In this document: piece after piece, positions 1 to 64,000 of the stretch | How the letters are laid out: every line of letters starts with the position of its first letter | Numbering within the stretch: position 1 is the stretch's first letter | DNA from: Brevundimonas sp. | GTDB lineage: Bacteria > Pseudomonadota > Alphaproteobacteria > Caulobacterales > Caulobacteraceae | Reading direction: 5' to 3' | Assembly (NCBI RefSeq): GCF_029946145.1 | Contig: NZ_JAQSDY010000012.1 | Coordinates: forward strand, 178,806-242,805 | Length of the DNA stretch: 64,000 nt | Made by a program: the position numbers and the translations under genes | Notes under the pieces: generated by a model | The model's database searches: none | The model's input: the letters and a program-made list of their open reading frames with translations, nothing else | Told to the model about the DNA's origin: nothing

Positions 1-1
1 T

Positions 2-454
2 TTCCGCATCCCGCTGGTGATCCTGACGCCCATCCCCCTGACCCTGATCGGCATCGTCATCGGGCACATGCTGTTCGGCGCGCCCTTCACCGCCACCTCG
101 ATGATCGGTTTCATCGCCCTGGCGGGGATCATCGTGCGAAACTCGATCCTGCTGGTCGATTTCATCCGCCACGCCCGAACGCCGGGGCGGCCCTTGCGCG
201 AGGTATTGCTGGAGGCCGGGGCCATCCGCTTCAAGCCGATCCTGCTGACCGCCCTGGCGGCCATGATCGGCGCGGCGGTGATCCTGTTCGACCCGATCTT
301 CCAGGGTCTGGCGATCTCCCTGCTGTTCGGCCTGATCTCCTCGACGATTCTGACGGTGCTGGTGATCCCGGCCATCTATATTGCGTTGAAGGACGATGGC
401 CGGCCCCTGGCCTCGCCCGAGCCCGCGCCCGAGCCCGCGCATGAGACGCCATGA
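2..454 (+). CDS. RND efflux permease (AcrB/AcrD/AcrF family), C-terminal fragment, truncated by the window edge
   Basis: Frame is open from position 2. TM segments with GIIVRNSILLVDFI and AIRFKPILLTALAAMIG (RND TM10/TM11 signatures). Ends in a PEPAPEPA tail. Confidence 0.9.
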   Translation, partial: FRIPLVILTPIPLTLIGIVIGHMLFGAPFTATSMIGFIALAGIIVRNSILLVDFIRHARTPGRPLREVLLEAGAIRFKPILLTALAAMIGAAVILFDPIFQGLAISLLFGLISSTILTVLVIPAIYIALKDDGRPLASPEPAPEPAHETP

Positions 455-795
455 CCGACGCCTTGCCCACGCCGAACGCGGCCACCCTGGCCGAGCTTGA
501 GGCCAACGCCGCCCCGGCGGCCCGGCTGATGCGGCTGTTCGCCAACGAGCAGCGGTTGATGCTGATGTGCCGGCTCAGCGAGGGCGACTGCGCCGTCGGC
601 GACCTGGCGACCTTCGTCGGCCTGTCGCAATCGGCCTGTTCGCAGCACCTCGCCCGTCTGCGCGACGCCGGCGTCATCGCTCCGCGGCGCGAGGCGCAGA
701 CCATCTACTACGGCATCGCCGACCCGGCCGCCGCCCGGGTCATCGCCCTGCTTTGCGACATCTACCGCGACAAACCGAAGGAACGGACTTCATGA
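451..795 (+). CDS. ArsR/SmtB-family repressor, BigR/SqrR-like
   Basis: ANEQRLMLMCRL...SQHLARLR...RREAQTIYY winged HTH; Cys in LMC and LLCDIY; ATGA overlap with the RND gene. Confidence 0.9.
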   Translation: MTDALPTPNAATLAELEANAAPAARLMRLFANEQRLMLMCRLSEGDCAVGDLATFVGLSQSACSQHLARLRDAGVIAPRREAQTIYYGIADPAAARVIALLCDIYRDKPKERTS

Positions 796-1175
796 CCTAT
801 TTCCACGCCCGCACCATCGAGGGCGACTTCGATGCGATCGTCGAGCGGACCCGGGCGGCGCTTCAGAAGCACGGCTTCGGCGTCCTCACCGAGATCGACG
901 TTCAGGCCACGCTCAAGACCAAGATCGGGCAGGATTTCCGCCCCTACCGCATTCTCGGCGCCTGCAATCCGGTCATGGCCCATGAGGCTCTGAAGCTGGA
1001 GCCGCACGTCGGTGTCATGCTGCCCTGCAATGTCGTGGTCCAGCAGGCCGAAGGGGGCGTTGAGGTCTTCGCCGTCGATCCGTCCGCATCGATGAGCGCC
1101 ATCGACAATCCTGACCTCCTGGGCCACGCGCGAACCGTGGGTGAGCATCTGCGAGCGGCCGTCGACGAAATCTGA
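792..1175 (+). CDS. DUF302 domain protein
   Basis: GFGVLTEIDV...YRILGACNP...GVMLPCNVVV pattern; true start ATG 792 overlaps the ArsR stop (ATGA). Confidence 0.88.
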   Translation: MTYFHARTIEGDFDAIVERTRAALQKHGFGVLTEIDVQATLKTKIGQDFRPYRILGACNPVMAHEALKLEPHVGVMLPCNVVVQQAEGGVEVFAVDPSASMSAIDNPDLLGHARTVGEHLRAAVDEI

Positions 1176-1268
1176 AGCCAGCGGTTTCGGCCCGTCTTGA
1201 TCCAGATCACGGGCCTGGGTCTGCTGTCTGCCACCGTGTGGACTGGCTGACCTGGATCACCGCCGCCC

Positions 1269-2072
1269 ATGCCCTTGCGGATCAAGCAATCAACGCCGCC
1301 CGGGGGGCAAGGGCCCGGCCCGGGACGGGCGTCCGGAACCGGAGCCGGAACCGGGGCATCGGCATCGTCCGGGCTCTGCTTCCGGGCCCGCGCGGTGACC
1401 AGAGTCTATGGGTCAGGTGCGGCGGCGGTCCACGCCCTGCGCGGCGTTGATCTCGACCTGCCGGACGGGGAGATGGTCGTGGTGCTGGGCGCGTCCGGCA
1501 GCGGCAAGTCGACCTTTCTCAACATTCTCGGCGGTCTGGACACCGCGACCGGCGGCGAGGTTCTGTTTCGGGGCGAGGACATCAGTCGGGCGGACCAGCG
1601 GCGCCTGACCGAATACCGTCGCAGGCACGTCGGGTTCGTCTTCCAGTTCTACAATCTGATGCCGAGCCTGACTGCGCGCGAGAACGTCGCCCTCGTCACC
1701 GAAATCGCCGAGGCCCCGCTCCGCCCCGAAGACGCCCTCGCCATGGTCGGCCTGGAGAACCGTCTGGATCATTTTCCGGCCCAGTTGTCGGGCGGCGAAC
1801 AGCAGCGCGTAGCGATCGCGCGCGCCGTGGCCAAGCAGCCGTCGGTCCTGCTGTGCGACGAGCCGACGGGCGCGCTGGATTCCGCCACCGGTGTGCGGGT
1901 GCTGGAGGCGCTCAAGACCGTCAACGACAGCCTGGGGGCCACGACGCTGCTGATCACACACAACGCCGCCATCGCAGCCATCGCCGACCGCGTGGTGATA
2001 TTCGCCGACGGACGGGTGCGCGAAGTTCGCGAGAACGCAGACAAACGGCTCCCCGGGGAGATTTACTGGTGA
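1269..2072 (+). CDS. ABC transporter ATP-binding protein (LolD/MacB-like); start uncertain
   Basis: Walker [17 protein letters not shown], signature LSGGEQQR, Walker B LLCDEPT, H-loop ITHN. Confidence 0.92.
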
Positions 2073-4453
2073 ACCGGCTGCCGGCCTGGATGGGCGCGCT
2101 GGACCGCAAGCTGGTGCGCGAGCTCTGGCGCATGAGGACCCAGGCGCTCGCGATCGCCTTCGTCATCGCGGGGGGCGTCGCCGTCCATCTGCTCGCCGCG
2201 GGGATGCTGAGTTCGTTGCAGGACACCCGGCGCGCCTACTACGAACGCTATCTGTTCGCCGACGTCTGGGCGCCCGTGGTGCGCGCGCCGCAGCGTCTGA
2301 TCGCCGACATCCGGGCGATCGAGGGAGTTCAGGCCGCGGCGACCCGTATCCGGGTTCCGGCGATCTTCGCCATGGAGGGCATGAGCGCCCCCGCCACCGG
2401 CGAAGTCCTGTCGTTGCCGGACCTGGGAGAGGCGGCGGTCAATCGCCTTCACCTGGTCCGCGGTCGCCTTCCGACCGCCGGGCAGCGGGATGAGGCGGTG
2501 GTGCTTCAAGCGTTCGCCGACGCCCACGGGCTCGAGATCGGCGACACGGTTCCGGCCACCCTTTACGGCGGTCGCCGGCAGTTGACCGTGGTCGGGATCG
2601 CGCTGTCGCCAGAACACGTCTACGCTATCGGCCCGGGCCAGTTCGTTCCCGATGACCGGCTGTTCGGCGTCCTGTGGATGCGGCGCAACGCCCTGGCGCA
2701 GGCCGTCAATCAGGACGAGGCCTTCAACGAGGCGGTCGTCCGCCTCTCACGTGATGCCTCCGAGCCGGCGGTGATCGCCCGGCTGGATCGCCTTCTGGAG
2801 CCTTACGGAGCGCCGGGCGCCTATGGCCGCGCCGACCAGATTTCGGACGCCTTCGTGTCCAGTGAGATCGACCAGCTGGCGACCATGGGGCAGGTGCTGC
2901 CGCCGGTTTTCCTGCTGGTGGCGGCCTTCCTCGTCAATGTCGTGGTTTCAAGACTGATCGCCGTCCAGCGGGCGGGCATCGGACTGTTGAAGGCCTTCGG
3001 CTACCGCGACCGCGACATCATCGGCCACTATCTCAAACTGGTCGCCGTCATCGCGGCGACGGGGGTGCTGATCGGGGGAGCGGCGGGGATCTGGCTCGGT
3101 CGGGGCATGGCGGAGCTCTATATGGAGTATTACCGCTTCCCCTTCCTGTTGTTCCAGGCGGACCCGGCCGACTACGCCACCGTGGTCGGCGTAGCGATGC
3201 TGACGGTGATGGGCGGCGCGGCCCTGGCGGTGCGGCGGGCCGCGGCCCTGAACCCGGCGGAAGCCATGACGCCCGCGCCCCCGCCCGACTATTCCCGCGC
3301 CGCGGGGGCGTGGATCACCCGGATCAAGGTCCTCGACCAGCAGTCGCGCATGATTTTGCGCCAGATCATCCGCTGGCCCTGGCGCGCGGCCCTGACCGTG
3401 GCCGGGATCGCGGCGTCCGGCGCCTTGCTGATCGGCACGATGTCGATGATGGACGGGATCAAGGTGATGATCGATTCCAGCTTCACCGTATCGAACCCCC
3501 ACGACGTGTCGGTGAGCTTTGTCGAGCCCCGGTCGCGCGCCGCCCTGTTCAGTCTGGCCCGCGAGGACGGGGTGCTGGCGGCCGAGCCCTTTCGCGTCGT
3601 CCCGGTCCGCCTGCGCCATGGCGCGCGCGAGGAGCGGGCGGTGATCACCGGCGCGCCGCTGGACGGCAGCCTGTCGAGGATGGTCGATACCCACAACCGG
3701 CCGGTCCAGCCGCATCCCGGCGGCCTGGTCCTGTCCAGCGACCTGGCCGCCAGACTCCGGATCGAGGCGGGTGACATCGTCGAGGCGCAGGTCACGGAGG
3801 GCCGCCGGCCTCTGCTCGCGCTTCCGGTCTCGGCCGTCACCACCAGCTATGTCGGGTCCGGCGCGAGGATGGGGATCGAGGACCTGAACCGGGCGATGGG
3901 CGAAGGGGCGCTGGTGTCAGGCGCCTGGCTTACGATCGACGCCGACCGGACCGGGAGCCTCTACGCGCGTTTGAAGGAGGCGCCCTCGGTGGTTGGCGTG
4001 GGCCTGCAGGGGGACGCCGTCAAACGCCTGGCCGCCATGCTCGACGAGAACCTCGGTCGATCCATCCTGACCTTCTTCCTCTTCGCCGGCCTGATCGCCT
4101 CGGGCGTGGTCTACAATACGGTGCGCATCTCCTTCGCCGAGCGCCAGCGCGAGCTGGCGTCGCTGCGGGTGCTCGGCTTCTCGCGCGCCGACGTGTCCTA
4201 CATACTGCTCGGCGAGGTCGCCTTTCTGATGCTCCTCGCCCTGCCGCTGGGCGCGGCGGCCGGCGCCGGTCTCGCCTGGTATCTGGCCCGGGCCATGAGT
4301 TCGGACCTGTTCCGGCTGCCTTTCGCCGTCGCTCCCGCGACCTTCGGCATGGCCGGGGCGGTGGTGTTGGTCATCACGGTCGTGACGAGCCTGATGGTGC
4401 GGCGTCAGATCGACCGGCTGGATCTGGCCGAAGCCTTGAAGACCGGAGAATAG
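2069..4453 (+). CDS. FtsX/MacB-like ABC permease (duplicated MacB periplasmic + FtsX halves)
   Basis: GTG 2069 overlaps the ATPase stop. Two repeats of periplasmic domain plus TM block, with IGLLKAFGY and [11 protein letters not shown] motifs. Confidence 0.9.
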
Positions 4454-4457
4454 CCCA

Positions 4458-5666
4458 GTGAAGATCAACCGGTTCAATCTCAAATTCCGGACCCTGTTCT
4501 GGGTCGCCGCCGCGCTGGCGGTGGCGGTGCTGCTGGTCTTCGCCTTCCGGCCGCGGCCGGTCCTGGCGGACCTCGGCGAGATCAGCCGCGGCCCTCTCAC
4601 GGTCGCGGTTCGCGACGAGGCGCGGACCCGGGCCCGGAACGTCTATGTGGTGTCCGCGCCCGTCGCGGGCCGGTTGCTGCGGGTCGGCAACCGCGCGGGC
4701 GAACGGGTCGAGGCCGGGGCGGTGATCGCGATCATCCAGCCGGCGCCGGCGACCTTCGTGGACGAACGGTCCCGCCAGGAAATCCAGGCCGGGGTTCGTT
4801 CGGCCGAAGCCGCCCTCGCCCTCGCGCGCGCCGAGCTGGAAGGCGCCGAAGCCCGGCTGGCCCATGCCCGGATCGAGGCCGAACGGACCGAGACCCTGTT
4901 CGCCGTGGATGTCGCGTCGAGGAGCGCCCTGGACCGCGCCCGTCTCGACGTGCGCACCGCCGCCGCCGTTGTCGCCAACGCCCGCGCCGGCGTTGGCGTC
5001 CGGCAGGCGGCGCTCGAGGCGGCCCGCGTGCGTCTGGTCGAGCCAGCGGCCGCGAGTTCCGGGGGGCGCACGGTGACGATCCGGGCCCCCGTGGCCGGGC
5101 GGGTCCTGCGGGTGTTCCAGGAGAGCGAAAACGTGGTCGCCCAGGGCGCGCCGGTGATGGAGATCGGCGACCCTGGCGATCTCGAGGTGGTCGCTGAACT
5201 GCTCTCGAGCGATGCGGCGCGGATTTCCGTCGGGGCGCCGACCGTGATCGACGCCTGGGGGGACGGCCCGGCGATCCCGGGTCGGGTCCGGCAAGTCGAA
5301 CCCTATGGCTTCCTCAAGGTCTCGGCCCTCGGCGTCGAGGAACAGCGGGTCAATGTGATCATCGATCCGGTCGACCCTCCCGTGGCCTGGGCGTCGGTCG
5401 GCCATGGCTATCGGGTCGAGGTGGCGGTCACGATCTGGCGCGGGGAGGCGGCGGTCCGGGCGCCCGTAGCCGCCCTGTTCCGGCATCAGGGGAAGTGGGC
5501 GGTGTTCAAGGTCGAGGGTGGCCGCGCCCGTTTGCAGCGGGTCGAAATCGGCCAGAACAACGGGGAATTCGCGGAGGTTCGGTCCGGGCTCAAGCCGGGC
5601 GAGCGAGTGGTGCTCCATCCGGGGCAGTCGATCTCCGATGGCGGCCAGGTCCGGGCCCGGCCCTAG
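4458..5666 (+). CDS. Periplasmic adaptor (membrane fusion protein, HlyD/MacA family)
   Basis: N-terminal TM, VSAPVAGRLL and IRAPVAGRVL lipoyl half-motifs around an Ala-rich helical hairpin, C-terminal VEIGQ...GLKPGERVV. Confidence 0.9.
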   Translation: MKINRFNLKFRTLFWVAAALAVAVLLVFAFRPRPVLADLGEISRGPLTVAVRDEARTRARNVYVVSAPVAGRLLRVGNRAGERVEAGAVIAIIQPAPATFVDERSRQEIQAGVRSAEAALALARAELEGAEARLAHARIEAERTETLFAVDVASRSALDRARLDVRTAAAVVANARAGVGVRQAALEAARVRLVEPAAASSGGRTVTIRAPVAGRVLRVFQESENVVAQGAPVMEIGDPGDLEVVAELLSSDAARISVGAPTVIDAWGDGPAIPGRVRQVEPYGFLKVSALGVEEQRVNVIIDPVDPPVAWASVGHGYRVEVAVTIWRGEAAVRAPVAALFRHQGKWAVFKVEGGRARLQRVEIGQNNGEFAEVRSGLKPGERVVLHPGQSISDGGQVRARP

Positions 5667-5701
5667 AATCAGGGCGCGCGTCGGGAACGTGAGGACGGGG
5701 T

Positions 5702-5988
5702 GTGACCGCCAAGAAGAAGCTGTTCGACGCCGTGATCGCGCGGTGGGCGGGGGTGACCATCGCCTACCGGATGGAGGCGCTCGACAAGTATGACGCCGAA
5801 ACCAGGGGCAGCCCACGGTCGAGGGGGCCCTGCGCGCCTTCCTCGATACCGACCTCGACCTCTACAGCCAGGGCGGCGAGAACTGGAAGAATTACGGAGC
5901 GCTCGGCGCGCAGGTTTCAAACACCCCCTATGGCGCCGAGTTGTCTACGGTTCCCCTCCGCGCCTCACGACACCGTCGCGGAATCTGA
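5702..5988 (+). pseudogene. TetR/AcrR-family regulator remnant (no HTH, frameshift, 3' truncated)
   Basis: KKKLFDAVIARW...RMEALDKYDAET in one frame continues after the G-run at 5805-5808 in the -1 frame as QPTVEGALRAFLDTDLDLYSQGGENWKNYGALGAQVSNTPYGAEL. This resembles the middle of an alphaproteobacterial TetR subfamily (recalled similarity). Confidence 0.7.
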
Positions 5989-6065
5989 TCGTCGTCCGAC
6001 AGGGCGACGTCCCCGCGTCCGCACCCTCGGGGATGATCTGCTCGCCGGAGTGCTCCGCGAGCTGG

Positions 6066-6389
6066 TCAGTCCTGCGATGTAACGTCGTCCGAGTTGGCTT
6101 TTCGGGGAGACCCGGCATCGGGTGGGTTCGTGACCTCGACCAGGAGCGCCAGCAACCGCTCCACATCAACTCCGGAGATTTCGCGACCGTCACGCATCCG
6201 TTGATCGATCACGAGCGCGGCCCGGCTGATGTCCGGGAATCCGAATGAGCCCGCCGCTCCGGCGAGGCGATGCACGATCCCGCACACTGCGTCCGTATCG
6301 GCCTGGTCGCGAAGGCGCCGGAGTTCCCGAAGGTCATCCCGGCAGCGCTCCACGAAGAGCGACCTGAGCGCCGCAAGGGGGTCCGTCAC
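6066..6389 (-). CDS. Hpt (histidine phosphotransfer) domain protein
   Basis: VHRLAGAAGSFGF Hpt motif in a 107-aa helical protein; ATGA overlap with the upstream receiver. Confidence 0.88.
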   Translation of the reverse strand: MTDPLAALRSLFVERCRDDLRELRRLRDQADTDAVCGIVHRLAGAAGSFGFPDISRAALVIDQRMRDGREISGVDVERLLALLVEVTNPPDAGSPRKANSDDVTSQD

Positions 6390-6763
6390 GGGCAGCCGCT
6401 CCCCAACAGGCCCTTCACGCGGTCCGGCAGCGTCAAGGGGTCGAATGGCTTGATAATGACGCCGATGCCGCCGAGGGCGACGAGGCGGTTCAGTTCGTGA
6501 TCCTGGGTCTGGGCGGTCATGAAGATCACCGGGGTCTCGTCGTGGCCTTCCAGCCTCCGGATCCGGGTCAGGACGCCGGGTCCGTCGAGCACGGGCATCA
6601 TGACGTCCAGAAGGATTACGTCTGGCCTGAACCCGGATTCCAGCGCCGAGATCGCTTCGGCTCCAGACGCGGCCGAGCGCACGGTTCCGTGGCCGCCAAG
6701 GGAGAACGCCAGCTCGGTGAGGGCGCGGATGCCTTCGTCGTCATCGACGTGGAGGATCAGCAT
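6386..6763 (-). CDS. Single-domain response regulator (receiver only)
   Basis: HVDDD, ILLDVMMP (phospho-Asp), IFMTA, IIKPF. Confidence 0.93.
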   Translation of the reverse strand: MLILHVDDDEGIRALTELAFSLGGHGTVRSAASGAEAISALESGFRPDVILLDVMMPVLDGPGVLTRIRRLEGHDETPVIFMTAQTQDHELNRLVALGGIGVIIKPFDPLTLPDRVKGLLGSGCP

Positions 6764-8808
6764 GGCATGGCTCCTGCCGCCGTATCGCGCTTGAGAGGAA
6801 ACTCGAACCAGAATTCCGATCCCTGCCCGGGGGTGCTGTGGACGCCGATGGCGCCGCCCATCATCTCGACCAGCTGGCGCGATATGGCCAGACCCAGTCC
6901 GGTGCCGCCGAACCGGCGTGTGGTCGACTCGTCGGCCTGGACGAAGCGCTCAAAGAGCGTGGCCGCTACCTCCGGCGCGATCCCGATTCCGGTATCGGTC
7001 ACCGTCACCCGGACAAGGGAGCGGCCATCCGGGGCGGTCCTCGACCGCACGGAGACGCTCACGCCGCCGCGTTCCGTGAACTTGATGGCGTTGCTCATGA
7101 GATTCAGCAGGACCTGCCGCAACCGGGCGGCGTCGCCGATGAGAACGGCGGGCACATCCTCACCCACGTCCTCGGCGTAGGTGAGGCCCTTGTCCTCGAT
7201 CTGGCCGAGCACGATCTCGGCGGTCTCGCGGAACAGGGTGCGGATTGCGAACGGCTGCGCTGCGAGCACCATGGCGCCGGCCTCGAGCTTCGAATAATCC
7301 AGCACGTCGTTGATGACGTTGAGCAGGGCCTGTGCCGACACGCTGATCCGGTCGGCGCACTGCCGCTCGACCACGCCGAGACCTTTGCGCGCCTGAAGCA
7401 GTTTCGAGAAGCCGATGATGCTGGTCAGGGGAGTCCGGACCTCGTGGCTGATGTTGGCCAGGAACCGGGTCTTGGCTTCGGACGCCGCCTCGGCCTTGTC
7501 ACGGGCGTCGCGGAGCTCTTCCTCGAGCGTGTGCCGTTCGGACACATCGCGGATCACAGCGATCACCTCGGTGGGCCGACCCTCACTGTCCAGCACTGCC
7601 TGGAAGGTTGTTTCCACCCAGACGATGTGGCTGTCGCGATGCACGGCGCGGTGCTGGAGGACGCACCGGCGCTGGCCGCCCGCGATGCGGGCGAAGGCGT
7701 CGAGAAGCCCGGCCTGGTCGTCGGGATGAAGAAAGGCCTGGGCCGGACGTCCCTCCATCTCCTTGGGCGTGTAACCCAGCAACCCCCGGATAGCCGGCGA
7801 GATGTAGCGACTCGAGCCGTCCAGCTTCAAGCGCGTGACGACGTCGCCCATATGGTCCGCAAGCAGGCGGAACTGCGCCTCGCTGCGACGGACCCGCTCC
7901 TGGGCCCTGTGCCGGTCGGTCACGTCCTGCACCACGCCGAACAGGGCCTCGACGCGGCCCGATTTGTCCAGCTGGCGGCGCGCGCTGACCACCACCTGGC
8001 GCAGCTTGCCGTCGGGCCGGGTGATGGACGTCTGGAACTCGTCAGTCGCGTCCTGATCCATCGCACGGTCCAGGAAGGCATCCAGCCGCGCTCTCTGGTC
8101 ACCGTCGTAGGCGGAACGGACGATGTCCATGGGGACCGGCGTGCCGGGCTTCCGGGGGGGCAGGCCGAAAATCCGGTAGACCTCCGTCGACCAGGTGGTC
8201 TCGCCCTCCGCCGTACGCCGCCAGTGACCGACGTGGGAAACCGACTCTGCCAGTTCGAGGAGCCGCCGCTTCTCCTCGGCCTCCAGCCGCTCGGTGGTCA
8301 GCTCCAGTTGTTCGATGATCAGGTCGCCGAGTTCGCGCAGCAAGGCGCGCTCCGCCTCCGAGAATCGTCGCGGTTCGGTATCCACGATGCAGAGCGTGCC
8401 CAGGTTGTGGCCGGATGCGGTGGTCAGCAGCGCGCCCGCGTAGAATCGCACATGATCTGCGCCGGTGACGTGCGGATTCCGGGCGAAGAGCGGGTCTTTC
8501 GTCGCGTCCTCCACGACCATGACGCTGCCGCCGGGCAAGAGGAGGGCGCTACTGCAGAAGGCGTCGCCCCGTGAGGTCTCGCAGGCGTCGAACCCGTGCC
8601 GCGACTTGAACCATTGCCGCTCGGCGTCGATCAGCGAAATCAGCGCCGTCGGCGCGTTGAACAGGGTGGCGGCAAGGCGGGTGAGCCGGTCGAACCGCGG
8701 TTCGGGCGGTGTGTCGAGCACCCTCAGCGCGTACAGGGCATCGAGGCGCTCCCGTTCGTTGTCGGGCACGGCGGATTCGATACCCAACTGCACGGGATCC
8801 TTGCTCAT
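6757..8808 (-). CDS. Soluble sensor histidine kinase, GAF-PAS-PAS-HisKA-HATPase
   Basis: GAF (ERERLDAL...RFYAGA...GTLCIVD), two PAS/PAC, H-box FLANISHEVRTPL, N-box NLMSNAIKFT, G1 DTGIGI, G2 GGTGLGL. No TM segment and no fused receiver. Confidence 0.93.
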   Translation of the reverse strand: MSKDPVQLGIESAVPDNERERLDALYALRVLDTPPEPRFDRLTRLAATLFNAPTALISLIDAERQWFKSRHGFDACETSRGDAFCSSALLLPGGSVMVVEDATKDPLFARNPHVTGADHVRFYAGALLTTASGHNLGTLCIVDTEPRRFSEAERALLRELGDLIIEQLELTTERLEAEEKRRLLELAESVSHVGHWRRTAEGETTWSTEVYRIFGLPPRKPGTPVPMDIVRSAYDGDQRARLDAFLDRAMDQDATDEFQTSITRPDGKLRQVVVSARRQLDKSGRVEALFGVVQDVTDRHRAQERVRRSEAQFRLLADHMGDVVTRLKLDGSSRYISPAIRGLLGYTPKEMEGRPAQAFLHPDDQAGLLDAFARIAGGQRRCVLQHRAVHRDSHIVWVETTFQAVLDSEGRPTEVIAVIRDVSERHTLEEELRDARDKAEAASEAKTRFLANISHEVRTPLTSIIGFSKLLQARKGLGVVERQCADRISVSAQALLNVINDVLDYSKLEAGAMVLAAQPFAIRTLFRETAEIVLGQIEDKGLTYAEDVGEDVPAVLIGDAARLRQVLLNLMSNAIKFTERGGVSVSVRSRTAPDGRSLVRVTVTDTGIGIAPEVAATLFERFVQADESTTRRFGGTGLGLAISRQLVEMMGGAIGVHSTPGQGSEFWFEFPLKRDTAAGAMPC

Positions 8809-10253
8809 GGAACGCCGGCTCCCTGCCCAGCCACCGGCGCGCCGAAGCCTTTCCGCGTCATGGTTCCCCAGGACTGGCTGCGCCGGAGATATTGCCAGAC
8901 CCCGCGCAGCCGCCAGAGGTTGTTGAGCTGCCGGTAGCCGAAGTTTTCAAGGACCGCGACCAGGGTCAACAGCACAAGATCGCGGGCCCGCGGGAAGCGA
9001 CGCAGGCTGGATTCTTCCAGCGCCAGCGACCCGACAGAGATCACCACGCCAAAGGTGAAGGTCACGGCGGCGAAAGCCAGCAGATACTCGATCGACAGCA
9101 GGCCGGTCAGCCAGAACAGCGGGATCAGGAAATATCCCAGCAATTCGACAACAGGCCCCAGCACGTCGACGAGGAAGATATACCCGAACCCGACGACACC
9201 GACCCGCCCGTATTTCCGCTGGAACATCATGTCCCAGTGACGTTCGAAGGTCTCGAGCGAGCCACGATGCCAGCGGGCGCGCTGGCGACCCAGGACGCGG
9301 ACGTCCTCCGGCGCCTCGGTCCAGCATACCGGTTCGGGCACGAAGGCGACCCGATAGGGCAGGCCCTTGTCCCGCATCAGCCGGTGCAGTTTGACGACCA
9401 GCTCCATGTCCTCCCCGACCGTGCCCTGCGTGTAGCCCCCGGCCTCGATTACGCGGTTGCGCCGGAACAGGCCGAAGGCGCCCGATATGATGGTCAGGGT
9501 GTTGATACGGCTCCAGGCCAGGCGGGCCATCAGGAAGGCGCGCAGATATTCCACAGTCTGCAGAAGGGCCAGAAGGTTTCGCGGCGGCCGGATTTCCAGC
9601 ACGCGGCCGTGTTCGATGCGGCACCCGTTGGCGATGCGTACCGTGCCACCCACCGCCACCGTCCGTTCGGGGTCCTCCACGAAAGGTCTGACCGCTCGCA
9701 GCAATGCGTCTGGTTCGAGCAGGGAATCGGCATCCATGGAGCAGAAGATCGGCGCGCGCGAGATGTTGATGCCGGCATTGAGGGCGTCCGCCTTCCCGCC
9801 GTTCTCCTTGTCCACGATGATCAGTCGCGGCTGGTGTTTCGCGCCGTAGATCCCCCGGATCGGCTTGTGATCAATCGGCAGATCGTAATGGCGCTTGATG
9901 GGGCGGAGGCCAAAGCTGTCGATCAGGACCTGAAGGGTGTCGTCGCTGGATCCGTCATTGATGACGATCACCTCGAAGCTCGGGTACTGTAGTGACAGCA
10001 GCGAACGGACGCTTTCGGCGATCGTCAGGGCTTCATTGCAGGCGGGCGCCAGCAGGGCGATGGGCGGGGAGGCGTCGGCATATCGCCTCCACAGCAGGCC
10101 GCCCGACGGGGTCGGCGGAGTCTGGATCAGCGCCGCCGCCGCGAGACCTAATTGCACGAGATAGACGAGGTTCTGAAGCAGGCCGGTCACGATGACAAAG
10201 GTCGCGATGGACTGGGCGAATACCGTCAGCCAATGGGTGATCACCCCGCTCAT
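8805..10253 (-). CDS. Processive family-2 glycosyltransferase (PgaC/IcaA/cellulose-synthase-like)
   Basis: Start reassigned to ATG 10253 (ATGA overlap). N-terminal TM, INDGSSD, KENGGKADALNAG, DAD, TVGEDMEL, QRARW (QxxRW), C-terminal TMs. Confidence 0.92.
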   Translation of the reverse strand: MSGVITHWLTVFAQSIATFVIVTGLLQNLVYLVQLGLAAAALIQTPPTPSGGLLWRRYADASPPIALLAPACNEALTIAESVRSLLSLQYPSFEVIVINDGSSDDTLQVLIDSFGLRPIKRHYDLPIDHKPIRGIYGAKHQPRLIIVDKENGGKADALNAGINISRAPIFCSMDADSLLEPDALLRAVRPFVEDPERTVAVGGTVRIANGCRIEHGRVLEIRPPRNLLALLQTVEYLRAFLMARLAWSRINTLTIISGAFGLFRRNRVIEAGGYTQGTVGEDMELVVKLHRLMRDKGLPYRVAFVPEPVCWTEAPEDVRVLGRQRARWHRGSLETFERHWDMMFQRKYGRVGVVGFGYIFLVDVLGPVVELLGYFLIPLFWLTGLLSIEYLLAFAAVTFTFGVVISVGSLALEESSLRRFPRARDLVLLTLVAVLENFGYRQLNNLWRLRGVWQYLRRSQSWGTMTRKGFGAPVAGQGAGVP

Positions 10254-11311
10254 GCGGCCGTCATCGCCAGACCGCGTTCCGCCAGCGCCAGGGACGCTGC
10301 CCTGCGCGGCCGGTCGCCGGGCCCGGTCGCCGCCGCTTGCAGGCCCCGCACTCCGGTCGGCCCCAGGGCGGACAACGCCTCCCCGGCGCGGAACCGGACC
10401 CACCAGACGGGATCGGAGAGTTGAGTGATGAGCAGGGGCACGGCCGTCCTGAGCCCGATCCGTCCGGCTGCTTCGCAGGCGGCCGACCGCACCATCCAGA
10501 CGGGATCCTCCAGCGCCGCGAGAATTCGCCCCTCGGCGGCCGGATGGCCCATGGCGGCGAGACCTCGCACGGAGGCGATTCTCAGTTCGAAGTCGGGTGC
10601 GCCGGTCGTGATGCATAGGGGCCGAAGGGCGCGAAAGTCCCCGCTGGCCCCGAGCGCCTCGGCGAGGATCACCCGCGCTCGTGGTGGTGTGTCCGGGTCG
10701 CCGAAGGCGCGCAGAGCCGCCCTTGTATCGCCGTTCACAAGCCGCCCCATCAGGGGAAGGTAGAGCAGGGACTCCGGGCCCCGACTGCGATGGACATCCT
10801 GCAGGACCTGCGCCAGCGGAGGCGCGGCGTCGAGTTCAATCAGCGACCGCATGAGCGCCACCCGCAGGTTGCCGTTGCGCGTCTGATCAAGGGCGGCGCG
10901 CAAAGCCCTCACCGTTTCCGGCCCCGGGAAGATCGACAGGGCCTCCGCGGCCACCATGCGGCCTGCGATCCGCCCCTTGAACAGTCGTCGTCGCAATCGG
11001 TCGTCCAGCTGTATCGACCGAAGCGCGGTTATCAGCCGTTCCCGCTCCACGCCCCGCACCATGGCCAGCAATTCCAGAAGGCTCTCGCCCATCAGCCGCG
11101 CGCGATGATCCACGCCCCGCAACCGCCCCAACGCGTCTCCCGAACCATTCATGACATCAAGAAAGGCGTCGCAGGCCCTGTTCCGATCGCGCGCCCGCCG
11201 GGCATCCTTCTGCTCACGGAAAAGCCGGCCGATGACGAGGGCGGATATCCACGCGAGCGAGCCCGCGGCCAGCGAGATCGACGTCCACCACAGGAGCAGC
11301 AGGCCGCTCAT
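10250..11311 (-). CDS. Membrane-anchored HEAT-repeat protein
   Basis: N-terminal TM; repeats such as ELRIASVRGLAAMG, WMVRSAACEAAGRIG and WWVRFRAGEALSALG. Confidence 0.85.
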   Translation of the reverse strand: MSGLLLLWWTSISLAAGSLAWISALVIGRLFREQKDARRARDRNRACDAFLDVMNGSGDALGRLRGVDHRARLMGESLLELLAMVRGVERERLITALRSIQLDDRLRRRLFKGRIAGRMVAAEALSIFPGPETVRALRAALDQTRNGNLRVALMRSLIELDAAPPLAQVLQDVHRSRGPESLLYLPLMGRLVNGDTRAALRAFGDPDTPPRARVILAEALGASGDFRALRPLCITTGAPDFELRIASVRGLAAMGHPAAEGRILAALEDPVWMVRSAACEAAGRIGLRTAVPLLITQLSDPVWWVRFRAGEALSALGPTGVRGLQAAATGPGDRPRRAASLALAERGLAMTAA

Positions 11312-12375
11312 CAGAAACGAAGGCCGAGGCCGACAGAGGCTTCCTGGCGCTCATAGGCCCCGCGATCCTCGAATACGGCTCCGACGCGCAGCGTCAGCCG
11401 GTCGGTCAGACCAATATCGGCGCCGACGTTCCAGGCCGCCACCTGAACGGTGAATCCTTCCGAGCTTTCCGGCGCGTCTGCGTAGCCCAGCCGCAGGCCG
11501 ACCCGTTCGGACGCCTGCCAGCGCGATTGAAGGGCATAGCCGTGACGGAGATCGTCAGTCTCGTCGCGGACGACGATCCATCGGGCCGCCAGTTGCAGCC
11601 GGTCGGGCACGATCTCGACGAGAACCCCGGGCTGGATCGCGGTTACGGCGCCGGTCGGATATCGAGCCGCCGACGCGTCCAGCGTCGCCGACAGTCGATC
11701 CGTCAGGCGCGCCTGACCGCCCAGGCCCAGAACCAGCTCCGGCCGGTAGTCCGCGTCCGGCGCGCCGCCCAGGGCGAAGTAGACGGCGCCGCCATCCAAC
11801 CGCCGGTCAAGACGGAGCTCGCCATAGGTGTCGCGGTTGTCAAACCGTTCGGTCGCCTCGAGCGCAAGCGCGACGTTCCAGCGGTCTCCCAGGGCTCTCG
11901 ACACTGCAATGCGCGCCTCGGCCCAGTCCGGGAGTCCGCCTGACAACGCGCTGCGCGAGGCGGCGATGTCCAGGCGCCATCGAGGTCCCAGCTCGAGCGA
12001 TCGAACCAGCGCCGCCACCTCCGTGTCCGTGGGAGCCAGCCGCGAGGCCTCCGCCGATTCCCGGCGCGCGGTCGCCAGGTCGCCACGCCGCTGGGCGACC
12101 CGGGCCAGACCAACCCGGGCGTCCACATAGTCCGGCGCCCGCGAGATCACGTCGGCGAAGGCGGCCTCGGCTTCGTCGAGTCGGTCCAGCGCCATCAGGG
12201 CCAGGCCAAGGTTGAGCCTTGCGTCGACATCGTCCGGGCGAGCTGCCAGCACGAGCTGCAATTTCGCCACGGCGTCGGCCGCCCGGCCCGCCCGGCGGTC
12301 CGCTACGGCTGCGCGGTAGAGCGTCTGGGAATCGGCTTGTGCGAGAGCCTGGGCCTCAGGCGCGATCACGATCAT
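11311..12375 (-). CDS. TPR + YaiO-family outer-membrane beta-barrel protein
   Basis: GGAGG SD; TPR helices (PDDVDARLNLGLAL, PDYVDARVGLARV) followed by amphipathic beta strands; C-terminal GLGLRF beta-signal. Confidence 0.8.
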   Translation of the reverse strand: MIVIAPEAQALAQADSQTLYRAAVADRRAGRAADAVAKLQLVLAARPDDVDARLNLGLALMALDRLDEAEAAFADVISRAPDYVDARVGLARVAQRRGDLATARRESAEASRLAPTDTEVAALVRSLELGPRWRLDIAASRSALSGGLPDWAEARIAVSRALGDRWNVALALEATERFDNRDTYGELRLDRRLDGGAVYFALGGAPDADYRPELVLGLGGQARLTDRLSATLDASAARYPTGAVTAIQPGVLVEIVPDRLQLAARWIVVRDETDDLRHGYALQSRWQASERVGLRLGYADAPESSEGFTVQVAAWNVGADIGLTDRLTLRVGAVFEDRGAYERQEASVGLGLRF

Positions 12376-12769
12376 TCCGGTCCTCCTGTGGCGGGGAGGA
12401 TGCCGGAAGCAGAAGCCGCCGCACGCGCTGGCTCAGCTCGTCGGGGATGAAAGGCTTGACCAGATAGTCCGCGGCGCCGAGTTGCAGCGCTCCCACGATA
12501 TCCTGTTCACGCTTCAGCGCCGTAAGCATGATGACCGGCGCACTGGACAGGTTGCCGCTTTTCAGGCGGCGCAGGACCTCGAAGCCGTCCATGATCGGCA
12601 TCAGGGCGTCGAGGACAATGAGGTCGGGGTTCTGCTCGGCGATCGCGACGAGCGCCTGGGCGCCATCTTCGGCGACCAGAACATGGTGGCCGTCAGCCGA
12701 AAGCTTGTGGACCAGCAAGGACCGCAACAGTGGATCGTCGTCGGCGATCAGGATGCGGCTGGTAGTCAT
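12356..12769 (-). CDS. Single-domain response regulator (receiver only)
   Basis: ILIADDD, IVLDALMP, IMLTA, YLVKPF; no output domain. Confidence 0.93.
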   Translation of the reverse strand: MTTSRILIADDDPLLRSLLVHKLSADGHHVLVAEDGAQALVAIAEQNPDLIVLDALMPIMDGFEVLRRLKSGNLSSAPVIMLTALKREQDIVGALQLGAADYLVKPFIPDELSQRVRRLLLPASSPPQEDRNDRDRA

Positions 12770-12992
12770 GGAAGGTCAGAACTCCGACGTCTGCGCCCCC
12801 ATCCGCAGGATGCTCCCGCGGAGTGAATCAAACGCTACCGACCAAGGGGGCGCACGACGTGACAGCGGCATCTGAACGACCCTGCGTTCGGCGGGTTCCT
12901 GTTGGTCCAATGTCATGGGCATGGGGGCGTTGCCCGGCGCGTGGCGGTGCGGGCAGTCCAGCGCGGCCGTGACAGGCGCCCTGTCAATGAAT

Positions 12993-14255
12993 TCAGGGGC
13001 GAACCGCCCCCTGCGCGCGGACCAGGTACTTGTAGGTGGTCAGCTGGGCCGCGCCGACGGGACCCCGGGCGTGCAGGCGCCCGGTGGCGATCCCGATCTC
13101 GCCGCCGAACCCGAACTGGCCGCCATCCGCGAACTGGGTGGAGGCGTTATGCATGACGATGGCGCTGTCGACGCGGTCCAGGAATTCGGCGGCGGCGGCC
13201 GGATCCTCCGTCACGATGGCGTCGGTGTGACCCGAGCCGTGCCGGGCGATATGCGCCAGGGCCTCGGCCATTCCGTCCACCACCCGGATGGCCAGGATCG
13301 GCGCCAGATGTTCAGTGGTCCAGTCGGCTTCGACGGCGGGCGTCGCCTCCGGCAAGATCGCACACGTCCGGGCGTCGCCGCGCAGGACGCAGCCGGCCGC
13401 CAGCAGGTCGTCGGCCACGGGCCGCAAGAGCGCATCCGCCACCGAGGCGTCGACCAGCAGGGTCTCGGTCGCGCCGCAGACCGTGACCCGCCGCATCTTG
13501 GCGTTCAAAACGATCCTGCGAGCCTTTTCCGGATCGGCGGCGGTGTGAAGGTAGGTGTGGCAAAGGCCCTCCAGATGTCCAAGCACGGGAGCCCGGGCCT
13601 CACTCTGGACCCGCTGCACCAGGCTGCGTCCACCGCGCGGGACGATGAGGTCGATGGCGCCGTTCAGGCCGGTCAGGAGGGCGCCCACCGCAGCACGGTC
13701 GGGGGTGCTGACCAACTGGACCAGGTCGCCCGGCAGTCCTGCCTTGGTCAGTCCCTCCACGAGGGCGGCGTGGATAGCGATGGCGCTGGCCAGCGCGGCT
13801 GAGCCGGACCGGAGGATCAGGGCGTTGCCGGAGCGCACGCACAGGGCCGCGGCGTCGACGGTGACATTCGGCCGGCTCTCGTAGATGACCGCCAGCACGC
13901 CGATCGGCACCCGGACACGGGCGATGTCGAGACCGCTGGGCGGCGTCCAGCGCTCGTCCTCGACACCCACGGGATCGGTTTGGCCGGCGATCTCCCGAAG
14001 GCCGTCGGCCATCCCCGCGACGCGGTCTCGGGTCAGCGCCAGTCGATCGAGCATGGCGTCGGCCATGTCCCCCTGACGCGCACGGGCCACATCGTCCTCA
14101 TTGGCCGCGAGGATTTCGTCGGCGCCACGCTCCAGGGCGTCCGCCATGGCGTGGAGGGCGGCGGTGCGGGCAGCCGCAGGTGTCATGCGCACAGACTCGA
14201 AGGCGGCGCGGGCGCGGTCGCCCATCGCCTGCATCGCGCCCTCGATCATTGTCAT
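12993..14255 (-). CDS. proA: Glutamate-5-semialdehyde dehydrogenase
   Basis: [69 protein letters not shown]. Start ATG 14255 overlaps the proB stop. Confidence 0.96.
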
Positions 14256-15415
14256 GACGTCAGCACCAGATCGTCGCGATGGATCGCAACGCCGGGACCC
14301 TTCCAGCCGAGCAGGGCCTCGAAATCGCGGCTGTTGCGGCCCTGGATCCGTCGACAATCACCGGCGGCGTAGGCGGCCAGGCCCATGCCGAGCGGTCCCG
14401 ACGGTCCGACTACCCGAACGCAGTCGCCGGAGTCGAAGTCACCCCGCACCTCGGAAACGCCCGAGGCCAGCAGGCTTTTGCCCCGGGCCAGCGCGACGGC
14501 GGCGCCGTCGTCAACAACCAGGACGCCGGCAGGCTCGAGGCTCCCGGCGATCCACTGCTTGTACGCGGTCATCGGTGTGCCGGGGGCGGCGATCAGGGTG
14601 GCCCTGGCGCCTCGTTCGAGGGCCGACAGTGGCGCACGGGCGGCGCCGGACAGGATCAGGGTCGAACAGCCGGCCGAACGGGCGATGCGGGCCGCCATCA
14701 GCTTTGTGACCATGCCGCCGGATCCGACGCCTGTCTGACTATTCGGGCCCTCTGCCGCCGCGAGGGCTTCGGGGGTCAGGTCAGCCAGAAACGGGATGTG
14801 GATCGCGCCCGGGTCGCGGCGTGGATCCGCAGTGTAGAGGCCGTCGACGTCCGACAGGAGCACCAGCAGGTCGGCTCTGGCGAGTTGCGCGGTGCGGGCG
14901 GCGAGCCTGTCGTTGTCGCCGTAGCGGATTTCCTCGGTGGCCACGGTGTCGTTTTCGTTGACCACGGGCACGACGGCGAGGGTCAGAAGCGCTTCGAGAG
15001 TGGCGCGGGCGTTCAGCCAGCGCCGCCGACGCTCGGTGTCTTCCCGGGTCAAGAGCACCTGGCCGGCGACGAGGTCGTGAGCCGTCAGCGCGGCGGACCA
15101 GGCCTGCATCAATATCGATTGCCCGACGGCGGCGGCGGCCTGCTTCTCGTCCAGTCGGGCGTCGGCGGAGAGGCCGAGACGTCGGCGCCCCAGGGCCACG
15201 GCGCCGGATGAGACGACGATGATCGCCTTGCCCGCCGTCCGGAGCCGGGCGACGTCTCCGGCCATGGCGTCAAGCCAGGCTTTATCAACATCGCCGCTGG
15301 CGGAATCGACGAGCAGCGACGACCCGATCTTCACCACCACCCGGCGCGCGGCGTCCAGGACCTGGCCCGCGTTCTGAACGCCGACTTCCGGCATGGATGT
15401 GGTGCTGGGGAGCAT
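14252..15415 (-). CDS. proB: Glutamate 5-kinase (with C-terminal PUA domain); start could be the second Met
   Basis: [46 protein letters not shown]. Confidence 0.96.
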
Positions 15416-15582
15416 GTCGCCAGCATGGCGGTCCCACCGGGCGATGCCAAGGCGTGCTGCGGGCTGTCAGGATGATTCTGCGATTGCCGCCGGCTGATGC
15501 TTTCACGCCGCCAGTAGCTGTTGCATCGTTCCGGGGGAGGCGATCAAATGTCGACGGCCGCGCACGGCCGGATGGAACGCTG

Positions 15583-16977
15583 ATGGCCGCCTCGCCCTTC
15601 CCCGCCTACGTCAGTACGCGCGGGTCCTCGCCGGATGTGGATTTCGTCGGCGCGCTACTGGCGGGAGTGGCCCCGGATGGTGGTCTGTATGTCCCGACGT
15701 TCTGGCCGCAGCTGACGGAGACGGCGGCCGCCGCCACGGGGACCGCTGATCTCGCCGCCGCGATCCTGGCTCCATTTGTCGGCGACTCCTTGCCGGCCGG
15801 GACGTTGGACCGCGCGGCGGCGCGGCTGACGGACCAGTTCAGCCACCCGGATACGACGCCGCTGGTGGAGCTGGAGTCCGGCCTCTTCGTGCTTGAGCTG
15901 TTCCATGGCCCCACGGCGGCCTTCAAGGACTATGCCATGCAGATGGTCGCCGTGCTGGCGGAGGCCGCACTCGGGGCGAGGGGCGAACGACTGTTGTTGG
16001 TGACCGCAACCAGCGGCGATACGGGCGCGGCGGCGGTGCGGGCTTTCGGCGGCGTGGACCGGATCGACCTCGTGGTGCTGCACCCCCTGGGGCGGGTGTC
16101 GCCGGTGCAGCGGCTGCAGATGACGACCTCCGGCGCCGCCAATGTGCTGAACCTGGCGGTGCGGGGCGACTTTGACGACTGCCAGCGGCTGGTGAAGGGA
16201 CTTCTGGCCCATCGCGCCCTGACGGCCGGGCGGCGTGTGAGCTCGGTGAACTCGATCAACTGGGCGCGCCTGGCCGGGCAGATCCCGTACTACGTCAGCG
16301 CGGCGCAGGCGTTGGGGCGCTCGGCGGGCAAGGCGACCTATGTCGTCCCGACGGGCAATTTCGGAGACGCCTTCGCGGGCTGGGCGGCGCGGCGGATGGG
16401 CCTGCCAATGGGCGGACTGGTGGCGGCCACGAACCGGAACGACGCCCTGGTGCGGGCGCTGGAGACCGGCGTCTACGAACGCATCCAGGCCGAGCCGACG
16501 GCGAGCGTCAGCATGGATGTGCAGGCGCCGTCCAATTTCGAGCGGCTGGTGTTCGAGGCCTCGGGTCGGGACAGCGCCCTCACGCGCGGTCTATTCGAGG
16601 ATTTCTCCCGCCACGGACGGGTGACCCTGCCCTCCGAGCTCCTGGCGGCGCTGCGGCGCGAGGTCTCGGCGGTTTCGGTCAGCGAGGCGGAAACCCGTCA
16701 TGAGATGGCGCGGACCCATGCGGAAACGGGACGCGTGATCTGTCCACACACGGCTGTGGCTCTCCACGCCGCGCGGCGGCTGGACCGGTCAGCGGGTCCC
16801 GTGGTCGCGCTGTCGACGGCCCACCCCGCCAAATTCCCGGAGGCGGTCGAGGCGGCCCTGGGTTTCGCCCCGGAACGCCCGCCTCAGCTGGAGGGGCTGG
16901 AAGGCCGGACCGAAGTGTTCGACACGATCGACCCGTCCCTCGACGCTGTTCTGGCCGCGATCGGCCGCGTCGACTGA
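15583..16977 (+). CDS. thrC: Threonine synthase
   Basis: YVSTRG, GVAPDGGLYVP, LELFHGPTAAFKD (PLP Lys), ATSGDTG, SVNSINWARL, VPTGNFGD, STAHPAKF. Confidence 0.96.
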   Translation: MAASPFPAYVSTRGSSPDVDFVGALLAGVAPDGGLYVPTFWPQLTETAAAATGTADLAAAILAPFVGDSLPAGTLDRAAARLTDQFSHPDTTPLVELESGLFVLELFHGPTAAFKDYAMQMVAVLAEAALGARGERLLLVTATSGDTGAAAVRAFGGVDRIDLVVLHPLGRVSPVQRLQMTTSGAANVLNLAVRGDFDDCQRLVKGLLAHRALTAGRRVSSVNSINWARLAGQIPYYVSAAQALGRSAGKATYVVPTGNFGDAFAGWAARRMGLPMGGLVAATNRNDALVRALETGVYERIQAEPTASVSMDVQAPSNFERLVFEASGRDSALTRGLFEDFSRHGRVTLPSELLAALRREVSAVSVSEAETRHEMARTHAETGRVICPHTAVALHAARRLDRSAGPVVALSTAHPAKFPEAVEAALGFAPERPPQLEGLEGRTEVFDTIDPSLDAVLAAIGRVD

Positions 16978-16979
16978 GG

Positions 16980-17927
16980 TCAGGCCGCCAGGCTCAACTC
17001 CGTCCACCAGTCCAGCCGTCGCAGGAACGGGGCGGGGTCCTTGGGCGTCACCAGGGCCCGGGTGTCGTGGAAAAGCCGGTCGTGCAGACGGGTGAGGATG
17101 AAGCGGACGGCGGCGACGGCGCCGAGGCCGGGCAGGGCCGCTTGCTCGGCGGCGGTGAGTGGGCGGATGGACTCATATCCAGTCTGGAACGCCTGGATGG
17201 CCGCCGGCAGCGGGGCGCCGTTCTCGTCGAAACCCCAGGCGGAGAGGGCGATGGCGAGATCGTAGGCCAGAGAGTCGACACAGGCGAAATAGAAGTCGAT
17301 CAGTCCGCTGACCGAGCCGCCTTCGAACAGGATGTTGTCGGGGAAATAGTCGGCGTGGATGGGCCCGCGCGGCAGGCCGGGGGCGGGATCGGGCGCGCCT
17401 TCGCCGACCCAGGGCGCGACCCGCTCGAGCAGACTTCGGTCAGAGCCCGTCGCGCGGCCGCTGCAGCGATCGAACAGCGCCCGCTGGCCCGCCAGTCCGA
17501 CGGGGTTGTCGCGGTGCGCGGGATAATCGGCGGCGGCGAGATGAAGGCGCGCGAGCATCACCCCGGCGGCTGTCTGGTCCGCCAGGGTCGGCCTGGCCGT
17601 GGACGCGCCAGGCAACCAGTTGAGGATGGCGGCCGGCCGGTCGTTCAGGCGGCCGATCGCGCGCCCGTCTTCATCGGTCAGGGCCCGGGCGCAAGGCAGG
17701 CCGCGCTCCGCCGCGTGCCGGGTCAGGCCGAGGCAGAAGGGCAGGGCGGCCGCGTCGGTGCGGCCCTCGAACAGGGTCAGGACGAATGACCCCTGATCGA
17801 CGTCGAGCCGGTAGTTGGTGTTCTCCACCCCTTCGGCGATGGGCGTCAGCGCGCGCAGCGGCCCAAGACCGAAGCGGCTAATGAAGGGCTCGGCGTCGGC
17901 TTCGTCCACGGGGGTGAAGACGGCCAT
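16980..17927 (-). CDS. thrB: Homoserine kinase, type II (APH-like)
   Basis: MAVFT, IAEGVENTNY, FVLTLFE, IHADYFPDN, IDFYFAC, KDP. Confidence 0.93.
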   Translation of the reverse strand: MAVFTPVDEADAEPFISRFGLGPLRALTPIAEGVENTNYRLDVDQGSFVLTLFEGRTDAAALPFCLGLTRHAAERGLPCARALTDEDGRAIGRLNDRPAAILNWLPGASTARPTLADQTAAGVMLARLHLAAADYPAHRDNPVGLAGQRALFDRCSGRATGSDRSLLERVAPWVGEGAPDPAPGLPRGPIHADYFPDNILFEGGSVSGLIDFYFACVDSLAYDLAIALSAWGFDENGAPLPAAIQAFQTGYESIRPLTAAEQAALPGLGAVAAVRFILTRLHDRLFHDTRALVTPKDPAPFLRRLDWWTELSLAA

Positions 17928-17928
17928 G

Positions 17929-19671
17929 TCAGGCGTTCCGGAGCGCGAGACGGCGGGCGGCGAGATCGGACAGGTCGGCCAACAGGCTTTCGGCCGTGGC
18001 CCAACGCCCGGCGCCCCGGCCCCGGCAACGAACGGCTGATCCGTCGGCGGCGATGACCTTCAAGGCGTTCTCCTCTCCCTTCAGCGCGGCGAACAGGGGG
18101 TCCACCGCATCGGCCACGAGGCGAACCTCGGCGACCAGCCGGCCGTTGTCCATCCGGCAGCGACACAGTTGCCGGGTCCCGATGGCGGCGGGGCTGTCGG
18201 CCGACAGGATGTCGCGCGGGATGTCGGCCTCGTCCGGCATGACGCCGAAGGCTTCGAAGGCCAGCAGGCGCACCTTGGCGGCGGCGTCGAGGCCTTCCAG
18301 ATCCGAAGACGGGTCCTCCTCGGCGAAACCGGCGGCGCGCGCCTCGGCCAGGGCGGTTTCGAATGAAGCGCCGCCGCCCAGCCGCTCGAGCATGAAGTTG
18401 ACCGTGCCGTTCAACACCGCTTCGAAAGCTGCGACCGGCCCTTGGGCGCGGGCCGCGCGCAAGGCCTCGACCATCGGCGCACCGCCGCCGACGGAGGCGG
18501 ACCACAGCAGTCTGGCGCCGTGCGCTTCCGCCAAGGCCAGCAGGCCGGCGGGATCGCGGCTGACGGCCTGTTTGTTGGCGCTGGCGACATCGACGCCGCG
18601 CTGGAGCGCCGCACGGATCAGGGCGTGGCCCGCCCCGGCCTCGGACAGGGCTTCCAGAAGGATGTCGGGCTCCCGATCCAGCAGGGCCGGGATGTCGGAC
18701 ACGAGCAACGGGGCGAGCGCTTCGGCGGAGACGCCCGGCACGTCGCGTGGCCGCGCGGGGTCGCGGACCAGCACGCCGACCACCTCGACGCGGCGGTCGG
18801 CGATCAGTCGGGCGAGAGCCCCGCCGCCGACCACGCCGCAACCGGCGACGGCGACCTTGAGCGGTCTGGAGGGCTGGACCGGGCGGGGCGGGGCGCTCCC
18901 GGCGCCGATGACCGTGCGGTGGCCGTCGGCGTGGTTGCGAACCTCGACGCGCAGGCGGCGGGCCTCGGCCAGATCCAGCGCGTCCGGCTGGACCAGTCCG
19001 CCGCCCAGCGTCTTGGCCTCGGCCCAGCTGGCGCGGTCGTAGCGCCGCGCCGCCGGGTCGGCGTTGGGGTCGCGGTCGTAGAGGCCGTCGACGTCCTTCA
19101 CCAGCTGGACGTGGTCCAGCCCCAGTTCGGCGGCGAGGAACAGGGCGGTCAGGTCGGACCCGCCGCGCCCCATCAGCACCACCCGCCCATCGGCGGTCAT
19201 GGCTCCGAATCCGGGAACAACCACGACTTCGTGCCGGTCGAGCGCCCGGTCCAGGGCTCCGCGGTTCAGGGTGACGGGACGGGCGTGCTCGCCGGGGCCC
19301 TCGGCCGCGATGCCGAGGTCGCGCACCGACAGGGTGGTGGCGCTGAGACCGATGCGGTCGCAGGCGAGGGCGGCGAGGGCGGCGGACCGTTCCTCGCCCT
19401 GGACGACACAGGCGGGCAGCAGGGGATTGTCGTGGGCGAGGCCGAGGGCTCGCGCTTCGGCCAGCAGCCGGTCGGTCTCGCCGGCGAAGGCGGACACCAC
19501 CGCGATGACCCGGCGGCCACGGCGCACCTCGGCGTAGATGTCCGAGGCGACAGCGGGTGCGTCGGCGGGCCCGGTGAGGACGGAGCTGCCGAATTTCATC
19601 ACCACGACGGGGACGTCGCGAGCGACGACGGCGGGAAGCGGTTCGGGGCGGAGGAGGGCGAGACCAGGCAT
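17929..19671 (-). CDS. Aspartate kinase - homoserine dehydrogenase fusion lacking ACT domains
   Basis: AK half: MKFGSS, VVSAFAGETD, GRGGSDLTA, KDVDGLYDRDP. HSDH half: GCGVVG, ASANKQ, ASVGGGAP, LNGTVNFML, GFAEEDPSSDLEGLDAAAK. Confidence 0.9.
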   Translation of the reverse strand: MPGLALLRPEPLPAVVARDVPVVVMKFGSSVLTGPADAPAVASDIYAEVRRGRRVIAVVSAFAGETDRLLAEARALGLAHDNPLLPACVVQGEERSAALAALACDRIGLSATTLSVRDLGIAAEGPGEHARPVTLNRGALDRALDRHEVVVVPGFGAMTADGRVVLMGRGGSDLTALFLAAELGLDHVQLVKDVDGLYDRDPNADPAARRYDRASWAEAKTLGGGLVQPDALDLAEARRLRVEVRNHADGHRTVIGAGSAPPRPVQPSRPLKVAVAGCGVVGGGALARLIADRRVEVVGVLVRDPARPRDVPGVSAEALAPLLVSDIPALLDREPDILLEALSEAGAGHALIRAALQRGVDVASANKQAVSRDPAGLLALAEAHGARLLWSASVGGGAPMVEALRAARAQGPVAAFEAVLNGTVNFMLERLGGGASFETALAEARAAGFAEEDPSSDLEGLDAAAKVRLLAFEAFGVMPDEADIPRDILSADSPAAIGTRQLCRCRMDNGRLVAEVRLVADAVDPLFAALKGEENALKVIAADGSAVRCRGRGAGRWATAESLLADLSDLAARRLALRNA

Positions 19672-19721
19672 GAACGGGGCTTTCGGTGCAGGGCGGGGAG
19701 GGAAAGGCGTGGGGCGGAATG

Positions 19722-19752
19722 AAAAACCCCGCCCGGGGGTCCGGGCGGGGTT
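19722..19752 (-). terminator. Intrinsic terminator of the thr attenuator
   Basis: Minus strand AACCCCGCCCGG-ACCC-CCGGGCGGGGTT then TTT: 12-bp GC-rich stem with U-tract, between the leader and the AK-HSDH start. Confidence 0.9.
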
Positions 19753-19783
19753 GGGTTATTGCGATCCTGAGCTTCGGTGCGCG

Positions 19784-19837
19784 CTAACCTGTCCCCGCCG
19801 TCGGCGTGGTGATGGTGGTGATGGTCATGGTGGTCAT
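19784..19837 (-). CDS. thrL: Thr/Ile(/Met)-rich leader peptide MTTMTITTITTPTAGTG
   Basis: 17 codons with 9 Thr, 2 Ile and 2 Met, ending just 5' of the terminator. Its 3' part (GGCGGGG...GGTTA) is complementary to the terminator 5' arm region. Confidence 0.88.
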   Translation of the reverse strand: MTTMTITTITTPTAGTG

Positions 19838-19983
19838 GCCGAGCCCGCCGAGGCGCACGATCTCGCCGCCGCGCGAAGCGGGCGAGAGGGCGGCGAAGGC
19901 TGCGGCGGAACGGATCACGGGACCAGGCTCACATTGAAGTGCAGGCGGCAGGCTGCGGGGCGCCACGGGCTTTCGTCAAGTCG

Positions 19984-20004
19984 TCCGGCAATATTATTGC
20001 CGGA
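19984..20004. promoter_or_regulatory. Inverted repeat TCCGGCAAT-ATT-ATTGCCGGA just upstream of a minus-strand TTGACG (-35-like)
   Basis: 9-bp perfect arms; TTGACG at 19979-19974 on the minus strand; the -10 element is poor. Confidence 0.45.
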
Positions 20005-20082
20005 TGGGCGCGAGTTGATCTGTTCAGGGCTTCGAGGAGCCATGTTGTGCGCTTTGGACGACACGGTTTCACTCATCATCGC

Positions 20083-21183
20083 TCAGGCCCAGTGCATCTG
20101 GACGCGATGCGCGGCGGCCCAGTGGATGGCGCGCAGACCGTCGATCACGGCATTGGCGGCGTCGCGCGTGCCCATGGTCCCCCCGAGGTCCTCGGTTGTC
20201 GCGCCGGCCGAGAGCACGGCGGCGACGGCGGCCTCGATCGAGGCCGCCTCGTCCTCCAGTCCGAGGCTGTGGCGCAGCATCAGGGCGGCGGACAGGATGG
20301 TCCCGACTGGATTGGCCTTGTCCTGGCCGGCGATGTCCGGCGCCGAGCCGTGGATCGGCTCGAACAGGCCGGGACCGTCGGCGCCCAGCGAGGCCGAGGG
20401 CAGCAGACCGATCGAGCCGCCCAGGACCGAGATCTCGTCCGACAGGATGTCGCCGAACATGTTCTCGGTCAGGATGACGTCATATTCGCGCGGCTTGCGG
20501 ATCAGATGCATGGCCATGGAGTCGACCAGGGCGTGCTCCAGTTCGATGCGGGGGAATTCCTCGGCGTGGACGCGGGTGACGACCTCGCGCCACAGGCGGC
20601 TGGTCTCCATCACATTGGCCTTGTCCACCGAGGTCACCTTGCCGCGCCGCAGCTGGGCGGTCCTGAAGGCGGCGCGGGCGATGCGTTCGATCTCGGGCGT
20701 GGTGTAGACACACAGGTCGGTGGCGCGGTCGGCGGTGCGGGTCTTCTCGCCGAAATAGATGCCGCCCGTCAGCTCGCGGAACACGATCAGATCGACGCCC
20801 TCGACGATCTCCTGCTTCAGCGGCGAGCGGTGGGCCAGCACCGGCGACACCTGCAGCGGCCGCAGATTGGCGAACAGACCCATGGCCTTGCGCAGGCCCA
20901 GCAGGCCTTCCTCGGGCCGGCGCGCGCCGCCGTCCCATTTGGGACCGCCGACCGCGCCCAGCAGCACGGCGTCGGCGGCGAGGCAGGCGCTGACCGTTTC
21001 CGGCGGCAGGGGATCGCCGGTCGCGTCGATCGCCGCGCCGCCGATCAGATGCTCGTGGAAGCGGAATTTATGCTCGAAGAAGTCGCCGATGACCGCCAGC
21101 ACGGCGCGGGCGGCGTGGACGACCTCGGGGCCGACCCCGTCGCCGGGCAGGACGACGATGTCGAAGGTGCGGGGAGCGGGCAT
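20083..21183 (-). CDS. leuB: 3-isopropylmalate dehydrogenase
   Basis: IVVLPGDGVGPEV, LGAVGGPKWD, FANLRP, FRELTGGIYFGE, VDKANVM, NMFGDILSD, EPIHGSAPDIAG. Start ATG 21183. Confidence 0.97.
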   Translation of the reverse strand: MPAPRTFDIVVLPGDGVGPEVVHAARAVLAVIGDFFEHKFRFHEHLIGGAAIDATGDPLPPETVSACLAADAVLLGAVGGPKWDGGARRPEEGLLGLRKAMGLFANLRPLQVSPVLAHRSPLKQEIVEGVDLIVFRELTGGIYFGEKTRTADRATDLCVYTTPEIERIARAAFRTAQLRRGKVTSVDKANVMETSRLWREVVTRVHAEEFPRIELEHALVDSMAMHLIRKPREYDVILTENMFGDILSDEISVLGGSIGLLPSASLGADGPGLFEPIHGSAPDIAGQDKANPVGTILSAALMLRHSLGLEDEAASIEAAVAAVLSAGATTEDLGGTMGTRDAANAVIDGLRAIHWAAAHRVQMHWA

Positions 21184-21773
21184 CAGGCGGTTTCCATTTC
21201 GTGAGCGGCCTCCCAGGCCGCGATGTCGGGCAGGCGGGCTTGCAGCCAGCCCAGGGTGTCGACGCCGTCCAGCAGGCAGCGGCGGGCGAACAGCTCGACC
21301 GTGAAGGGCGTGGGGGCGGCGTTGCCGCGGCGGATTTCTCCGGCCTCCAGATCGATGGTCACCGGCTGGTCGGGGAAGGCGGCGAGGTCGTCCCACGTCG
21401 CCTGATTGACCTCGATGGGCAGCAGGCCGGTCTTGAGGGCGTTGGAGGTGAAGATGTCGGCGATCGAGGTCGAGATCACCGCCTGGAAGCCGTAGTCGAC
21501 CAGCGCCCACGGGGCGTGTTCGCGCGACGAGCCGCAGGCGAAATTCGGCCCAGCCAGCAGGATGCGCCGCTCGGCCGGATCGATGCGATTCAAGACCGCC
21601 TCGGGCTTGGGCGAGCCGTCGGTCTCGTAGCGCCAGTCGTAAAAGGCCGCCTTGCCCAGTCCCTCGCGCGAGGTGGTGGTCAGGAAGCGCGCGGGGATGA
21701 TCTGGTCGGTGTCGATATTGGCCTGGCTGAGAACCACGGCCTTTGACGTCAGGGCTTGAAAGGCTTCAGGCAT
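21183..21773 (-). CDS. leuD: 3-isopropylmalate dehydratase small subunit
   Basis: [28 protein letters not shown]. Confidence 0.97.
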
Positions 21774-23178
21774 CGACGGCCTCCTTCAGATAGACGCGCG
21801 GGTCCCTCAGCACACCGGCGACGGCGCTGGCGGCGGCGGTAGCGGGGCTGGCCAGGATGGTGCGCGCGCCCTTGCCCTGACGGCCCTCGAAATTGCGGTT
21901 CGAGGTCGAGACGGCCAGCTGGCCCGGGGCGACGAAATCGCCGTTCATGGCGATGCACATCGAACAGCCGGGCAGGCGCCATTCGGCCCCGGCCTCGATG
22001 AAGACCCGGTCCAGACCTTCGGCCTCGGCGTCGCGTCGCACGGCCTCGGACCCGGGCACCACCAGCATGCGGACGCCGGGGCTGACCTTGCGGCCGCGCA
22101 GGACCTCGGCGGCGGCGCGCAGATCGGGCAGGCGGCCGTTGGTGCAGCTTCCGACGAAGACGACATCGACCGGATGGCCGGTCGTCGCCTCCCCGGCGGC
22201 GAAGCCCATGTAGGCCAGCGCCTTCTCGTCGGAGGCGTCGCGCGGGGCGGGGACGAGGGTCCCGATCGGCGAGCCGGCGTCGGGCGTGGTGCCCCAGGTG
22301 GCCATCGGCCGGATCGCCGCGCCGTCGATCTCGATCTCGGAATCGAACACCGCCCCGGGATCGCTCCTCAGGGTCAGCCAGTCGGCCGCCGCGCGTCCGA
22401 AGGCCTCGCCCTTCGGCACGTGCCGACGACCCTGCAGCCAGTCGATGGTGACCACGTCGGGGGCGATCATGCCGGCCCGGGCTCCGGCCTCGATCGACAT
22501 GTTGCAGACCGTCATCCGGCCTTCCATGTCCAGCGAGCGGACGGCCTCGCCGGCGTATTCGATGACATGGCCCGAACCGCCGCCGAAGCCGAGGCGGGCG
22601 ATGACGGCGAGGGCCACGTCCTTGCCCGACACGCCCGGTTGCAGCCGGCCCGTGACGGTGACCCGCATTGCCTTGGGCTTGCGCTGCAGCAGACACTGGG
22701 TCGCCAGCACATGGCCGACCTCCGAGGTGCCGATGCCGAAGGCCAGGGCTCCGAAGGCGCCGTGCGTCGCCGTATGGCTGTCGCCGCAGACGACGGTCAT
22801 GCCGGGCCGTGTCAGGCCCAGCTCCGGGCCCATGACATGGACCACGCCGCGATCGTCGCTGTCCCATCCGGCCAGCCGGACGCCATGGCGGGCGCAATTG
22901 GCCTCCAGCCGCTCGACCTGCGACCGCGCCGCCGCCGTCACATAGGGCCGTTCGCCGTCGGCGCCGGCGGGCAGGGTCGGGGTCGAATGGTCGAGGGTGG
23001 CGAAGGTGCGGTCGGGACGGCGCACGGCCAGGCCGCGCGCCTCGATCTCGCTGAAGGCCTGCGGGCTGGTGACCTCATGCACCAGATGCAGGTCGACATA
23101 GAGCACGCCCGGCGTGTCCACCGTTTCCGGCGTGACCACGTGCCGGTTCCAGACCTTGTCGAACAGGGTCTCACGCAT
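21766..23178 (-). CDS. leuC: 3-isopropylmalate dehydratase large subunit
   Basis: [62 protein letters not shown]. Confidence 0.97.
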
Positions 23179-24136
23179 GTTCGACCTCGCGTTTCGGTGC
23201 GGCGGCGGGCGCGGCGATGGGCTCCAGCCAGCCGAACCGGTCGGGCGTGGTTCCGTCGAACAGGCCGCGGAAGGCGGCGTTGACCGCCTTTGTCACCGGT
23301 CCCGGACCGGCGCAGCGGGTCGGAATGCCGTCGACCGAGCGCACCGGCGTGATCTCGGCCGCCGTGCCGGTCATGAAGATCTCGTCGGCGACATACAGGG
23401 CCTCGCGCGGCAGGATCTGTTCGCGGGTCTCATAGCCGAGGCCGCGAGCCAGCTTCAGCACGCTGTCGCGGGTGATGCCCATCAGGATGGAGGCGGCGGC
23501 GGGCGGGGTGATGATCTCGCCGTCCTTGACGAGGAACAGGTTCTCGCCGGCGCCTTCGGACAGGCGGCCGTCGGTGCCCAGGGCGATGCCCTCGCCGAAG
23601 CCGCCGACCCGCGCCTCGCGACCGATCAGATAGGAGGACAGATAGTTGCCGCCCGCCTTGGCACCCGAGGGCACGGTGTTGGGGGCGATGCGCGACCAGC
23701 TGGCGACGCAGGCGTCGACGCCCTTTTCCAGCGCCTCCTCGCCCAGATAGGCCCCCCACGGGAAGGCGGCGATGGCGACGTCGATGTTCATATTGTCGGG
23801 CGAGGGCGTCACCCCCATGCCGCACTGGCCGAGGAAGGCGATGGGCCGGATATAGGCGCTGCGCAGGCCGGTGGCGCGGACCGTCGCCTTGCAGGCCTCG
23901 ACCAGTTCGTCCTCGGTCCAGGGCAGCTGGAAATGGTACATCCGCGCGCTGTCGAACAACCGCCGCACATGGTCGGTCAGACGGAAGCCGCGCGGCCCGT
24001 CGGGGGTGTCATAGACGCGGATGCCCTCGAACACCGAGGTGCCGTAGTGGAGCGCGTGGCTCATGACGTGAATCTTCGCGTCGGCCCAGGGCGTCAGCTC
24101 GCCGTTGATCCAGATGTGTTCAGCCAGCGGCCGCAT
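23171..24136 (-). CDS. ilvE: Branched-chain amino acid aminotransferase
   Basis: [28 protein letters not shown] (PLP Lys), [25 protein letters not shown]. Confidence 0.96.
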
Positions 24137-25346
24137 AGGCGGGCTCCTCTTGATGGGTGACGGGTCGGGCGGCCTCGATGATGGCCAGCAGTTCGTGGTC
24201 GTTGATCTCGCCGATCTGGTCGGCGCGGGCCTTGAAGCCGGCGAAGGCGGCGGCCAGGTGCAGACCGGTCACCGGCTGGCCCAGCGTTTCGGCGCGCTTT
24301 GCGACGGCATGGCGGCCCGAATGTTTGCCCAGCACGAACCAGGTGCCTTCGAAGCCGACGTCCTGGGGGCGCATGATCTCGTAGGTCGAGGGATCGGCCA
24401 TCATGCCGTGCTGGTGAATGCCGGCCTCGTGGGCGAAGGCGTTGAGGCCGACGATGGCCTTGTTGCGGACCACCGGCGTGTGGGTGATCTCGCTCAGCAG
24501 ACGGCTGGCGCGGACCAGATGAGTGGCGTCCACGCCGGTGTGCAGGCCGTAGCGGTCCGACCGGGTGCGGATGGCCATGACCATCTCCTCGATCGAGGCG
24601 TTGCCGGCCCGCTCGCCGATGCCGTTGATGGCGCCCTCGACCTGACGCGCCCCGGCCTCGACGGCCGACAGGGAGTTGGCGACGGCCATGCCCAGGTCGT
24701 TGTGGCAGTGGGCGGAGAAGACGACCTGCGGGAAGCGGGCGCGGACGGTCGAGATCAGGGTGCGGAAGATGTCGCCGATCTCGCCCGGCGTGGAATAGCC
24801 GACGGTGTCGGGGATGTTCAGCGTCGTGGCCCCCGCCGCGGCGGCGACCTCGCACACCTCGGCCAGGAACTCCGGCTCGGTGCGGATGGCGTCCTCGGGG
24901 CTGAACTCCACGTCCTCGAAGCGGGTGCGGGCATAGGCGACGGCGCGCCCGGCGACCGACAGAACCTCGGCCTTCGACATTCTCAGCTTGGCCGAGCGGT
25001 GGATGGGGCTGGTCCCCAGAAAGATGTGGCAGCGCCGTTCCTCCGTCCCGCGCAGGGCGCGGTACGCCGCGTCGATGTCCGCCTCGCTCGCGCGGGCCAG
25101 CGAGCAGAAGACCGGGCCTTCCACCTCGCCGACCACGCGCCGGACACCTTCCTCGTCGCCGGGCGAGGCGGCGGCGAAGCCGGCCTCGACCACATCGACC
25201 TTCAGCGCGGCCAGCGCCCGGGCCATGCGCACCTTGTCGTCCGGCCCCATGGAGAAGCCCGGCGCCTGTTCCCCGTCGCGCAGGGTGGTGTCGAAGACGA
25301 CGACCCTGTCCGGGTCGGCGGCGACGGCGGTCTGAACCCGGGTCAT
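24120..25346 (-). CDS. leuA: 2-isopropylmalate synthase, short form (about 408 aa, no C-terminal regulatory domain)
   Basis: DTTLRDGEQAPG, HCHNDLGMAVANSL, GIGERAGN, AHEAGIHQHG, LGKHSGRHA, then a stop. Start ATG 25346. Confidence 0.92.
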   Translation of the reverse strand: MTRVQTAVAADPDRVVVFDTTLRDGEQAPGFSMGPDDKVRMARALAALKVDVVEAGFAAASPGDEEGVRRVVGEVEGPVFCSLARASEADIDAAYRALRGTEERRCHIFLGTSPIHRSAKLRMSKAEVLSVAGRAVAYARTRFEDVEFSPEDAIRTEPEFLAEVCEVAAAAGATTLNIPDTVGYSTPGEIGDIFRTLISTVRARFPQVVFSAHCHNDLGMAVANSLSAVEAGARQVEGAINGIGERAGNASIEEMVMAIRTRSDRYGLHTGVDATHLVRASRLLSEITHTPVVRNKAIVGLNAFAHEAGIHQHGMMADPSTYEIMRPQDVGFEGTWFVLGKHSGRHAVAKRAETLGQPVTGLHLAAAFAGFKARADQIGEINDHELLAIIEAARPVTHQEEPAYAAAG

Positions 25347-25606
25347 GCCGCTACCTCGGGATGGAAGGCGGCGGCCGGAGCCACGATGCGGGTGACGCCG
25401 AACAGCTTGTCTATCTGCCGGCCCAGGGTGTGGGGACAACGGCCGTCGTCGCGGCCGCGCACGGCCAGTTCGACGCGCCGGCCATGGCCCTCGTCGCTCA
25501 GGGTCATGCCGTCGATGTGGAAACCGCGGCGCTCGACGAGACCGATCAGGCGCTGGAGCGAGCCGTCGGCGCGGTCGATATGCAGGTGCAGGGTGTCAGC
25601 GGTCAT
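25343..25606 (-). CDS. ilvM: Acetolactate synthase II-type small subunit (ACT only, IlvM-like)
   Basis: 87 aa, LQRLIGLVERRGFHIDGM...RQIDKL; lies directly after the catalytic subunit. Confidence 0.8.
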   Translation of the reverse strand: MTADTLHLHIDRADGSLQRLIGLVERRGFHIDGMTLSDEGHGRRVELAVRGRDDGRCPHTLGRQIDKLFGVTRIVAPAAAFHPEVAA

Positions 25607-25607
25607 G

Positions 25608-27314
25608 TCAGGCGCCTTCCATCATTTCGGCGTTGTTCTTTCCGGGCGGGACCAGCGGCCACACATTCTCCCGGGGATCGATGATGACGTGGGCGAGGCA
25701 GGGGCCGTCGGCGGCCAGCAGGCGGGCGATTCCGGCCGGAACCTCCTCGCGCCGGCTAATTCGGAAGGCCTCTATGCCGAAGGCCTCGGCGACCCTGACG
25801 AAGTCCGGATTGTCGGACAGGTCGATCTCCGAATAGTTGCCGGCGAAGAACAGCTCCTGCCACTGGCGGACCAGTCCCAGGGAGCTGTTGTCCAGCAGCA
25901 GGATCTTCACCGCCACGCCATAGCGGCGCAGGGTGGCCAGCTCCTGGACGTTCATCATGAAGCCGCCGTCGCCGGCGATGACGACGACCGTCGCCTCCGG
26001 ATCCGCCAGCTTGGCGCCGATGCCGGCGGGCAGGCCGAAGCCCATGGCTCCCAGTCCGCCCGAGGTGATGTGGGCCTCCGGCTTTGAGAAGCGGCAGTGC
26101 TGGGCGGCCCACATCTGGTGCTGGCCGACGTCGCAGGCGGCGACGAAGGAGTCGCCGGCGGCTTCGGACACGGCTTTCAGCAGGGCCGGGGCGAAGACGC
26201 CCTCGCCCGGCGCGTCGTCGTAGCGGAAGGCGGTGCGTTGCACGCGGACGGCGCAGTGGATCATCCACGGATCGATGGTCAGGGTCTGGCCCGCCAGATG
26301 CGCGGTCAGCGCCTCGACCCCGGGCGCCAGTTCGCCCGCGACCGGAATCCAGGTCTCGCGCAGTTTGCCGATCTCCGAGGCGTCGATGTCGAAATGGATG
26401 ACCCGGGCGTGCGGGGCGAACTCGGCCAGCTTGCCGGTGGCGCGGTCGTCGAACCGGGCCCCGAAGACGATCAGCAGATCGGTCTCCTGCACCGCCTCAT
26501 TGGCCGCGCGCGCGCCGTGCATGCCCAGCATGCCCTGGAAGCCTGGGGCGTCCGTGGGGATGGTGCCCAGGGCATTCAGGGTCGCGACCGACGGAATGCC
26601 GGTGGCGTCGGCGAAGGCCCGAACCTGCTCGGTGGCCCGGCCGATCTTCACCCCGCCGCCGACATAGATCAGCGGCCGCCGGGCCTCGCGGATCGCCTGT
26701 GCGGCGGCGGCGATGGCGTCGTGATCGATCGTTGCGACCGTATTCGGATACGGGAAGCCGAAGTCCTCGGTGGTCTGGCCGACCTGGACATCCTTGGGCA
26801 GGTCGATCAGGACCGGGCCGGGTCTGCCCGAGGCGGCGATGTGGAAGGCTTCCTCGACCGCCGCCGGGATGTCGGCCGGGTCGCGCACCAGGATGGAGTG
26901 TTTCACGATCGGCAGGGTGACGCCCAGGATGTCGATCTCCTGGAAGGCGTCGGTCCCCATGACGCCCTGGGCGACATTGCCCGTGATGCAGACGATGGGG
27001 ACGGAATCCATCATCGCATTGGCGATGCCGGTGATCAGATTGGTGGCCCCCGGGCCGGAGGTGGCCAGGCAGACCCCGACCTTGCCGCTACGCCGGGCCC
27101 AGGCGTCGGCGGCGAAGGCGGCGGCCTGTTCGTGCCGGACCAGGATGTGGCGCAGCTTCGATCCGGCCAGGGCGTCATAGACCGGCATGATGGCGCCGCC
27201 CGGATAGCCGAACACCACCTCCACCCCCAGCCGCTCCAGGGTGGAGACGAGCAGGCGCGCGCCGCTACGGGGGGCGGCGACGGGTTCGGAAACGCGGACA
27301 GCGGCGGCGTTCAT
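25608..27314 (-). CDS. ilvG: Acetolactate synthase catalytic subunit (AHAS II/IlvG-like)
   Basis: FGYPGGAIMPVYDAL, RHEQ, TSGPGATN, FQEID, GARFDDRATG, DVGQHQMW, GDGGFMMN, VRQWQ. Confidence 0.9.
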   Translation of the reverse strand: MNAAAVRVSEPVAAPRSGARLLVSTLERLGVEVVFGYPGGAIMPVYDALAGSKLRHILVRHEQAAAFAADAWARRSGKVGVCLATSGPGATNLITGIANAMMDSVPIVCITGNVAQGVMGTDAFQEIDILGVTLPIVKHSILVRDPADIPAAVEEAFHIAASGRPGPVLIDLPKDVQVGQTTEDFGFPYPNTVATIDHDAIAAAAQAIREARRPLIYVGGGVKIGRATEQVRAFADATGIPSVATLNALGTIPTDAPGFQGMLGMHGARAANEAVQETDLLIVFGARFDDRATGKLAEFAPHARVIHFDIDASEIGKLRETWIPVAGELAPGVEALTAHLAGQTLTIDPWMIHCAVRVQRTAFRYDDAPGEGVFAPALLKAVSEAAGDSFVAACDVGQHQMWAAQHCRFSKPEAHITSGGLGAMGFGLPAGIGAKLADPEATVVVIAGDGGFMMNVQELATLRRYGVAVKILLLDNSSLGLVRQWQELFFAGNYSEIDLSDNPDFVRVAEAFGIEAFRISRREEVPAGIARLLAADGPCLAHVIIDPRENVWPLVPPGKNNAEMMEGA

Positions 27315-27317
27315 GGG

Positions 27318-28331
27318 TCAGGCGGCTTCCGACTTGGGTGCGTGCAGCCAGGCCATCCGCTCTCGCAGCTTCGCCCCGGTGATCTCGATGGGCTGCTCGC
27401 CGTCGACCTTGACCCAGGCGTCGTAGCGGGGCTTGCCGGCCTCGTTCTCGGCGATCCATTCGCGGGCGAACTGACCCGACTGGATCTCGTCCAGGATGGT
27501 CTTCATCCGGGCGCGGGTCTCGTCGGTGATGACGCGCGGGCCGGACTTGACCGAGCCCCATTTCGCCGTCTCCGAGATGAACTCGTTCATCCTGGTTATG
27601 CCGCCTTCGTAGAACAGGTCCACGATCAGCTTCAGCTCGTGCATGCATTCGAAATAGGCGATCTCGGGCTGGTAGCCGGCCTCGACCAGGGTGTTGAACC
27701 CGGACATGACCAGCTCCTTGGCGCCGCCGCACAGGACGGCCTGTTCGCCGAACAGATCGGTCTCGGTCTCCTCGCGGAAGGTGGTTTCCAGCAGGCCGCC
27801 GGTCGCCCCGCCATTGCCTCGGGCGTAGCCCATGGCGCGGTCGCGGGCCTTGCCGGTGGCGTCCTTCTCGATGGCGAACAGGGAGGGGACGCCCCGGCCG
27901 CGCTGGAACTCGCGACGGACCAGATCGCCCGGCCCCTTGGGCGCGACCAGGATGACGTCCATATCCGCGCGCGGCGTGATCCGGCCGTAGATGATCGAGA
28001 AGCCGTGGGCGAACAGGATGGCGGCGCCCGGTTTGGCGTTGGGCTCGATGACGTCGCGATAGACCTCGGCCTGGATCATGTCCGGGGTCAGGATGGCGAT
28101 GATGTCCGCGTCCCGGACGGCCTCGTCAGGTTCGGCGGTCGGAACGCCGTCGGCGGTGGCATTGCGCCAGCCCTTGCCGCCGTGGCGAACGCCGGCGACC
28201 ACATCGTGGCCGGAGTCCTTCAGGTTCTGGGCGTGGGCCCGGCCTTGCGAGCCGTAGCCGATGATGGCGATGCGCTGGCCGGCGATGGCGCCGGGGCGAA
28301 TATCGTCATTGGTGTAGATGGTGATGGCCAT
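27318..28331 (-). CDS. ilvC: Ketol-acid reductoisomerase (short, class I)
   Basis: [44 protein letters not shown]. Confidence 0.97.
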
Positions 28332-28334
28332 GGT

Positions 28335-30089
28335 TCAGGCGTCCTCTCGGGCGGATCGGGTTTCGGTTTCAGCGGGACGCTGCACCGGCGGCGGATCGGG
28401 AATGGTCACGGCGCCCTGGGCGGCGGAGGCCACCGAGGCGCGATATTTGGCGAAGACTCCGTGCGCCGGGCGGATCGATCGGGGGACGAAGTCCGCCCGG
28501 CGCTTCACCAGATCGGCGTCGACGTCGATCCGGCGGTTGCTGACGTCGATGGCGATGCGGTCACCGTCGCGAATGAGAGCGATCGGGCCGCCGACCGCCG
28601 CCTCGGGCGAGACGTGGCCGGCGACAAAGCCGTAGCTGGCCCCCGAGAAGCGGCCGTCGGTGATCAGGGCGACGTTGTCGACGCCGCGACCCTTCAGGGC
28701 GGCGGTGACCTGCAGCATCTCGCGCATCCCCGGACCGCCCTTGGGGCCTTCGTAGCGGATGACGATGACGTCGCCCTCGCCGACCGAGCCGTCCTGGACC
28801 GCGTGGAAGGCGTCTTCCTCGCTGTCGAAGACGCAGGCCGGGCCCTCGAACCGGTCGACCTTGTGGCCGGTCAGCTTGATGACCGCCCCGTCGGGGGCGA
28901 TGTCGCCATAGATGACGGCGTAGCTGCCGCGATCCATGACCGGGGCGGCGAAGTCGGCGACGACCTGCTGGCCCGGGGTCTCCTCGGCCTCGGCGGCCTC
29001 GGCGAACAGGCTGCGGCCGCTGACGGTGGGGGCGTTGACGATCTTGCCCGCCGCCGCCATTCGCTGGGCGACTAGCCGCGTGCCGCCGGCCGCGAACAGG
29101 TGCGAGGCCAGGAAGCGGCCGCCCGGCTTCAGGTCGCAGATGACCGGGGCGTCGACGCAGGCTTGGTGGCAGTCCTCGATGCCGAACTCCACGCCCGCCT
29201 CGGCGGCGATGGCGGTCAGGTGCATGACGGCGTTGGTCGAGCCGCCCGAGGCGGAGACGGCGACGGCGGCGTTTCTCAGGCTTGCCCGGGTGATGTATTT
29301 GCGGGCCGTGTCGCCGGCGAACACCCGCTCGACGATCAGCCGGCCGCAGCGCTCGCCCTCGGCGCCCTTGGCCGGATCGACGGCGGGCACGTCATTGGCG
29401 CCCATGGGCGACAGGCCCATGACCGTCAGGGCCATGGCCATGGTGTTGGCGGTGAACTGACCGCCGCAGGCTCCCGCGCCGGGGCAGACGGCGCTCTCGA
29501 CGGCCTGCAGCCCGGCGTCGTCCAGCGCGCCCGCGGCGTGGGCGCCGATGGCCTCGAAGATGTCCTGGACCGAGACTTCCCGCGCGCCGATGCGGCCGGG
29601 CAGGATGGTGCCGCCGTAATAGACCAGACCGGGGATATCCATCCGCGCCAGGGCCATGGCGGCGGCGGGAATGGTCTTGTCGCATCCGACGATGCAGATG
29701 ACGCCGTCCAGCTGGTGGCCCTCGACGGCCAGTTCGATGGAGTCGGCGACGACCTCGCGGCTGATCAGCGAGGCCTTCATCCCCGCCGTGCCCATGGAGA
29801 TGCCGTCGGTGACGACGATGGTGTTGAAGTCGACCGGCCAGCCGCCCGCCGCGATGATCCCGGCGCGAACATCCTTCGCCAGCCGGTCCAGGTGCATGTT
29901 GCACGGGGTGACCGACGACCAGGTGTTGACCACCGCGATCATCGGCTTGTCGAAGTCGGCGTCCTGCATGCCGGCGGCGCGCAGATAGCTGCGCGCGGCG
30001 GCCCGGCTGGGACCGGCCGTGACGGCGCGGCTGCGCGCATTCGGCGGGCGGCCGTCCGGTCCGGGGCGTGAGGTGAAATCTTGCGTCAT
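28335..30089 (-). CDS. ilvD: Dihydroxy-acid dehydratase
   Basis: [60 protein letters not shown]. Start ATG 30089. Confidence 0.97.
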
Positions 30090-30130
30090 GGCGGGCGTCG
30101 GTTCCGGGAGTGGTCCGGACCGCGCGCAAC

Positions 30131-30159
30131 AAAAAACCCGCTTCCTTTCGGGAGCGGGT
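30131..30159 (-). terminator. Intrinsic terminator of the ilv/leu attenuator
   Basis: Minus strand ACCCGCTCCC-GAAA-GGAAGCGGGT-TTTTT (one mismatch, GAAA loop, U-tract), about 40 nt before the ilvD ATG. Confidence 0.9.
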
Positions 30160-30189
30160 GGCTGCGGGCGATCCTGAAGGGGCTTGGGT

Positions 30190-30288
30190 TCAGGTTGCGT
30201 GCATCCACACCGCTCCGGGGAGCAGCACAAGCGATACAACGAGAATAAGGGTTCTAGGGGCGATCAGGACGTTCGACTCGCGCGCCAT
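30190..30288 (-). CDS. ilvL: Leu/Ile/Val-rich leader peptide [32 protein letters not shown]
   Basis: 32 codons with an [10 protein letters not shown] run. An in-frame GTG at 30342 with a GGAG SD is an alternative start. GGAGCGG-T-GTGG is complementary to CCAC-CCGCTCC at the terminator 5' arm. Confidence 0.85.
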
Positions 30289-30368
30289 CGCAGTCGCCGA
30301 AACGGCGATGGTGCGATCAGCGATGCGGGCGCTGTTGGCCACGTGAATCTCCAGTTCGATTGAAGACT

Positions 30369-30416
30369 ACCCACATTTTGCTGCGGTGCACAAGGTAGTT
30401 TCGCAACAATATTGCG
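30369..30416 (-). promoter_or_regulatory. Putative sigma70 promoter of the ilv leader with upstream CGCAA-N5-TTGCG palindrome
   Basis: TTGTGC (30393-30388), 18 nt spacer, TAGTCT starting at 30369; palindrome at 30402-30416. Confidence 0.4.
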
Positions 30417-30808
30417 CAACTTCGCAGAAACCTTGCTCCCGCCGCAAGAATCATCCCGAACGGGGCGCGGCAGTCTTTCCCGCGAAGGCGCCGCCATACG
30501 GAAATCGGGCCAGCGCCAATACGCCTGAGGACTCGGCAGCCGTCACGAACGTCCTGAGTCACAAATCGATGGGGATGTCGGAGAGGGTGCTGTTACCATC
30601 AAAGCCTTGCCACCCCAGCCGACCGAAGCTGAGGTGGGCGGGAGCTGCTCAGGTGCTTCCACTGCGCGCCCGCCGAACTCCCAATCAGGTTACAAGAATG
30701 GCGATCAAAGCCATTGGCGAAGGGATGGCCGCCTTGACGTTGCGGACAGTCATTGAGGCCGCGCCGTGCCACGGGCCGGATCACCCGTTGAGCGGGCCCG
30801 GCAGGCGC

Positions 30809-31462
30809 CTAATCCCGATCCGGCGCGCCGAGTGGAAAATATGAGCGATACTTCCGCCCTTCTTCCACCGCCCGCGCGAATGACGGTCGCGCCAGCAATC
30901 GCGTGCGATAGGCGCGAAGCTGAGGGTAGGCATCGCTGATCTGATTTACCCAGTCGCCGTAGAAGAGAGACGGCGCCGCAGCGCAATCGGCCAACGAGAA
31001 GTCGTCGCCGGCTGCCCACTCGCGCCCGTCCAGTCGCTTTTCCAGCCAGCCATAGGCCACGTCCAGCGCCCTCGCCGCATTCTCCGTTGCCTCTTGCAGC
31101 CGGTCAGGCGTCTTCCGTAGCGCTTCGCCTACCACCCCCGACGCGGCGTTCATCACATATTGATCGAAGAAGCGGTCGAGCAGTCGCACCTCCAGGGCCG
31201 TTGCAGGGTCGTCCGGGAGGAAACGCACTTTCCCCGGATGCTGCAGATCCAGATGCTCGATAATGATGCTGGTCTCGGCAATGGCGCGACCCTCATCGAC
31301 CAGAACGGGGAATTTCGCGATCGGCCAGAGTTTGGCCAGGTCGTCGCCCACCCCCGGCTCTTCCATATGTCGGTAGGCGAATGGAGTATCGTTTTCCCAC
31401 AGCGCCACGAGCACCTTCTGACAGTAGGAAGAGAAGGGGTGAGCATAAAGCGTCAGCGACAT
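30809..31462 (-). CDS. Glutathione S-transferase family protein
   Basis: HPFSSYCQKV, KFPVL (cis-Pro), AETSIIIEHL, FSLADCAAAP. Confidence 0.92.
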   Translation of the reverse strand: MSLTLYAHPFSSYCQKVLVALWENDTPFAYRHMEEPGVGDDLAKLWPIAKFPVLVDEGRAIAETSIIIEHLDLQHPGKVRFLPDDPATALEVRLLDRFFDQYVMNAASGVVGEALRKTPDRLQEATENAARALDVAYGWLEKRLDGREWAAGDDFSLADCAAAPSLFYGDWVNQISDAYPQLRAYRTRLLARPSFARAVEEGRKYRSYFPLGAPDRD

Positions 31463-31472
31463 CAGTGTTCTT

Positions 31473-31973
31473 TCATTTCATGAGTTTCGCGACGTGAGCG
31501 GCCAGTTTCGCCATGGTCTGCCCCCCATATTCGACAGCGCCGAAACCGATCGCCCAATCTCGTCGCGCTTTGGAGGGGTGCATCTGCCGGAGCGTCAGAA
31601 CGGTTTTGCCGTCCTCTTGCTCGTCGAAGGTGACGAGCATTCTGAACTTGTCGGGGTCGTTTTCCTGATCCGAACCGTGCTCGACTTCGATCAGCGCTGG
31701 CGCCACCATACGGAGGAACACCATACGGCTGCTGTAGCGGACGTCATCAGGAGCGACCATGTCGAACTGCCAGACCCCGCCCGGCCTAAGGTCGATTTCG
31801 CGGGTTTCGATCGACATGCCGTCAGGCCCGAACCACTCCTGGATTTGTTCGGGATCCGTCCAGGCGGAGTAGACGACGCTCCGAGGCGCGTCGATGACCC
31901 GAGCGAGGACGATTTCGCGATCGATGGGCCAATCCCGCCAGGGGGAATTGGGGGTTTTGAATGGGTCGACCAT
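31473..31973 (-). CDS. SRPBCC (AHA1/START-like) domain protein
   Basis: IVLARVIDAPRSVVYSAWTDP..IQEWFGP...IDLRPGGVW. Confidence 0.9.
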   Translation of the reverse strand: MVDPFKTPNSPWRDWPIDREIVLARVIDAPRSVVYSAWTDPEQIQEWFGPDGMSIETREIDLRPGGVWQFDMVAPDDVRYSSRMVFLRMVAPALIEVEHGSDQENDPDKFRMLVTFDEQEDGKTVLTLRQMHPSKARRDWAIGFGAVEYGGQTMAKLAAHVAKLMK

Positions 31974-31977
31974 GATC

Positions 31978-32313
31978 TCAATGCTTCCTCTTCATGCGTT
32001 CGATGTGGGCTTCCATACGATCCAGGCGGCTCTCCCAGGCAGAGATATGCTGGTGCAACCACGCCTCGGTGGCCCGAAGGGCGTGCGGCTCGATCCTGCA
32101 GGTTCGAACGCGTCCGATCTTCTCGGAGCTGATGAGCCCGCTTTGCTCAAGCACGCGCACATGTTTGAGCAGCGAGGGAAGAGCAAGTTCGAACGGCTCG
32201 GAAAGTTCGCTGACGGATTTCGGTCCGTCACACAGACGGCTCACGATCGCCCGCCGGGTCGGATCTGCGAGCGCCGAAAAAGCGCTATTCAGTTCGGTCG
32301 GAAACTTAGCCAC
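31978..32313 (-). CDS. ArsR/SmtB-family regulator (SRPBCC-linked type)
   Basis: FSALADPTRRAIV, SLLKHVRVLEQSGLI, KIGRVRTC, C-terminal WESRLDRM helix. Confidence 0.92.
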   Translation of the reverse strand: MAKFPTELNSAFSALADPTRRAIVSRLCDGPKSVSELSEPFELALPSLLKHVRVLEQSGLISSEKIGRVRTCRIEPHALRATEAWLHQHISAWESRLDRMEAHIERMKRKH

Positions 32314-32781
32314 GACGGAAAGTATCTAGTGACGCACGGCGTCGTCAAGAAAACTTTCACAGCCGGCTAACTTTTGGGCGGATGTCCGTCTCTTCAGTGC
32401 TGACTCGCGACGCCGCCCCGGTAGCTTCCGGCTCGGGAGGATCAGGCCGATCAGGAGGCGCCGGTGCGACAGGGATCGAGGTGCACTCGGCTCTCGCGCC
32501 TGTCCCGCTCCAGAATGTTCAGCCTGAGTTTCCGGGACACGGAGGCCGATTCGAAGCGCTCCGGCGCCTGCTCCATGGCCAGCGGTGGAGCCGGTGATGA
32601 TCACGGCCGACGGCGTCGATGGCGCCGCCCTCGATCAGCTGGATCTGCGCCATTTGCACAGGCCAGGTCGTCTTCGGGAGAACAATCGGGCGGAAATCTC
32701 CGATTCGACGACGAGAACGACGGCTGCCAAGCTGACAGCGCCGGCTGGACACAAGCGTTCGCGGCACGCGAAGATCGCCGC

Positions 32782-34602
32782 ATGTCGTCACCGCTTTTCT
32801 TCCTTGATCCTGGCAGCGACCTTGGTCTCCAGGATCAGGTGCGCCGGAAACTGGTCGACGCCGCCTGCGCCGGCGCGTTTCCGCCGGGGCGCCGGCTGCC
32901 CTCCTCGCGGGCCCTGGCCGCCCAGCTGGGAATCGCCCGCAATACGGTGACGCTGGCCTATCAAAAGCTGGTTGACGAGGGTCTGTTCATCAGCCGCGAG
33001 CGCAGCGGGATCTATGTCGACCACGACATGCTGCGCGGCCGCGCCGCCGTGGAGTCCGTGGCAGGCGGCCGGGAGCCGCTTCGGTCGTCACGCTGGACGG
33101 ACCGGTTCAAGACCGGGGAGGGGGACGTCCCCACGGCCCGCCGGGCGCCCAACTGGCGCCAGTATCCCTTTCCCTTCATCGATGGGCTGTTTGACGCCTC
33201 GCTGTTCCCGGTGACGGAATGGCGCGAGGCCAGCCGCCAGGCCCTGACGGTGGGCGACATCAGCCAGTGGTCCATGGATAGCGGCGACGCCGACGACCCG
33301 ATGCTGATCGAGGAGATACGCACCAAGGTGCTGCCGCGCCGCGGCATCCGGGCCCGGCCGGACGAAATCCTGATCACCGTCGGCGCCCAGCAGGCGCTGG
33401 CCCTGGTCAGCCAGATGCTGATCGATCGGGACAGCACCGTCGCCGTCGAGAATCCCGGTTATCCCGACATGCGCCGGCTGGTCGCGGATCGCGGGGCCCG
33501 GCTCGTCTTCCAGCCGGTGGATGACGAGGGGCTGGTGGTCGATCGCCGGCTCGACGATTGCGATCTGGTCTATGTGACGCCCAGCCACCAGTTCCCCACC
33601 GGGGTCATGATGACCCAGGCGCGCCGCGAGGCCCTCCTGAAGAAGGCGGCGTCCCGGGACATGGTCATCATCGAGGATGATTTCGCCTGCGAGACCAACT
33701 ACCTCGACCAGGCCTGTCCGGCGCTGCGCAGCCTCGATCAGGATGACCGGGTGATCTATGTCGCCGGCCTGTCCAAGGTGCTGGGGCCGGGCCTGCGGCT
33801 GGGCTTCATCGTGGCCTCGCCCGAGGTGATCGCCGAAGCCCGGCGGCTGCGTCATCTCGCGGTGCGGCATCCGCCCCTGAACAATCAGCGCACCGCGGCG
33901 CATTTCCTGGGCATGGGTCATTACGATGCGACCATGATACGGCTGGGGCGGCTGTTCCGCGAGCGGCGCACGGCGCTGCGCGACGCCCTCAACCACTACC
34001 TCCAGCAGTCGGTGGCCATTGCCCCGCTGCGCGGCGGCGCGACCTACTGGGTGCGGGGGCCGGACCACCTGGACGTCGAGGAATTCGCGGCCCAGGCCGA
34101 GCGGCGGGGGGTGCTGATCGAACCGGTCGGACCCTATTTCGCCGACGGCAAGGGGCCGCGGAACATCTTCCGCCTGGGGGTCACCAGCCTGCCGATCGAT
34201 CGCATCCGCGAGGGCGTGGCCGTGCTGGCCGACCTGATGCGTGATCTGCCGGTCGCCGCCCGGACCTTTCCCTATTCGGTCGAACAGCGGCTTGAAGGCG
34301 AAGCGCTGCAGGCGGCGATGTCGGGCTCGGTCCTCCTGTGCAAGACCATCTACGGCGATCCCTGCACCATCGAACTTCTGCCGGACGGTCAGATGGTCGG
34401 CCGCGCAGGCTATGCGAACGAGGACTGCGACGTGGGGCGCTGGTGGGTCGAGGGCGAGGTCTGGCGGCGGCAATGGACGCGCTGGTCCTACGGCGAGGTC
34501 TCCAGTCTGAGAACCGTCATCGTCGGCGACCGGATCGGCTGGTTCGACGCGGGCGGGCGGCTGCTGGACTCGGCGGTCATCCGACGGGCGGATACGGATT
34601 GA
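32782..34602 (+). CDS. MocR/GabR-family regulator (GntR HTH + PLP aminotransferase-like domain) with an extra C-terminal domain
   Basis: LPSSRALAAQLGIARNTV, GAQQAL, VENPGYP, YVTPSHQFPTG, IIEDD, GLSKVLGPGLRLGF, then about 110 extra residues. Start ATG 32782. Confidence 0.92.
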   Translation: MSSPLFFLDPGSDLGLQDQVRRKLVDAACAGAFPPGRRLPSSRALAAQLGIARNTVTLAYQKLVDEGLFISRERSGIYVDHDMLRGRAAVESVAGGREPLRSSRWTDRFKTGEGDVPTARRAPNWRQYPFPFIDGLFDASLFPVTEWREASRQALTVGDISQWSMDSGDADDPMLIEEIRTKVLPRRGIRARPDEILITVGAQQALALVSQMLIDRDSTVAVENPGYPDMRRLVADRGARLVFQPVDDEGLVVDRRLDDCDLVYVTPSHQFPTGVMMTQARREALLKKAASRDMVIIEDDFACETNYLDQACPALRSLDQDDRVIYVAGLSKVLGPGLRLGFIVASPEVIAEARRLRHLAVRHPPLNNQRTAAHFLGMGHYDATMIRLGRLFRERRTALRDALNHYLQQSVAIAPLRGGATYWVRGPDHLDVEEFAAQAERRGVLIEPVGPYFADGKGPRNIFRLGVTSLPIDRIREGVAVLADLMRDLPVAARTFPYSVEQRLEGEALQAAMSGSVLLCKTIYGDPCTIELLPDGQMVGRAGYANEDCDVGRWWVEGEVWRRQWTRWSYGEVSSLRTVIVGDRIGWFDAGGRLLDSAVIRRADTD

Positions 34603-34603
34603 G

Positions 34604-34673
34604 TCTGGCGCCAGATTGCTACTCCTGCGCGCCATGAGCCAGAACTGGCTCCATTGAAGCGTCGCCACTGGCG
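34604..34673. promoter_or_regulatory. Three CTGG/CCAG-type inverted repeats, candidate MocR operator
   Basis: TCTGGCGCCAGA (34604-34615), GAGCCAG-AA-CTGGCTC (34636-34651), CGCCA-C-TGGCG (34663-34673), between the MocR stop and the first operon gene. Confidence 0.45.
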
Positions 34674-34744
34674 CTATGTGACGATCTCCGCCGCCGTCAC
34701 TCTCCTGTCACAGGGTCCGGGAGGATCCGTGACCGGGAGACGAC

Positions 34745-35611
34745 ATGCGGCCGTTTGGTATCGTGGGCTTGCAGCTTCAGCTGGCCAAGGGCGACAACAC
34801 CGCGCGGATCGCCGCCGAGGTCGCGGCCGTGAAGGCGCGCATGCCATGGGTGGAGATGGTCGTGCTGGGCGAACTGGCGCTGTTTGGCGCCTCGACGGCT
34901 GACGCCCAGCCGATGCCCGGCGACGCCGAAGCGAAGATGTGCGAGGCGGCCCGGGCGGCGGGGGTCTGGCTGATACCCGGCACCCTGTTCGAACGGGACG
35001 GCGAGCGCATCTACAACACCGCCCCGATCATCGATCCAAATGGTCGCGTGGTGGATCGCTACCGCAAGATTTTTCCGTTCCACCCCTATGAGCAGGGCGT
35101 CTCCAGCGGCGATCGCTTCGTGGTGTTCGATGTCCCCGGCGTCGGGCGGTTCGGTCTGTCGATCTGCTACGATATGTGGTTCCCGGAAACCATCCGGACC
35201 CTGGCCTGGATGGGGGCCGAGGTGATCCTTCATCCGGGCATGACCAACACCGTCGACCGCGAGGCGGAGCTCGCCATCTCCCGCGCCAGCGCGGCGACCA
35301 ACCAGGTGTATTTCGTCGATATCAATGTCGCCGGACCGCTGGGCGTGGGACGGTCTGGCGTGTTCGGCCCCGGCGGCGAGGTGATCCACCAGGCCGCCTC
35401 CGGCCACGAGGTGATCGCCATTGAACTCGACCTGGACCAGGTGACCCGGGTTCGCGAGCGCGGCTGGCACGGTCTCGGACAGCCGCTGAAGAGTCTGCGG
35501 GACACGCCGATCGTGTTCCCGCCCTACGCAAAGGGTTTCCCGGCCTCGCCGGCGTTCGCCGGACTGGGGCCGTTGGAAAAGCCGCAGGTTGAACGGACGA
35601 AGAAACCGTAA
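34745..35611 (+). CDS. Carbon-nitrogen hydrolase (nitrilase superfamily amidase)
   Basis: Catalytic triad contexts VLGEL (Glu), YRKIFPF (Lys) and ICYDMWFPE (Cys); IYNTA. Confidence 0.92.
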   Translation: MRPFGIVGLQLQLAKGDNTARIAAEVAAVKARMPWVEMVVLGELALFGASTADAQPMPGDAEAKMCEAARAAGVWLIPGTLFERDGERIYNTAPIIDPNGRVVDRYRKIFPFHPYEQGVSSGDRFVVFDVPGVGRFGLSICYDMWFPETIRTLAWMGAEVILHPGMTNTVDREAELAISRASAATNQVYFVDINVAGPLGVGRSGVFGPGGEVIHQAASGHEVIAIELDLDQVTRVRERGWHGLGQPLKSLRDTPIVFPPYAKGFPASPAFAGLGPLEKPQVERTKKP

Positions 35612-35705
35612 CCCAGGGGCAGGATCCAGGACGCGGCCCTGGCGCGCCGAATGCGCCAGACAGAAAAAGCACAGCAGAGTCTGTGTTCAAGGAGGGGGTT
35701 TCAGG

Positions 35706-38054
35706 ATGAACAAGTCACACCTTAGGGGCGCCGCGTCGATGGGCTCCCTGCTACTGGCCCTGGCCGCCCACGGCGGCGCCATGGCCCAGGAGAGTCAGCA
35801 GTCGCAGCTGGACGACGTCGTGGTCACGGCCACGCGGCGCGCGCAGAGCGTGCTCGACGTGCCGTACAATATCTCTGCCGTGTCAGGCGAGGCGATCGAG
35901 GACGCCAAGATGACCGACGCCGCCGAGCTGATGCGCGGCATTCCAGGCGTGTCTGTGGTCGATCGCGGCTACCGCAATTCCGGTGTGATCAACAACGTCC
36001 TGATGCGCGGCATCAACGTCGACAGCAATGCGCTGGGCGACTACGCCGTCTCCAGCGTCGCGCCGGTCTCGACCTATATCAACGACACGCCGGTGTTCGC
36101 CGGCTTCCTGCTCAAGGACCTGGAACGCGTCGAGATTCTGCGCGGGCCGCAGGGCACCCTGTACGGCTCCGGGTCGCTCGGCGGCACCGTCCGCTACATC
36201 ACCCGCGCGCCGAAGCTCGGCGTCTTCGAGGGCGCGGCCAACCTGACCGGCAGCAATGTCAACGGCTCCGAAAGCATCGGCTGGGGCGCAGACCTGACCC
36301 TGAACGTGCCGCTGGGCGACACGCTCGCCTTCCGCGCGACGGTCACGCGGCTCGATTACCCGGGCCTCACCGACTACGTGAACCTCTATGTGCTCGACAG
36401 TACGGGCGCGCCGTCCGCGCCCGGCGGAATTCTGTCGCCGGACGCCGCCTACCGCAGCCAGGAAGACGCCGATACGGTCGACATCTGGTTCGGCCGGGCG
36501 GCCCTGCGCTGGGTTCCCAATGAGTGGTTCGACGCGACAGCCACCTACGCCCGGCAGTCGGACGAGATCGGTGGGCGGCGCCAGGTGACCCGCGGCGTCG
36601 ACGGTTTCGGCAACGCCTACGGCGACTACGAAAACGGCTCGGTCCAGCTGGAGCCGTCCTCCCGGGACGTGAGCCTGGGCAGCCTGGAAATGAACGTCGA
36701 CCTCGGCTTCGCCACCTTGACCTCCTCGACCTCGCACTACGAGCACGAGGGCAGCAGCGTCAGCGAGAACACCGGCTTCTACGCCAAGGCCGGCTTCCTC
36801 AGCTTCTATTATAATTATCCGCGTCCGATGGCCTCGGCCGAGCGCGCCTATTCGGACGAAGCGACCATCCAGGAACTCCGGCTGGTCTCCCGGACCGGCG
36901 GCGATTTCGACTATGTGGTCGGGGCCTTCTATAACGACAACACCCTGATCGTGACGCAGGACAGCTATCTGCGCGGGTTCAAGCGCTGGTGGGATCTCCT
37001 GACCGGCTTCCCGTCGGCCGTGTCAGGGGATCGGGACTTCATCTATCGCCGCCACGAAGAGTTCACCGACAAGGCGGTCTTCGGCGAGCTGACCTGGCAC
37101 GCCACCGACACCCTCGCCCTGACTGGCGGCGTCCGCTGGTTCGAGAACGAGGCGGTCAACAACACCTTCATCGACGTGCCGCTCTACACGTCCCTGAGCC
37201 AGCCGGTGACGGCGACGTTCCGCTCGTCCGAGAGCAAGGCGCTGTTCAAGGGCAACCTGTCCTGGGCCTTCAGCGACGACGGACTGTTCTATGCGACGGT
37301 GTCCGAAGGCTACCGCCGCGGCGGCTCCAACGCCGTGCCGCTGTCCGGCAATTTCGCCGAGGATCCGCGCTGGCAGGTCTACACCTCGGACTCGGTGGTC
37401 AACTACGAGGCCGGCGTCAAAGGCCGGCTCGGCTCCATCACCTATGACGCCGCGCTGTTCTACGTCGACTGGGAGGACATCCAGCTCAATACGGCCACGC
37501 CCGCCTGGGGCTTCTACGTGGTCCAGAACGGCGGCACGGCCCGGACCTACGGGCTCGAGACCGCCATCGACGGGCGGCCGACCGACGCCCTGCACTACAG
37601 CCTCGGCTACACCTATACCAACGCCCGGCTGAGCGAGAACGTGGTCAGTCCGCTTGGCACGATCCTCGCCCTGGACGGCGCGAGCCTTCCGGGCACGCCC
37701 GAGCACGCGATCACCGCGGCGGCGGACTACACCTGGCAGCTGGGCGGCGACGTCAATCTGGTCGCCCGGACCAGCGGCTACTACCAGTCGGGCACCCGCA
37801 ACGCGATCGGGGGGCCGACCTTCAACACCCCGCTCGCGGGCTTCCAGATCTGGAACGTCTCGGCGACCCTGGCGCGCGGGCCGTGGGCCGCGACCCTGTT
37901 CGTCAAGAACATCTTCAAAGAAGAGGGCGTGACCGGCGAGTTCACCGAGGCCTACATGGGCACGGCGCCCGCGGCGGGCTACTACGGCAACGGATCGAAG
38001 GAATTCATCTCGCTGCCGCGGACCATCGGCCTGTCGCTCGACTACAGCTTCTAG
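35706..38054 (+). CDS. TonB-dependent receptor
   Basis: Signal peptide, TonB box DDVVVTATRR, plug ERVEILRGPQGTLYG, C-terminal PRTIGLSLDYSF. Start ATG 35706. Confidence 0.95.
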   Translation: MNKSHLRGAASMGSLLLALAAHGGAMAQESQQSQLDDVVVTATRRAQSVLDVPYNISAVSGEAIEDAKMTDAAELMRGIPGVSVVDRGYRNSGVINNVLMRGINVDSNALGDYAVSSVAPVSTYINDTPVFAGFLLKDLERVEILRGPQGTLYGSGSLGGTVRYITRAPKLGVFEGAANLTGSNVNGSESIGWGADLTLNVPLGDTLAFRATVTRLDYPGLTDYVNLYVLDSTGAPSAPGGILSPDAAYRSQEDADTVDIWFGRAALRWVPNEWFDATATYARQSDEIGGRRQVTRGVDGFGNAYGDYENGSVQLEPSSRDVSLGSLEMNVDLGFATLTSSTSHYEHEGSSVSENTGFYAKAGFLSFYYNYPRPMASAERAYSDEATIQELRLVSRTGGDFDYVVGAFYNDNTLIVTQDSYLRGFKRWWDLLTGFPSAVSGDRDFIYRRHEEFTDKAVFGELTWHATDTLALTGGVRWFENEAVNNTFIDVPLYTSLSQPVTATFRSSESKALFKGNLSWAFSDDGLFYATVSEGYRRGGSNAVPLSGNFAEDPRWQVYTSDSVVNYEAGVKGRLGSITYDAALFYVDWEDIQLNTATPAWGFYVVQNGGTARTYGLETAIDGRPTDALHYSLGYTYTNARLSENVVSPLGTILALDGASLPGTPEHAITAAADYTWQLGGDVNLVARTSGYYQSGTRNAIGGPTFNTPLAGFQIWNVSATLARGPWAATLFVKNIFKEEGVTGEFTEAYMGTAPAAGYYGNGSKEFISLPRTIGLSLDYSF

Positions 38055-38055
38055 G

Positions 38056-39444
38056 ATGGACATGGCCAGCCTGGCGGCGGAAGACGATGCAATGGCGGCG
38101 CTGGGCGGGATCTCCCCGCTCATTCGTGACGGCCGCATCGGCGATGCCCTGTCCAGGCTGGTCGTGATCGAGGCGGGGGCGGGCGACGACGCCCGCCTGC
38201 TGCAGCACCTGGGCGAGCACTATACCCACTGCGGAAAGCCGGACGCCGCCGCCCGCTGCTACCGGCGCGCGGTCGCCTTGGCCCCTGACGATCCCGGCTG
38301 CCTCTACAATCTCTCCGCGGCGCTGATCGCGCTTGGACAGATCGTCGAGGCCGAGGCGCTGCTGGATCGGGTCATCGCCCTGGCTCCGCACGACGCCGAT
38401 GCCTGGCAGAACCGCTCGACGCTTCGTCGCCAGACCCCGGAAGCCAACCATGTTCCCGGCCTGCTGAAGGCTGTGGAACAGGTCCGGTCCGGGCCCGCCG
38501 AGGTCGCGCTCTGCTACGCCCTCGCCAAGGAACTGGAGGATCTGGGCGACCCGGATCACAGCTTCGCCTGGCTCAAGCGCGGCGCCGACCGGCGGCGCAG
38601 CCTGCTCAGCTACCGCGTCGAGGCGGATGTTGCGGCCATGGCGGAGATCGCCCGGGTGTTCGACACCGCCCTGTTCGACCACCCGCCGGCTGGTTGCCCG
38701 GAGACCGGTCCCGTCTTCGTGATGGGCCTGCCGCGCAGCGGCACCACCCTCGTAGATCGCATCATCAGCTCGCACAGCGATGTGGAGAGCCTGGGCGAGA
38801 TCAATGATTTCGCGCTCGCCCTGACGCGGCTGGCGGGGGCCGCGGGCGGCAAGGGCGACCTGATCCGCCGATCCGCCGATCTCGATCCGGCCGCGCTGGG
38901 CCGGGCCTATCTGGACAGCGTCGCCGGCTATGGCCGGACCCGGCCGATGTTCATCGACAAGACGCCGGCGAATTTTCTCTACATCGGCCTGATCACCCGG
39001 GCCCTGCCCAACGCCCGGATCATTCATCTGCGTCGTCATCCGCTCGACAGCGGCTATGCGCTGTACAAGACGCTGTTTCGCATGGGTTGCCCCTATTCCT
39101 ATGATCTGGAGGATCTGGCGGCCTATATGCTGGCGCATCGTCGCCTGATGGACCACTGGCGCGCGGTGGCGCCGGGCCGGATTCTGGACGTCGACTACGA
39201 GGCGCTGGTCGCCGATCAGGAAACCGTCAGTCGACGGATCATCGACCATTGCGGCCTCGACTGGCAGGACGCCTGCCTGACCTTCCACGAAAACACCGCG
39301 CCGGCCGCCACCGCCAGCGCGGCCCAGGTTCGCCAGCCGATCCATGCCCGATCCGTCGGCCTGTGGCGGCGGTACGCCGGCCAGCTTGAGCCTCTCGCCG
39401 TGGCGCTGAGAGCGGGCGGCGTCGATCCGATGGAGTTGGTCTGA
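38056..39444 (+). CDS. TPR-containing sulfotransferase
   Basis: N-terminal TPRs; PAPS 5'-PSB loop VMGLPRSGTTL, IDKTP, HLRRHPLD, QVRQPI. Confidence 0.9.
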   Translation: MDMASLAAEDDAMAALGGISPLIRDGRIGDALSRLVVIEAGAGDDARLLQHLGEHYTHCGKPDAAARCYRRAVALAPDDPGCLYNLSAALIALGQIVEAEALLDRVIALAPHDADAWQNRSTLRRQTPEANHVPGLLKAVEQVRSGPAEVALCYALAKELEDLGDPDHSFAWLKRGADRRRSLLSYRVEADVAAMAEIARVFDTALFDHPPAGCPETGPVFVMGLPRSGTTLVDRIISSHSDVESLGEINDFALALTRLAGAAGGKGDLIRRSADLDPAALGRAYLDSVAGYGRTRPMFIDKTPANFLYIGLITRALPNARIIHLRRHPLDSGYALYKTLFRMGCPYSYDLEDLAAYMLAHRRLMDHWRAVAPGRILDVDYEALVADQETVSRRIIDHCGLDWQDACLTFHENTAPAATASAAQVRQPIHARSVGLWRRYAGQLEPLAVALRAGGVDPMELV

Positions 39445-41615
39445 TGCGCAGTATCTGGCCGGGGGGCGTCGTCCTGACGACGGCCCTGACCCTCGCGACC
39501 TCCGCCCTGTCGGCGCCGATCTTCGTCGACGATTTCCAGGACGGCCAGGCGGACGGATGGGGCGCGGCCGGCGTCGGCGATGTGCGCCTGTCGACCTGGC
39601 AGGGCAATGTGGCGCTCCGGCTGACCGGCGGGGCCACCGCCACGACGTCCGTCTCGACTGCCGGATACGGGCAGGTGACGATCGCCGCCTCGCTGGCGGC
39701 CCTGTCGCTGAGCCGGAACGATGCCTGCGTCGCGGAAGTCTCCACGGATCTGGGCGCGACCTGGCGTGAGGTCGTCTCGGTCCGCGCCGGCGCCGACGAC
39801 GGCGTCACCCTGCACAGAGGAGAAACCGCGCCGACAGGCGCCGACGACAATCCTCGCCTGATGCTGCGTTTCAGGGCCGCCGGCGGCCGCGACGCCACCT
39901 GCTGGGGCGACGGCGTCACGGTCACCGGCCAGCCTCTCGTGGCTGCGACCGCCGCCTCGGCGGCGAGAACCGACCTGACCTTCGATACCCTGATGCCGGG
40001 GTCCGGTTTCGCCGCCCCCGTCGACCTGTCCGCCTTCGCCCCGCCGCCCGCCGCCGGGGCGCCGTCCGGGCGGCTCGAGGGACGGCTGATCCTGGACGTT
40101 TCCGGCGTCTCGCTGAACCTCACGGTGCTGAAGGACGACACCGCCGACACGGCCGCCGCCCGCGCCGCGCGGGCCACCCTGCCGGCCTTTGATTTCGCCT
40201 TCGTCCAGGAGGGGGCCGCCCTGATCCCGCTGCAGCGCGGACCCGTGGCCGCGACGCATTCCGAATGGGAGTGGGTGCTGGAACCCGGCCGGGTCTGGCG
40301 CGAGGAGGGCGACCACGGCTGGCTGCGGGCCGCCGTGCCGTTCGCCCTGGCGGAGCGCAACGCCAACTGTCTGCACAACGGGGTGCTGACCTTCCTGCTT
40401 CAGCCCGACGGCGCGGTGTCGCGGGTCGCCCTGGAAGTCGCCTCCGAGACCTGCGCCTATCTGAAGTTCGACGCCTGGGGCATGGCCCCCGCGCGCTTCG
40501 TCCCGGGGCCCGTGGCGGGGAGCGAGGCGGCGGCGACCGCCTGGCGCGAGGAGGTTGCGGCGCGTCTGCCGGTGCGGCCCGTCGCGGACCTCGCCGGCCT
40601 GTATCCGGGCGTCGACCTCGGGCGGCTTGATCTGATGACCCCGGCCGACGGCGATCCGGCTTCGGCCTGGGGTCTGGTCGTGGACGGCGTCCACTATGCC
40701 GGCCCCTGCCGGACCCGCCACGGGGACTATCCGTTCTGCGAGGTTCTGGCCCTGCCGTCCTATTCCACCGCCAAGTCGATCGTCGGCGGCGTCGGGCTGA
40801 TGCGGCTGGAAGCGATGTATCCGGGAACCGCCGCCGACCTCATCCGCGATCACGTGCCGGCCTGCGCGCGCGGCGAGGCCTGGGCCGGGGTGACGCTGGG
40901 CCATGCGGCCGACATGGCCACGGGAATCTACGGATCGACCGTCTTCGAGGCGGACGAGAACGCGCCTTCCATCCAGGCCTTCTTCGAGGCCCCCGATCAC
41001 GCCGCCAAGGTCGCCTACGCCTGCGGCGAATACCGGCGGCGAACCGGGCCGGGGCGCACCTTCGTCTATCACACGACCGACACCTATCTGCTGGGCGTCG
41101 CCATGGCCGATATCCTCGAGGACCGGACAGGGGGCGATCTCTACGACGATCTGGTCGCGCCGCTGTGGCGGTCGCTGAGCCTCAGCCCGACCATCCTGGA
41201 GACGCGCCGGACCGCCGACGCGGTGCGCCAGCCGTTCACCGGCTGGGGCCTGATCTATCACAGCGACGATATCGTCCGCGTCGCGGGGTGGCTCGACGAC
41301 GGGGCGCCGGTGGACGGACGTCCGGCGCTGGACGCGGCCATGCTCAAGGCGGCCCTGCAGCGCGATCCGGCCCCGGCCGGCCTTCCCGGCGGCGGCCCCG
41401 ACTACCGCTACAAGACCGGCTTCTGGGCCCGCAATCTGGCCGGGCCGCTCGGCTGCGACCAGCCGCTCTGGACGCCCTTCATGTCCGGATATGGCGGCAT
41501 CTCGGTGGTCATGCTGCCGGGTGAAATGACCTTCTACTATTTCGGCGACAGCGGGATCTTCGACTGGTCCCCGGCCGCGGTCGAAGCCGCGAAGATCAGG
41601 GGACTGTGCCGATGA
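39444..41615 (+). CDS. Secreted multidomain serine hydrolase (beta-lactamase/AmpC fold at the C-terminus)
   Basis: Signal peptide; YSTAKS (SxxK), FVYHT (YxN-equivalent), MSGYGG; about 430 aa of N-terminal beta-rich and middle domains. Confidence 0.75.
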   Translation: MRSIWPGGVVLTTALTLATSALSAPIFVDDFQDGQADGWGAAGVGDVRLSTWQGNVALRLTGGATATTSVSTAGYGQVTIAASLAALSLSRNDACVAEVSTDLGATWREVVSVRAGADDGVTLHRGETAPTGADDNPRLMLRFRAAGGRDATCWGDGVTVTGQPLVAATAASAARTDLTFDTLMPGSGFAAPVDLSAFAPPPAAGAPSGRLEGRLILDVSGVSLNLTVLKDDTADTAAARAARATLPAFDFAFVQEGAALIPLQRGPVAATHSEWEWVLEPGRVWREEGDHGWLRAAVPFALAERNANCLHNGVLTFLLQPDGAVSRVALEVASETCAYLKFDAWGMAPARFVPGPVAGSEAAATAWREEVAARLPVRPVADLAGLYPGVDLGRLDLMTPADGDPASAWGLVVDGVHYAGPCRTRHGDYPFCEVLALPSYSTAKSIVGGVGLMRLEAMYPGTAADLIRDHVPACARGEAWAGVTLGHAADMATGIYGSTVFEADENAPSIQAFFEAPDHAAKVAYACGEYRRRTGPGRTFVYHTTDTYLLGVAMADILEDRTGGDLYDDLVAPLWRSLSLSPTILETRRTADAVRQPFTGWGLIYHSDDIVRVAGWLDDGAPVDGRPALDAAMLKAALQRDPAPAGLPGGGPDYRYKTGFWARNLAGPLGCDQPLWTPFMSGYGGISVVMLPGEMTFYYFGDSGIFDWSPAAVEAAKIRGLCR

Positions 41616-42808
41616 CCGACGATGTTCTGGCCGCCGCGCCGCCGCGCCGCCGCCTGCCGCACATCCCCGAGGACAGCCTGCTGGCCAGCGTCCTGTTGTC
41701 CTTCCTGGCCACCGCCGGACTGTTCTATGTGAACATCATGGCCGCGCTGGTCGACGGCCTGATCAGCGGCGCCGGTCTGACGCCGAAGCAGGCGGGCCTG
41801 GTCGCCTCGGCCAATGTCTATGGCGCGGCGCTGGGCGCGCTGATCGCCGTCCTGATCATCCGCCGCCTGCCCTGGCGACCGACGGCCCTTTCGGTGTTGT
41901 GCGGTCTGATCGTCGTCGATCTGATCTCAACCCTGATCAAGGCGCCGGAGGCGTTGATCGGGTTGCGGTTCTTCCACGGCATGATCGGCGGCCTGCTCGT
42001 CGGGGTGGCTTTCGCGGTCATCGCGCGGACGAAGACCCCGGATCGCACCTTCGGCATGCTGCTGGTGGTCCAGTTCGGACTGGGCGGGCTCGGCCTGATG
42101 TTCCTGCCCAGGCTGGTGCCGGTCTTCGGTCATGGCGTGCTGTTCCTGGCGCTGGCCGCGTTCAGCGCCGTGACCCTGGCCATGACGCCGTTCCTGGGCG
42201 TCTATGCGCCCCGGCCGGCGCCTTCGCCGCTCGCCGCCAGGGCGGTGACCCGCTGGGTCCCGCTGATCCTCGCCTTTGCCGCGATCTTCCTGTTCCAGGC
42301 CGCCAACATGGGTCTGGCCGCCTACATCATCGGGCTGGGCAAGGCCGCGGGTCTGGGGCTCGGATTGATCACCGGCACCCTCGGCGCGGCCAACTGGATC
42401 GGCGCCCTCGGCTCCATGCTGGTGGTGGCGATCGGGGTCAGGTTCGGCCGCTTCTGGCCGCTGATGGCGGGACTGGCCCTGACCTTGGGCGGGACCTGGG
42501 CGTTCCATTTCAGCGGCCTGCCGTGGATTTTCCTGATCGCCAACATCGGGACGGCCGTCACCTGGGCCTTCGTCATCCCCTATCTGCTCGGCATGTGCGC
42601 CGCCTTCGACACGGTTGGCCAGATGGCGGCGCTGGGCGGCTTCTTCTCCAAGATGGGCCTGGCGTCCGGCCCTGCCCTGGCCGCTTTCGTCGTCGCCGGC
42701 GGGCGGTACGACGGCCTGATCAATCTGGCCGTGGCCGGCTTGTTGCTCAGCGGCCTGGCCTCGATCGCCCCGGCCCTGGCGCTGGACCGACAGCGTCCAC
42801 CGGCCTGA
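41612..42808 (+). CDS. MFS transporter
   Basis: About 12 hydrophobic segments; ATGA overlap with the hydrolase. Confidence 0.88.
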   Translation: MTDDVLAAAPPRRRLPHIPEDSLLASVLLSFLATAGLFYVNIMAALVDGLISGAGLTPKQAGLVASANVYGAALGALIAVLIIRRLPWRPTALSVLCGLIVVDLISTLIKAPEALIGLRFFHGMIGGLLVGVAFAVIARTKTPDRTFGMLLVVQFGLGGLGLMFLPRLVPVFGHGVLFLALAAFSAVTLAMTPFLGVYAPRPAPSPLAARAVTRWVPLILAFAAIFLFQAANMGLAAYIIGLGKAAGLGLGLITGTLGAANWIGALGSMLVVAIGVRFGRFWPLMAGLALTLGGTWAFHFSGLPWIFLIANIGTAVTWAFVIPYLLGMCAAFDTVGQMAALGGFFSKMGLASGPALAAFVVAGGRYDGLINLAVAGLLLSGLASIAPALALDRQRPPA

Positions 42809-42866
42809 TTCCCACCCTCAACGCGGTCCGCAACGACCGCCCCTTGTCCTTCGCCTATCGGAGCTG

Positions 42867-44156
42867 ATGCCCATGTCCACCAATGCTGACCTGCACGCCC
42901 GTCGCCTGGCCGCCGTGCCGCGCGGAGTCGCCACCGCCACCCAGATCTTCGCCGCCCGCGCCGAGAACGCCGAGCTGTGGGATGTCGAGGGCCGCCGCTA
43001 TGTCGATTTCGCCGGCGGCATCGCCGTCCTCAACACCGGCCACCGCCATCCCCGGGTGCTGGAGGCCGTGCGGGCGCAGTTGGAAGCCTACACCCACACC
43101 GCCTTCCAGGTGGTCGCCTATGAACCCTATGTCGAACTGGCCGAGCGGCTGAATGCGCTGGCCCCGTTCGACGGACCGGCCAAGACCATCTTCTTCACCA
43201 CCGGCGCCGAGGCGGTGGAGAACGCCGTGAAGATGGCCCGCGCCGCCACCGGCCGTTCCGCGGTCATCGCCTTCACCGGCGGCTTCCACGGCCGGACCCT
43301 GCTGACCATGGCCATGACCGGCAAGGTGGCGCCGTACAAGCGGCTGTTCGGCCCGCTGCCCGGCGAGGTGTTCCACGCCCCGTTCCCGGTTCCGCAGTAT
43401 GGCGTCACCGTCGAGGACAGCCTGCGGGCGCTGGACTTCCTGTTCCGGGCCGATGTCGAGCCGGAACGGGTGGCGGCGATCATCATCGAACCGGTGCAGG
43501 GCGAGGGGGGCTTCCAGCCGGCCCCGCCCGAACTGCTGCGGGCGCTGCGCGAGATCTGCGACCGGACCGGCATCCTGCTGATCTCGGACGAGGTGCAGGC
43601 CGGCTTCGCCCGCACCGGCAAGATGTTCGGCATCGAGCACAGCGGGGTGCAGCCGGACATGATCACCGTAGCCAAGTCGCTGGCCGGCGGCTTCCCCCTG
43701 TCCGGGGTCATCGGCCGGGCGGCGATCATGGATGCGGCCGAGCCCGGCGGGCTGGGCGGCACCTATGCCGGCCCGCCGATCGCCTGCGCCGCCGCCCTGG
43801 CGGTGCTGGATGTGATCGCGGACGAGAAGCTGATGGCCCGGGCCGACGCCCAGGGCGAGCGGATCAAGGGCCGGCTGCAGGCCATGAGCCGGCGCAACGA
43901 TCTGGTTCCCGTCACCGCCATTCGCGGTCCCGGCGCGATGGTCGGCTTCGACATCGTCCGGACGCACGGCGGCGGCGAGCCCGACGGCGCCGAGGCCAAG
44001 GCGGTGACCGTGCGCGCGCTGGAGAAGGGACTCATCCTCCTGTCCTGCGGCGTCTACGGCGAGACCATTCGCCTGTTGGCGCCCTTGACGACGCCCGACG
44101 CCATCCTCGACGAAGGGCTGGATATCCTGGAAGCCTCGCTGGAGCGTCTGTCTTGA
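42867..44156 (+). CDS. gabT: 4-aminobutyrate--2-oxoglutarate transaminase
   Basis: DFAGGIAVLNTGH, TTGAEAVENAVK, FHGRT, EPVQGEGGF, DEVQAGFARTG, VAKSLAGG. Confidence 0.93.
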   Translation: MPMSTNADLHARRLAAVPRGVATATQIFAARAENAELWDVEGRRYVDFAGGIAVLNTGHRHPRVLEAVRAQLEAYTHTAFQVVAYEPYVELAERLNALAPFDGPAKTIFFTTGAEAVENAVKMARAATGRSAVIAFTGGFHGRTLLTMAMTGKVAPYKRLFGPLPGEVFHAPFPVPQYGVTVEDSLRALDFLFRADVEPERVAAIIIEPVQGEGGFQPAPPELLRALREICDRTGILLISDEVQAGFARTGKMFGIEHSGVQPDMITVAKSLAGGFPLSGVIGRAAIMDAAEPGGLGGTYAGPPIACAAALAVLDVIADEKLMARADAQGERIKGRLQAMSRRNDLVPVTAIRGPGAMVGFDIVRTHGGGEPDGAEAKAVTVRALEKGLILLSCGVYGETIRLLAPLTTPDAILDEGLDILEASLERLS

Positions 44157-45655
44157 GCCATCCGCATGATCCGGCCGAGCGCGCGCGTCTGGCCCTCAAA
44201 CGCCCCGACCTGCTGCGCGAGGCGGCCTGGATCAACGGCGCCTGGGTGACCGGCGAGACGCTGATCGAGGTGACCAACCCGGCCACCGGCAAGGTGCTGG
44301 GCGTCGTCCCGGCGCTCGGCGAGGCGGAGACGCAGGACGCGGTGGCCGCCGCCGCCGCGGCCTTCCCGGCCTGGGCCGCGCGCTCGGCCCGGGAGCGGTC
44401 GCTGATCCTGCGCCGCTGGTACGAGCTGGTCATGGCCCACCGCGACGACCTCGCCCGGCTGATGACGGCCGAACAGGGCAAGCCGCTGGCCGAGGCCCAG
44501 GGCGAGGTGGCCTACGCCGCCGGCTTCATCGAGTGGTTCGGGGAAGAGGCACGTCGGGCCTATGGCGAGGTGATCCCCGGCCATCTGGCCGACAAGCGGA
44601 TCGTGGTGCTCAAACAGCCGGTGGGGGTCGTCGCCGCGGTGACGCCGTGGAATTTCCCCGCCGCGATGATCACGCGCAAGGTCGCCCCGGCCCTGGCCGC
44701 CGGCTGCACCGTGGTGCTCAAGCCGTCGGAGCTTACGCCCTTTTCGGCCCTGGCCCTGGCGGTGCTGGGCGAGGAGGCGGGGCTGCCGGCCGGGGTGTTC
44801 AACATCGTCACCGGTCCGCCGGCGCCGATCGGAGCCGTGCTGACCACCGATGCGCGGGTCGCCAAATTCACCTTCACCGGCTCGACCCCGGTGGGCAAGA
44901 TGCTGGCCGCCGCCTGCATGGGCACGGTCAAGCGGGTGTCGCTGGAGCTGGGCGGCAATGCGCCCTTCATCGTCTTCGACGACGCCGATCTCGACGCGGC
45001 CGTGGAGGGGGCGATCGCCTCGAAATTCCGCAACACCGGCCAGACCTGCGTCTGCGCCAACCGGCTGCTGGTCCAGTCGGGCATCCATGACGCCTTCGCC
45101 GCCCGGCTGGTGGCGCGGGTCGAGGCCCTGCGGGTCGGCGACGGGCTGGACGGTCCGACCGATCAGGGGCCGCTGATCAACGCCGCCGCCGTGGCCAAGG
45201 TGGAGGCGCACATCGCCGACGCCCTGGCCGGCGGGGCGGCCGTCATGACCGGCGGCGCGCGGCGCGGCGATCAGGGGACCTGGTTCGAGCCGACGGTGCT
45301 GTGCGATGTGGCGCCGGCGGCCTTGCTGAACCGGGAAGAGACCTTCGGGCCGGTCGCGGGCCTGGTGCGGTTCGAGACCGAGGCCGAGGTCCTGGCCATG
45401 GCCAATGACACCCGTGCAGGTCTGGCCTCCTACGTCTTCACCCGTGACCTCGACCGGGCCTGGCGGATGGGCGAGGGACTGCAGTACGGCATGGTCGGCC
45501 TGAACACCGGCCTGATCTCCACCGAGGTGGCCCCGTTCGGCGGGATCAAGGAATCGGGCCTCGGCCGCGAGGGTTCGCACTTCGGTCTGGATGAATATCT
45601 GGAGCTGAAGATGATGTGCCTGGGCCTGAGGCCGACCCAGCTTCAGGACTCATAG
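44153..45655 (+). CDS. gabD: NAD(P)-dependent succinate-semialdehyde dehydrogenase
   Basis: PWNFPAAMITRK, FTGST, ELGGNAP, SKFRNTGQTCVC, EETFGP, KESGLGREGS. Confidence 0.93.
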   Translation: MSHPHDPAERARLALKRPDLLREAAWINGAWVTGETLIEVTNPATGKVLGVVPALGEAETQDAVAAAAAAFPAWAARSARERSLILRRWYELVMAHRDDLARLMTAEQGKPLAEAQGEVAYAAGFIEWFGEEARRAYGEVIPGHLADKRIVVLKQPVGVVAAVTPWNFPAAMITRKVAPALAAGCTVVLKPSELTPFSALALAVLGEEAGLPAGVFNIVTGPPAPIGAVLTTDARVAKFTFTGSTPVGKMLAAACMGTVKRVSLELGGNAPFIVFDDADLDAAVEGAIASKFRNTGQTCVCANRLLVQSGIHDAFAARLVARVEALRVGDGLDGPTDQGPLINAAAVAKVEAHIADALAGGAAVMTGGARRGDQGTWFEPTVLCDVAPAALLNREETFGPVAGLVRFETEAEVLAMANDTRAGLASYVFTRDLDRAWRMGEGLQYGMVGLNTGLISTEVAPFGGIKESGLGREGSHFGLDEYLELKMMCLGLRPTQLQDS

Positions 45656-45870
45656 GATCTGAGCCACAGCCGGGGTGGTGCGAGCAGGACGGCGGCGCGG
45701 CAATGTGCGGGTAATCCCTGAATACGGGACCCGGCAGCTACCCGGGAAGTGCGTGGCGGTGCTGTCAGGCAAACGCTAAAAGGTCTCCGCTGAGTGGCTT
45801 GGAATAGTCGCTGAAGGCAGGGGACAAGCGGAGGATGCGGCGGGGCAGCGCTATTGAACCGCAGCCTTCT

Positions 45871-47307
45871 CTAACCGCCGGGTGACAGAAGAACCCCGGG
45901 ATTCATGCGCCAGGACGGGTCAATGGCCGACTTGATCCGCCCGAACAGATCCAGCTCGACGGCGTCGACGACGCGATGGAACTCGTCACGCTTGTAGGTC
46001 CCGACCCCGTGTTCCGCGCTGATCGAACCACCCAAGGCAAGCGCGATGTCGTGCACGCGCGCCATGACCTCCGGAGCGTGTTTGAGGAAGGACGGCGGTT
46101 CATCGCCGGATGGCTGGATCACCGTGAAGTGGATGTTGCCATCTCCGATATGGCCGAACGACAGCGGCCGGCAGCCAGGCACGATTGTCCGCGCTACAGT
46201 GGAAGCTCGATCTATGAACTCGGGGACCGCCCCCAGCGGTACGGAAACGTCATGCTTGATGGACGCGCCCGCGCGCCGCTGCCCGTCGACGACGCCTTCG
46301 CGCAGGCGCCAGAGCTGGCTGCGTTGGCCTTCATTTTCGGCGAGCACAGCGTCGAGCGCGGCGCCCTTCGAAAGGGCCTGACCGATACCGGTCTCGAAGG
46401 CCGCCCGGAGGGAGCCCTGGTCCGCAGCTGTCGCGGCTTCGATCAGTACGTACCAAGGGAAGTCGCCCGGCAAAGGGTCCTGGGCGTCGAGAATGGCGGA
46501 AAGCGCGAGCTCCATTCCGATCCCCTCGATGAGTTCGCACGCCACGACGGCGTCGCCACAGGCCCCACGGACCTCGTTCAGAAGCGTCATGGCGGACGCC
46601 GGATCCGGCGTCGCGACAAGCGCGGTTTCGATCTGGCGCCAGGCGGGCGTCAGGCGCATCACCGCCGCCGTCACCACGCCAAGACCGCCCTCGGCGCCGA
46701 TGAAGAGCTGCTTCAGATCGTAGCCCATGTTGTGCTTGCGCAGGGCGCGCAGCCCGTTCCAGATCGAACCGTCCGGAAGGACTACCTCGAGGCCCATCAC
46801 ATTTTCGCGGCAGTTGCCGTAACGAAGGGCCCGGATGCCGCCGGCGTTGGTCGAGATGACCCCGCCGAGGGTGCAGCTTCCTTCCGCGCCCAAGCCCAGC
46901 GGAATGGCGAACCCCGCCTCGCGCGCCGCGGCCTGCAGGTCGGCGAGGACGCACCCCGCCTCGGCCGTGATCGAGGGCGTGAAGGCGTCCATAGAACGGA
47001 CGGCGGTCATGCGATCCAGGGAGAGCAGCAGGCATCTCTGCCGGCTTCTGGGGACCGACGCGCCGGTCAGCCCCGTATTGCCGCCCTGCGGAGTCACCGC
47101 GAGATCGTGCTCACAGGCCACCCGCAACAGCGAGGAGACTTCAGCCGTGGATGCGGGGCGGGCCACAGCGATCGCATCGCCCGTTTCCTTGCCCGTCCAG
47201 TCGGACAGGTAGGGAGCCATGGCGTCGGCGGCGTCCAGAAGGGCACCGGGGCTCACGCAGGCCGCGAGGGCTGCGAGCGAATCCGTGGTTGAATATTTCA
47301 TCGTCAC
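45871..47307 (-). CDS. FAD-linked oxidase (D-2-hydroxyglutarate dehydrogenase/GlcD-like)
   Basis: PQGGNTGL, TNAGG, GYDLKQLFIGAEG, HDVSVP, GHIGDGNIH, SAEHGVG. GTG 47307 overlaps the SDR stop; ATG 47301 is an alternative start. Confidence 0.9.
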   Translation of the reverse strand: MTMKYSTTDSLAALAACVSPGALLDAADAMAPYLSDWTGKETGDAIAVARPASTAEVSSLLRVACEHDLAVTPQGGNTGLTGASVPRSRQRCLLLSLDRMTAVRSMDAFTPSITAEAGCVLADLQAAAREAGFAIPLGLGAEGSCTLGGVISTNAGGIRALRYGNCRENVMGLEVVLPDGSIWNGLRALRKHNMGYDLKQLFIGAEGGLGVVTAAVMRLTPAWRQIETALVATPDPASAMTLLNEVRGACGDAVVACELIEGIGMELALSAILDAQDPLPGDFPWYVLIEAATAADQGSLRAAFETGIGQALSKGAALDAVLAENEGQRSQLWRLREGVVDGQRRAGASIKHDVSVPLGAVPEFIDRASTVARTIVPGCRPLSFGHIGDGNIHFTVIQPSGDEPPSFLKHAPEVMARVHDIALALGGSISAEHGVGTYKRDEFHRVVDAVELDLFGRIKSAIDPSWRMNPGVLLSPGG

Positions 47308-48083
47308 CTCATGACTCCGCCGCCGTCCACGACCAGCGTCTGGCCGGTCACGAACCCGCTCTCGTCGCCGGCGAAGAATGCGACCGCGCCCAGCAGATCC
47401 CGGGGCTCCTGATCGCGTGGGATGGCGCGCGCGGAGCGGGCCCGGGCCGACTGGACCTCGAGACCTTCCGCCCGGTGCAGGCGCACGCCGGAACTCAATG
47501 TGAAACCGGGCGCCACCGCGTTCACGGTGATTCCGTCGACGCCGACCTCGCGCGCCAATGCGGAGGTCATCGCCGTCACCGCCCCCTTGCTGGTGACGTA
47601 GTGAAGCATCGACGGAGGCGTCGAGAAGGCGGTCGCGGAGGTGATGTTGACGATGCGCCCGCGCCGTTGCGCTCGCATCGGAGCCAGGACGGCACGGCTG
47701 AACAGCCAGGTTCCCGTGACATTGACGTCCATGACTCGACGCCACTCCTGCGGATCGATAGCGTCGGCGGCGCCGCGGGTCAGGGTGGTGAACAGGCCGG
47801 CATTGTTCACCAGCACATCGATCCGACCGAAGCGCCTCAATGACTCCTGCACCGCGGCGTCGACGGCGGCCTGGTCCGCCACATCGGCCCGAATGCACAG
47901 GGCTTCGCCGTCCGCCCCACGAATGCGCTGGATCGCTTCGTCTGGCCAGGCGATGTCGCAAGCGGCGATCCTGTATCCGCGAGCGGCGAGATCGATCGCG
48001 ATCTCCAGTCCGATGCCTGACGCGGCTCCAGTGACCACGGCGACCGGGCTGGCGGCCTTTCGGCCGGCGTCAGAGGCGTTCAC
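47304..48083 (-). CDS. Short-chain dehydrogenase/reductase
   Basis: TGAASGIG, NNAG, YVTSK (YxxxK), TGQTLVVDGG. Confidence 0.93.
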   Translation of the reverse strand: MNASDAGRKAASPVAVVTGAASGIGLEIAIDLAARGYRIAACDIAWPDEAIQRIRGADGEALCIRADVADQAAVDAAVQESLRRFGRIDVLVNNAGLFTTLTRGAADAIDPQEWRRVMDVNVTGTWLFSRAVLAPMRAQRRGRIVNITSATAFSTPPSMLHYVTSKGAVTAMTSALAREVGVDGITVNAVAPGFTLSSGVRLHRAEGLEVQSARARSARAIPRDQEPRDLLGAVAFFAGDESGFVTGQTLVVDGGGVMR

Positions 48084-49309
48084 GCGGCCGGACTCGGCTC
48101 TAACCCGACCGCCTTCATCGAGACCGTCGGGTCAGCCAGCCGACCAGGGTCGATCGGTGTGCGCCGGCCGATCAGCTGTTTGCCGGCGATGAACTCCGGC
48201 GGGGCGTTGGCGGCCTCGACACAGACGATGCGATCGCCGCACAGGTGGAAGACCGCGAAGCGGCCGCTGTCGGTGTCGCCGCGAACGACCATGCGGTCGC
48301 CTTCGAACGGCAGGCCGGCGATCTGCAGCTTGATGTCGTACTGGTCGGACCAGAACCACGGGACTTCGGGCGGGGGCGGGGTCTTGCCGGTTATGGCGAA
48401 GGCGGCCTGACGGGCCTGCTCCAGCGCGTTCGGAACGCTCTCCAGCCGGAAGTGAAGGGCGTGGGCGGGGATGGGCCGGAAGGCCACGTCGCCGATGGCG
48501 TAGATGGACGGGTCCGAGGTCCGGCAGGCTTCGTCGACCACGACGCCGCCGGAGCCGCCGGCTTCGCAGGTCAGGCCGGCGTCGCGGGCGAGCGCGTCGT
48601 TCGCCAGGGCGCCGACACCGACCAGGATGACGTCGGCCTCGACCAGCTCGCCATCGGCCAGGCGCACGCCGCCATCTTCGAAACCCGTCGCCTCGACGCC
48701 GACCCGCACGTCCACGCCTTCGGCGCGATGGCGGGCGGTGAAGAAGGCCGACAGCGGTTCCGACGCCACACGCTGGAGGACGCGATCCATGCGCTCCAGG
48801 ATGACCACCTCGGCGCCGAGGGCGCGTGCGGAGGCGGCGGCCTCAAGCCCGACATGGCCGCCGCCGACGACGACCAGTCTGCGGCCCGGGCCCAGACTGG
48901 CCTTCAGCCGTTCGGCGTGGGCGATGGTGCGCAGCTCAAGGAGTTCCGGCCGGTCCGCTCCCGCGATCGGCAGGCGACGGGCCGTCGAGCCAGTGGCGAT
49001 GATCAGGACATCGTAGGGTTCGACCGATCCATCGTCGAAGGTCACGACGCGGGCCCCGGCGTCCAGCGAGGTCGCGCGAACGCCTGTGCGCAGTTCGATC
49101 GTGTGTTCGGGATAGAAGGTCTCGGGGCGAAGGAGGAGGGCGTCGAGATCGGCCTCGCCCTTGAGCCAGGCCTTGGAGAGCGGGGGGCGTTGGTAAGGCG
49201 CAACCGGCTCCTCGCCGGCCAGCACGATCCGTCCTTCGAATCCGGAACTGCGCAGGAACGCCGCCGCCGAACCGCCCGCATGACCCGCGCCGAGGATGAG
49301 CACCTTCAT
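48080..49309 (-). CDS. Glutathione-reductase-type ferredoxin reductase (LigXd/putidaredoxin reductase-like)
   Basis: GAGHAG, YQRPPLSK, GGGHVGLE, AIGD, LESV, PWFWSDQY. Confidence 0.92.
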   Translation of the reverse strand: MKVLILGAGHAGGSAAAFLRSSGFEGRIVLAGEEPVAPYQRPPLSKAWLKGEADLDALLLRPETFYPEHTIELRTGVRATSLDAGARVVTFDDGSVEPYDVLIIATGSTARRLPIAGADRPELLELRTIAHAERLKASLGPGRRLVVVGGGHVGLEAAASARALGAEVVILERMDRVLQRVASEPLSAFFTARHRAEGVDVRVGVEATGFEDGGVRLADGELVEADVILVGVGALANDALARDAGLTCEAGGSGGVVVDEACRTSDPSIYAIGDVAFRPIPAHALHFRLESVPNALEQARQAAFAITGKTPPPPEVPWFWSDQYDIKLQIAGLPFEGDRMVVRGDTDSGRFAVFHLCGDRIVCVEAANAPPEFIAGKQLIGRRTPIDPGRLADPTVSMKAVGLEPSPAA

Positions 49310-49318
49310 CGGCGGTTC

Positions 49319-49948
49319 CTATTCCGCGTCCGGTTGGCGATCCGGCCGGGCGTCGATGAAGGCGGGCAGGGCGGCGCAGGCGGCGTCGGCCCGCTCCAGC
49401 GACGGCCAGCGCATCTCGACCCCAAACCGTCTCGCGTTGCCGATCTGAGGGGCAAGGCAGACGTCCGCCAGGGTCGGACGGTCGCCAAAGGCGAACGGGC
49501 CGGCACGGTGCGCGATGAGGGCCTCAAGGGCGTCGAAGCCGCCCTCGATCACCGTGCGCGCCCAGGCCTGGACCTCATCTTCCGACTGATCGGACGCGGC
49601 CAGGGCTTTGAGCACCTTGAGATTCTGAAGCGGATGGATGTCGCAGGCGATAACCTGAGCGAAGGCGCGAACCTGAGCGCGTTGCACGGGATCGGCCGGG
49701 AGGAGGGGCGGCTCAGGATGCCGCTCATCCAGATATTCGCATATCGCCAGCGACTGGGTCAGGACCGAGCCGTCGTCGAGGGCGAGGCTGGGCAGGAGCC
49801 CCTGCGGATTGACGGCGAGATACTCCGGCCGGCGATGTTCGCCTTTCCGCAGGTGATGGTAGCGCCTGTCCGCCGTCAGCCCTTTCAGGTTCAGGGCGAT
49901 CCGAACGCGCCACGCCGCTGAAGAACGGAAATAGCCGTGCAGGAGCAT
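49319..49948 (-). CDS. maiA: GSH-dependent maleylpyruvate/maleylacetoacetate isomerase (zeta GST)
   Basis: YFRSSAAWRVRIAL, NPQGLLP, QSLAI, CDIHPLQNL. Confidence 0.92.
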   Translation of the reverse strand: MLLHGYFRSSAAWRVRIALNLKGLTADRRYHHLRKGEHRRPEYLAVNPQGLLPSLALDDGSVLTQSLAICEYLDERHPEPPLLPADPVQRAQVRAFAQVIACDIHPLQNLKVLKALAASDQSEDEVQAWARTVIEGGFDALEALIAHRAGPFAFGDRPTLADVCLAPQIGNARRFGVEMRWPSLERADAACAALPAFIDARPDRQPDAE

Positions 49949-49958
49949 CGTGATGTCC

Positions 49959-50651
49959 TCAGGCCGCGGGCGGGCCGATGGTGACGGTCAGCTCGCCCAG
50001 CCCGGCGATCGCGCCAACCAGCACATCGCCCTGCACGACCGCGCCGACGCCGGCGGGGGTGCCGGTGTAGATCAGGTCACCCGGCTCCAGCCGGTAGAAG
50101 CGGGACACATGGGCGATCACCTCGGGCACCGACCAGATCAGTTCGGACAGGTCGCCGGTCTGTTTGCGGTCGCCGTTCACGGTCAGGGTGATGGCGCCCT
50201 TGGAGGCGTCGATCCCGGCTGCCGGATGGATCGGGCCGAGGGGCTTGGACTGTTCGACGTTCTTGCCGGTATCCCACGGCCGGCCGGCGTCGCGGGCGAC
50301 CAGCTGGAGATCGCGGCGGGTCATGTCGAGACCGACGGCATAGCCGTAGACCAGGCTCATCGCGTCGTCAGTCGAGACCTCGCGACCTGACCTGCCGATC
50401 GCGACCACCAGTTCGATCTCGTAGTGGTAGTTGGCCGTTTCTTGCGGATAGGCGATGACGCTGCCATCCGGGACGACGGTCTCGGCCCAGGCGGTGAAGA
50501 AGAAGGGCGGTTCGCGGTCCGGGTCCCTGCCCATTTCGCGCGCGTGGGCGGCGTAGTTGCGGCCGATGCAGAAGATGCGGCGGACCGGAAACGCCTTGCC
50601 GTCCGTGGTCGGGGCGAGAACGGGCGGCTGGGGTTCGAAGGTGAGGGTCAC
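49959..50651 (-). CDS. Fumarylacetoacetate-hydrolase family, fumarylpyruvate hydrolase (NagK-like)
   Basis: RRIFCIGRNYAAHAREMG, HYEIELVV, LDMTRRDLQ, GDLIYTGTPAGVG. GTG 50651 overlaps the gtdA stop. Confidence 0.9.
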   Translation of the reverse strand: MTLTFEPQPPVLAPTTDGKAFPVRRIFCIGRNYAAHAREMGRDPDREPPFFFTAWAETVVPDGSVIAYPQETANYHYEIELVVAIGRSGREVSTDDAMSLVYGYAVGLDMTRRDLQLVARDAGRPWDTGKNVEQSKPLGPIHPAAGIDASKGAITLTVNGDRKQTGDLSELIWSVPEVIAHVSRFYRLEPGDLIYTGTPAGVGAVVQGDVLVGAIAGLGELTVTIGPPAA

Positions 50652-51703
50652 GCGTTTTCTTCCCTGAAGAGGTTCAGTTTTTCCTGGCAGGCCCGGTCCG
50701 AGTAGCCGAACAAAACCAGGGTCTCTTCGGCCTCGAAGCGCAGACTGGTCCACGACGGCACGACGACCACGTCGCGCGACGCGAGCGACATCGGCTGGTC
50801 GTCGAGCCAGGCCCGGCCGGACCCCTCGACGACGACATAGATCGTGGCGTCGGTCGAACGGCGGGTCTTTGTCGCGAAGCCCTTTGGCAACAGCCGGACG
50901 TGGGCCGAAATCGTGGGCATGATCGAGCCGCCGTCGGCGGGGTTCAGGAACTCGAGGGCATGGCCCAGGTGCGGATCGGGTTCGGCCGCGCTCGCTAGCC
51001 GGTCAAGCGCAGGCCGCCATTCCGCGTAGGGATAGTGGAACAGGGGCTGATGCGCGGGGCGACGATCGGCGGCGCTACCGCGAAGGGGGCGCAGATTGTG
51101 GCCGTATCGGCTGGATGTGTCGCCGGGCGGGACAGTCTCGGGATGCTGATCCGCGCCGAGCTTCTCGGAGAAGCTGGCGTCGAAATGGCTGACGGTTGGA
51201 ATGTCGAGGCCGTCCAGCCAGATCATCGGACCGTCGGTCGGATTGCCGTGATCGTGCCACTGACCGCCTGGCGTCAGGACTAGGTCGAAGGGCCGCATGA
51301 CGGCTTTTTCGCCGTCGATGGCCGTATAGGCGCCTTCGCCCTCCATGACGAAACGCAGCGCGCACTGGGTGTGGCGATGGCAGGGCGCGACCTCGCCCGG
51401 CAGGATGAGCTGGAGCCCGGCGTAGAGGCTGGTGGTGATCCGCGAGGCGCCGGGCAGGCCGGGGTTCTCAAGGATCAGCACGCGGCGTTCGGCCTGGGCC
51501 GCGCTGATCAGGTCGCCGGCGCGCATCAGATAGCCGCGCGCGTCGTCGTAGCGCCAACGGTGCGCGACGACCGCCGAGGTCGGCTCAGGCGTCACAAGCG
51601 AGCTGAGCACTTCCCACAGCGGCGTCAGGCTGGCCGGGCGCATTTCGTCGTAGAGCGCCTGGAGCTGGCTGGACTGTTCGTTGCTGAGGACGGCGTGCGA
51701 CAT
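50648..51703 (-). CDS. gtdA: Gentisate 1,2-dioxygenase
   Basis: PLWEVL, AERRVLILENPG, LYAGLQLILPGEVAPCHRHT, WHDH, WLDGLDIP, MPTI. Confidence 0.93.
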   Translation of the reverse strand: MSHAVLSNEQSSQLQALYDEMRPASLTPLWEVLSSLVTPEPTSAVVAHRWRYDDARGYLMRAGDLISAAQAERRVLILENPGLPGASRITTSLYAGLQLILPGEVAPCHRHTQCALRFVMEGEGAYTAIDGEKAVMRPFDLVLTPGGQWHDHGNPTDGPMIWLDGLDIPTVSHFDASFSEKLGADQHPETVPPGDTSSRYGHNLRPLRGSAADRRPAHQPLFHYPYAEWRPALDRLASAAEPDPHLGHALEFLNPADGGSIMPTISAHVRLLPKGFATKTRRSTDATIYVVVEGSGRAWLDDQPMSLASRDVVVVPSWTSLRFEAEETLVLFGYSDRACQEKLNLFREENA

Positions 51704-51715
51704 GATCCGATCCGG

Positions 51716-53011
51716 TCAGATTTCGATGACGATGCGGTCGTCAATCGCCTTCACCCCGCCGATGCCCATGGCGTCGCAATAGGCGTCCCAGACCTGGGCC
51801 GGCTGTCCCGCCTGGAACATGAAGCGCTCCAGGTGTTTGCTCATCACAGGGTGCGCCCGATAGGTGTCGAGAGAAACTCCTTCGATCAGCAGGTCGCGCT
51901 CGGCGATCGGCAGGGATACGAAGGCGGCGACCTCGGGGTCGCGAATGACGCCCTTGGGGTCCTCGCCGTTTTCCACCGCGTCCATGTCGGTCATCAGCTG
52001 TTTGCGCAGCATCTGGATGCCGCGGTCGCTCAGGCCCAGCTTTTCCTTGGTGCGGTCGGCGACGACGCCCTGACCGACCCAGGCGATGAAGTCCTGGTTG
52101 ATCACATGGGTGCTGATCCAGCGGCCGGTTTCAGGGTCCTTGATCGGGCCGTGCCAGGTCGGGATGGTTTCCTGCACATAGGGCTCGGCGTCGTTCGGAA
52201 CCCGCGTATAGACCCACGAGATGCTGAGCGTGTTCTCATCGTCGATCGGCACGCGCCATTCGAAGTGATCGCCCAGGAAGAAGCAGTTGGGCAGCAGGCA
52301 GACGCGACCCACGGTCCACATCGAATGGTCCTCGGGCAAATCCTCGCGCTGGCGGCGGTAGATCAGTCCGTATTCGAACTCGTCGAACGCGACCTGCAGG
52401 TGTTTCGGACCCAGCTCGGCCATGGCGTCCGTCTGGCGCCGCGACCAGTTGGTGTGCATCCACTCGAAGTGGACCGGATCGATCGAGTTCTCCTGGCATT
52501 GCAGCCAGTTGCAGGGGATTTCGGAGATGATGATCTGGGTGAAGCCATTGGCCCAGGTGAAGGGCTCCCAGTTCGGCAGCTCAGGGGCCGGCAGGGGCCC
52601 CATATAGGTCCACAGCATGCCGGCGTGTTCGCGCACCGGATAGGCGGTGATCCGCACCTTGTCCTTGTACTTGGCGCGGGCGGCGACGGTGTCCTCGTAG
52701 GGCATTTCCACGCACTGGCCGGTCTCGTTGTAGGCCCAGCCGTGATAGTTGCAGCGCAGGCCGCACTTCTCCACGAAGCCGTACGACAGGTCGGCGCGGC
52801 GGTGGGCGCAGGCGCGCTGGACGAGGCCGTATTGTCCGGACAGGTCGCGATAAAGGACCAGGTCCTCGCCCATCAGGCGGATCGCCTTGATGCGGGTCTT
52901 GTCGTCGAACTCGGTGGCGCCGGCGATGGGAGTCCAGTGCCGGCGCAGCACGGCGCCCATGCGCGTGCCGGGGCCGACCCTGGTAAGCATTTCGTTGGTT
53001 TCAGCGTCCAA
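51716..53011 (-). CDS. ligXa: Rieske non-heme iron oxygenase, phthalate/VanA clade, LigXa (DDVA O-demethylase)-like
   Basis: Rieske CAH...CNYH, Fe site ENSIDPVHFEWMH, NQD. Long stretches (GEDLVLYRDLSG, KYKDKVRITAYPVR, GPLPAPELPNWEPF, DAEPYVQETIPTWHGPIKD) match my recollection of Sphingobium SYK-6 LigXa. Confidence 0.85.
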   Translation of the reverse strand: MDAETNEMLTRVGPGTRMGAVLRRHWTPIAGATEFDDKTRIKAIRLMGEDLVLYRDLSGQYGLVQRACAHRRADLSYGFVEKCGLRCNYHGWAYNETGQCVEMPYEDTVAARAKYKDKVRITAYPVREHAGMLWTYMGPLPAPELPNWEPFTWANGFTQIIISEIPCNWLQCQENSIDPVHFEWMHTNWSRRQTDAMAELGPKHLQVAFDEFEYGLIYRRQREDLPEDHSMWTVGRVCLLPNCFFLGDHFEWRVPIDDENTLSISWVYTRVPNDAEPYVQETIPTWHGPIKDPETGRWISTHVINQDFIAWVGQGVVADRTKEKLGLSDRGIQMLRKQLMTDMDAVENGEDPKGVIRDPEVAAFVSLPIAERDLLIEGVSLDTYRAHPVMSKHLERFMFQAGQPAQVWDAYCDAMGIGGVKAIDDRIVIEI

Positions 53012-53025
53012 AGCCAGGCTCCCTG

Positions 53026-54261
53026 TTACTTGGCAGCAGCCAGATCAACGGTGAATCCGGCCACGCGCTTGTAGTTCTCCGACAACAGGCGGAGTTCGTC
53101 ATGTGTGATGTAGTCGTCCAGGTTCTCGAAGGGTCGGTCGCCCGTCAGTTCCTCAACGCGCAGATTGATGATGTCGGGCGGAGCCGTACGGTTCGTCTGT
53201 ACGATCCGGGCGGTGGGTTCCAGCCTCGCGGCCTCATAGGCGATGAGCGCCTGTTGAGGATCGCCGCCGGCGGCCAGGAGGTCGGCCAAGGTCCGCGCGT
53301 CGATAAGGCCTTGGGCGGAACCGTTCGAGCCCCGGGGATACATAGGGTGGGCGGCGTCGCCGGCCAGGGTCACGCGGCCGAAGGTCCATCGCTCGAGCGG
53401 ATCCTTGTCCACCATCGGATACTCCAGCAGCGTGTCGGCGCTGCGGATCAGGTCGCCGACGTCCAGCCAGTCGAACCGCCAGCCCTCGTAAGTCGGCAGG
53501 AAGTCTTCCAGGCGGCCGCCCCGGTTCCAGTCGTTCATCGTCGAGGTCGGCCGTTCGATCTCGGCGACCCAGTTGATCAGTTGATTGCCTTCGCCGTCGA
53601 CGTCGTCGGTGATGGGATAGATCACGATCTTCCCGGTCCGGATCGAACCGATCCGGAAATAGGTGCGCCCGTCCAGGATGGGCTTGCGGCGCGTCACGCC
53701 CCGCCAGGTGTTTATGCCCGTGAAGACGACCTTGTCGTCGGGATAGAAGACCTTGCGGGTCGCCGAGTTGACCCCGTCGCAACCGATCGCGATGTCAGCC
53801 CGAGCCGGCGGCAATGCGGAACCGGTGGACGTCTCCGTGAACTGCAGGGTCACACCGGCGTCGTCCTGGCTCAGGCCGGCAAGCGTCCTGTCCGTGAGGA
53901 CGCGGTCCTGGCCGAGGCGGGCAAGCGCTTCCCGGTACAGCACCGAATGCAGCTTGCCGCGGTTGATCGCGACCTCGGGCAGGTCGTACCCGGCTGCGAC
54001 GCCGCGAGGCTCGCTGTAAAGCTTTTGACCGAAGCGATTGTAGAACTCGCTGGTGCGGGTTTCGACGCCGCTGGACCGGATGGCGTCCTGCAGACCCAGG
54101 GCGGCGATCTCGCGCATGGCGTGGGGCAACAGGGTGATGCCGACCCCGATCTCGCGGACTTGGCGCGCGGCCTCGAAGACCCGGCTTTCAATACCGCGCT
54201 GATGCAGACCGATGGCCAGCGCCAGCCCCGCGATTCCGCCGCCGATAATCGCGATCTCCAC
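53026..54261 (-). CDS. Group A flavin monooxygenase, PhzS/salicylate-hydroxylase-like clade
   Basis: GGGIAG, SEPRGVAAGY, NRGKL, CDGVNS, GDAAHPMYPRGSNG. GTG 54261 has a GGAGG SD. Confidence 0.88.
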   Translation of the reverse strand: MEIAIIGGGIAGLALAIGLHQRGIESRVFEAARQVREIGVGITLLPHAMREIAALGLQDAIRSSGVETRTSEFYNRFGQKLYSEPRGVAAGYDLPEVAINRGKLHSVLYREALARLGQDRVLTDRTLAGLSQDDAGVTLQFTETSTGSALPPARADIAIGCDGVNSATRKVFYPDDKVVFTGINTWRGVTRRKPILDGRTYFRIGSIRTGKIVIYPITDDVDGEGNQLINWVAEIERPTSTMNDWNRGGRLEDFLPTYEGWRFDWLDVGDLIRSADTLLEYPMVDKDPLERWTFGRVTLAGDAAHPMYPRGSNGSAQGLIDARTLADLLAAGGDPQQALIAYEAARLEPTARIVQTNRTAPPDIINLRVEELTGDRPFENLDDYITHDELRLLSENYKRVAGFTVDLAAAK

Positions 54262-54324
54262 GTCGCCTCCTTCACCGCTTTGATCCGGCTCCACTCGATG
54301 TGGGACGGCGTCCAGTCATCAGAG

Positions 54325-54353
54325 GTCATACCAATGGAAAGACGTCTGTTCAA
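54325..54353 (-). promoter_or_regulatory. Sigma70 promoter TTGAAC-N17-TATGAC overlapped by operator AGACGTCTG (54336-54351)
   Basis: Direct reading of the minus strand upstream of the monooxygenase-ligXa-gtdA operon. Confidence 0.75.
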
Positions 54354-54507
54354 TTGCCCTTTCAAAAAAATGCGGCCGCCCGGAATCCGCCCCATGAAGG
54401 GTTCTCATTTTATGGTGCTAGAATCCTCGCGTTATCAGCAATTTTGTGTGCCGGAGCTGCATATGAGCCTCCGCCGAAAATCGGACTAGCCCTCGAAGTT
54501 CGCGGAA

Positions 54508-54523
54508 TGTAATACGTCTGATT
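54508..54523. promoter_or_regulatory. Operator copy TGTAATACGTCTGATT upstream of the RraA/LigK-like gene
   Basis: The right 10 nt are identical to the perfect palindrome at 63611-63626. Confidence 0.6.
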
Positions 54524-54589
54524 AGTCGCTGAATCTGACGTGAAGTCGAAAGTCGCATCGTTCGTCGCGTATCAACGGGAAACCCAGCC

Positions 54590-55264
54590 ATGTCCCCATC
54601 GGCAGAAACCATCACCGAAGCGCGCCGGCTCGGAACCGCGACGTTGCACGAGGCCGCGGGGCGCATTGGCGCGCTCCCCTCCGTGATCAAGCCGGTTGAT
54701 CCGGCCATGACACTGGCGGGACCTGCCTTCACCGTGCACTGCCCGGCGCTGTCCAACCTGCAGATCCACCACGCGCTCTACCACGCGCAACCGGGAGACA
54801 TCCTGGTGGTCCATGTCAGCGGAGGCGTGGAAGCGGGCTATTGGGGCGACATCCTGAACGAGGCGGCTCTGGCGCGGGGCTTGGGCGGCCTGGTGATCGA
54901 CGGCGGCGTTCGAGACAGCGCGGGCCTGACGAAGATGGCCTTCCCGGTCTTTTCCAATGGCATCTGCATCCGCGGCACGGGCAAGGACTATGACGCCACG
55001 GCATGGCTGCAACAGCCGGTGCGGATGGGTGAGGTGCTGATCCAGCCCGGCGACCTGATCGTCGGCGACCGGGACGGCGTCTTCGCCCTGTCCATGGCGC
55101 GGGCTGAGGAGGTGGTCGAAGCCGGACAGCGACGTGAAGCGGACGAGACCGCCAAGATCGCGGCCATTCGGCGAGGAGAGCGGACCCTGGATCTTTATGG
55201 TTTTGCGAAGGGAGCGCCGACGGAGATCGCCGCGGGCCTGCCGTTCACGGGGCGCACACGCTGA
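54590..55264 (+). CDS. RraA-family HMG/CHA aldolase (LigK/GalC-like), paralogue 1
   Basis: GTATLHEA, LAGPAFTV, GYWGDIL, IDGGVRD, GDLIVGDRDGV. Confidence 0.9.
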   Translation: MSPSAETITEARRLGTATLHEAAGRIGALPSVIKPVDPAMTLAGPAFTVHCPALSNLQIHHALYHAQPGDILVVHVSGGVEAGYWGDILNEAALARGLGGLVIDGGVRDSAGLTKMAFPVFSNGICIRGTGKDYDATAWLQQPVRMGEVLIQPGDLIVGDRDGVFALSMARAEEVVEAGQRREADETAKIAAIRRGERTLDLYGFAKGAPTEIAAGLPFTGRTR

Positions 55265-55276
55265 TCGGGGTCGGCG

Positions 55277-55777
55277 TCAGTCGTCGTCGAGGACGATGGG
55301 CGCGCGGGTCACGCCGTTGAAGCGGTCCACGAACTTCCCCAGCAGGCGCAGGAACTCCGCTCCTTCTTCCGGCGTGAAGGCCGACAGCGCGCGCTCCTGA
55401 GCGGTCCGCGCGGCGTGACGCAGGTTCTCCAGCTTCCTCTCGCCCTTGCCGGTCAGGACGATGACCTTGCGGCGACGGTCGGCGCGGTCCTCGACTCTCA
55501 CGATCAGGCCTTCGCTTTCGAGGCGCTTGACCACGAGGCCGGTGGTCGACCGGTCCAGCCCGACCTTCTTCGACAGGCCGATCTGGTCCAGGTCCTCGCA
55601 GCACCGGAGGATCACCAGGACGCCGTACTGGGTCGTCGTGACGTTGAACTCGGCGCTCTCTTCCATGAACAGCGAGACGCTGATCTGGTGCGCCCGGCGC
55701 AGCAGGAAGCCGGGGCGTTTGTAGAGTGCGTCGACGCTGTTGATGTCGGATGCGCTTGTCGCGGAACGTGCAGGCAA
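55277..55777 (-). CDS. MarR-family regulator (start uncertain; TTG 55777 chosen)
   Basis: PGFLLRRAHQ, TTTQYGVL, GLDRST...RLESEGLIVR...DRR. Confidence 0.88.
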   Translation of the reverse strand: MPARSATSASDINSVDALYKRPGFLLRRAHQISVSLFMEESAEFNVTTTQYGVLVILRCCEDLDQIGLSKKVGLDRSTTGLVVKRLESEGLIVRVEDRADRRRKVIVLTGKGERKLENLRHAARTAQERALSAFTPEEGAEFLRLLGKFVDRFNGVTRAPIVLDDD

Positions 55778-55889
55778 GTCGGAGCCCCGGTTTCTCGAAC
55801 TCGCGCCAGATAGACGCTTCGATTCAAGGCGATCAGTACACTGCGTCTGTGACACTGTCGAATGCGGCGAGGCGGCGCGGGGACGGCCT

Positions 55890-57281
55890 TCAGGGTTCGA
55901 CATGGACGATCTCCGTCGGCCCCAGGGCTCTCTGGCGGGCCCCTCTGAACAGATTGACAAGGGAGAAGCCGGCCGAGGTCAGGGCGAGACCCGCCGCGGC
56001 GAAGGCGGGCGTCGGCCCGGCTCCGAACGCGGTGGCGAGGAGGGCCGAAGCCATCGCCGCGCCCAGCGCCTGTCCGACGAAACGCGTGGCCGAGACGAGC
56101 GCGCCTGCGGACGCCGCCCGATCGCGGGGAGCCGCGCCGATGATCAGGTGGGCGGTGGGGGCCATGAACAGGCCGAAGCCGACGCCGCCCAGCGCCATCG
56201 GGATCGCCAGAACGGCGACGCCGCTGTCAGGAGAAAGGATGCCGGCGGTCGCCAGTCCGGTCGCCGCCAGGATCATCCCGATCGCGCCGGGCAGGCCCCT
56301 GGGCGCGCGATCGGCCAACAGACCCGCGACAGGTGCGGCGATCATCATCGCCAAGGGCCAGACCGCCAGCACGAGCCCGATCTCGGCCGGCTGAAGGCCT
56401 GCGGTCTGCAGGCGGAAGGGCAGGGCCACCATGAAGGCCACCGAGGCCGAGAAGGCGAACAGCGCCGCCGCGGCGGGCAGGGCGAAGGTCGCGCGCGCCA
56501 GAAGATCCACCGGCAGTATGGGACGCGCCGATCGCATCTCGCGCCGCACGAAAATGATGGCGACGGGAATTCCCACGGCGACCAGGGCCGCGCCGATCGG
56601 GCCGTCGCCGTGCAGCAGCAGGCTGAGACCGCTCATCAGCAGGCCGAACATCAAGGCGCAGAGGAGGGCGCCGGCTGCATCGAACCGGTCGCTGTGCGCC
56701 TTGGGGTCGGGAAGAACCTGGCCCAGGGCCAGCGAGAGCAGGGCGAAGGGGGTGGCGGCCGCGAACACCCAGCGCCACGACCCCGCGCCGAGAATCAGCC
56801 CGCCGAGGCTGGGGGCCGCCGCGGCCGCCACGGCGATGACCAGGCTGTTGAACGCCATACCTCGCCCGAGCCTGGCCGAGGGATAGGTCGCACGCAGGAG
56901 CGCGGAGCTGACGCTCAGGGCCGCCGCGACGCCCAGCGCCTGAAGGCAACGCGTGGCCAGAAGCATGGGCAGATTGGTCGCCAGCGCGCTGCCCAGGCTG
57001 GCGATCAGGAAGACCAGCTGTCCCGACTGATACATGCGCCGATGCCCGACCCGATCCCCCAGGGCGGAGAAGGGCAGCAGCGCCATCAGCATGGCGACCT
57101 GGTAGACCGTGACGACCACCACGGCGCTGGCGGAGGAGATGCTCAGCGCGCGCGCGATCGTGGGCAGGGCGACCGTGGCGATCGCGTTGTCGACGACCAG
57201 CATACCGGTGCCCAGCGACAAGGCCAGGACGGCGACGTGCCGTCGCGGCGCCGTCAGGCCCACATGCGTCTCAGCCGTCAC
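55890..57281 (-). CDS. MFS transporter (DHA2/EmrB-QacA-like)
   Basis: DNAIATVALPTI, motif A LGDRVGHRR, RCLQALG, PSLGG, WRWVF; about 14 TMs. Confidence 0.88.
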   Translation of the reverse strand: MTAETHVGLTAPRRHVAVLALSLGTGMLVVDNAIATVALPTIARALSISSASAVVVVTVYQVAMLMALLPFSALGDRVGHRRMYQSGQLVFLIASLGSALATNLPMLLATRCLQALGVAAALSVSSALLRATYPSARLGRGMAFNSLVIAVAAAAAPSLGGLILGAGSWRWVFAAATPFALLSLALGQVLPDPKAHSDRFDAAGALLCALMFGLLMSGLSLLLHGDGPIGAALVAVGIPVAIIFVRREMRSARPILPVDLLARATFALPAAAALFAFSASVAFMVALPFRLQTAGLQPAEIGLVLAVWPLAMMIAAPVAGLLADRAPRGLPGAIGMILAATGLATAGILSPDSGVAVLAIPMALGGVGFGLFMAPTAHLIIGAAPRDRAASAGALVSATRFVGQALGAAMASALLATAFGAGPTPAFAAAGLALTSAGFSLVNLFRGARQRALGPTEIVHVEP

Positions 57282-59011
57282 TCGGATATGATGTTCAGCA
57301 GAACCTGTCGCCGATCCTCGCGGACCATGCGGATGGCGCGTCGGATCGCGTCGGGAACGGCGGCCGGATCCTCGATGCGTTCGCCGTAGCCGCCGGACGC
57401 TTCGACGTACTTCTCGAAGTCGGGGATGGGGCGCAGATCGCTGAGCGGAGCCGGTTTGGGTCCGCGCGCCGCATGGCCTTCGGGGAAGACGCCGATGGTC
57501 GAGGATTGCACCGCGCCCCAGCGGGCGTTGTTGCAGATGATCGTCAGCAGGGGCGTCTCATGCATCGCGATGGCCTGGTGGCAGGCCGCGGGATTGCAGA
57601 ACAGATATGCGCCGTCGCCCATGGTGCAGACGACCGGCCGGTCGGGGGCGGCGAGGGCGGCGCCGATGGCGGCGGGCATGCCCCAGCCAAGGCCTGCCGC
57701 CGGAGAGTGCATGTAGAAGCTGCCGGCCGTTTTCGCGTCGAATATCTCGCGGTCGACCCAGTACTCGTTCACGACGATCGCGTCGGCGGGAAGCGCCTCG
57801 TTGAGGCAGAGGTTCAGCCAGTCCTTGTTCATTCGCGGGGTGTCGGCCAGCGGGGCGAGACGTTTGCGCCGACGCTCCCGCCGACCTTCGGCAAGCGTGG
57901 CGATCTTCGCCGCCCGGTCAGAGAGGCGTTTTTCCTCCACGATCTCGGCTAGGGCCTCGGTCAGCGGTCCCAACAACTGGCCGGCGGAGCTCGTGACCCA
58001 CAGCTCGCCGCGGAAGGACCGCAGCGGATAGTCGAGGAACAGCGGATCGACGCCCACATGGACGATCCGGGTCTCCGCCCGGGGCTCCCGCGTTTCCGGC
58101 AGCCAGGGCACCTCAGTCTCCAGACAGATCAGCAGATCGGCCTCGCCGAGATACGGATGCACCGACTGGCCGAGGTGATAGGGATGATCGGACGAGGCGC
58201 AGACATACCGGGACTTGGCCTCCACGATGCCGATGCCGAATCGTTCGCAGAGCTCGCCTAGCGGCGCGACGGTTTCCGGGTCGCGACCCGAGGCAGACGT
58301 CACCAGCAGTGGGCATTTGGCGGCGTCGATCATCTCCGCTAGCTTCCGGATTGCTTCGGGATCCGGAGCGGCGCGGCTGGTCGGAGCCAGCGGCTTGGCC
58401 TCGACGGTGTGGGGTTCGGACTGCGCCGACAGCACCTCGCGCGGGAGGGTCAGATAGACCGGTCCGGCGGGCGCGGCCTGGGCGGTCATCAGTCCGCGAT
58501 CAAGGACGTCCTCGAGGTTCAGGCCTGAACGCAGTTCGTAGTCCCACTTGACCAGTTCGCGCAGCATACCGGCCTGGTCGTACATTTCCTGCGCCCAGTG
58601 GATCGCGCCGCTGCGGGCGCCCAAGGGACCCTTCTCGTAGAGAGGCGTGCGGCCGGCCATGAACAGCATGGGTATTTCGTCGCGCTTGGCGTTCATCACG
58701 CCGCAGACGGCGTTGGCGGCCCCCACGCTGACGTGAACCATGACCGCCTGCGTCCGACCCGTGATCATGGTGTAGCCATGGGCCATGCCGACGACGAGAT
58801 TCTCGTGCGTGCCAATGATCGGCGCCGGGAAGTCGAGGTGGGAGAGCGACTGGCGAGCGTAGGCCTCAGCGATCGGGGCCGCGTCCGTGCCACTGTTGAT
58901 GAAGAGGTAGTCGACGCCCTTCTGTTTCAGCAGCGCCAGGAAGGTTTCCGCGACGGCTTCGGATTGCGGCAGAACTTGCGTGTCGCGCCGTTCCTTGGAC
59001 TGTACGGGCAT
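57278..59011 (-). CDS. Thiamine-diphosphate-dependent enzyme (decarboxylase/lyase superfamily)
   Basis: THENL (catalytic Glu), GDGAY...NN ThDP/Mg motif, GLGWG. ATG 59011 has a GGAGG SD. Confidence 0.9.
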   Translation of the reverse strand: MPVQSKERRDTQVLPQSEAVAETFLALLKQKGVDYLFINSGTDAAPIAEAYARQSLSHLDFPAPIIGTHENLVVGMAHGYTMITGRTQAVMVHVSVGAANAVCGVMNAKRDEIPMLFMAGRTPLYEKGPLGARSGAIHWAQEMYDQAGMLRELVKWDYELRSGLNLEDVLDRGLMTAQAAPAGPVYLTLPREVLSAQSEPHTVEAKPLAPTSRAAPDPEAIRKLAEMIDAAKCPLLVTSASGRDPETVAPLGELCERFGIGIVEAKSRYVCASSDHPYHLGQSVHPYLGEADLLICLETEVPWLPETREPRAETRIVHVGVDPLFLDYPLRSFRGELWVTSSAGQLLGPLTEALAEIVEEKRLSDRAAKIATLAEGRRERRRKRLAPLADTPRMNKDWLNLCLNEALPADAIVVNEYWVDREIFDAKTAGSFYMHSPAAGLGWGMPAAIGAALAAPDRPVVCTMGDGAYLFCNPAACHQAIAMHETPLLTIICNNARWGAVQSSTIGVFPEGHAARGPKPAPLSDLRPIPDFEKYVEASGGYGERIEDPAAVPDAIRRAIRMVREDRRQVLLNIISE

Positions 59012-59046
59012 GTTGGCCTCCCGGGCTGTATCGAGTTTCGCCCTAT

Positions 59047-59073
59047 ATGATAAGACGTCTGCCTGGTTGCCAA
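59047..59073 (-). promoter_or_regulatory. Operator GATAAGACGTCTGCCT (59049-59064) between TTGGCA and TATCAT boxes of the ThDP-MFS operon
   Basis: AGACGTCTG core; the promoter spacer is short (15 nt), so the promoter call is weaker than the operator call. Confidence 0.6.
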
Positions 59074-59114
59074 GGAAAAACTGCCGCCGCACCCGATTGT
59101 GAAGCGAGAAAGCC

Positions 59115-59155
59115 TTGCAAGCTCCGGTTCAGGCTGGATATACAGACGTCTGCGC
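59115..59155 (+). promoter_or_regulatory. Promoter TTGCAA-N18-TATACA overlapped by operator CAGACGTCTG (59143-59152)
   Basis: Perfect 10-bp palindrome about 55 nt before the ligY-like ATG. Confidence 0.7.
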
Positions 59156-59207
59156 AATCACGTCGTGATGGGTGCTAAGCTTACGAAGAGCGGGTGCGGA
59201 GACAACA

Positions 59208-60212
59208 ATGATCATCGATTGCCATGGCCACGTCAGCGCTCCCGCGGAACTGTGGGCCTACAAGGCGTCGGTGCTGTCGCATCGGGGCTCCCATGGTCGA
59301 GGCGGCGTCCGCGTCTCCGACGATGACATCCGTCGCGCCGTCAACAAGGTCGAAATGGCGCCCTGCGGCCACCTCGACATGCTGGAGCGCCATGGCACCG
59401 ACCTGCAGCTGATTTCCCCGCGTCCCTTCCAGATGATGTCCAGCTTCGAGCCGGGCCGGGTGGTCCACTGGTTCGTGGAAGAGTGCAACACGATCATCCA
59501 TCGCCAGACGCAGCTGTTCCCGGACAAGTTCGTCGGCGTCTGCGGGCTGCCCCAGGTGGCGGGCGAGCCGATAGAGAATACCTTCGCGGAACTGGATCGC
59601 TGCATCGGCCTGGGCTTCAAAGGCTGCCTGCTGAACCCCGACCCATATGAAAATACGCGGACTGACCAGCCGGGCCTCGGCGATCGCTACTGGTATCCGC
59701 TCTACGAGAAGCTCTGCGAACTGGATATTCCAGCGCACATACACGCGACGGGGTCGCGGTCAGACCGGACGCCCTACAGCCTGCACTTCATCAATGAGGA
59801 GACGATCGCCGTCTTCAACCTCGTGAACTCCAGCGTGCTGGACGACTTCCCCTCGCTGAAGATCGTGGTCAGCCACGGCGGCGGCGCCATACCCTATCAG
59901 CTGGGCCGGTTCGAGGCAGGTTCGATCCATCCGGGATCAAAGCGCCGGTTCTCAGAGGGGATGCGCAAGCTCTACTACGACACAGTGCTCTACACCGAGG
60001 GCGCGCTGCGGTTGCTGATCGAGACGGTCGGCGTGGACCGGTGTCTGTTCGGGTCGGAATGCCCGGGCGTAGGCTCCAAGGTCGTGGACGGTCACGACCA
60101 CACCATGGACCACATCGCACCGACCATCGCGAAGTTCGATTTCCTGAGCGACGCCGACAAGAAGAAGATCTTCGAGGACAACGCCCGCGCCGTCTTCCGG
60201 CTGGACCAGTAG
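59208..60212 (+). CDS. ligY: Amidohydrolase-superfamily meta-cleavage compound hydrolase, LigY-like
   Basis: MIIDCHGHVSAP..LWAYKAS..HRGSHGRGG, ISPRPFQMM, LPQVAGEPIEN, PYSLHFINEETIA, SHGGGAIPYQLGRFE, LFGSECPGVG match my recollection of SYK-6 LigY throughout. Confidence 0.85.
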   Translation: MIIDCHGHVSAPAELWAYKASVLSHRGSHGRGGVRVSDDDIRRAVNKVEMAPCGHLDMLERHGTDLQLISPRPFQMMSSFEPGRVVHWFVEECNTIIHRQTQLFPDKFVGVCGLPQVAGEPIENTFAELDRCIGLGFKGCLLNPDPYENTRTDQPGLGDRYWYPLYEKLCELDIPAHIHATGSRSDRTPYSLHFINEETIAVFNLVNSSVLDDFPSLKIVVSHGGGAIPYQLGRFEAGSIHPGSKRRFSEGMRKLYYDTVLYTEGALRLLIETVGVDRCLFGSECPGVGSKVVDGHDHTMDHIAPTIAKFDFLSDADKKKIFEDNARAVFRLDQ

Positions 60213-60221
60213 GGGGCCCTG

Positions 60222-61250
60222 ATGGCCGAGATCGTTCTGGGCGCCTGGACCACACACGGGCCAACTCTTTCGACGACGCCCGAAGAGTGGCTGCTGCGCC
60301 TGCCCGCCGACAAGGCGCGCAAGGACCACCCGTTCCGGGGGGCAACCTATGACTTTCCCGCCCTCGTCGAACTGCGCAAAGACGAGGACCTGGCCGCCCA
60401 GGCGACCCTGGAAGAGCGCACCCGGCGGTCGCTCCTCTGTCGCGCCGCCATCGATCGGCTGGCGGACATCTATGAGAAAGCTCGCGTCGATGTGGCGGTC
60501 ATCTTCGGCAACGATCAGCACGAAATCTTTCTGGATGACCTCATCCCGGCCCTGACCGTCTTCAACGGCGAGACCATCTGGAACGCCCCGGCGACCGAGG
60601 CGCAGGCCGCCATATCGCCACCGGGCATCCACGTATCGGAGTGGGGGCATAAGCCGCCTCAGTACACCGAATATCCCGGCCACCCCGAGCTGGCCAATCG
60701 CATCATCCGGCAGGCCATCGCAGACGGATTCGACGTGGCCAAGTCGTCGAAGCTGCCCGAGAATCCGGGTAATTGGCATAGCGGTATCGGGCACGCCTTC
60801 GGCTTCATCTATCGCCAGATCATGCGCGACAAGCCGGTCGCCAACGTTCCGTTGTTCGCCAACACCTTCTTCCCGCCCAACCAGCCGACGGCGCGGCGGT
60901 GTTTCGCTTTCGGCCAGGCGGTCGGCCGGGCGATCCGCGCCTGGGACTCCGATGCTCGCGTCGCGGTTTTCGGGTCGGGCGGCATGACGCATTTCGTCAT
61001 CGACGAGGCCTTCGACGCCAAGATCATCGACGCGATCCAGGCTCGCGATGCCGAAACACTCTGCTCCATCGGCGAGGAATACTTCCAGGCGGGAACCTCC
61101 GAGCTGAAGAACTGGATCGCGGCTGCGGGCTGTCTCTTCGAGACCGACCTGAGCGGCGATCTGGTCGATTATGTGCCCTGCTATCGCTCGGAGGCGGGGA
61201 CCGGCACGGCCAACGGCTGGATTGCGTGGAACAAGAAGGCGGGAGCATGA
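60222..61250 (+). CDS. ligZ: Class III (LigB-fold) extradiol dioxygenase, LigZ-like
   Basis: MAEIVLG..THGP, GNDQ, HAFGFIYRQIMRD, PPNQPT.RRC, SGGMTHFVIDE, FQAGTSELKNWI, YVPCYRSEAGTG match my recollection of SYK-6 LigZ; no LigA-type subunit nearby. Confidence 0.85.
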   Translation: MAEIVLGAWTTHGPTLSTTPEEWLLRLPADKARKDHPFRGATYDFPALVELRKDEDLAAQATLEERTRRSLLCRAAIDRLADIYEKARVDVAVIFGNDQHEIFLDDLIPALTVFNGETIWNAPATEAQAAISPPGIHVSEWGHKPPQYTEYPGHPELANRIIRQAIADGFDVAKSSKLPENPGNWHSGIGHAFGFIYRQIMRDKPVANVPLFANTFFPPNQPTARRCFAFGQAVGRAIRAWDSDARVAVFGSGGMTHFVIDEAFDAKIIDAIQARDAETLCSIGEEYFQAGTSELKNWIAAAGCLFETDLSGDLVDYVPCYRSEAGTGTANGWIAWNKKAGA

Positions 61251-61909
61251 GCGACGAAATCCTTATCCGCCTGGCGCGCCTTGACGCCTGCGCCGTTTCC
61301 GACGCTCTCGATCAGGTCGGGGCGCCGCCATCGGTGACGGGACTGAAGGCCCTGTCCGCGCGGCAGCGCATTTCCGGTCGGGTCACGACCGTCCGTCTGG
61401 CCGCCGGCAAACCGCTTGAGGGTGCGCCGTCCAGACACTTGTGCACGACGGCGATCGACAGCTCGGACGCCGGCGCTGTGATCGTGGTCGAACAGCGCAC
61501 GGGCGTCGAATGCGCCGGCTGGGGCGGCATCCTGTCGAACGCGGCGCGCGGCCGGGGTATTTCAGGCGTCATCGTCGAGGGTCTGGCCCGCGACATCGAC
61601 GAGGCGGCCGACATCGGCTTCCCGGTCTATGCGCGCGGCGGTACGGCACGCACAGCACGCGGCCGCATCCATGAGGCGGAGACCGGCGGGACGATCCAGG
61701 TCGGCGATACCACGGTCTCGAACGGCGACTATGTCGTCGCCGATTCCAGCGGCGCGGCCTTCGTGCCGGCCGACCGGATCGAGGCGGTGCTGGCGGCGGC
61801 CGAGCGGATCGCGGTCAAGGAAGCGGCGATGACCAAGGCGGTCATGTCCGGTCAGCCGGTCAGCGACGTGATGGGCGCCAGCTACGAACACCTTCTGGAA
61901 CAGGGCTGA
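61247..61909 (+). CDS. RraA-family protein (HMG aldolase-like), paralogue 2
   Basis: DACAVSDALD, AGWGGILS, EGLARD, GDYVVADSSG. ATG 61247 overlaps the ligZ stop. Confidence 0.88.
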   Translation: MSDEILIRLARLDACAVSDALDQVGAPPSVTGLKALSARQRISGRVTTVRLAAGKPLEGAPSRHLCTTAIDSSDAGAVIVVEQRTGVECAGWGGILSNAARGRGISGVIVEGLARDIDEAADIGFPVYARGGTARTARGRIHEAETGGTIQVGDTTVSNGDYVVADSSGAAFVPADRIEAVLAAAERIAVKEAAMTKAVMSGQPVSDVMGASYEHLLEQG

Positions 61910-61910
61910 T

Positions 61911-62564
61911 ATGACCGACGCCAACGTAGAACGGGTCGGCCGCATCGACACAGCGACCCTCAGCGACGCGCTCGACAAGCTGGGGATCCCCGGCCAGTGC
62001 CTGGGCGTGAAGCCGCTGGACCACGGGTTCCGGCTCGCGGGTCGCGCCTTCACCGTCACCTACGCCCCGGCGGCGCCGGGTGGGACGGTCGGCGACTTCA
62101 TCGACGACGTGCCGGACGGTCATGTGGTCATGATCGACAACGGCGGACGGCCCGATGCGACTGTCTGGGGGGACATCATGACCCTGTGCGCGCATCAGCG
62201 AAAACTGGGCGGGACGGTGATCGACGGCGCGTGCCGCGATACTCATCTGGCGCTCGATCTCGGCTATCCGATGTACAGCCGCAGCTATTCGATGCGGACC
62301 GGCAAGGACCGGGTCCAGCTGGAAGCGGTCGGTCAGGTCGTCAACATCGGCGATGCGCGCGTCAGTCCCGGCGACCTGGTGCGGGGCGATTCCGACGGGG
62401 TCGTGGTCATCCCGCGCGCCCGGGAGGCCGAGGTGCTCGACATCGCCGAGGCGATCGAGGTGGCGGAGGGCCGTATTCGCGAGCTGATCTCGTCCGGCAT
62501 GCGGCTGGATGACGCCCGCAAGCAGCAGGGCTATCACCTGCTCCAGCGCCGCGAGAAGCCCTGA
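61911..62564 (+). CDS. RraA-family protein (HMG aldolase-like), paralogue 3
   Basis: DTATLSDALD, LAGRAFTV, TVWGDIM, IDGACRD, GDLVRGDSDGV. Confidence 0.9.
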   Translation: MTDANVERVGRIDTATLSDALDKLGIPGQCLGVKPLDHGFRLAGRAFTVTYAPAAPGGTVGDFIDDVPDGHVVMIDNGGRPDATVWGDIMTLCAHQRKLGGTVIDGACRDTHLALDLGYPMYSRSYSMRTGKDRVQLEAVGQVVNIGDARVSPGDLVRGDSDGVVVIPRAREAEVLDIAEAIEVAEGRIRELISSGMRLDDARKQQGYHLLQRREKP

Positions 62565-62566
62565 CC

Positions 62567-63601
62567 ATGGCCTGGCGGGTCGTCGCAACAGCGAGCCTGG
62601 GCCCACACGAGGGCGTGATCGCGCGCCTGGTTGAGGCGGGCTGCGAGATCGACCGGCTGCCGGCCGCCGCCACGACGTGGACTCCCGAACTGATCGCCCG
62701 CTACGCCTCCACCGCCGACGCCTATGTCGGAACCTTCCGGGGGATCGGACTGCCCCGCGAGGTGATCGAGGCCTCGCCCCGGGCCCGCGTGATCACCTCG
62801 CCGATCATCGGCACCGAATATATCGACGTCAAAGCGGCGACCGAGGCGGGCGTTCTGGTCGCACACGGGGCCATGTCAGAGAATTTCGACGGCATGGCCG
62901 AGGCCGGCGTCATGCTGATCGCCGCGACCCGCAAGGCGCTGGCCGGCAAGACCGCCGCCGTAAGGGCGGGAGAATGGAAGACCGCTCCGGCGGGCCGCCT
63001 GGTGCTGGAATCCACCATCGGCATCCTGGGCCTGGGCCGGATCGGGCAGGGGGTCGCGCGCCGGCTGAACGGCTGGGACTGCGAGATCATCGCCTGCGAC
63101 CCCTATGTCGATCCCGCGGCGGCGGCGAAGCTGGATGTGGAGCTGGTCGGCATCGACGACCTGTTCCGCCGGTCGGATGTCGTGGTCATCCTTGTGACCC
63201 TGACGCCGGAGACACGGCACATCGTCAACGCCGACAGGATCGCCGCGATGAAGCGCGGAAGCGCCATCGTCAACATCGGCCGGGGCGGGTGCATGGACGA
63301 GGCAGCGGTTATCGCCGCGCTCGACTCCGGCCAGCTCGCGGCGGTCGCCATCGACGCCTGGGAGTCCGAACCGCCGGCGCCCGACAATGCGCTGCGCAGC
63401 CATCCGGCGGTCATCGCCACCTCGCACGACGTCGGCCATTCCACGGACCTGTACGCCCGTATTCCGGTCGTGGCCGCCGAGAACACCCTGGCCGCGCTCG
63501 AGGGGCGGCGGCCCGACTACCTGCATAACCCGGCGGCGTTGCCGGCCTGGCGCGAACGCTGGAACGACGCGCCCCAACCCGCCGCAGCCGGAGCCTTATG
63601 A
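62567..63601 (+). CDS. D-isomer-specific 2-hydroxyacid dehydrogenase family
   Basis: GILGLGRIG, DPY, VNIGRG (Arg), DAWESEP (Glu), TSHDVG (His). Confidence 0.88.
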   Translation: MAWRVVATASLGPHEGVIARLVEAGCEIDRLPAAATTWTPELIARYASTADAYVGTFRGIGLPREVIEASPRARVITSPIIGTEYIDVKAATEAGVLVAHGAMSENFDGMAEAGVMLIAATRKALAGKTAAVRAGEWKTAPAGRLVLESTIGILGLGRIGQGVARRLNGWDCEIIACDPYVDPAAAAKLDVELVGIDDLFRRSDVVVILVTLTPETRHIVNADRIAAMKRGSAIVNIGRGGCMDEAAVIAALDSGQLAAVAIDAWESEPPAPDNALRSHPAVIATSHDVGHSTDLYARIPVVAAENTLAALEGRRPDYLHNPAALPAWRERWNDAPQPAAAGAL

Positions 63602-63607
63602 CGTCCC

Positions 63608-63626
63608 TATAATCAGACGTCTGATT
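63608..63626. promoter_or_regulatory. Perfect 16-bp palindromic operator AATCAGACGTCTGATT (63611-63626) overlapping TATAAT (63608-63613)
   Basis: Direct reading; upstream of the final aldehyde dehydrogenase gene. Confidence 0.8.
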
Positions 63627-63689
63627 TCTTGATTGACCAGCCGCTGTGAGCGTCGCGACCTGACGACGAAGCGGGAAAAGGAAACGCCA

Positions 63690-64000
63690 GTGACCGACGC
63701 CTTCACCTATCCGGCCCCCAAGCTCTTCATCGCGGGCGTGTGGCGCATGGCCGGCGACGGCGCGACCCAGCCGGTCCTGAACCCCGCGACCGGGGAGACC
63801 ATCGGCGACCTGCCCGTCGCCGGTGAGGCCGACCTGGACGAGGCGCTGGCCGCCGCCGACGCGGGCTTCAAGGTGTGGCGCAAGACCTCGGCCTACGACC
63901 GCGCCCGCATACTGCATGACGCCGCGCGGCTGATGCGCGAACGCAGCCGCTACATCGGTTCGGTCAGCACGACCGAACAGGGCAAGCCGCTGGCGGAATC
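63690..64000 (+). CDS. NAD-dependent aldehyde dehydrogenase (SSADH/KGSADH-like), N-terminal part, truncated by the window edge
   Basis: GTG 63690 after an AAGGA SD: KLFIAGVW...VLNPATGETIG...ADLDEALAAA..GF..W...SAYDRARIL...TTEQGKPLAE. Confidence 0.9.
   Translation, partial: MTDAFTYPAPKLFIAGVWRMAGDGATQPVLNPATGETIGDLPVAGEADLDEALAAADAGFKVWRKTSAYDRARILHDAARLMRERSRYIGSVSTTEQGKPLAE

Follow-up and report, generated by a model that had tools for sequence, protein, structure and literature searches.

To our knowledge, all bacterial synthase-dependent exopolysaccharide systems that have been studied well, namely those for cellulose, alginate, Pel, PNAG and the Nfr glycan, use c-di-GMP as a post-translational switch. 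A seven-gene operon from Brevundimonas sp., situated in a 64 kb stretch of DNA that is referred to here as the window, combines a processive family-2 glycosyltransferase (GT2) with the parts of a phosphorelay and raises the question of whether such a synthase might be gated by phosphorylation. If true, this would represent a second, phosphorylation-based mode of gating polymer synthesis, a counterpart to control via PilZ or PgaD, and would provide a function for a common “HEAT repeat domain-containing protein” and for many orphan single-domain response regulators. The literature on YaiO, on HEAT proteins with synthase-dependent systems, on phosphorelays with exopolysaccharides and on Brevundimonas exopolysaccharides yielded nothing on this system. 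We regard the operon as a variant of synthase-dependent exopolysaccharide systems not previously described, and infer its mechanism from gene content, motifs, predicted folds, topology, conservation and gene fusions.

Gene content and layout of the operon

The seven ORFs are all encoded on the minus strand between positions 6066 and 12769, in the 5' to 3' order REC1, TPR + YaiO barrel, TM-HEAT, GT2, histidine kinase, REC2 and Hpt (Table 1). Consecutive genes overlap by 20, 1 (TGATG), 4 (ATGA), 4 (ATGA), 7 and 4 (GTGA) nt, and Pfam and NCBIfam profile searches backed the domain calls for all seven proteins, in full agreement with the first-pass annotation of this locus. Purifying selection acts on each of the seven genes (dN/dS 0.07-0.58), with REC1 and GT2 being the most conserved members (about 0.08-0.2). 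As the arrangement also reappears across dozens of species genomes and contigs from metagenomes, it is far beyond what chance would produce.

Scans for sigma-70 promoters and terminators gave nothing informative. A single candidate promoter motif of the ECF (EcfG) type, GGAAC-N16-CGTT, was found on the appropriate strand inside the 223-nt gap separating proA and REC1, and a sister clade carries GGAAAC-N16-GTTC at about -85. The pattern matches twice in the 64 kb, with 1.57 matches expected, and its count is therefore not enriched; as a promoter of the operon, it is a candidate and a lead only.

Table 1. Positions of the operon genes and of a candidate promoter motif in the window.
Feature	Position	Strand	Domains, motifs or location
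REC1, stand-alone receiver, 137 aa	12356..12769	-	Response_reg (E 3e-29)
TPR (7 helices, residues 16-127) + YaiO-family beta-barrel (14 strands, 133-353)	11311..12375	-	TPR_19, TIGR04390
TM-HEAT, 353 aa	10250..11311	-	HEAT_2 (E 1e-25)
Processive family-2 glycosyltransferase (GT2), 482 aa	8805..10253	-	Glyco_tranf_2_3, Glycos_transf_2, Glyco_trans_2_3
Cytoplasmic histidine kinase	6757..8808	-	GAF-PAS-PAS-HisKA-HATPase_c
REC2, stand-alone receiver, 125 aa	6386..6763	-	Response_reg (E 3e-22); D54 in ILLDVMMP
Hpt histidine phosphotransfer protein, 107 aa, GTG start	6066..6389	-	Hpt (E 1e-12); H40 in HRLAGAAG
Candidate ECF (EcfG-type) promoter motif GGAAC-N16-CGTT	12875..12899	-	106 nt upstream of REC1 start

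The conserved REC-HEAT-GT2 core

Neighborhood analyses were anchored on either the HEAT or the GT2 gene. In a survey of 47 species genomes anchored on HEAT, GT2 was located directly downstream in 46/46 cases, a receiver upstream in 38/41 and a YaiO barrel upstream in 44/44, while a histidine kinase and an Hpt protein were found within 9 kb in 22/25 and 19/25 cases, respectively. Anchoring on GT2 in metagenomes placed HEAT directly upstream in 55 of 58 loci and a REC1-type receiver upstream in 32 of 38. Co-occurrence thus holds in both directions, and the genes form the conserved unit that had been predicted. The claim of a seven-gene system stands in part: REC-HEAT-GT2 is the invariant core, whereas the barrel is optional and the kinase, REC2 and Hpt are variable. 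The TPR-barrel is missing from 23 of 38 GT2-anchored metagenome loci and from Gemmatimonadota, and is a lineage-specific addition to the core; comparison of a 449-aa TPR protein of Gemmatimonadales with the YaiO profile (hhalign) matched the TPR part alone. In 19 of the 23 barrel-less loci, a REC1-type receiver is present upstream.

The TM-HEAT protein consists of one N-terminal TM helix (about residues 4-28), a basic stalk and a cytoplasmic HEAT solenoid. Foldseek searches with its structure model (pLDDT 90) retrieved artificial alphaRep and PP2A-A type solenoids alone, giving no functional hint; the lack of any match to an enzyme fold would suit a scaffold. Long HEAT-repeat proteins overwhelmed the output of an exhaustive search with the HEAT profile HMM, which contained about 50 clusters of single-stretch orthologues (345-360 aa) and no fusion of HEAT with GT2. 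We propose that TM-HEAT is an obligate partner and adaptor of GT2.

The system was found in Alphaproteobacteria, Betaproteobacteria and Gemmatimonadota, and Brevundimonas strain Root608 has this operon as well. It is common among bacteria from soil, the rhizosphere and water, and a metagenome scan identified at least 540 confirmed relatives, so that it may have a bearing on surface and biofilm biology beyond model organisms.

The synthase and the barrel protein

The GT2 gene starts at the ATG at position 10253; a longer ORF of 603 aa extends it upstream into the HEAT gene. The motifs NDGSSD (residues 99-104), DAD (174-176), GED (280-282) and QRARW (324-328) align with those of PgaC, and the protein has two TM helices at its N-terminus and three or more at its C-terminus. 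Judged by these motifs, GT2 bears the full signature of a processive synthase, as had been annotated; its C-terminal tail (ENFGYRQ...WGTMTRKGF) is family-specific. The closest characterized relative is E. coli PgaC, with an identity of 27% (over 350 aa, E 1e-27) that is too low to assign the polymer. A sequence search of the PDB returned short N-terminal Rossmann matches alone. A profile search against the same database retrieved chondroitin synthase, BcsA and hyaluronan synthase at E 1e-14 to 1e-19, which indicates no close solved relative and offers no clue to the sugar; HMM similarity to BcsA is confined to the catalytic core.

Several known systems resemble the operon in outline. Like PgaABCD, which produces poly-beta-1,6-GlcNAc in E. 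coli, it combines a processive membrane GT2 with D/DxD/(T/G)ED/QxxRW motifs, a TPR + beta-barrel protein (an outer-membrane component in Pga, matched here in predicted fold) and a small membrane protein that partners the synthase. In contrast to PgaD, however, this partner is a HEAT solenoid, the barrel has 14 instead of 16 strands and no signal peptide, and a phosphorelay would take the place of c-di-GMP control. The E. coli NfrB-NfrA-YbcH system, the N4 glycan receptor, shares the minimal layout of GT2 and TPR-barrel with regulatory input within the locus. Yet similarity is not significant (BLASTP E 0.04 for NfrB and 0.08 for NfrA, no match to YbcH), the C-terminal MshEN c-di-GMP domain of NfrB is absent here, and the suggested role of barrel and polymer as a phage receptor found no support. 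In the uncharacterized E. coli cluster yaiO-(yaiX)-yaiP-yaiS, a YaiO-family barrel likewise adjoins a GT2. However, this YaiO carries a signal peptide but lacks a TPR, YaiP is further from the operon GT2 (E 8e-11) than PgaC, and the cluster contains a deacetylase and an acyltransferase but neither HEAT, REC nor Hpt. The xagABCD genes of Xanthomonas, compared by description only, were set aside as relatives as the literature does not indicate HEAT or REC partners for them.

The barrel protein scores 80.4 bits against OMP_YaiO_dom (cutoff 32; model positions 1-230 of 230) and 21.8 against Pfam PF19413, just below the cutoff of 23.9. Structural matches of its AF2 model (pLDDT 91) include OmpG, BcsC, PelBC and PgaA, and the C-terminus (...GLGLRF) ends in a beta-signal-like ...RF. 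A signal peptide was found neither in the protein of the window nor in the main Brevundimonas clade, whereas distant orthologues carry classical ones. This absence had not been remarked upon in the first-pass annotation. Two explanations were rejected: an upstream start supplying a signal peptide, and a REC1-barrel fusion via frameshift. They are contradicted by an in-frame stop 20 codons upstream, by the non-hydrophobic nature of the upstream sequence and by the strong AGGAGG located 6 nt before the ATG. The proposed TPR-barrel exit pore finds support in the predicted fold, which is like that of BcsC, PelB and PgaA, but export through the barrel becomes uncertain in this clade, and the secretion half of the model is weaker for this genome.

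It could accordingly be asked whether the GT2 product is secreted at all or is instead a periplasmic or membrane-anchored glycan or glycolipid, with the barrel being vestigial or serving a non-pore role in this clade. The lack of a signal peptide, the lack of a barrel in the majority of GT2-anchored loci and the absence of periplasmic modifying enzymes from the operon agree with such a product. We nevertheless judge it improbable, as the barrel gene is maintained by purifying selection (dN/dS 0.22-0.33) with its beta-signal-like end kept, the distant orthologues have retained their signal peptides, and the QxxRW signature and multiple TM helices of GT2 are those of channel-forming synthases.

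A possible phosphorelay switch

The operon holds a complete part list for a His-Asp-His-Asp phosphorelay: a HisKA H-box (SHEVRTP, kinase residues 454-460), two receivers with acceptor Asp and an Hpt protein with the conserved His. The kinase has neither a TM helix nor a receiver domain. In REC1, the phospho-acceptor residues D11/D12, D54, T83 and K105 are present and invariant among orthologues, and the alpha4-beta5-alpha5 output face is nearly invariant among those of alphaproteobacteria. The C-terminal tail is variable, and a Cle-like c-di-GMP-binding tail was rejected for this reason. REC2 is proposed to be the relay intermediate, in the position of Spo0F, and REC1 the terminal phospho-acceptor and output. 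This output would be exerted by protein-protein contacts, since the operon encodes no DNA-binding output domain. At least six loci carry a fusion of the Hpt-REC-REC1 or Hpt-REC type immediately ahead of (YaiO-)HEAT-GT2. By adjoining synthase genes in other lineages, these fusions tie REC1 to a phosphorelay, as had been claimed, and lend indirect support to a presumed transfer order of kinase, REC2, Hpt and REC1. The kinase-REC2-Hpt module is not universal, as kinase type, orientation and presence vary among loci; the cytoplasmic GAF-PAS kinase seen here is replaced by a CHASE3 hybrid in locus L014, where a REC2 orthologue with 55% identity adjoins Hpt, and by a GAF-PAS hybrid in locus L043.

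Recognizable PilZ, GGDEF, EAL, PgaD, polysaccharide deacetylase or glycoside hydrolase domains were found in none of the seven operon and ten flanking proteins, nor were c-di-GMP receptors of the PilZ, PgaCD, PelD or MshEN type, which bears out the initial description. Rfam families, including c-di-GMP riboswitches, had no match in positions 5500-13500. The further claim that the receiver “replaces” c-di-GMP is not retained, as it was drawn from this absence of known domains and not from positive proof. One might envisage a divergent PNAG-type or otherwise classical system, switched by c-di-GMP at a cryptic site, in which the phosphorelay merely tunes synthesis or acts on transcription via an unlinked regulator. 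The c-di-GMP site of PgaC-PgaD is likewise not a recognizable domain, and the kinship of GT2 with PgaC, for which TIGR03937 is the best NCBIfam match, and the PgaA-, BcsC- and PelB-like barrel fold point in the same direction. However, the scores fall far below the equivalog cut-offs (135.7 bits vs 422 for TIGR03937, the PgaC model, and 23 vs 367 for TIGR03939, the PgaA model), PgaB and the domains listed above are absent from operon and flanks, and strict REC-HEAT-GT2 linkage and Hpt-REC1 fusions are foreign to Pga loci. Such a system is accordingly quite unlikely.

Instead, we consider the chances about even that the operon encodes an uncharacterized synthase-type polysaccharide system whose core of REC1, TM-HEAT and GT2 is gated via a private phosphorelay. 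By predicted topology, REC1 and the other relay proteins (kinase, REC2 and Hpt) share the cytoplasm with the solenoid of HEAT and the catalytic domain of GT2. In this model, the GAF-PAS-PAS kinase would sense a cytoplasmic signal and pass phosphate from its His to the Asp of REC2, the His of Hpt and finally Asp54 of REC1. Phosphorylated REC1 would then bind to the solenoid of HEAT, to the conserved tail at the C-terminus of GT2 or to both, and this docking would switch the polymerization of a common UDP-sugar into a homopolymer and the translocation of the product. In proteobacteria, the TPR domain and the YaiO barrel would have been added as presumed periplasmic guide and outer-membrane pore, and the Brevundimonas clade would subsequently have lost the signal peptide. 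The parts of this scheme that we infer are the order of phosphotransfer, the contact of REC1 with HEAT or GT2, whether control is positive or negative, the nature of the polymer and its route of export.

Control of the synthase would presumably be post-translational, although the gene neighborhood fits equally well with REC1 acting elsewhere. In Caulobacterales, the targets of single-domain receivers are often distant, and the operon may accordingly comprise two separate, co-transcribed modules: REC1 or the whole relay, controlling for example motility, the cell cycle or a stress response, and a HEAT-GT2 pair that is constitutive or regulated by transcription alone. This would be compatible with the differing place and type of kinase, REC2 and Hpt among loci and with the possible ECF-type promoter. 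It is nonetheless unlikely given that REC1-type receivers adjoin HEAT-GT2 across phyla, even where barrel and kinase are lacking, that Hpt-REC-REC1 fusions directly precede HEAT-GT2, and that the genes overlap in the window.

Gating by a private phosphorelay would have partial precedents. In the Bacillus Spo0 relay (KinA-Spo0F-Spo0B-Spo0A), kinase, intermediate receiver, phosphotransfer protein and terminal receiver are likewise separate proteins, and the Vibrio fischeri RscS/SypF relay governs Syp polysaccharide production partly at the post-translational level. Unlike in both, REC1 as the proposed terminal receiver is devoid of an output domain, and its gene is firmly linked to those of a HEAT-GT2 synthase; Syp, moreover, does not belong to the GT2-synthase systems. 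The Bcs cellulose and Alg alginate synthases share the GT2 synthase channel and cytoplasmic regulatory input on the enzyme, but in these the regulator is a c-di-GMP-binding PilZ domain, and BcsB and Alg44 are absent here. More tentatively, REC-HEAT-GT2 could constitute a widespread, unrecognized synthase class in which an Hpt-fed receiver gates GT2 directly through HEAT, independently of c-di-GMP, accompanied by a barrel under selection that lacks a signal peptide and has novel targeting or a non-pore role; this we regard as possible but doubtful.

The operon and its invariant unit

The seven genes of the operon span window positions 6066-12769 on the minus strand, and consecutive genes overlap, in order from REC1 to Hpt, by 20, 1, 4, 4, 7 and 4 nt. 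These coordinates and overlaps, together with the domain matches, bear out the first-pass observation of seven overlapping genes on one strand, every domain call of which was confirmed with Pfam and NCBIfam. Purifying selection acts on all seven window genes, with dN/dS values of 0.07-0.10 for GT2, 0.08-0.21 for REC1, 0.22-0.33 for the YaiO barrel protein and 0.26-0.58 for Hpt. At the nearest genome locus, that of Brevundimonas sp. Root608, most genes share 88-92% amino-acid identity with the window, with lower values for YaiO (77%) and Hpt (66%).

Genes of the operon in window coordinates
Gene	Position	Strand	Product or domains
REC1	12356-12769	-	canonical receiver (Pfam/NCBIfam)
TPR+YaiO	11311-12375	-	TPR repeats and TIGR04390 YaiO barrel domain
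TM-HEAT	10250-11311	-	membrane-anchored HEAT-repeat protein; HEAT_2
GT2	8805-10253	-	family-2 glycosyltransferase; three GT2 models matched
HK	6757-8808	-	histidine kinase; GAF-PAS-PAS-HisKA-HATPase_c
REC2	6386-6763	-	canonical receiver (Pfam/NCBIfam)
Hpt	6066-6389	-	Hpt domain; GTG start

A scan with a HEAT alignment, restricted to one genome per species, yielded 65 loci, of which the 47 with full-length TM-HEAT were counted. GT2 lies directly downstream of TM-HEAT in 46/46 of these loci and a YaiO-type protein directly upstream in 44/44; a same-strand receiver is found upstream in 38/41, and a kinase and an Hpt occur within 9 kb in 22/25 and 19/25, respectively. The hosts are mostly Brevundimonas, but also other Caulobacterales, Sphingomonadales, Stellaceae, Microvirga, Rhodospirillaceae and Propionivibrio, and Gemmatimonadota exhibit the TM-HEAT-GT2 pair without the YaiO barrel. 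Metagenomes were scanned with a GT2 alignment, and the best 80 of at least 540 confirmed relatives were evaluated, with neighbors typed by HMMs from our own alignments. Among these 80, HEAT is directly upstream of GT2 in 55 of the 58 loci with enough flank and a high-scoring, same-strand REC1-type receiver lies upstream in 32/38, but only 15/38 carry the barrel; the 23 barrel-less loci are plain REC-HEAT-GT2 arrangements (REC in 19/23, HEAT in 21/23). Consequently, the invariant unit is receiver, TM-HEAT and GT2. The TPR-barrel is, on this distribution, a proteobacterial addition.

Paralogous pairs of REC-YaiO-HEAT-GT2 loci were observed within single MAGs (L007 and L013 in JAEYTA01; L025 and L037 in DASVTM01), and a Caulobacteraceae MAG carries a decayed system (L062, 7966-11572) with HEAT and GT2 split into several ORFs beside ParB-like genes. 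Database names are generic only (“HEAT repeat domain-containing protein,” “glycosyltransferase family 2 protein,” “YaiO family outer membrane beta-barrel protein”), and full-text literature searches found no study of a REC-HEAT-GT2 system.

Synthase, putative scaffold and barrel

GT2 carries the motifs NDGSSD, DAD, GED and QRARW, which in E. coli PgaC align with DGD, TED and QRLRW, and a hydropathy scan places two TM helices at the N-terminus and at least three at the C-terminus. The GT2 C-tail (ENFGYRQ...WGxMxRxGF) is family-specific. The true start is the conserved ATG at 10253 in an ATGA overlap. A 603-aa ORF (8805-10616, minus strand) was rejected as a mechanical 363-nt upstream extension into the HEAT gene; as the conserved ATG lies within this longer frame, automated callers could over-extend GT2. 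Enzymes for precursor supply or modification are not encoded in the operon, and a common nucleotide sugar is therefore expected as substrate.

By analogy, the system would work like a synthase-dependent exopolysaccharide machine, although no known domain of the c-di-GMP receptor typical of this class was found in the operon. PilZ, GGDEF, EAL, PgaD and deacetylase domains were absent from the operon proteins, as the first-pass annotation had stated, and from the flanking proteins. A Pga-like system under cryptic c-di-GMP control is a rival explanation, and PgaC is the nearest characterized enzyme to GT2. However, it is distant (27% identity; 135 bits, where the PgaC model has its cutoff at 422), and the system falls outside Pga by HMM cutoffs and sequence comparison and outside Nfr by sequence comparison.

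TM-HEAT exhibits one TM helix in the hydropathy scan. Its AF2 model (pLDDT 90) comprises a long N-terminal helix (2-54), modeled as TM segment plus basic stalk, and about nine helix pairs; by the positive-inside rule, this stalk would leave the remainder cytoplasmic. Foldseek matches were limited to HEAT solenoids of the alphaRep and PP2A-A type, and the protein therefore looks like a scaffold rather than an enzyme.

The barrel protein contains a full-length TIGR04390 domain (80 bits, cutoff 32), and its model (pLDDT 91) shows seven TPR helices and a 14-stranded barrel, structurally closest to OmpG (14 strands), then BcsC, PelBC and PgaA. Its N-terminus reads MIVIAPEAQALAQADSQTLY, with AGGAGG 6 nt before the ATG and an in-frame stop 20 codons upstream; close homologues are all 353-358 aa long with a like N-terminus in independent NCBI and JGI gene calls. 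The hydropathy scan detected no TM helix in HK, and neither a TM helix nor any hydrophobic segment in the barrel protein. A signal peptide is absent from the barrels of the main Brevundimonas clade (window, 12330-12375; L003-L024, L027, L029, L031-L035). Distant orthologues carry classical signal peptides at the same position (e.g., MRTVLAMAALACLGTAEAAQA preceding QD), namely in basal Brevundimonas and elsewhere (L025, L026, L028, L039-L043, L045, L049, L051), as do most barrel-class metagenome loci among the best 80 of at least 540 relatives. Loss in an ancestor of the main clade follows from this pattern. Hence, the exit-pore role proposed in the first pass is only putative for the window genome. 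The alternative of a non-secreted GT2 product and a vestigial barrel would fit the missing signal peptide; the gene lacking it is still constrained by dN/dS and has kept its ...RF C-terminus.

In Gemmatimonadales, a secreted 449-aa TPR protein (L056, 6774-8123) adjoins Hpt-REC, HEAT and GT2 genes; its C-terminal 290 aa gave no match and may represent a divergent export component.

Phosphorelay and proposed control

All phospho-sites are present: SHEVRTP in HK, D54 in REC1, D54 in REC2 (ILLDVMMP) and H40 in Hpt (HRLAGAAG). REC1 orthologues retain the acidic pocket, acceptor Asp, Thr and Lys, and in alphaproteobacteria the alpha4-beta5-alpha5 segment ALKREQDIVGALQLGAADYLVKPFIPDEL, the usual output face of receivers, is almost invariant. 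A Cle-type c-di-GMP-binding extension was considered for REC1; the variable C-terminal tail argues against it.

The sensor module differs among clades: the window and nearest clade have a GAF-PAS-PAS kinase with REC2 and Hpt, all co-directional; a second Brevundimonas clade (L014) has a convergent CHASE3-PAS hybrid kinase together with REC2 and Hpt; and Microvirga (L043) has a divergent GAF-PAS hybrid kinase with REC. Gene fusions link REC1 to Hpt. A 377-aa Hpt-REC-REC protein, whose final domain is orthologous to REC1 (44-49% identity), is encoded directly upstream of YaiO-HEAT-GT2 in an uncultured proteobacterium (L049) and in the betaproteobacterium Propionivibrio (L051); single-ORF Hpt-REC-REC1 proteins lie just upstream of HEAT-GT2 in metagenome loci L105, L126 and L137, and an Hpt-REC protein directly precedes TM-HEAT-GT2 in L056. 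These fusions speak against the rival reading of relay and synthase as co-transcribed modules with separate functions. Neither the profile search for HEAT proteins nor the metagenome loci showed fusions of REC with HEAT or of HEAT with GT2. In L049 (234-2536) and L051 (179-2552), the Hpt-REC-REC gene stands in tandem with an Hpt-REC gene (390-399 aa), and no kinase is visible on either contig.

In the proposed mechanism, cytoplasmic HK would sense a signal and phosphate would pass from HK via REC2 and Hpt to REC1. As REC1~P has no output domain, it would act by protein contact, with the cytoplasmic HEAT solenoid and/or the GT2 C-tail, and thus gate the processive synthase. The first-pass interpretation is thus supported in part: the REC-HEAT-GT2 linkage, processive GT2 and relay are retained, the core is to be revised to these three proteins, and the barrel is only a putative exit pore in this genome. 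A phage-receptor role, also raised in the first pass, would be speculative.

Flanking and upstream sequences

On one side, the operon is flanked by proBA, thrC, thrB-like and aspartokinase/homoserine dehydrogenase genes, and on the other by a MacB/HlyD efflux pair; the region gave no Rfam RNA match. GGAAC-N16-CGTT, the consensus for EcfG/ECF15 general-stress sigma promoters, occurs at 12875-12899 on the minus strand, 106 nt upstream of REC1. This candidate promoter is a lead only, as the motif occurs twice in the 64 kb and 1.6 occurrences were expected. In a sister clade (L006-L010, L013, L024), GGAAAC-N16-GTTC is conserved about 85 nt upstream. A small ORF without Pfam match (5702-6082, plus strand), convergent with Hpt, begins MTAKKKLFDAVIARWAGVTIAYRMEALDKYDA and changes frame near 5800, continuing ...PTVEGALRAFLDTDLDLYSQGGENWKNYGALGAQV. 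Since its L033 orthologue (3036-3272) is one uninterrupted frame, the window copy seems to carry a frameshift, which would make it a pseudogene unless the shift is a sequencing error.

Follow-up and report, generated by a model that had tools for sequence, protein, structure and literature searches.

Trimmed branched-chain and threonine biosynthesis enzymes encoded behind two predicted leader-peptide attenuators in Brevundimonas

Organisation of the locus

The Brevundimonas window (the whole 64-kb stretch of DNA that was analysed, in whose numbering the coordinates are given) carries on its minus strand the genes ilvD-ilvC-ilvG-ilvM-leuA-ilvE-leuC-leuD-leuB behind an Ile/Leu/Val leader and a terminator. 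Downstream of leuB, on the same strand, lie a Thr/Ile leader with a terminator, a gene for a 580-aa AK-HSDH, and thrB. The genes are as follows:

28335..30089, minus strand: ilvD, dihydroxy-acid dehydratase, gene 1 of the operon (ILVD_EDD_N and ILV_EDD_C domains)
27318..28331, minus strand: ilvC, ketol-acid reductoisomerase (KARI_N and KARI_C domains)
25608..27314, minus strand: ilvG, AHAS II-type large subunit (NF006524)
25343..25606, minus strand: ilvM-type AHAS small subunit, 87 aa (ACT_5)
24120..25346, minus strand: leuA, 2-isopropylmalate synthase (IPMS), 408 aa (HMGL-like and HCS_D2)
23171..24136, minus strand: ilvE, branched-chain aminotransferase (profile and domain matches), its 5' end overlapping the 3' end of leuA
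21766..23178, minus strand: leuC
21183..21773, minus strand: leuD
20083..21183, minus strand: leuB
17929..19671, minus strand: aspartokinase-homoserine dehydrogenase (AK-HSDH) fusion, ACT-less, 580 aa (Pfam domains and AlphaFold model)
16980..17927, minus strand: thrB (thrB_alt), APH-type homoserine kinase (NF003558, 310 bits against a cut-off of 271)

The leuA ATG overlaps the ilvM stop codon, the leuA stop lies 17 nt inside ilvE, and in leuC, leuD and leuB (20083..23178, minus strand) stop and start codons overlap; the nine genes ilvDCGM-leuA-ilvE-leuCDB are one tightly coupled operon.

The leader regions

Two leader units were delineated, each made up of a short open reading frame and a region able to adopt alternative folds:

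30190..30342, minus strand: ilv-leu leader ORF, 50 codons, with a GTG start after GGAG, conserved in 7 species
30131..30217, minus strand: ilv attenuator switch (competing folds and 7-species alignment)
19784..19837, minus strand: thr leader ORF, MTTMTITTITTPTAGTG, Thr/Ile-rich
19720..19807, minus strand: thr attenuator switch (leader tail against the terminator 5' arm)

The regulatory run of the ilv leader (30220-30252) has nine Ile/Leu/Val within a run of 12 codons, written mostly in the rare codons CTT, ATT, GTT and GTA; in the operon's own genes, CTT makes up 1.4% of Leu, GTA 0.3% of Val and ATT 5% of Ile codons. The reading frame, its start and the Ile/Leu/Val run are all kept in the seven species. 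The terminator (30131-30161) consists of a hairpin (30137-30161) and a T6 tract, and strand 2 (30205-30217) can pair with the terminator 5' arm as an alternative to the hairpin, the fold energies being -32.9 kcal/mol for the antiterminator and -15.6 kcal/mol for the terminator. Both the terminator and the 1:2 helix are preserved in the seven-species alignment, in which the paired columns are mostly invariant and covariation is weak. This terminator, with one mismatch in its stem, was missed by a simple terminator scan, and no Rfam match to the ilv leader was obtained, even below threshold.

The thr leader has nine Thr and two Ile among 17 codons; an in-frame GTG at 19918 would extend it to 44 codons. 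Its terminator (19725-19752) has a 12-bp stem and a T5 tract, and the leader tail (19788-19807) can pair with the terminator 5' arm in place of the terminator and T-run, the competing antiterminator fold being at -31.3 kcal/mol. A Thr/Ile leader and terminator (-17 to -28 kcal/mol) precede the fusion in 29/29 usable Brevundimonas loci, over which the duplex between leader tail and terminator arm averages -20.2 kcal/mol versus -11.4 for shuffled tails. Terminators were found in all related ilv and thr loci examined. The Rfam Thr_leader model (RF00506) gave a full-length match at 19722-19848 of 18.8 bits (E 0.46), which does not reach its gathering threshold of 55, and at gathering thresholds no Rfam family matched across the 64-kb window.

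Leader-peptide attenuators before both operons had been proposed in a previous sequence-only reading of this DNA, and the end-product codons, terminators, competing antiterminators and cross-species conservation uphold that proposal; readthrough at both would presumably respond to charged tRNA. The same reading had put each enzyme downstream of a leader-peptide attenuator. Both leader/terminator units are present, but there is one ilv attenuator for LeuA and IlvGM together, ~3-5 kb upstream of their genes.

No promoter was detected in a sigma-70 consensus scan. An AT-rich stretch is generally found upstream of the -35 box in the ilv and thr promoters; this element could be an operator or UP element and hence a further transcriptional input. 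A shared GCAA-N5-TTGC operator was considered and is not general, the exact pattern occurring in 4 of 7 ilv and 4 of 29 thr promoters.

Domain composition of the enzymes

In Pfam, LeuA scores 299 bits for HMGL-like and 95 bits for HCS_D2, and the polypeptide terminates after the accessory subdomain. It covers positions 3-384 of the 516-position model NF002086, its 545 bits lying above the cut-off of 532, and scores 505 bits against TIGR00973, under the cut-off of 599. The alignment to the N. meningitidis IPMS (3rmj) runs over residues 9-370, with the active-site motifs RDGEQ, HxH and GERAGNA kept. The Leu-binding domain LeuA_dimer (PF08502) was matched neither in LeuA nor anywhere in the 100%-complete genome; with HMGL-like and HCS_D2 present and LeuA_dimer absent, the 408-aa protein does lack a regulatory domain, as first proposed. 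A frameshifted or split LeuA was rejected, as the gene ends inside ilvE and the genome is without LeuA_dimer coding capacity. Because engineered removal of the regulatory domain impairs the IPMS enzymes of M. tuberculosis, N. meningitidis and Leptospira (PMC9860122), full activity of the natural short LeuA can only be inferred, from its status as sole copy and its conservation.

In the AK-HSDH, Pfam places AA_kinase at 22-246, NAD_binding_3 at 277-389 and Homoserine_dh at 399-567, so that both catalytic domains lie in one chain, as in the ThrA/MetL class. No ACT domain was found by Pfam, by NCBIfam or in the AlphaFold model (pLDDT 92, pTM 0.91), in which the AK fold (22-256) leads directly into a Rossmann fold from 271, and the earlier claim of an ACT-less enzyme therefore stands. 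The AK half aligns with C. glutamicum LysC residues 3-251, ending just short of the LysC ACT domains, and the junction between the halves is ~25 residues long, the central ACT/interface region of the ThrA/MetL type (~200 aa) being missing. The protein falls below the ThrA/MetL equivalog cut-offs (NF006959, 152 bits against 726; NF007003, 101 against 582), and the best NCBIfam models are those of monofunctional Hom (NF004976) and LysC (NF005154), on which ground an origin as ThrA minus its ACT region was rejected. The catalytic motifs KFGSS, GRGGSD, KDVDG, ANKQ and DPS..D..G.DAA.K are kept across 28 diverse fusion proteins. The fusion is a member of a large uncharacterised family in several phyla, currently annotated only as "homoserine dehydrogenase", and it is at odds with a published general statement by which the AK and HSDH genes of alphaproteobacteria are exclusively monofunctional (PMC1885841).

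IlvG scores 841 bits against the AHAS II equivalog NF006524 (cut-off 738). IlvM consists of ACT_5 as a single domain of 87 aa, with the second domain, ALS_ss_C, absent, and shares 28% identity with E. coli IlvM, the two proteins aligning in register (pairwise E-value 2e-6), a weak but specific match with a GFH motif common to both. An IlvM-type subunit of 87 aa had been read from the DNA alone, and this identification is confirmed. It does not, however, prove valine insensitivity as had been supposed: E. coli AHAS II is valine-insensitive, but E. coli AHAS I, with an equally short subunit (IlvN), is fully valine-inhibited (PMC5727371). IlvM moreover aligns residue for residue with residues 6-82 of IlvH, its valine-binding ACT domain; of the IlvH residues, N11 is replaced by Arg, G14 is kept, and N29 is replaced by His as in E. 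coli IlvM. As IlvM is itself an ACT domain and short IlvN is valine-sensitive, we infer the insensitivity of the Brevundimonas IlvGM from sequence and claim it no more strongly. The statement that all three enzymes are without feedback modules thus holds for the domains of LeuA and AK-HSDH, but not for IlvM.

Other enzymes and sensor domains in the genome

The inventory was made on the 100%-complete genome. The operon LeuA is its one LeuA-type HMGL protein and hence its sole LeuA; TIGR00118 has one match above cut-off, IlvG, the only true AHAS large subunit, and TIGR00119 matches IlvM alone (22 bits), no IlvH/IlvN-type AHAS subunit being found in the whole-genome search. Since the genome is without another LeuA, a LeuA_dimer domain or another true AHAS, attenuation appears to be the only recognisable end-product control for the IPMS and AHAS steps.

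Elsewhere the genome encodes a LysC that carries two ACT domains and an IlvA that has one at its C-terminus, and entry into the aspartate family and into isoleucine synthesis therefore retains allosteric modules. Control by attenuation alone, as the sequence-only reading had it, consequently fails at the level of the genome. The gene for a second ACT-less HSDH adjoins one for a Cys/Met PLP enzyme, and its product probably belongs to the methionine branch. Pfam finds nothing in the 100-residue N-terminal extension of the open reading frame of this HSDH, and a sensor hidden there was discounted; for orthologues in other genomes the surrounding open frames span 339 to 728 aa, and the shortest of them has space for only ~20-50 extra residues.

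Comparison with known systems

The ilv-leu operon resembles ilvGMEDA of E. coli and Salmonella in its multivalent Ile/Leu/Val leader and terminator before a common-pathway operon and in its IlvG-type AHAS, whose IlvM-like subunit of 87 aa aligns in register. Unlike ilvGMEDA, it adds ilvC, leuA and leuCDB and is without ilvA, and its leader, at 50 codons, is unrelated in sequence to ilvL. Whereas E. coli also has the valine-sensitive AHAS I and III, IlvGM is the only AHAS of this genome; it is of the AHAS II type, in contrast to the single AHAS III-type enzyme reported for alphaproteobacteria (PMC5727371).

The second operon is like E. coli thrLABC in having a Thr/Ile-rich leader and terminator, a bifunctional AK-HSDH and then a homoserine kinase. 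It differs in that thrB is of the APH type, thrC lies outside the operon and the leader is below the Rfam threshold for Thr_leader. The enzyme, at 580 aa compared with about 820, has no central ACT region, unlike ThrA, and both its halves resemble monofunctional LysC and Hom; like MetL, which is repressed but not feedback-inhibited and so provides a precedent, it is probably controlled at the level of expression only (PMC1885841).

Naturally short members of the IPMS family include Leptospira LeuA2, Sulfolobus IPMS, plant MAM/IPMS3, apple citramalate synthase and banana IPMS splice forms, and Brevundimonas LeuA is like them in keeping the barrel and accessory subdomain without the Leu-binding domain; its alignment with the MAM structure 6e1j stops at the same point, query residue 390. 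In the short plant forms, loss of that domain removes feedback inhibition (PMC7826400, PMC12994207). Unlike the others, Brevundimonas LeuA is of the bacterial type (NF002086 above cut-off), is the only IPMS that its free-living bacterial host has, and works in primary leucine synthesis rather than in a side pathway or as a second isozyme. Banana ripening isoforms lose feedback sensitivity at AHAS and IPMS, sequential control points of the same pathway (PMC12994207); there the change arises by alternative splicing and is transient in a plant tissue, whereas in Brevundimonas the trimming is fixed in the genes and attenuation is the control that remains.

Discussion

The reading we favour, and hold to be reasonably probable, is that a conserved pair of ribosome-mediated attenuators stands over trimmed enzymes, with control of the Leu branch and of AHAS resting on attenuation. 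The 50-codon leader with its rare Ile/Leu/Val codons would govern terminator readthrough into ilvDCGM-leuA-ilvE-leuCDB, and the Thr/Ile leader would likewise govern readthrough into thrA'-thrB. In both units the last leader codons would act as the antiterminator strand competing for the terminator 5' arm: a ribosome stalled at the regulatory codons would leave this strand free and allow readthrough, and one at the leader stop codon would cover it, so that the terminator forms. The enzymes encoded there are a LeuA without its Leu-binding domain, a LysC-like kinase core fused to a Hom-like dehydrogenase, and an IlvGM-type AHAS. As there is no second LeuA or AHAS in the genome, transcription attenuation is most likely what provides end-product control in the Leu branch, and probably also at the shared AHAS step. 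The two-ACT LysC would still gate entry of aspartate, and the one-ACT IlvA that of isoleucine.

It is unlikely, in our view, that allostery has instead been kept in a non-canonical form, with valine bound by the ACT domain of IlvM, LeuA or AK-HSDH inhibited at or near the active site, or an ACT protein acting in trans (a LysC beta-type subunit might so act on the kinase), attenuation then forming only one layer of control out of two, as it does in E. coli. The residue-for-residue match to IlvH with the G14-equivalent glycine, and the valine inhibition of E. coli AHAS I, speak for such an arrangement, as does the two-ACT LysC; an ACT-less HSDH can also be inhibited at its active site, for example in the S. 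tokodaii enzyme-cysteine complex (a fold match). However, the Arg and His at the N11 and N29 positions, the latter shared with the valine-insensitive E. coli IlvM, and the AHAS II score of the large subunit argue against it, the genome offers no LeuA_dimer domain for action in trans, and the ~25-residue junction of AK-HSDH is too small for a sensor fold.

A by-product of lineage history seems equally improbable. Operon and fusion would then have been separately inherited or acquired in a genus that tends to lose these pathways, the domain losses being neutral or reductive and the co-occurrence without regulatory meaning. The traits are indeed separable: seven sampled Brevundimonas genomes have the fusion together with a LeuA bearing LeuA_dimer, in one genus (g17) the fusion and this operon come with a full-length LeuA whose regulatory domain has diverged, another (g12) has the short LeuA and no fusion, and both genes are missing from roughly a third of the Brevundimonas genomes sampled. 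The ACT-less fusion also occurs in Acidobacteriota and Planctomycetota, where it follows a Cys/Met PLP enzyme gene and is not preceded by a leader. Against this, leader and terminator precede the operon where the short LeuA occurs (g1, g8 and g12), and Thr/Ile leaders stand before the fusion not just in Brevundimonas but in Sphingomonas deserti, Glycocaulis, Maricaulis, Robiginitomaculum and three alphaproteobacterial MAGs. The short LeuA is also 67-96% identical across the 42 sampled genomes carrying it, a single one of which has an internal stop in the gene. The coherent design at first suggested is plausible but unproven. The three traits do not always co-occur in relatives.

Rather more tentatively than for the pair of attenuators, it is possible that about half of the sampled Brevundimonas species have no allosteric end-product sensor at AHAS and IPMS and use one multivalent attenuator instead, and that their threonine-specific AK-HSDH belongs to a large, undescribed multi-phylum family of ACT-less fusions that arose independently of ThrA and MetL and is regulated by expression only.

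That AHAS, IPMS and aspartokinase are feedback-inhibited is textbook knowledge, and this inhibition is the first thing to be removed for overproduction of valine, leucine and threonine. If the more tentative reading is true, Brevundimonas would have natural feedback-free versions of the three enzymes that are classically deregulated in amino-acid production strains. Should the enzymes be insensitive, this would be a free-living bacterium whose only IPMS and only AHAS lack the known sensing parts; its enzymes would be ready-made for production strains, and the organism would provide a test case of how far slow transcriptional control can substitute for fast allostery.

Operon layout and the three shortened enzymes

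The sequence-only reading described an aspartokinase-homoserine dehydrogenase (AK-HSDH) fusion, a LeuA and an IlvM-type acetohydroxyacid synthase (AHAS) subunit that are without feedback modules, and this trimmed architecture proved correct. The window has a G+C content of approximately 70%, and its closest protein matches carry the name Brevundimonas; the genes concerned are arranged as follows.

Genes of the ilv-leu and thr operons, identified with Pfam and NCBIfam
28335-30089, - strand: ilvD
27318-28331, - strand: ilvC
25608-27314, - strand: ilvG
25343-25606, - strand: ilvM
24120-25346, - strand: leuA
23171-24136, - strand: ilvE
21766-23178, - strand: leuC
21183-21773, - strand: leuD
20083-21183, - strand: leuB
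17929-19671, - strand: AK-HSDH gene
16980-17927, - strand: APH-type homoserine kinase gene

The ilv-leu gene junctions are overlapping or abutting (the ilvM TGA is overlapped by the leuA ATG, the leuA stop lies 17 nt within ilvE, and the leuD TGA is overlapped by the leuB ATG), and the nine genes ilvDCGM-leuA-ilvE-leuCDB are therefore a single translationally coupled unit; a 411-nt gap separates leuB from the AK-HSDH gene. Nearby, thrC (15397-16977, + strand) faces thrB in convergent orientation and is not part of the attenuated operon, and proB (AA_kinase and PUA domains), then a proA-like aldehyde dehydrogenase gene, occupy 12993-15415 (- strand).

The 580-aa fusion comprises AA_kinase (residues 22-246), NAD_binding_3 (277-389), and Homoserine_dh (399-567) domains, and a Pfam search of the protein returned no match to an ACT domain. 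Its kinase half aligns to residues 3-251 of Corynebacterium glutamicum LysC, that is, up to the start of the LysC ACT domains, and its dehydrogenase half aligns with monofunctional HSDHs; the ThrA equivalog scored 152 bits against a cut-off of 726, the top models being monofunctional Hom and LysC. A confident AlphaFold model built from 28 family members (pLDDT 92, pTM 0.91) runs from a kinase fold ending at around residue 256 directly into a Rossmann fold from residue 271, with Foldseek matches to HSDHs and aspartokinases only, and the catalytic motifs show no variation across the fusion family.

LeuA is a protein of 408 aa consisting of an HMGL-like barrel and an HCS_D2 accessory subdomain, and covers positions 3-384 of the 516 in model NF002086, scoring above the cut-off of that model and below that of TIGR00973; alignment to the crystallised Neisseria meningitidis catalytic fragment shows its active-site motifs to be intact. 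The 87-aa IlvM is a single ACT_5 domain (Pfam) which lines up residue by residue with the ACT domain that binds valine in Escherichia coli IlvH, having Arg at the N11 site and His at N29, with G14 kept. E. coli IlvM is 28% identical to it in the same register, a GFH motif being common to both, and IlvG matches the NCBIfam AHAS II equivalog. Any valine insensitivity of IlvM, itself an ACT domain, rests on analogy. Of the E. coli enzymes, AHAS II is not inhibited by valine, while AHAS I, whose small subunit is just as short, is inhibited fully (PMC5727371).

Isozymes elsewhere in the genome

The genome (3.49 Mb, 32 contigs) is 100% complete by marker genes, and a domain search found the LeuA_dimer domain to be absent from the whole of it. 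Only one AHAS large subunit scored above the cut-off, the small subunits are of the IlvM type only, and the short LeuA and IlvGM are therefore the sole enzymes for their steps in the genome, which strengthens this part of the earlier description. Besides LeuA there is one other HMGL-like protein, with a far lower score (135 versus 300 bits). Entry into the aspartate and isoleucine pathways is different: a monofunctional LysC encoded on another contig has two ACT domains, and a 400-aa threonine ammonia-lyase (IlvA) has an ACT-like domain at its C-terminus. A second HSDH, which also lacks an ACT domain and shares 56% identity with the HSDH half of the fusion, is encoded on contig C9 of this genome, G000 (4797-5741; locus L075, 1489-3927); its position directly 3' of a Cys/Met PLP enzyme gene suggests that it is a copy serving the methionine branch. 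No second HSDH of this kind was found in most of the fusion-carrying Brevundimonas.

Attenuators and promoters

The ilv leader, 5' of ilvD, consists of GGAG and then a 50-codon ORF (30190-30342) with an 11-residue Ile/Leu/Val run, largely specified by codons that are rare within the ilv-leu operon (CTT 1.4%, GTA 0.3%, GTT 4%, and ATT 5% in the operon genes). The ORF, its start and the run are conserved in seven species, as are the T6 terminator and a long-range 1:2 helix. The sequence GGAGCGGTGTGG, at the 3' end of the ORF, is able to pair with the 5' arm of the terminator, the folding energies being -32.9 kcal/mol for this pairing versus -15.6 kcal/mol for the terminator. The thr leader, 5' of the fusion, is a 17-codon ORF with nine Thr and two Ile codons, then a terminator with a 12-bp stem. 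All 29 usable Brevundimonas loci have a Thr/Ile-rich leader with a conserved tail followed by a terminator (-17 to -28 kcal/mol), and pairing of the tail with the terminator 5' arm averages -20.2 kcal/mol versus -11.4 for shuffled tails; the Rfam Thr_leader match here is sub-threshold only. Covariation at the attenuators is scarce because the paired columns are nearly invariant, and the evidence for them is thus their conservation together with the competing energetics, rather than any compensatory changes.

Two further elements are common to both operons. The 10-mer TCAGGATCGC (19761-19770 and 30168-30177, - strand) lies within the loop of each antiterminator fold, a few nucleotides 5' of the terminator stem; it is invariant in the seven-species ilv alignment and may act in pausing or as a signal bound by a protein. 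Both promoters also have, 8-12 nt 5' of their -35 box, an element that is AT-rich and in part palindromic (approximately 19985-20003 and 30404-30420, - strand; GCAA-N5-TTGC in this strain), a candidate UP element or operator. Conservation does not extend to the exact palindrome, and an AT-rich stretch at the same site is general in Brevundimonas thr promoters.

Distribution of the traits

Among 80 Brevundimonas species genomes the fusion was found in 52, a stand-alone HSDH only in 16, and neither in 12, while 42 have the short LeuA and eight a LeuA_dimer domain. Fusion and short LeuA occur together in 41; in seven the fusion is accompanied by a LeuA that has the LeuA_dimer domain, and the short form is absent. 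The ilv-leu and thr operons adjoin only in one subclade. In about one third of the sample, several complete genomes included, neither a short LeuA, a LeuA_dimer domain, nor the fusion was found, which hints at widespread branched-chain amino-acid auxotrophy in Brevundimonas.

The same ilv-leu operon was found in three further genera of the family (these family-level tallies include the unpublished genome G104, which adds one ordinary full-length LeuA). In genus g17 the LeuA of this operon keeps a diverged C-terminal domain of approximately 140 aa (L157, 7259-7681; L158, 6886-7296; L159, 6789-7199), matching LeuA_dimer at 22-25 bits only, which may be an intermediate on the path to loss. The other two of the three genera, g12 and g8, have a truncated LeuA with a leader and terminator ahead of it.

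Six genera of the family carry the fusion, and in a sample of 400 genomes of the class it was found only within the order. A library-wide search returned 727 representatives at E<=1e-30, the best 150 of which are nearly all full-length (540-620 aa); named carriers include Asticcacaulis, Maricaulis, Glycocaulis, Parvularculaceae, Sphingomonas deserti, and Peristeroidobacter, and MAGs belong to Acidobacteriota, Planctomycetota, Gemmatimonadota, and Rhodothermia. Several other alphaproteobacteria have Thr/Ile leaders 5' of the fusion. At five Acidobacteriota/Planctomycetota loci (L096, L115, L119, L123, L125) the fusion is directly 3' of a Cys/Met PLP enzyme-like gene, called from the end of the upstream gene's product, and has no leader; the context is that of a methionine rather than a threonine operon. 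Upstream of the gammaproteobacterial fusions (Steroidobacteraceae and MAGs; L099-L103, L107, L117) a strong hairpin with a T-run resembles a terminator, and there is no obvious Thr/Ile leader; these genes may be controlled by another kind of leader or in the manner of a riboswitch. ESM Atlas neighbours were consistent for both fusion and short LeuA, and are treated as leads only.

Discussion

A full-text literature search found no papers on these Brevundimonas enzymes or leaders. The fusion family contradicts the statement of Fondi et al. that alphaproteobacteria have no AK/HSDH fusions or duplicates (PMC1885841).

The proposal that the pathways are controlled by attenuation alone is too strong, because LysC and IlvA keep their ACT domains, the case for IlvM is one of analogy, and isopropylmalate synthases (IPMS) of other species were catalytically impaired when their regulatory domain was removed by engineering (PMC9860122); neither activity nor particular kinetics should therefore be taken for granted in the natural short LeuA. 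The further suggestion of a coherent design, in which attenuation replaces allostery, is made plausible by two precedents, MetL, which is repressed and not feedback-inhibited (PMC1885841), and the plant IPMS enzymes, in which loss of the regulatory region abolished feedback (PMC7826400, PMC12994207). The traits are separable among relatives, which argues against one coordinated design event; this separability fits a course in which sensors were lost step by step from operons already equipped with attenuators.

Follow-up and report, generated by a model that had tools for sequence, protein, structure and literature searches.

A two-gene threonine operon of Brevundimonas, consisting of a fused aspartokinase-homoserine dehydrogenase (AK-HSD) gene that lacks ACT domains and a homoserine kinase gene, is very probably controlled by a ribosome-mediated, leader-peptide transcription attenuator. 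A sequence-only reading of this DNA had proposed a threonine leader-peptide attenuator in an alphaproteobacterium, outside the known models, and this core of the proposal is strongly supported by comparative evidence. Leader-peptide attenuation of the thr operon is a classic of gammaproteobacterial genetics. The mechanism is therefore already known, and our understanding of attenuation itself is unchanged; what is new is an alphaproteobacterial Thr/Ile leader family that Rfam 15, Pfam and NCBIfam have missed.

The threonine-rich leader frame

We analysed a 64-kb stretch of DNA (64,000 nucleotides; the window), in which every sequence element described earlier was found where it had been placed, on the minus strand. 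The source genome is Brevundimonas, in agreement with the alphaproteobacterium-like host assumed from the letters. The first of the two putatively regulated genes (17929–19671, minus strand) encodes a 580-aa AK-HSD with the Pfam domains AA_kinase (residues 22–246), NAD_binding_3 (277–389) and Homoserine_dh (399–567). No ACT domain was matched in this protein even at E ≤ 5, and it stays under every NCBIfam equivalog cut-off (ThrA equivalog, 151.8 versus 726 bits). The second gene (16980–17927, minus strand) encodes an alternative-type (APH-fold) homoserine kinase (NCBIfam NF003558, 309.9 bits with a cut-off of 271; TIGR00938 thrB_alt, 291 bits with a cut-off of 255.9). A single base lies between the stop codon of the AK-HSD gene (17931–17929) and the ATG of the kinase (17927), and thrC is located outside the operon in Brevundimonas. 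The upstream neighbour is leuB, which is encoded on the same strand and ends at 20083, ∼330 nt before the terminator hairpin. It belongs to an ilvE-leuCDB cluster, in which an ilvE-like gene abuts leuC.

Between leuB and the AK-HSD gene, the frame that is most likely translated begins at GTG 19918 and comprises 44 codons and a TAG stop (MIRSAAAFAALSPASRGGEIVRLGGLGMTTMTITTITTPTAGTG; 19784–19918, minus strand). The sequence-only reading had started the leader at ATG 19837, giving a 17-codon ORF (19784–19837). Translation of 19837–19784 indeed yields MTTMTITTITTPTAGTG and the TAG stop at 19786–19784; this ORF equals the C-terminal portion of the 44-aa leader, within which ATG 19837 probably encodes an internal Met. 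The corresponding ATG is missing in several close relatives, such as L002, L006, L007 and L008, whereas an in-frame GTG, TTG or ATG is present 38–52 codons ahead of the stop in every locus. Gaps downstream of GTG 19918 in the clade-1 alignment are multiples of three, and substitutions in the leader ORF are periodic. From GTG 19918 onwards, GC content at the three codon positions is 0.64, 0.66 and 0.87, compared with 0.63, 0.59 and 0.63 upstream of it; the third-position value resembles that of nearby genes (0.87–0.91), and the third position has the highest GC content in 67 of 72 leaders. These start-codon, periodicity and GC3 analyses speak against the 17-aa ORF as the full leader. An intermediate start at GTG 19858, which would give a 24-aa version, is not conserved and is absent from public collections.

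Translation of the leader ORF is indicated, though indirectly, by the GC3 signature, frame-preserving indels, conserved start and gene-finder calls. No clear Shine–Dalgarno sequence was found ahead of GTG 19918. Leaders of other lineages encode 40–51 aa from ATG starts, most of which are preceded by a purine-rich, Shine–Dalgarno-like sequence. Gene callers predict the same 44-aa ORF, its exact sequence is already contained in NCBI nr, and homologous leader ORFs are labelled 'hypothetical protein' in RefSeq. The earlier description of the element as unannotated thus holds for its function but not for the ORF itself. Searches of Pfam and NCBIfam with six leader peptides, including the 44-aa peptide of the window, returned no family at E ≤ 10.

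Within this frame, the putative regulatory run M-T-T-M-T-I-T-T-I-T-T (19805–19837, minus strand) contains seven Thr, two Ile and two Met codons. A search of all six frames of the window for at least seven Thr in 12 codons recovered one stretch only, the leader run, and no runs of Leu, Ile, Val, Phe or His codons and no mixed LIV leader were seen elsewhere in the 64 kb. Across 74 unique leaders, a 14-codon regulatory zone consists of 40% Thr, 10.6% Ile and 7.2% Met, compared with 3.8% Thr, 3.5% Ile and 1.4% Met in neighbouring genes. In more than 80 loci the run drifts in length and order, yet its Thr richness is kept, which indicates that the identity of the codons, and not an RNA motif, is under selection.

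Terminator and antiterminator helices

The sequence-only reading had described a 12-bp terminator with a U-tract, and this structure is present and supported by both folding and covariation. The terminator scan returned AACCCCGCCCGG-ACCC-CCGGGCGGGGTT followed by TTTCATT (19752–19725; 19752–19722 including the U-tract), with 12 pairs, ten of them G-C. Its 3′ arm, region 4 (19722–19736, minus strand), consists of CCGGGCGGGG at 19736–19727 and the U-tract at 19726–19722. The fold has a free energy of −27.1 kcal/mol (z = −5.4) and was matched by none of 200 shuffles. In a model-based alignment, 94% of cells in the helix are paired and both sides have changed in eight of ten pairs. The covariation score of 0.163 compares with 0.052 in shuffles, none of 500 reaching it, and with at most 0.045 in slid controls. 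Swapping terminator arms between lineages costs 4–9 kcal/mol.

The competing structure is formed by region 2 (CCG..GGCGGGG..GGUUA; 19785–19804, minus strand), the 5′ strand of the antiterminator, which takes in the final six sense codons together with the UA of the TAG, and by region 3 (UAACC..CCCCGCCCGG; 19741–19758, minus strand), the 3′ strand. The CCCCGCCCGG portion of region 3, at 19750–19741, doubles as the 5′ arm of the terminator. When the terminator 3′ arm is omitted, folding yields an outer helix of GGCGGGG (19799–19793) with CCCCGCC (19750–19744), a middle helix of GGUUA (19789–19785) with UAACC (19758–19754) and an inner hairpin (GCG..CC....GG..CGC; 19761–19782, minus strand) between the stop codon and region 3. 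This fold has a free energy of −31.3 kcal/mol (z = −3.6), and one of 200 shuffles was as good. The inner hairpin is predicted in all loci, with 85% of cells paired in the model-based alignment, and possibly serves as a scaffold or pause element. Antiterminator and terminator had been proposed to be mutually exclusive. This is the case for the outer helix, which excludes the terminator, but not for the GGUUA/UAACC stem: in the full-length fold, the middle and inner stems coexist with the terminator.

Whereas the terminator helix is supported by covariation, the antiterminator is conserved without it. The GGCGGG core is invariant in 75 aligned leaders despite lying in a coding frame, and the outer helix, with 96% of cells paired, is so nearly invariant that it offers almost no independent covariation support. 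An alignment-free chimera test detected no covariation of the middle helix: the own partner gave −4.55 kcal/mol and partners from other clades −4.50 kcal/mol, with 786 of 2,000 permutations as good. MAFFT shifts the 3′ partner of this helix by ∼2 columns in some clades, and RNAalifold recovered a weak consensus only from the full alignment. Swaps between lineages showed a preference for the own region 3 for Brevundimonas region 2 only.

Such conservation without covariation resembles that of some protein-bound leaders, and one could imagine that the attenuator is sensed by an RNA-binding protein or a small molecule, with the Thr-rich frame being incidental or encoding merely a small protein. 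The N-terminal part of the 44-aa peptide is weakly conserved within clades, and the RNA and peptide of the Sinorhizobium trp attenuator have extra functions in trans (PMC7968998, PMC10117765). However, the run keeps its amino-acid identity (Thr/Ile) and not its nucleotide order or length, the frame carries a coding GC3 signature, and Rfam detects no riboswitch at the leader. Moreover, the potential for antiterminator pairing exists in every locus and the stop codon is always within or beside its 5′ strand, an arrangement that is sensible only if the terminating ribosome matters. We therefore regard a sensor other than the ribosome as improbable.

An uncertain candidate for region 1 is the C-rich end of the Thr run together with the Pro codon (19803–19816, minus strand), which may pair with region 2. 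In the window this local hairpin has a free energy of −11.0 kcal/mol and is not significant (z = −1.7). When region 3 is left out, the GGCGGG core pairs mainly 18–36 nt before the stop (76 leaders); a local pairing between GGCGGGG and the end of the run is thus predicted for most leaders, and there are compensatory changes at one pair of the putative 1:2 pairing. The antiterminator (−31 kcal/mol) exceeds the 1:2 hairpin in stability by far, so that the default in the absence of a ribosome may be read-through, in contrast to the classical trp model.

Conservation among relatives and relation to known leaders

Homologous leaders in Caulobacterales, for which a search had been suggested, were abundant: the arrangement was found in all 77 related loci with enough upstream DNA. 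These Brevundimonas and Caulobacteraceae loci, whose AK-HSDs are 62–95% identical to that of the window, have a Thr-rich frame ending in (P/MP)x(R)AGTG or RAGRV directly before the stop codon, and a terminator 32–42 nt past this stop in 77 of 77 cases. One further, truncated locus retains the terminator part. The same design appeared in seven distant thrA′-thrB-thrC operons, from Marinicauda, Glycocaulis, Oceanicaulis, Sphingosinicella, Allosphingosinicella and two metagenomic contigs, whose enzymes are ∼40% identical to those of the window (41.7% for L085). Each encodes a leader of 40–51 aa that includes a Thr/Ile run and a G-rich tail, and this tail pairs with the 5′ arm of the terminator.

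A covariance model (R1) was built from Brevundimonas leaders only, with the window sequence in the seed. R1 scored 122.6 bits at 19720–19849 on the minus strand, its sole significant match in the 64 kb; as the window is part of the seed, this score arises by construction, and the distant loci provide the independent test. All seven distant leaders were matched in the right place (23.7–35.9 bits, E ∼1e-6 to 8e-4), and R1 found no match upstream of leaderless fused genes. Together, these data point to a Thr/Ile attenuator family, predicted from sequence, in at least three alphaproteobacterial groups, namely Brevundimonas (Caulobacterales), Maricaulaceae and Sphingomonadales, with more than 80 loci. 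The leader is not universal to the fused gene: in four metagenomic loci (L081–L084), the fused gene lacks a leader and immediately follows a Cys/Met PLP-enzyme gene, and no leader was seen at the fused-gene loci L086, L088, L094 and L116.

The element stays with the AK-HSD gene and not with the upstream neighbour. Where the window has leuB, clades 2 and 3 have a divergent SAM-riboswitch gene, and other lineages carry ilvC or an aldehyde dehydrogenase. This synteny largely refutes the notion that hairpin and U-tract are a plain terminator of the ilvE-leuCDB cluster, with the Thr-rich frame arising fortuitously in GC-rich intergenic DNA. That notion would fit the position of leuB on the same strand, the frequency of chance long open frames at ∼67% GC, and a scan with the generic sigma-70 consensus, which found no promoter between leuB and the leader. 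Against it stand, in addition to leader and terminator keeping with AK-HSD where the upstream neighbour differs or diverges, the uniqueness of the Thr run in the window, its persistence in the >80 loci while the sequence drifts, and a conserved TTGACG between leuB and the leader. We give a plain terminator hardly any credence.

The TTGACG is a candidate −35 box (19974–19979, minus strand) kept in 15 of 16 clade-1 upstream regions. A candidate −10-like box, CAGCCT, follows 18 nt past it (19950–19955, minus strand); it is a poor match to TATAAT and is conserved as GCAGCCT or TCAGCCT in the clade-1 alignment. As the sigma-70 scan was negative, the proposal of these boxes is based on their conservation; they would put the transcription start near 19943.

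The leader family is distinct from the Thr_leader family of Rfam (RF00506), with which the window scored 18.8 bits (E = 1.5) against a gathering score of 55. In eight diverse relatives, RF00506 gave no leader match at E ≤ 1, and L085 scored 16.4 bits. Nothing in the 64-kb window reached the gathering score of any Rfam family; weak matches to RcsR1, Scr5676 and Actino-pnp were at chance level.

In its layout the element resembles the thr leader of E. coli (thrL). Both have a Thr/Ile codon run, ∼5 further codons, a stop and a GC-rich terminator, for whose 5′ arm a G-rich segment terminating the ORF competes. The target genes likewise encode a bifunctional aspartokinase-homoserine dehydrogenase and then a homoserine kinase, and the distant alphaproteobacterial relatives share the gene order thrL-A-B-C with E. 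coli. However, thrL encodes 21 aa, compared with 40–51 aa for the leaders described here, and belongs to a different sequence family. E. coli ThrA carries ACT regulatory domains, which the AK-HSD lacks; in Brevundimonas the kinase is of the APH-fold type, thrC is not in the operon, and the 1:2 hairpin is weak or uncertain.

A survey of Rfam motifs described amino-acid attenuator motifs as essentially gammaproteobacterial (PMC3766115). Among Alphaproteobacteria, the trpE attenuator of Sinorhizobium meliloti has been characterised in detail and is known to be translated (PMC10117765, PMC7968998), and an ilvB leader is cited as already described (PMC1273637). The trpL/rnTrpL leader of S. meliloti and the ilvB/ilvIH leader belong to the same bacterial class and the same class of mechanism, but have other amino-acid specificities and other operons, and trpL is a 14-aa leaderless ORF. 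A further comparable element is SEP5 of S. meliloti, whose translation was detected and which was proposed to be a Thr/Lys leader peptide (PMC10117765). SEP5 is likewise a small ORF, in which six Thr codons cluster towards the 3′ end, and it is situated in the 5′ UTR of an alphaproteobacterial aspartate-pathway gene. It differs in that aspartate dehydrogenase lies downstream, the codons are mixed Thr/Lys, conservation is limited to Sinorhizobium, and no terminator or antiterminator analysis was reported. For Caulobacterales, Maricaulales and Sphingomonadales, we found no Thr attenuator in the searchable literature, although Vitreschak et al. 2004 may list an alphaproteobacterial one. Once described, the family would provide a seed for Rfam and lead to better annotation.

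Proposed control of the operon

In the proposed model of ribosome-mediated attenuation, transcription would start near the position set by the candidate boxes, and translation of the 44-codon leader would then begin at GTG 19918. With an ample supply of charged Thr-tRNA, and probably of charged Ile-tRNA as well, the ribosome would cross the Thr/Ile/Met run to the TAG at 19786–19784 and cover the G-rich segment 19804–19785 (region 2). The part of region 3 at 19750–19741 would thereby be free to pair with region 4 (19736–19727), so that the terminator forms and RNA polymerase halts ahead of the structural genes. Under a shortage of Thr-tRNA, it would stall early or midway in the run, at approximately 19834–19814, so that region 2 is neither covered by the ribosome nor held by its weak partner within the run. 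It could then pair with region 3 (GGCGGGG/CCCCGCC, extended by GGUUA/UAACC), which would prevent the terminator and allow read-through into the operon. The elements themselves, the conflict between them, their conservation and their constant association with the thr genes downstream were observed in the sequences, whereas the places at which the ribosome sits, the promoter, the pairing of regions 1 and 2 and the response to amino-acid supply are inferred.

Metatranscriptome assemblies are consistent with termination. In three metatranscriptomes (X1–X3), one short contig each (186–255 nt) spans the leader and ends 4–18 nt past the U-tract; these contigs are assemblies rather than reads and come from related strains, and as a sign of termination they are suggestive only. 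One of these metatranscriptomes also contained structural-gene contigs of similar depth. Runs with a B. diminuta-type locus gave multi-kilobase contigs, which do not resolve transcript ends. High-depth 31-mers at 19807–19838 look like low-complexity matches to ACC repeats and were disregarded.

Besides Thr, the attenuator might integrate several end products, with stalling at Thr, Ile, Met and perhaps Gly codons relieving termination. Relative to neighbouring genes, Ile is enriched 3-fold and Met ∼5-fold in the zone, the part of the leader in which a stalled ribosome would not block region 2; one or more Met codons occur there in 57 of 74 leaders, and Gly accounts for 19% of the zone. Homoserine made by the enzyme feeds the synthesis of Thr, Ile and Met. 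In E. coli, thrL responds to both Thr and Ile, and Met-dependent attenuation of thrA in Pasteurellales is said to have been predicted by Vitreschak et al. 2004. However, most leaders have a single Met codon in the zone, with at least two in only 14 of 74, and a single codon rarely gives strong control. In some close relatives the run is without Met, for example L008 (GTTTTTTTTTTP). The best-conserved Met is part of an M-P motif, found in clades 2 and 3, and lies eight codons before the stop, where a stalled ribosome would cover region 2. Some Met codons may be alternative starts, and the Gly codons may owe their retention to RNA pairing with ACC codons. The suggestion of the sequence-only reading that Met is sensed is thus favoured by the enrichment of Met and its presence in most leaders, and weakened by Met codons that are mostly one or two in number and, where best conserved, badly placed. 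We consider sensing of several end products a tentative possibility, less likely than a response to Thr with Ile as a probable addition.

The leader would also offer a handle on the regulation of an AK-HSD without the usual allosteric domains. In a more speculative reading, which we consider unlikely, the ACT-less enzymes of these groups could have lost all allosteric feedback by Thr, so that control over the carbon flow through the Thr/Ile/Met branch would rest on an attenuator integrating the charging of Thr, Ile and Met tRNAs, and the long leader peptide or an abundant terminated RNA might act in trans, as do peTrpL and rnTrpL in Sinorhizobium. For metabolic engineering, the analysis marks an element whose removal would be expected to deregulate threonine synthesis.

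Leader frame and operon context

The minus strand of the window at 19837-19784 encodes MTTMTITTITTPTAGTG*. Across all six frames of the 64 kb, this leader run is the single stretch with at least seven Thr in 12 codons, confirming that the Thr-run/hairpin pattern at 19837-19722 is not due to chance. A sequence-only reading had described this Thr-rich frame as an unannotated leader peptide starting at 19837. The frame stands, but its start probably lies further upstream. The ATG equivalent to 19837 is absent in several close relatives, and at each locus an in-frame GTG, TTG or ATG lies in conserved context 38-52 codons before the stop; in the window this codon is GTG 19918. Alignment gaps 3' of this GTG are all multiples of three, and substitutions are periodic there (0.53/0.46/0.37 by codon position) and flat 5' of it. 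Similarly, GC content by codon position is 0.64/0.66/0.87 3' of GTG 19918 and 0.63/0.59/0.63 5' of the start; the third-position value matches neighbouring genes (0.87-0.91), and the third position is the most GC-rich in 67 of 72 unique leaders. As an identical 44-aa product is also already present in NCBI nr, the leader ORF is likely 19918-19784(-), MIRSAAAFAALSPASRGGEIVRLGGLGMTTMTITTITTPTAGTG, and the Met of 19837 would therefore be an internal codon of the regulatory run. The description as unannotated holds with regard to function only, as the 44-aa ORF has an nr entry and homologous ORFs, including the distant ones, are labelled 'hypothetical protein'.

To describe codon usage, we defined a regulatory zone of the 14 codons at which a stalled ribosome would keep the G-rich arm free. 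Thr makes up 40% of this zone (3.8% in neighbouring genes), Ile 10.6% (3.5%) and Met 7.2% (1.4%); sensing of Met by the leader should be viewed with caution. Gly codons (GGC/GGT) account for 19% of the zone in 74 unique leaders (equivalent to window 19837-19805), especially in clades 2 and 3 of the Brevundimonas-type loci (e.g. IIGGTTGTTTMP). Pairing with ACC codons or the CCGG of the antiterminator 5' strand, rather than sensing, may be the reason why they are kept.

The gene for a 580-aa fused aspartokinase-homoserine dehydrogenase (AK-HSD; 19671-17929, minus strand) starts 112 nt past the leader stop and encodes an amino-acid kinase domain and two homoserine dehydrogenase domains. An ACT regulatory domain was undetectable in this enzyme even at E <= 5, and it scores below all NCBIfam equivalog cut-offs, ThrA included. 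One base past its stop codon begins a homoserine kinase gene of the alternative APH-fold type (17927-16980, minus strand), which is above both curated cut-offs. The threonine synthase gene thrC (15397-16977, plus strand) is convergent to it and lies outside the operon. Upstream on the same strand as the leader are leuB, a probable leuD (assigned by position and size, without a family scan), leuC and an ilvE-like gene. The leuB ORF as called mechanically (20083-21510(-), 475 aa) extends about 115 codons beyond the LeuB domain match, which begins at residue 118, and overlaps an adjoining 196-aa ORF (21183-21773); its true start is probably near 21160. Judged from homologues of the fused enzyme, of which the closest genomic match is 95% identical, the window is from Brevundimonas.

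Competing RNA structures and their conservation

The proposed 12-pair terminator with its U-tract, and a competing antiterminator, were both recovered by RNA folding. The terminator, CCCCGCCCGG-ACCC-CCGGGCGGGG followed by UUUUU, begins 36 bases past the leader stop; a terminator scan places its 12 pairs at 19752-19725(-), and its fold reaches -27.1 kcal/mol (z = -5.4). When the 3' arm was left out, RNA spanning the last leader codons through the terminator loop folded into a three-tier stem (-31.3 kcal/mol, z = -3.6), consisting of an outer helix (GGCGGGG 19799-19793 with CCCCGCC 19750-19744), a middle helix (GGUUA 19789-19785, which takes in the two first stop-codon bases, with UAACC 19758-19754) and an inner hairpin, all on the minus strand. 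Of these three elements, the outer helix alone conflicts with the terminator.

To examine conservation, we fetched 80 genomic loci with fused enzymes 62-95% identical to that of the window, three of which are cut by contig ends (one of these, L036, keeps the terminator portion). All 77 uncut loci, among them L031 after inspection by eye, have a Thr-rich upstream frame ending in (P/MP)x(R)AGTG* or RAGRV* and a terminator starting 32-42 nt past the leader stop. With AK-HSD and homoserine kinase downstream, this argues for the threonine leader attenuator that had been proposed for an alphaproteobacterium. The three-tier stem was predicted at every locus when the terminator 3' arm was left out. 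The Thr run varies in length and order and keeps its Thr-richness, and all 75 aligned leaders share an unchanged GGCGGG core inside the frame; a variable codon run beside an invariant pairing segment thus fits the prediction for an attenuator.

Support for the two structures differs in kind. Covariation supports the terminator, with 94% of cells paired, 8 of 10 pairs altered on both sides, and a covariation score of 0.163 compared with 0.052 in shuffles (0/500 as high) and at most 0.045 in slid controls. Exchanging terminator arms between lineages cost 4-9 kcal/mol. For the putative antiterminator, support comes solely from conserved pairing potential. Its outer helix is near-invariant, with 96% of cells paired, and the middle helix showed no preference for its own partner over those of other clades (-4.55 vs -4.50 kcal/mol; 786/2000 permutations as good). 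Between lineages, the antiterminator 5' strand (region 2, 19804-19785(-)) preferred its own 3' strand (region 3, 19758-19741(-)) in Brevundimonas only (-20.2 vs -13.6 kcal/mol). Most leaders are predicted to form a hairpin between region 2 and the C-rich end of the Thr run (region 1); that of the window is weak and does not reach significance (-11 kcal/mol, z = -1.7).

Classical ribosome-mediated attenuation is the reading with the best support. A ribosome at the TAG stop codon would cover 19804-19785, allowing region 3 to pair with the terminator 3' arm (region 4) and transcription to terminate at the U-tract (19726-19722). A ribosome stalled on Thr/Ile codons at about 19834-19814 would instead leave region 2 available for pairing with region 3, resulting in read-through. 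Judged by its footprint, a ribosome stalled on either of the last two run codons or on the in-arm Thr codons (19801-19799 and 19792-19790) would hide region 2 and leave termination in place. As the antiterminator is far more stable than the 1:2 hairpin, read-through may be the default of an untranslated leader, unlike in the E. coli trp paradigm. Since the enzyme has no ACT domains, attenuation may be the main feedback control of AK-HSD.

Short contigs of a close relative cover the leader in three unrelated metatranscriptomes (255, 186 and 188 nt; window extent 19712-19966) from biofilm, wastewater and an aquifer, which shows that the leader region is transcribed in close relatives. Their alignments to the window stop at 19718 and the contigs end 0-14 nt further, 4-18 nt past the U-tract. 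These ends fit termination at the U-tract, although as assembled contigs of relatives they are suggestive only; the short contigs may reflect abundant terminated leader RNA or, alternatively, the same widespread or contaminant Brevundimonas strain. In one run, the structural gene of another strain was covered by contigs at a similar depth.

Conservation points to TTGACG (19979-19974) and, 18 nt on, CAGCCT (19955-19950; both minus strand) as boxes that may form the leader promoter; a generic promoter scan did not call them. An AT-rich palindrome, CCGGCAATA-A-TATTGCCGG (19985-20003(-)), lies 5 nt 5' of the candidate -35 TTGACG, and its GCAAT-N5-TTGC core is semi-conserved among relatives in clade 1. 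The palindrome could act as an UP-like element, or bind a transcription factor and so provide a second control layer. About 15 nt past the leuB stop, the motif GAAACCGTGTCGT (20058-20070(-)) is kept in most clade-1 relatives within intergenic DNA that is not conserved. In clades 2 and 3, the place of leuB is taken by a divergent SAM riboswitch lying next to the Thr leader on its upstream side (RF00162, 78-85 bits, gathering score 44.4; minus strand of L030:2353-2479, L034:2404-2521, L047:2435-2550, L056:2335-2446 and L070:2385-2500), so that one intergenic region is common to a SAM-controlled gene and the Thr-attenuated operon.

Relation to known leaders and distant homologues

The element would work in the same mode as E. 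coli thrL but lies outside the thrL family by every curated model. Rfam RF00506 scored 18.8 bits in the window (gathering score 55) and 16.4 bits in the metagenomic contig L085, with no match at E <= 1 in eight relatives, and six leader peptides had no Pfam or NCBIfam match at E <= 10. Alphaproteobacterial leader-peptide attenuators are known for trp and ilv (PMC1273637, PMC10117765), and in Sinorhizobium a small ORF rich in Thr and Lys that precedes aspartate dehydrogenase is a proposed leader (PMC10117765). A 2013 survey describes the catalogued motifs of amino-acid attenuators as essentially gammaproteobacterial (PMC3766115). The literature searched, which did not cover the survey of Vitreschak et al. 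2004, contained no account of a thr attenuator in Caulobacterales, Maricaulales or Sphingomonadales. Overall, the element is real and conserved, most likely regulatory, and represents a new sequence family within a kind that is thoroughly known. It is of use for annotation and for work on how ACT-less ThrA enzymes are regulated, and would not surprise a specialist.

The ACT-less fusion has a wide distribution, with over 150 clusters (50% identity level) matching it end to end at 35-53% identity. Its architecture of about 580 aa (window, L085, P0302, P0389) occurs in Caulobacterales, Maricaulaceae, Sphingomonadales and other Pseudomonadota. L085, whose enzyme is 41.7% identical to that of the window, has a 51-codon leader with a GGAG Shine-Dalgarno sequence and ATG start (…STTATTSTTTIMGGRCGAG*) and a terminator with competing pairing as in Brevundimonas. 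Its relatives are Maricaulaceae and Sphingomonadales, and we inspected six genomes/MAGs (Marinicauda algicola, Glycocaulis abyssi, Oceanicaulis sp., Sphingosinicella terrae, Allosphingosinicella sp. and one JGI assembly). In each of the six, a called gene of 40-49 aa lies 100-120 nt upstream of thrA'-thrB(GHMP)-thrC and has a Thr/Ile(/Met) run near the C-terminus (e.g. …HMTIITTIITTTGGTGGGADMV*, …RLTTTIITITTTRKRGGSG*) and a G-rich tail. Each also has a terminator CCCGCUCCCC…GGCGAGCGGG-U6, whose 5' arm pairs with the tail if the 3' arm is withheld (-21 to -34 kcal/mol).

Beyond the 77 uncut loci, the search for homologous leaders extended to seven distant ones: a covariance model seeded with Brevundimonas leaders only recovered 7/7 at full length and at the expected positions (23.7-35.9 bits; rough E-values of ~1e-6 to 8e-4). 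It gave one significant match in the window and none upstream of the leaderless fused genes L081-L084, L086, L088 and L116. The leader is therefore not universal to the fused gene. In the metagenomic loci L081-L084, the gene directly follows a Cys/Met PLP-enzyme gene (C-terminus …GITDGLIRLSVGLE…), an arrangement that suggests a methionine-linked operon.

Unlike Brevundimonas, with its APH-fold kinase and external thrC, the Maricaulaceae/Sphingomonadales loci (L161-L166) carry a GHMP-type ThrB and thrC inside the operon; the kinase type is exchanged while the leader is kept. In Maricaulaceae-type loci, another long leader ORF runs divergently to the Thr leader; it abounds in Leu, Val and Ile (e.g. 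MRDTKTLAIDPSERLAAVALATLVLLVVLITSITGAAAPV*), is followed by a terminator and lies upstream of ilvC (KARI). It is found at L161:799-921, L162:817-957, L163 about 747-869 and L085 about 711-831 (all minus strand), is matched weakly by the Thr-leader covariance model, and is likely a branched-chain attenuator.

Follow-up and report, generated by a model that had tools for sequence, protein, structure and literature searches.

Described Attenuators of Branched-Chain Amino Acid Operons

The ilvGMEDA (ilvXGMEDA) operon of Escherichia coli and Salmonella, which includes an AHAS II pair, is preceded by ilvL, whose Ile/Leu/Val-rich (ILV-rich) leader peptide provides multivalent control. The ILV run of the E. 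coli leader ends in the codons ATT ATT ATC, and shortly after this run the arm GUGCGGGG resides within Cys-Gly-Ala codons. The stop codon lies inside a hairpin (AAGGCUUAG...AAGCCUU), and the terminator, CCCCCGCACC-GAAA-GGUCCGGGGG, carries one internal mismatch and is followed by a U-run. For the ilvBNC operon of Corynebacterium glutamicum, an Ile/Leu/Val leader peptide and a three-hairpin model of alternative structures have been described (PMC11857589, PMC10272879). Attenuation of the acetolactate synthase operon of Caulobacter is given as established in the passage of PMC4117421 that cites Tarleton, Malakooti and Ely (1994), and for C. crescentus ilvBN (ilvIH) that passage describes a leader ORF with tandem Ile and Val codons that controls an intrinsic terminator ahead of genes for branched-chain biosynthesis. 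In addition, PMC1273637 cites a comparative genomics study (Vitreschak et al. 2004) for a leader peptide of alphaproteobacterial ilvB/ilvIH.

Herein we examine a leader found in the genome of a Brevundimonas species (Caulobacteraceae; 3.49 Mb, 68% G+C). All coordinates refer to the window, by which we mean the whole 64,000-nucleotide stretch of DNA that was analyzed. The element occupies the minus strand from 30342 to 30131, with its leader ORF located 5′ of ilvD. Like ilvL, it encodes an ILV-rich peptide, places an antiterminator arm (GGAGCGG) in Gly-Ala codons shortly after the ILV run, has its stop codon in an apical hairpin, and ends in a GAAA-loop terminator with one internal mismatch and a U-run. 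The operon likewise includes an AHAS II pair. In contrast to ilvL, the Brevundimonas leader peptide has 50 rather than 32 amino acids, owing to an N-terminal extension of about 24 codons that contains a hairpin, and its start codon is GTG. The operon also differs from ilvGMEDA in that it begins with ilvD, includes leuABCD, and carries no ilvA. By its description, the C. crescentus attenuator comes from the same bacterial family, but as presented in that source it governs only the acetolactate synthase operon and not a nine-gene operon led by ilvD. The C. glutamicum system is similar by description, but it belongs to an unrelated lineage and a different operon. In the literature searched, we found no description of an ilvD-led nine-gene operon under the control of an Ile/Leu/Val leader.

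As judged from its sequence features and from modeled RNA folds, we consider it highly probable (roughly 90%) that the Brevundimonas leader is a ribosome-mediated attenuator that senses charged tRNA-Ile, tRNA-Leu, and tRNA-Val. An initial annotation of this DNA had proposed a Leu/Ile/Val leader-peptide attenuator, and this proposal is supported by the conservation of the Shine-Dalgarno (SD) sequence and start codon, the rare control codons, the terminator, the overlapping antiterminator, and the position of the stop codon. The mechanism of attenuation is itself textbook material and should not surprise a specialist.

The Leader Precedes the Sole ilv-leu Operon of the Genome

The operon extends from 30089 to 20083 on the minus strand, and its composition, ilvD-C-G-M-leuA-ilvE-leuC-D-B, is defined by matches to NCBIfam models and by ORFs, which bear out the nine genes that the initial annotation had placed under the control of the leader. 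The first gene, ilvD (30089-28335), begins with an ATG at 30089, and is followed by ilvC (28331-27318) and by ilvG (27314-25608), whose AHAS II-type product scores above the NCBIfam cut-off for “acetolactate synthase 2.” The remaining genes are ilvM (25606-25343, 87 amino acids), leuA (25346-24120), ilvE (24136-23171), leuC (23178-21766), leuD (21773-21183), and leuB (21183-20083). Across all nine genes, the spacing ranges from a gap of 3 nucleotides to an overlap of 17 nucleotides, and no terminator-like hairpin is predicted within the ilvD-leuB stretch. LeuA is short (408 amino acids) and matches only positions 3-384 of the 516 positions of its profile.

The leuA, leuC, leuD, leuB, and ilvM genes are the sole copies in the 3.49-Mb genome. 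Because there is no second copy of any of these genes, the operon is the housekeeping operon for branched-chain amino acid synthesis and not an accessory cluster. We had also considered a secondary-metabolite cluster, which is ruled out by the fact that leuA, leuC, leuD, and leuB are unique to this operon in the genome. The analysis thus assigns a probable control element to the only branched-chain amino acid operon of this Brevundimonas.

A Conserved Leader ORF Begins at a GTG Codon

The leader ORF (30342..30190, minus strand) consists of 50 codons followed by a TGA stop codon (30192-30190), and its frame, length, and start are conserved. An SD sequence, GGAG (30352..30349), is located 6 nucleotides before the GTG at 30342, such that a translatable ORF with a start codon and a ribosome-binding site lies upstream of the biosynthetic genes. 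A set of 40 distinct Brevundimonas leaders was gathered by blastn and by tblastn against relatives. The start aligned with GTG 30342 is kept across this set, and nearly all of its members have a GTG or TTG start after GGAG, AGGA, or AAGG. Their peptides range from 46 to 54 amino acids.

The initial annotation had instead described a peptide of 32 amino acids, which would result from initiation at an in-frame internal ATG at 30288, and had named Ribo-seq as the means to choose between ATG 30288 and GTG 30342. The comparison of leaders answers this question. The ATG start is not borne out, since the ATG is not conserved, with the two nearest relatives (L002 and L003) lacking it. Moreover, it has no SD sequence and is situated within the 3′ strand of a hairpin described below (P1). 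We therefore place the start of the leader at GTG 30342, and regard the 32-amino-acid reading as the less likely one on the basis of the conserved sequence context.

Rare Ile, Leu, and Val Codons Precede the Antiterminator Arm

Codons 32-41 of the leader (30249..30220, minus strand) read CTT ATT CTC GTT GTA TCG CTT GTG CTG CTC, such that nine of the ten residues are Ile, Leu, or Val, the amino acids that the operon produces. As had been noted at the outset, this run employs varied, partly AT-rich codons; the codons are also rare. Genome-wide usage was computed from 1,398 long ORFs. In the Leu family, CTG accounts for 73.5%, CTC for 17%, and CTT for 4.3%; in the Ile family, ATC accounts for 92% and ATT for 6.1%; and in the Val family, GTC accounts for 57%, GTG for 36%, GTT for 5.2%, and GTA for 1.4%. 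Each of the first six ILV codons of the control run makes up at most 17% of its own family, and the final three codons, GTG CTG CTC, are of common or moderate usage.

The same bias is evident among related leaders, where CTT-ATT and GTA are near invariant. In 58 unique leaders, ATT supplies 73% of the Ile codons, CTT and CTC supply 32% and 41% of the Leu codons, and GTA supplies 35% of the Val codons. The corresponding values for the adjacent ilvD genes at those loci are 10% (ATT), 3% (CTT), 9% (CTC), and 1% (GTA). From Lysobacter to Brevundimonas, leaders repeatedly contain the motif GTA-CTT-ATT or CTT-ATT.

By standard decoding rules, the expected readers of these codons are tRNA-Leu(GAG), tRNA-Ile(GAU), tRNA-Val(UAC), and tRNA-Val(GAC). 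Each of these tRNAs is encoded by a single gene in the genome. Modeling of attenuators, as presented in the part of PMC1183508 concerned, points to sensing through codons that are rarely used or read by wobble. The near-universal rare trio GTA-CTT-ATT offers a clean case in nature of codons chosen such that the sensing tRNAs are minor ones or read by wobble, and it provides a simple annotation signature for such leaders in GC-rich genomes.

To gauge how unusual the arrangement is, both strands of the genome were scanned for hairpins of −10 kcal/mol or lower that are followed by at least five T nucleotides, which yielded a total of 159. The ilv leader is the only one of the 159 that is preceded by an ORF ending 10-60 nucleotides before the hairpin and containing at least eight ILV residues in ten. 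The combination of leader and terminator therefore exceeds what is expected by chance.

Mutually Exclusive Terminator and Antiterminator Structures

An intrinsic terminator lies between the leader ORF and ilvD (30158..30131, minus strand). It is composed of CCCGCTCCC, a GAAA loop, and GGAAGCGGG, has a predicted stability of −13.3 kcal/mol, and contains one C·A mismatch. The hairpin spans 30158-30137 and the tract of six U nucleotides corresponds to 30136-30131, ending 41 nucleotides before the start of ilvD. A simple terminator scan missed this structure because of its internal mismatch.

The 5′ arm of the antiterminator, GGAGCGGTGTGG (GGAGCGG-T-GTGG; 30216..30205, minus strand), is embedded in codons 43-46, which specify Gly-Ala-Val-Trp. 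Its 3′ arm, CCACCCGCTCC (CCAC-CCGCTCC; 30161..30151, minus strand), overlaps the terminator 5′ arm at 30158-30151. Because these 8 nucleotides are common to both structures, the antiterminator and the terminator are mutually exclusive. The initial annotation had pitted the two arms named here against a GAAA-loop terminator, and both structures are indeed present at the positions given; the antiterminator itself, though, extends beyond those two arms. RNAfold analysis of the leader yields a composite rod of about 22 base pairs (−32.9 kcal/mol), with an apical helix (CCUGAA/UUCAGG; 30194..30173, minus strand) that encloses the stop codon.

A third hairpin, GCUGCUC-CCCG-GAGCGGU (30226..30209, minus strand; −10.6 kcal/mol), could act as a protector (1:2) structure by pairing 30226-30220 with 30215-30209. 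An equivalent hairpin that engages the antiterminator 5′ arm can be drawn for 35 of 39 diverse leaders, a result no better than that obtained with composition-matched shuffled sequences (mean z −0.8). Classical models of attenuation invoke such a hairpin to sequester the antiterminator arm in the absence of a stalled ribosome, but in this leader the hairpin is weak.

Farther upstream, in the N-terminal part of the coding region, the RNA is predicted to form a hairpin termed P1 (30314..30282, minus strand; −18.8 kcal/mol). A P1-like hairpin with a 4-nucleotide loop occurs in most of the 40 Brevundimonas leaders, with a lower-stem sequence that is specific to each clade. Folding of individual sequences lends P1 moderate support (mean z −1.4, with 19 of 40 below −1.5), and a column-wise count in the alignment finds 43% of cells paired, which is no better than slid controls. 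One possibility is that P1 serves as an RNA polymerase pause or synchronizing hairpin.

Another conserved element, TCAGGATCGC (30177..30168, minus strand), is near invariant in the genus and is found also in the leader of the threonine genes of the same genome (see below). Related attenuators in other Caulobacteraceae carry a counterpart, the GGATCGC(AAGATC) element. With 44 copies genome-wide, the 10-mer TCAGGATCGC is not rare, and none of the other copies adjoins a terminator.

The long leader, the conserved P1 hairpin, and an element that appears to be single-stranded exceed the needs of attenuation, and might be explained if the terminated RNA of about 230 nucleotides additionally functioned as a trans-acting small RNA. 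The element would then be bifunctional, as in the case of rnTrpL of Sinorhizobium, which provides a precedent in the portion of the literature consulted on it. We consider such an additional role unlikely, given that the conserved pieces can be accommodated within the antiterminator rod.

Conservation and Covariation of the Alternative Helices

Within the genus, the conserved portion of the intergenic region runs from the control codons through the U-tract, and it is with the control codons that the matches to relatives start. In Brevundimonas the core of each helix shows no variation, and for this reason an analysis limited to the genus has no power to detect covariation, the signal for which comes from distant relatives alone. 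The same leader layout is found upstream of ilvD in Maricaulis, Hyphococcus, Terricaulis, Parvularculaceae, Robiginitomaculum, Citromicrobium, Novosphingopyxis, Lysobacter, and others. At 61 of the 110 loci examined, an ILV-rich ORF ends 15-45 nucleotides before a strong terminator.

Covariation was assessed with a diverse alignment of 39 sequences, in which 88% of terminator cells and 90% of antiterminator core cells are paired. Compensatory changes are present at five of the nine terminator pairs, and none of 500 shuffles scored as high. Both helices are retained, with compensatory changes, in Caulobacterales, Sphingomonadales, and Lysobacterales. The pattern that two alternative pairings would be expected to produce is seen at one column of the terminator 5′ arm: as this base varies among U, G, and A, the bases opposite it in the antiterminator arm (A, C, or U) and in the terminator 3′ arm vary in concert. 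Ungapped complementarity of at least 7 of 8 nucleotides between the last leader codons and the terminator 5′ arm was observed for 35 of 47 unique loci; shuffled sequences reached it in 9% of cases, and upstream control segments in none of 47.

The Gly-Ala codons of the antiterminator arm are conserved at synonymous positions, which points to the RNA, and not the peptide, as the target of selection. From clade to clade, the N-terminal two-thirds of the leader peptide varies freely. In nine complete Brevundimonas genomes, the leader, ilvD, and leuC are all missing; the sole LeuC-like match in these genomes (about 32% identity) is located inside an ORF of 900-1,260 amino acids, which is taken to be aconitase. 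In two further Brevundimonas genomes, which blastn had missed, the operon is present along with a leader of divergent sequence. The leader and the ilv-leu operon travel together.

These patterns bear on whether the ORF might instead encode a genuine small, hydrophobic membrane protein with a single helix, for which the hairpin and U-run would be the gene's own terminator, and ilvD would be expressed by read-through or from its own promoter. Gene finders do call the ORF and its relatives as hypothetical proteins of 50 or 61 amino acids. The 50-amino-acid product of this genome is present in the public protein collection, where relatives of either length are all unnamed or listed as “hypothetical protein.” Moreover, the ILV-rich run at codons 32-41 could form a membrane helix, and for some leader peptides, such as peTrpL of Sinorhizobium, a further function in trans has been described. 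However, a functional protein would not be expected to vary over its N-terminal two-thirds while the codons of the C-terminal arm are held constant even at synonymous sites, nor to display an extreme rare-codon bias that is unlike that of expressed genes. Likewise, the maintenance of an overlapping antiterminator by compensatory changes and the strict coupling of the leader to the ilv-leu operon are at odds with a protein-coding role, which we therefore deem very improbable.

Predicted Mechanism of Attenuation

The consequences of ribosome position were modeled by folding the leader RNA with 29 nucleotides masked for each A-site position, from 18 nucleotides upstream to 10 nucleotides downstream. 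When the masked A site is on any of codons 24-40, the minimum-energy fold contains the antiterminator, whereas the terminator takes its place when the A site is anywhere from codon 41 through the stop codon. In these models, a stalled ribosome would leave the antiterminator free to form and a ribosome at the stop codon would block it. The naked leader RNA adopts the antiterminator fold, and therefore termination would depend on a translating ribosome. According to the mask folds, the rare codons 32-38 are located exactly where a stall would leave 30216-30205 free, and the common codons 39-41 fall at, or shortly ahead of, the position from which a stalled ribosome would start to mask the arm.

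Based on these features, we propose the following mechanism. Transcription would start near 30358, and a ribosome would initiate at GTG 30342 and trail the polymerase. When Ile, Leu, and Val are plentiful, the ribosome would pass through codons 32-41 and reach the stop codon at 30192-30190, where it would cover the 3′ half of the antiterminator 5′ arm together with the apical helix. Nucleotides 30158-30150 would then pair with 30145-30137, and the polymerase would terminate in the U6 tract, 41 nucleotides short of ilvD. Scarcity of any one of the three would instead cause the ribosome to stall on a rare CTT, ATT, CTC, GTT, or GTA codon, read by the single-copy tRNA-Leu(GAG), tRNA-Ile(GAU), tRNA-Val(GAC), or tRNA-Val(UAC). 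Such a stall would leave 30216-30205 free, and stalls at codons 36-40 would also cover the protector strand. The antiterminator rod (−33 kcal/mol) could then capture the terminator 5′ arm and permit read-through into ilvD-ilvC-ilvGM-leuA-ilvE-leuCDB. We infer actual termination and its response to amino acids from the sequence and from the modeled folds.

An alternative is that the two hairpins are switched by a ligand, a tRNA, or a protein, as would be the case for a riboswitch, a T-box-like element, or the target of an RNA-binding protein, without the participation of a translating ribosome. This alternative would account for the presence in both the ilv and thr leaders of TCAGGATCGC, which has no demonstrated pairing role common to the two, and a conserved palindrome upstream of the promoter (see below) suggests that an extra regulator might exist. 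However, the region has no match to an Rfam family. An Rfam search of 29000-31500 (E ≤ 10) returned only noise, with no relevant match and none to a riboswitch aptamer or T-box model. In addition, the conserved SD sequence, start codon, reading frame, ILV run, and rare codons call for translation to be explained, and the location of the stop 8 codons after the antiterminator arm would be unaccounted for if the RNA were not translated. Related leaders exchange only the control codons while the scaffold is kept. We therefore give very little weight to a switch that operates independently of the ribosome, and favor ribosome-mediated attenuation.

Relationship to Cataloged Leaders

Neither the 50-amino-acid nor the 32-amino-acid form of the peptide matches PF08046 (IlvGEDA_leader) or an NCBIfam model at E ≤ 10. 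In the Rfam search, the families that cover known leaders (RF02744 over E. coli ilvL, and the Leu, Thr, His, Trp, and Phe leaders) likewise gave no match. As a control, E. coli ilvL was recovered by PF08046 (61.5 bits) and by RF02744 (157 bits). Thus, the ilv leader of Brevundimonas is not a member of PF08046 or RF02744 as these families are currently defined.

The analogy to E. coli ilvL of ilvGMEDA that was drawn in the initial annotation is nonetheless apt, given the layout that the two have in common. A covariance model (R1) was built from the diverse alignment, and its full-length alignment with the attenuator of E. coli ilvL scores 31.2 bits. This score alone is no proof of common descent, because R1 matches elsewhere that involve only the terminator reach 25-31 bits, and part of the score on ilvL may likewise stem from the terminator by itself. 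The enterobacterial ilvL-type design, including its GAAA-loop terminator and a stop codon within a hairpin, reaches into the Alphaproteobacteria and Lysobacterales. In these groups, leaders of this type are uncataloged, in that Rfam, Pfam, and NCBIfam miss them and annotation labels the ORF a hypothetical protein.

Promoter Region and a Related Threonine Leader

The predicted promoter is identified by conservation; a scan for sigma-70 consensus promoters gave no match at the leader. The putative −35 hexamer is TTGTGC (30393..30388, minus strand), and throughout the genus TTGTG is found at a fixed distance of 51-53 nucleotides upstream of the leader start. Located 16-17 nucleotides beyond TTGTGC is a TGG-N-T-rich −10 region. 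It corresponds to TGGGTAGTC (30373..30365, minus strand) in this genome, and its counterparts at the conserved position in relatives are TGGCTCTAT, TGGTTTCTT, or TGGCTATAT. We infer from this arrangement a transcription start near 30358 and a terminated RNA of about 230 nucleotides.

Outside the attenuator proper, 9 nucleotides upstream of the −35 hexamer, is a palindrome with no assigned strand, GCAA-TATTG-TTGC (30403..30415). Of 40 distinct Brevundimonas promoters, 24 have a perfect G[CG]AA-N5-TT[GC]C sequence with matched half-sites at a distance of 8-9 nucleotides before TTGTG, which makes the palindrome a candidate site for a dimeric regulator. A plus-strand ORF in this area (30386-30844) was evaluated as a divergent Lrp-like regulator; it has no Pfam match and is probably spurious.

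The same genome contains a second predicted attenuator, preceding threonine genes (19837-19722, minus strand), which R1 scores at 28.6 bits. Like the ilv leader, it is long, starts with GTG, places its control codons close to the C terminus, and has an antiterminator arm in the last codons. In addition, TCAGGATCGC is found unchanged 8 nucleotides ahead of its terminator arm, and its −35 box is preceded by a similar palindrome. Unlike the ilv leader, it uses Thr and Ile control codons and controls AK-HSD/thrB genes.

We speculate that the ilv leader might represent one instance of an attenuator cassette that is reused within the Caulobacteraceae, wherein GGATCGC and the palindrome provide an additional, factor-dependent layer of control, but at present we view this idea as doubtful. 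If it is correct, GGATCGC and the G[CG]AA-N5-TT[GC]C palindrome would represent a pause signal or a regulator common to several amino acid operons. The factor layer, together with attenuation, would then take the place of allosteric control in this Brevundimonas, because LeuA has no regulatory domain and the AHAS belongs to the IlvGM type.

The 3′ scaffold of the putative cassette has four parts: the antiterminator arm, an apical hairpin that holds the stop codon, GGATCGC, and a terminator of the form CCCCGCTCC...GCGGGG. In the Brevundimonas genome, this scaffold is repeated ahead of the thr genes. Other genera carry it behind leaders that are rich in Met/Thr/Ile, Tyr, or ILV residues, often before genes for small proteins that belong to no Pfam family.

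A second attenuator downstream of leuB

The ilv leader has a design in common with a second attenuator from the same genome, the thr leader, which carries Thr and Ile control codons and lies after leuB on the minus strand (19722-19990). Its 44-aa peptide starts with GTG and has the C-terminal end ...MTTMTITTITTPTAGTG, and its last codons hold the antiterminator arm GGCGGGG. In addition, its TCAGGATCGC, located 8 nt upstream of the terminator arm, is identical to the corresponding ilv leader element. The thr leader scores 28.6 bits with R1, a covariance model built from 39 diverse sequences of the ilv leader family, for which terminator-only matches reach 25-31 bits. A search of the genome with R1 revealed no attenuator-like element elsewhere. 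No terminator-like hairpin is predicted between the end of leuB (20083) and the thr leader, and thus read-through from the ilv-leu operon would run into the thr attenuator.

Distribution of the leader and its operon

Matches to R1 are present in 93 of 201 Caulobacteraceae genomes, representing 18 of 27 genera. Many full-length matches from genera other than Brevundimonas (L119-L141) retain a 3' scaffold in which GGA[AG]CGGGGCGAACGCGCGCG is followed by the stop codon, then GGATCGCAAGATC, and then a terminator of the form CCCCGCTCC...GCGGGG-T5. The control runs of these scaffold-keeping leaders differ. They include Met/Thr/Ile runs (such as MMTIIITP and MMMAMMIKI), a Tyr run (VYVYAYY) upstream of a biopterin-dependent aromatic amino-acid hydroxylase, and Ile/Leu/Val runs upstream of ilvE-leuC; several of these leaders precede proteins of 95-140 aa that lack a Pfam family. 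Judged from these sequences, the recurring scaffold with swapped control runs looks like a paralogous attenuator cassette.

Among Brevundimonas genomes, the ilv-leu operon and its leader behave as a unit, with both either present or missing. Nine complete genomes of 2.4-3.4 Mb (G008, G023, G059, G145, G179, G194, G207, G218, and G253) lack both an ilvD orthologue and leuC, and therefore the whole operon is probably missing from them. These strains are likely to be natural branched-chain amino-acid auxotrophs.

Other potential layers of control

The predicted -35 box of the ilv leader promoter is preceded, at a distance of 8-9 nt, by a palindrome of the form G[CG]AA-N5-TT[GC]C (30403-30415), whose center is AT-rich. 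Of 40 distinct Brevundimonas ilv leader promoters, 24 carry a perfect version with matched half-sites (GCAA/TTGC in 16, GGAA/TTCC in 8), and a similar palindrome precedes the thr promoter (19987-20001). The pattern is similar to the Lrp consensus. The palindrome is not flanked by a regulator gene; the plus-strand ORF at 30386-30844 has no Pfam match. Between the promoter and the glutathione S-transferase gene (minus strand, 30809-31462) is a stretch of ~390 nt (30420-30809) that contains no convincing gene.

Outside the operon, the source genome carries a second ilvC-like gene (45% identity; contig C26, 100176-101138) and a gene for an AHAS-like thiamine-diphosphate enzyme (31% identity; contig C27, 274883-276490). 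Within the operon, the 408-aa product of leuA (24120-25346) aligns with the 2-isopropylmalate synthase profile over no more than positions 3-384 of 516, which indicates that the C-terminal regulatory domain is missing. Because this LeuA is accompanied by an AHAS small subunit of the IlvM type (87 aa; 25343-25606), feedback control of the pathway may rest mainly on transcription.
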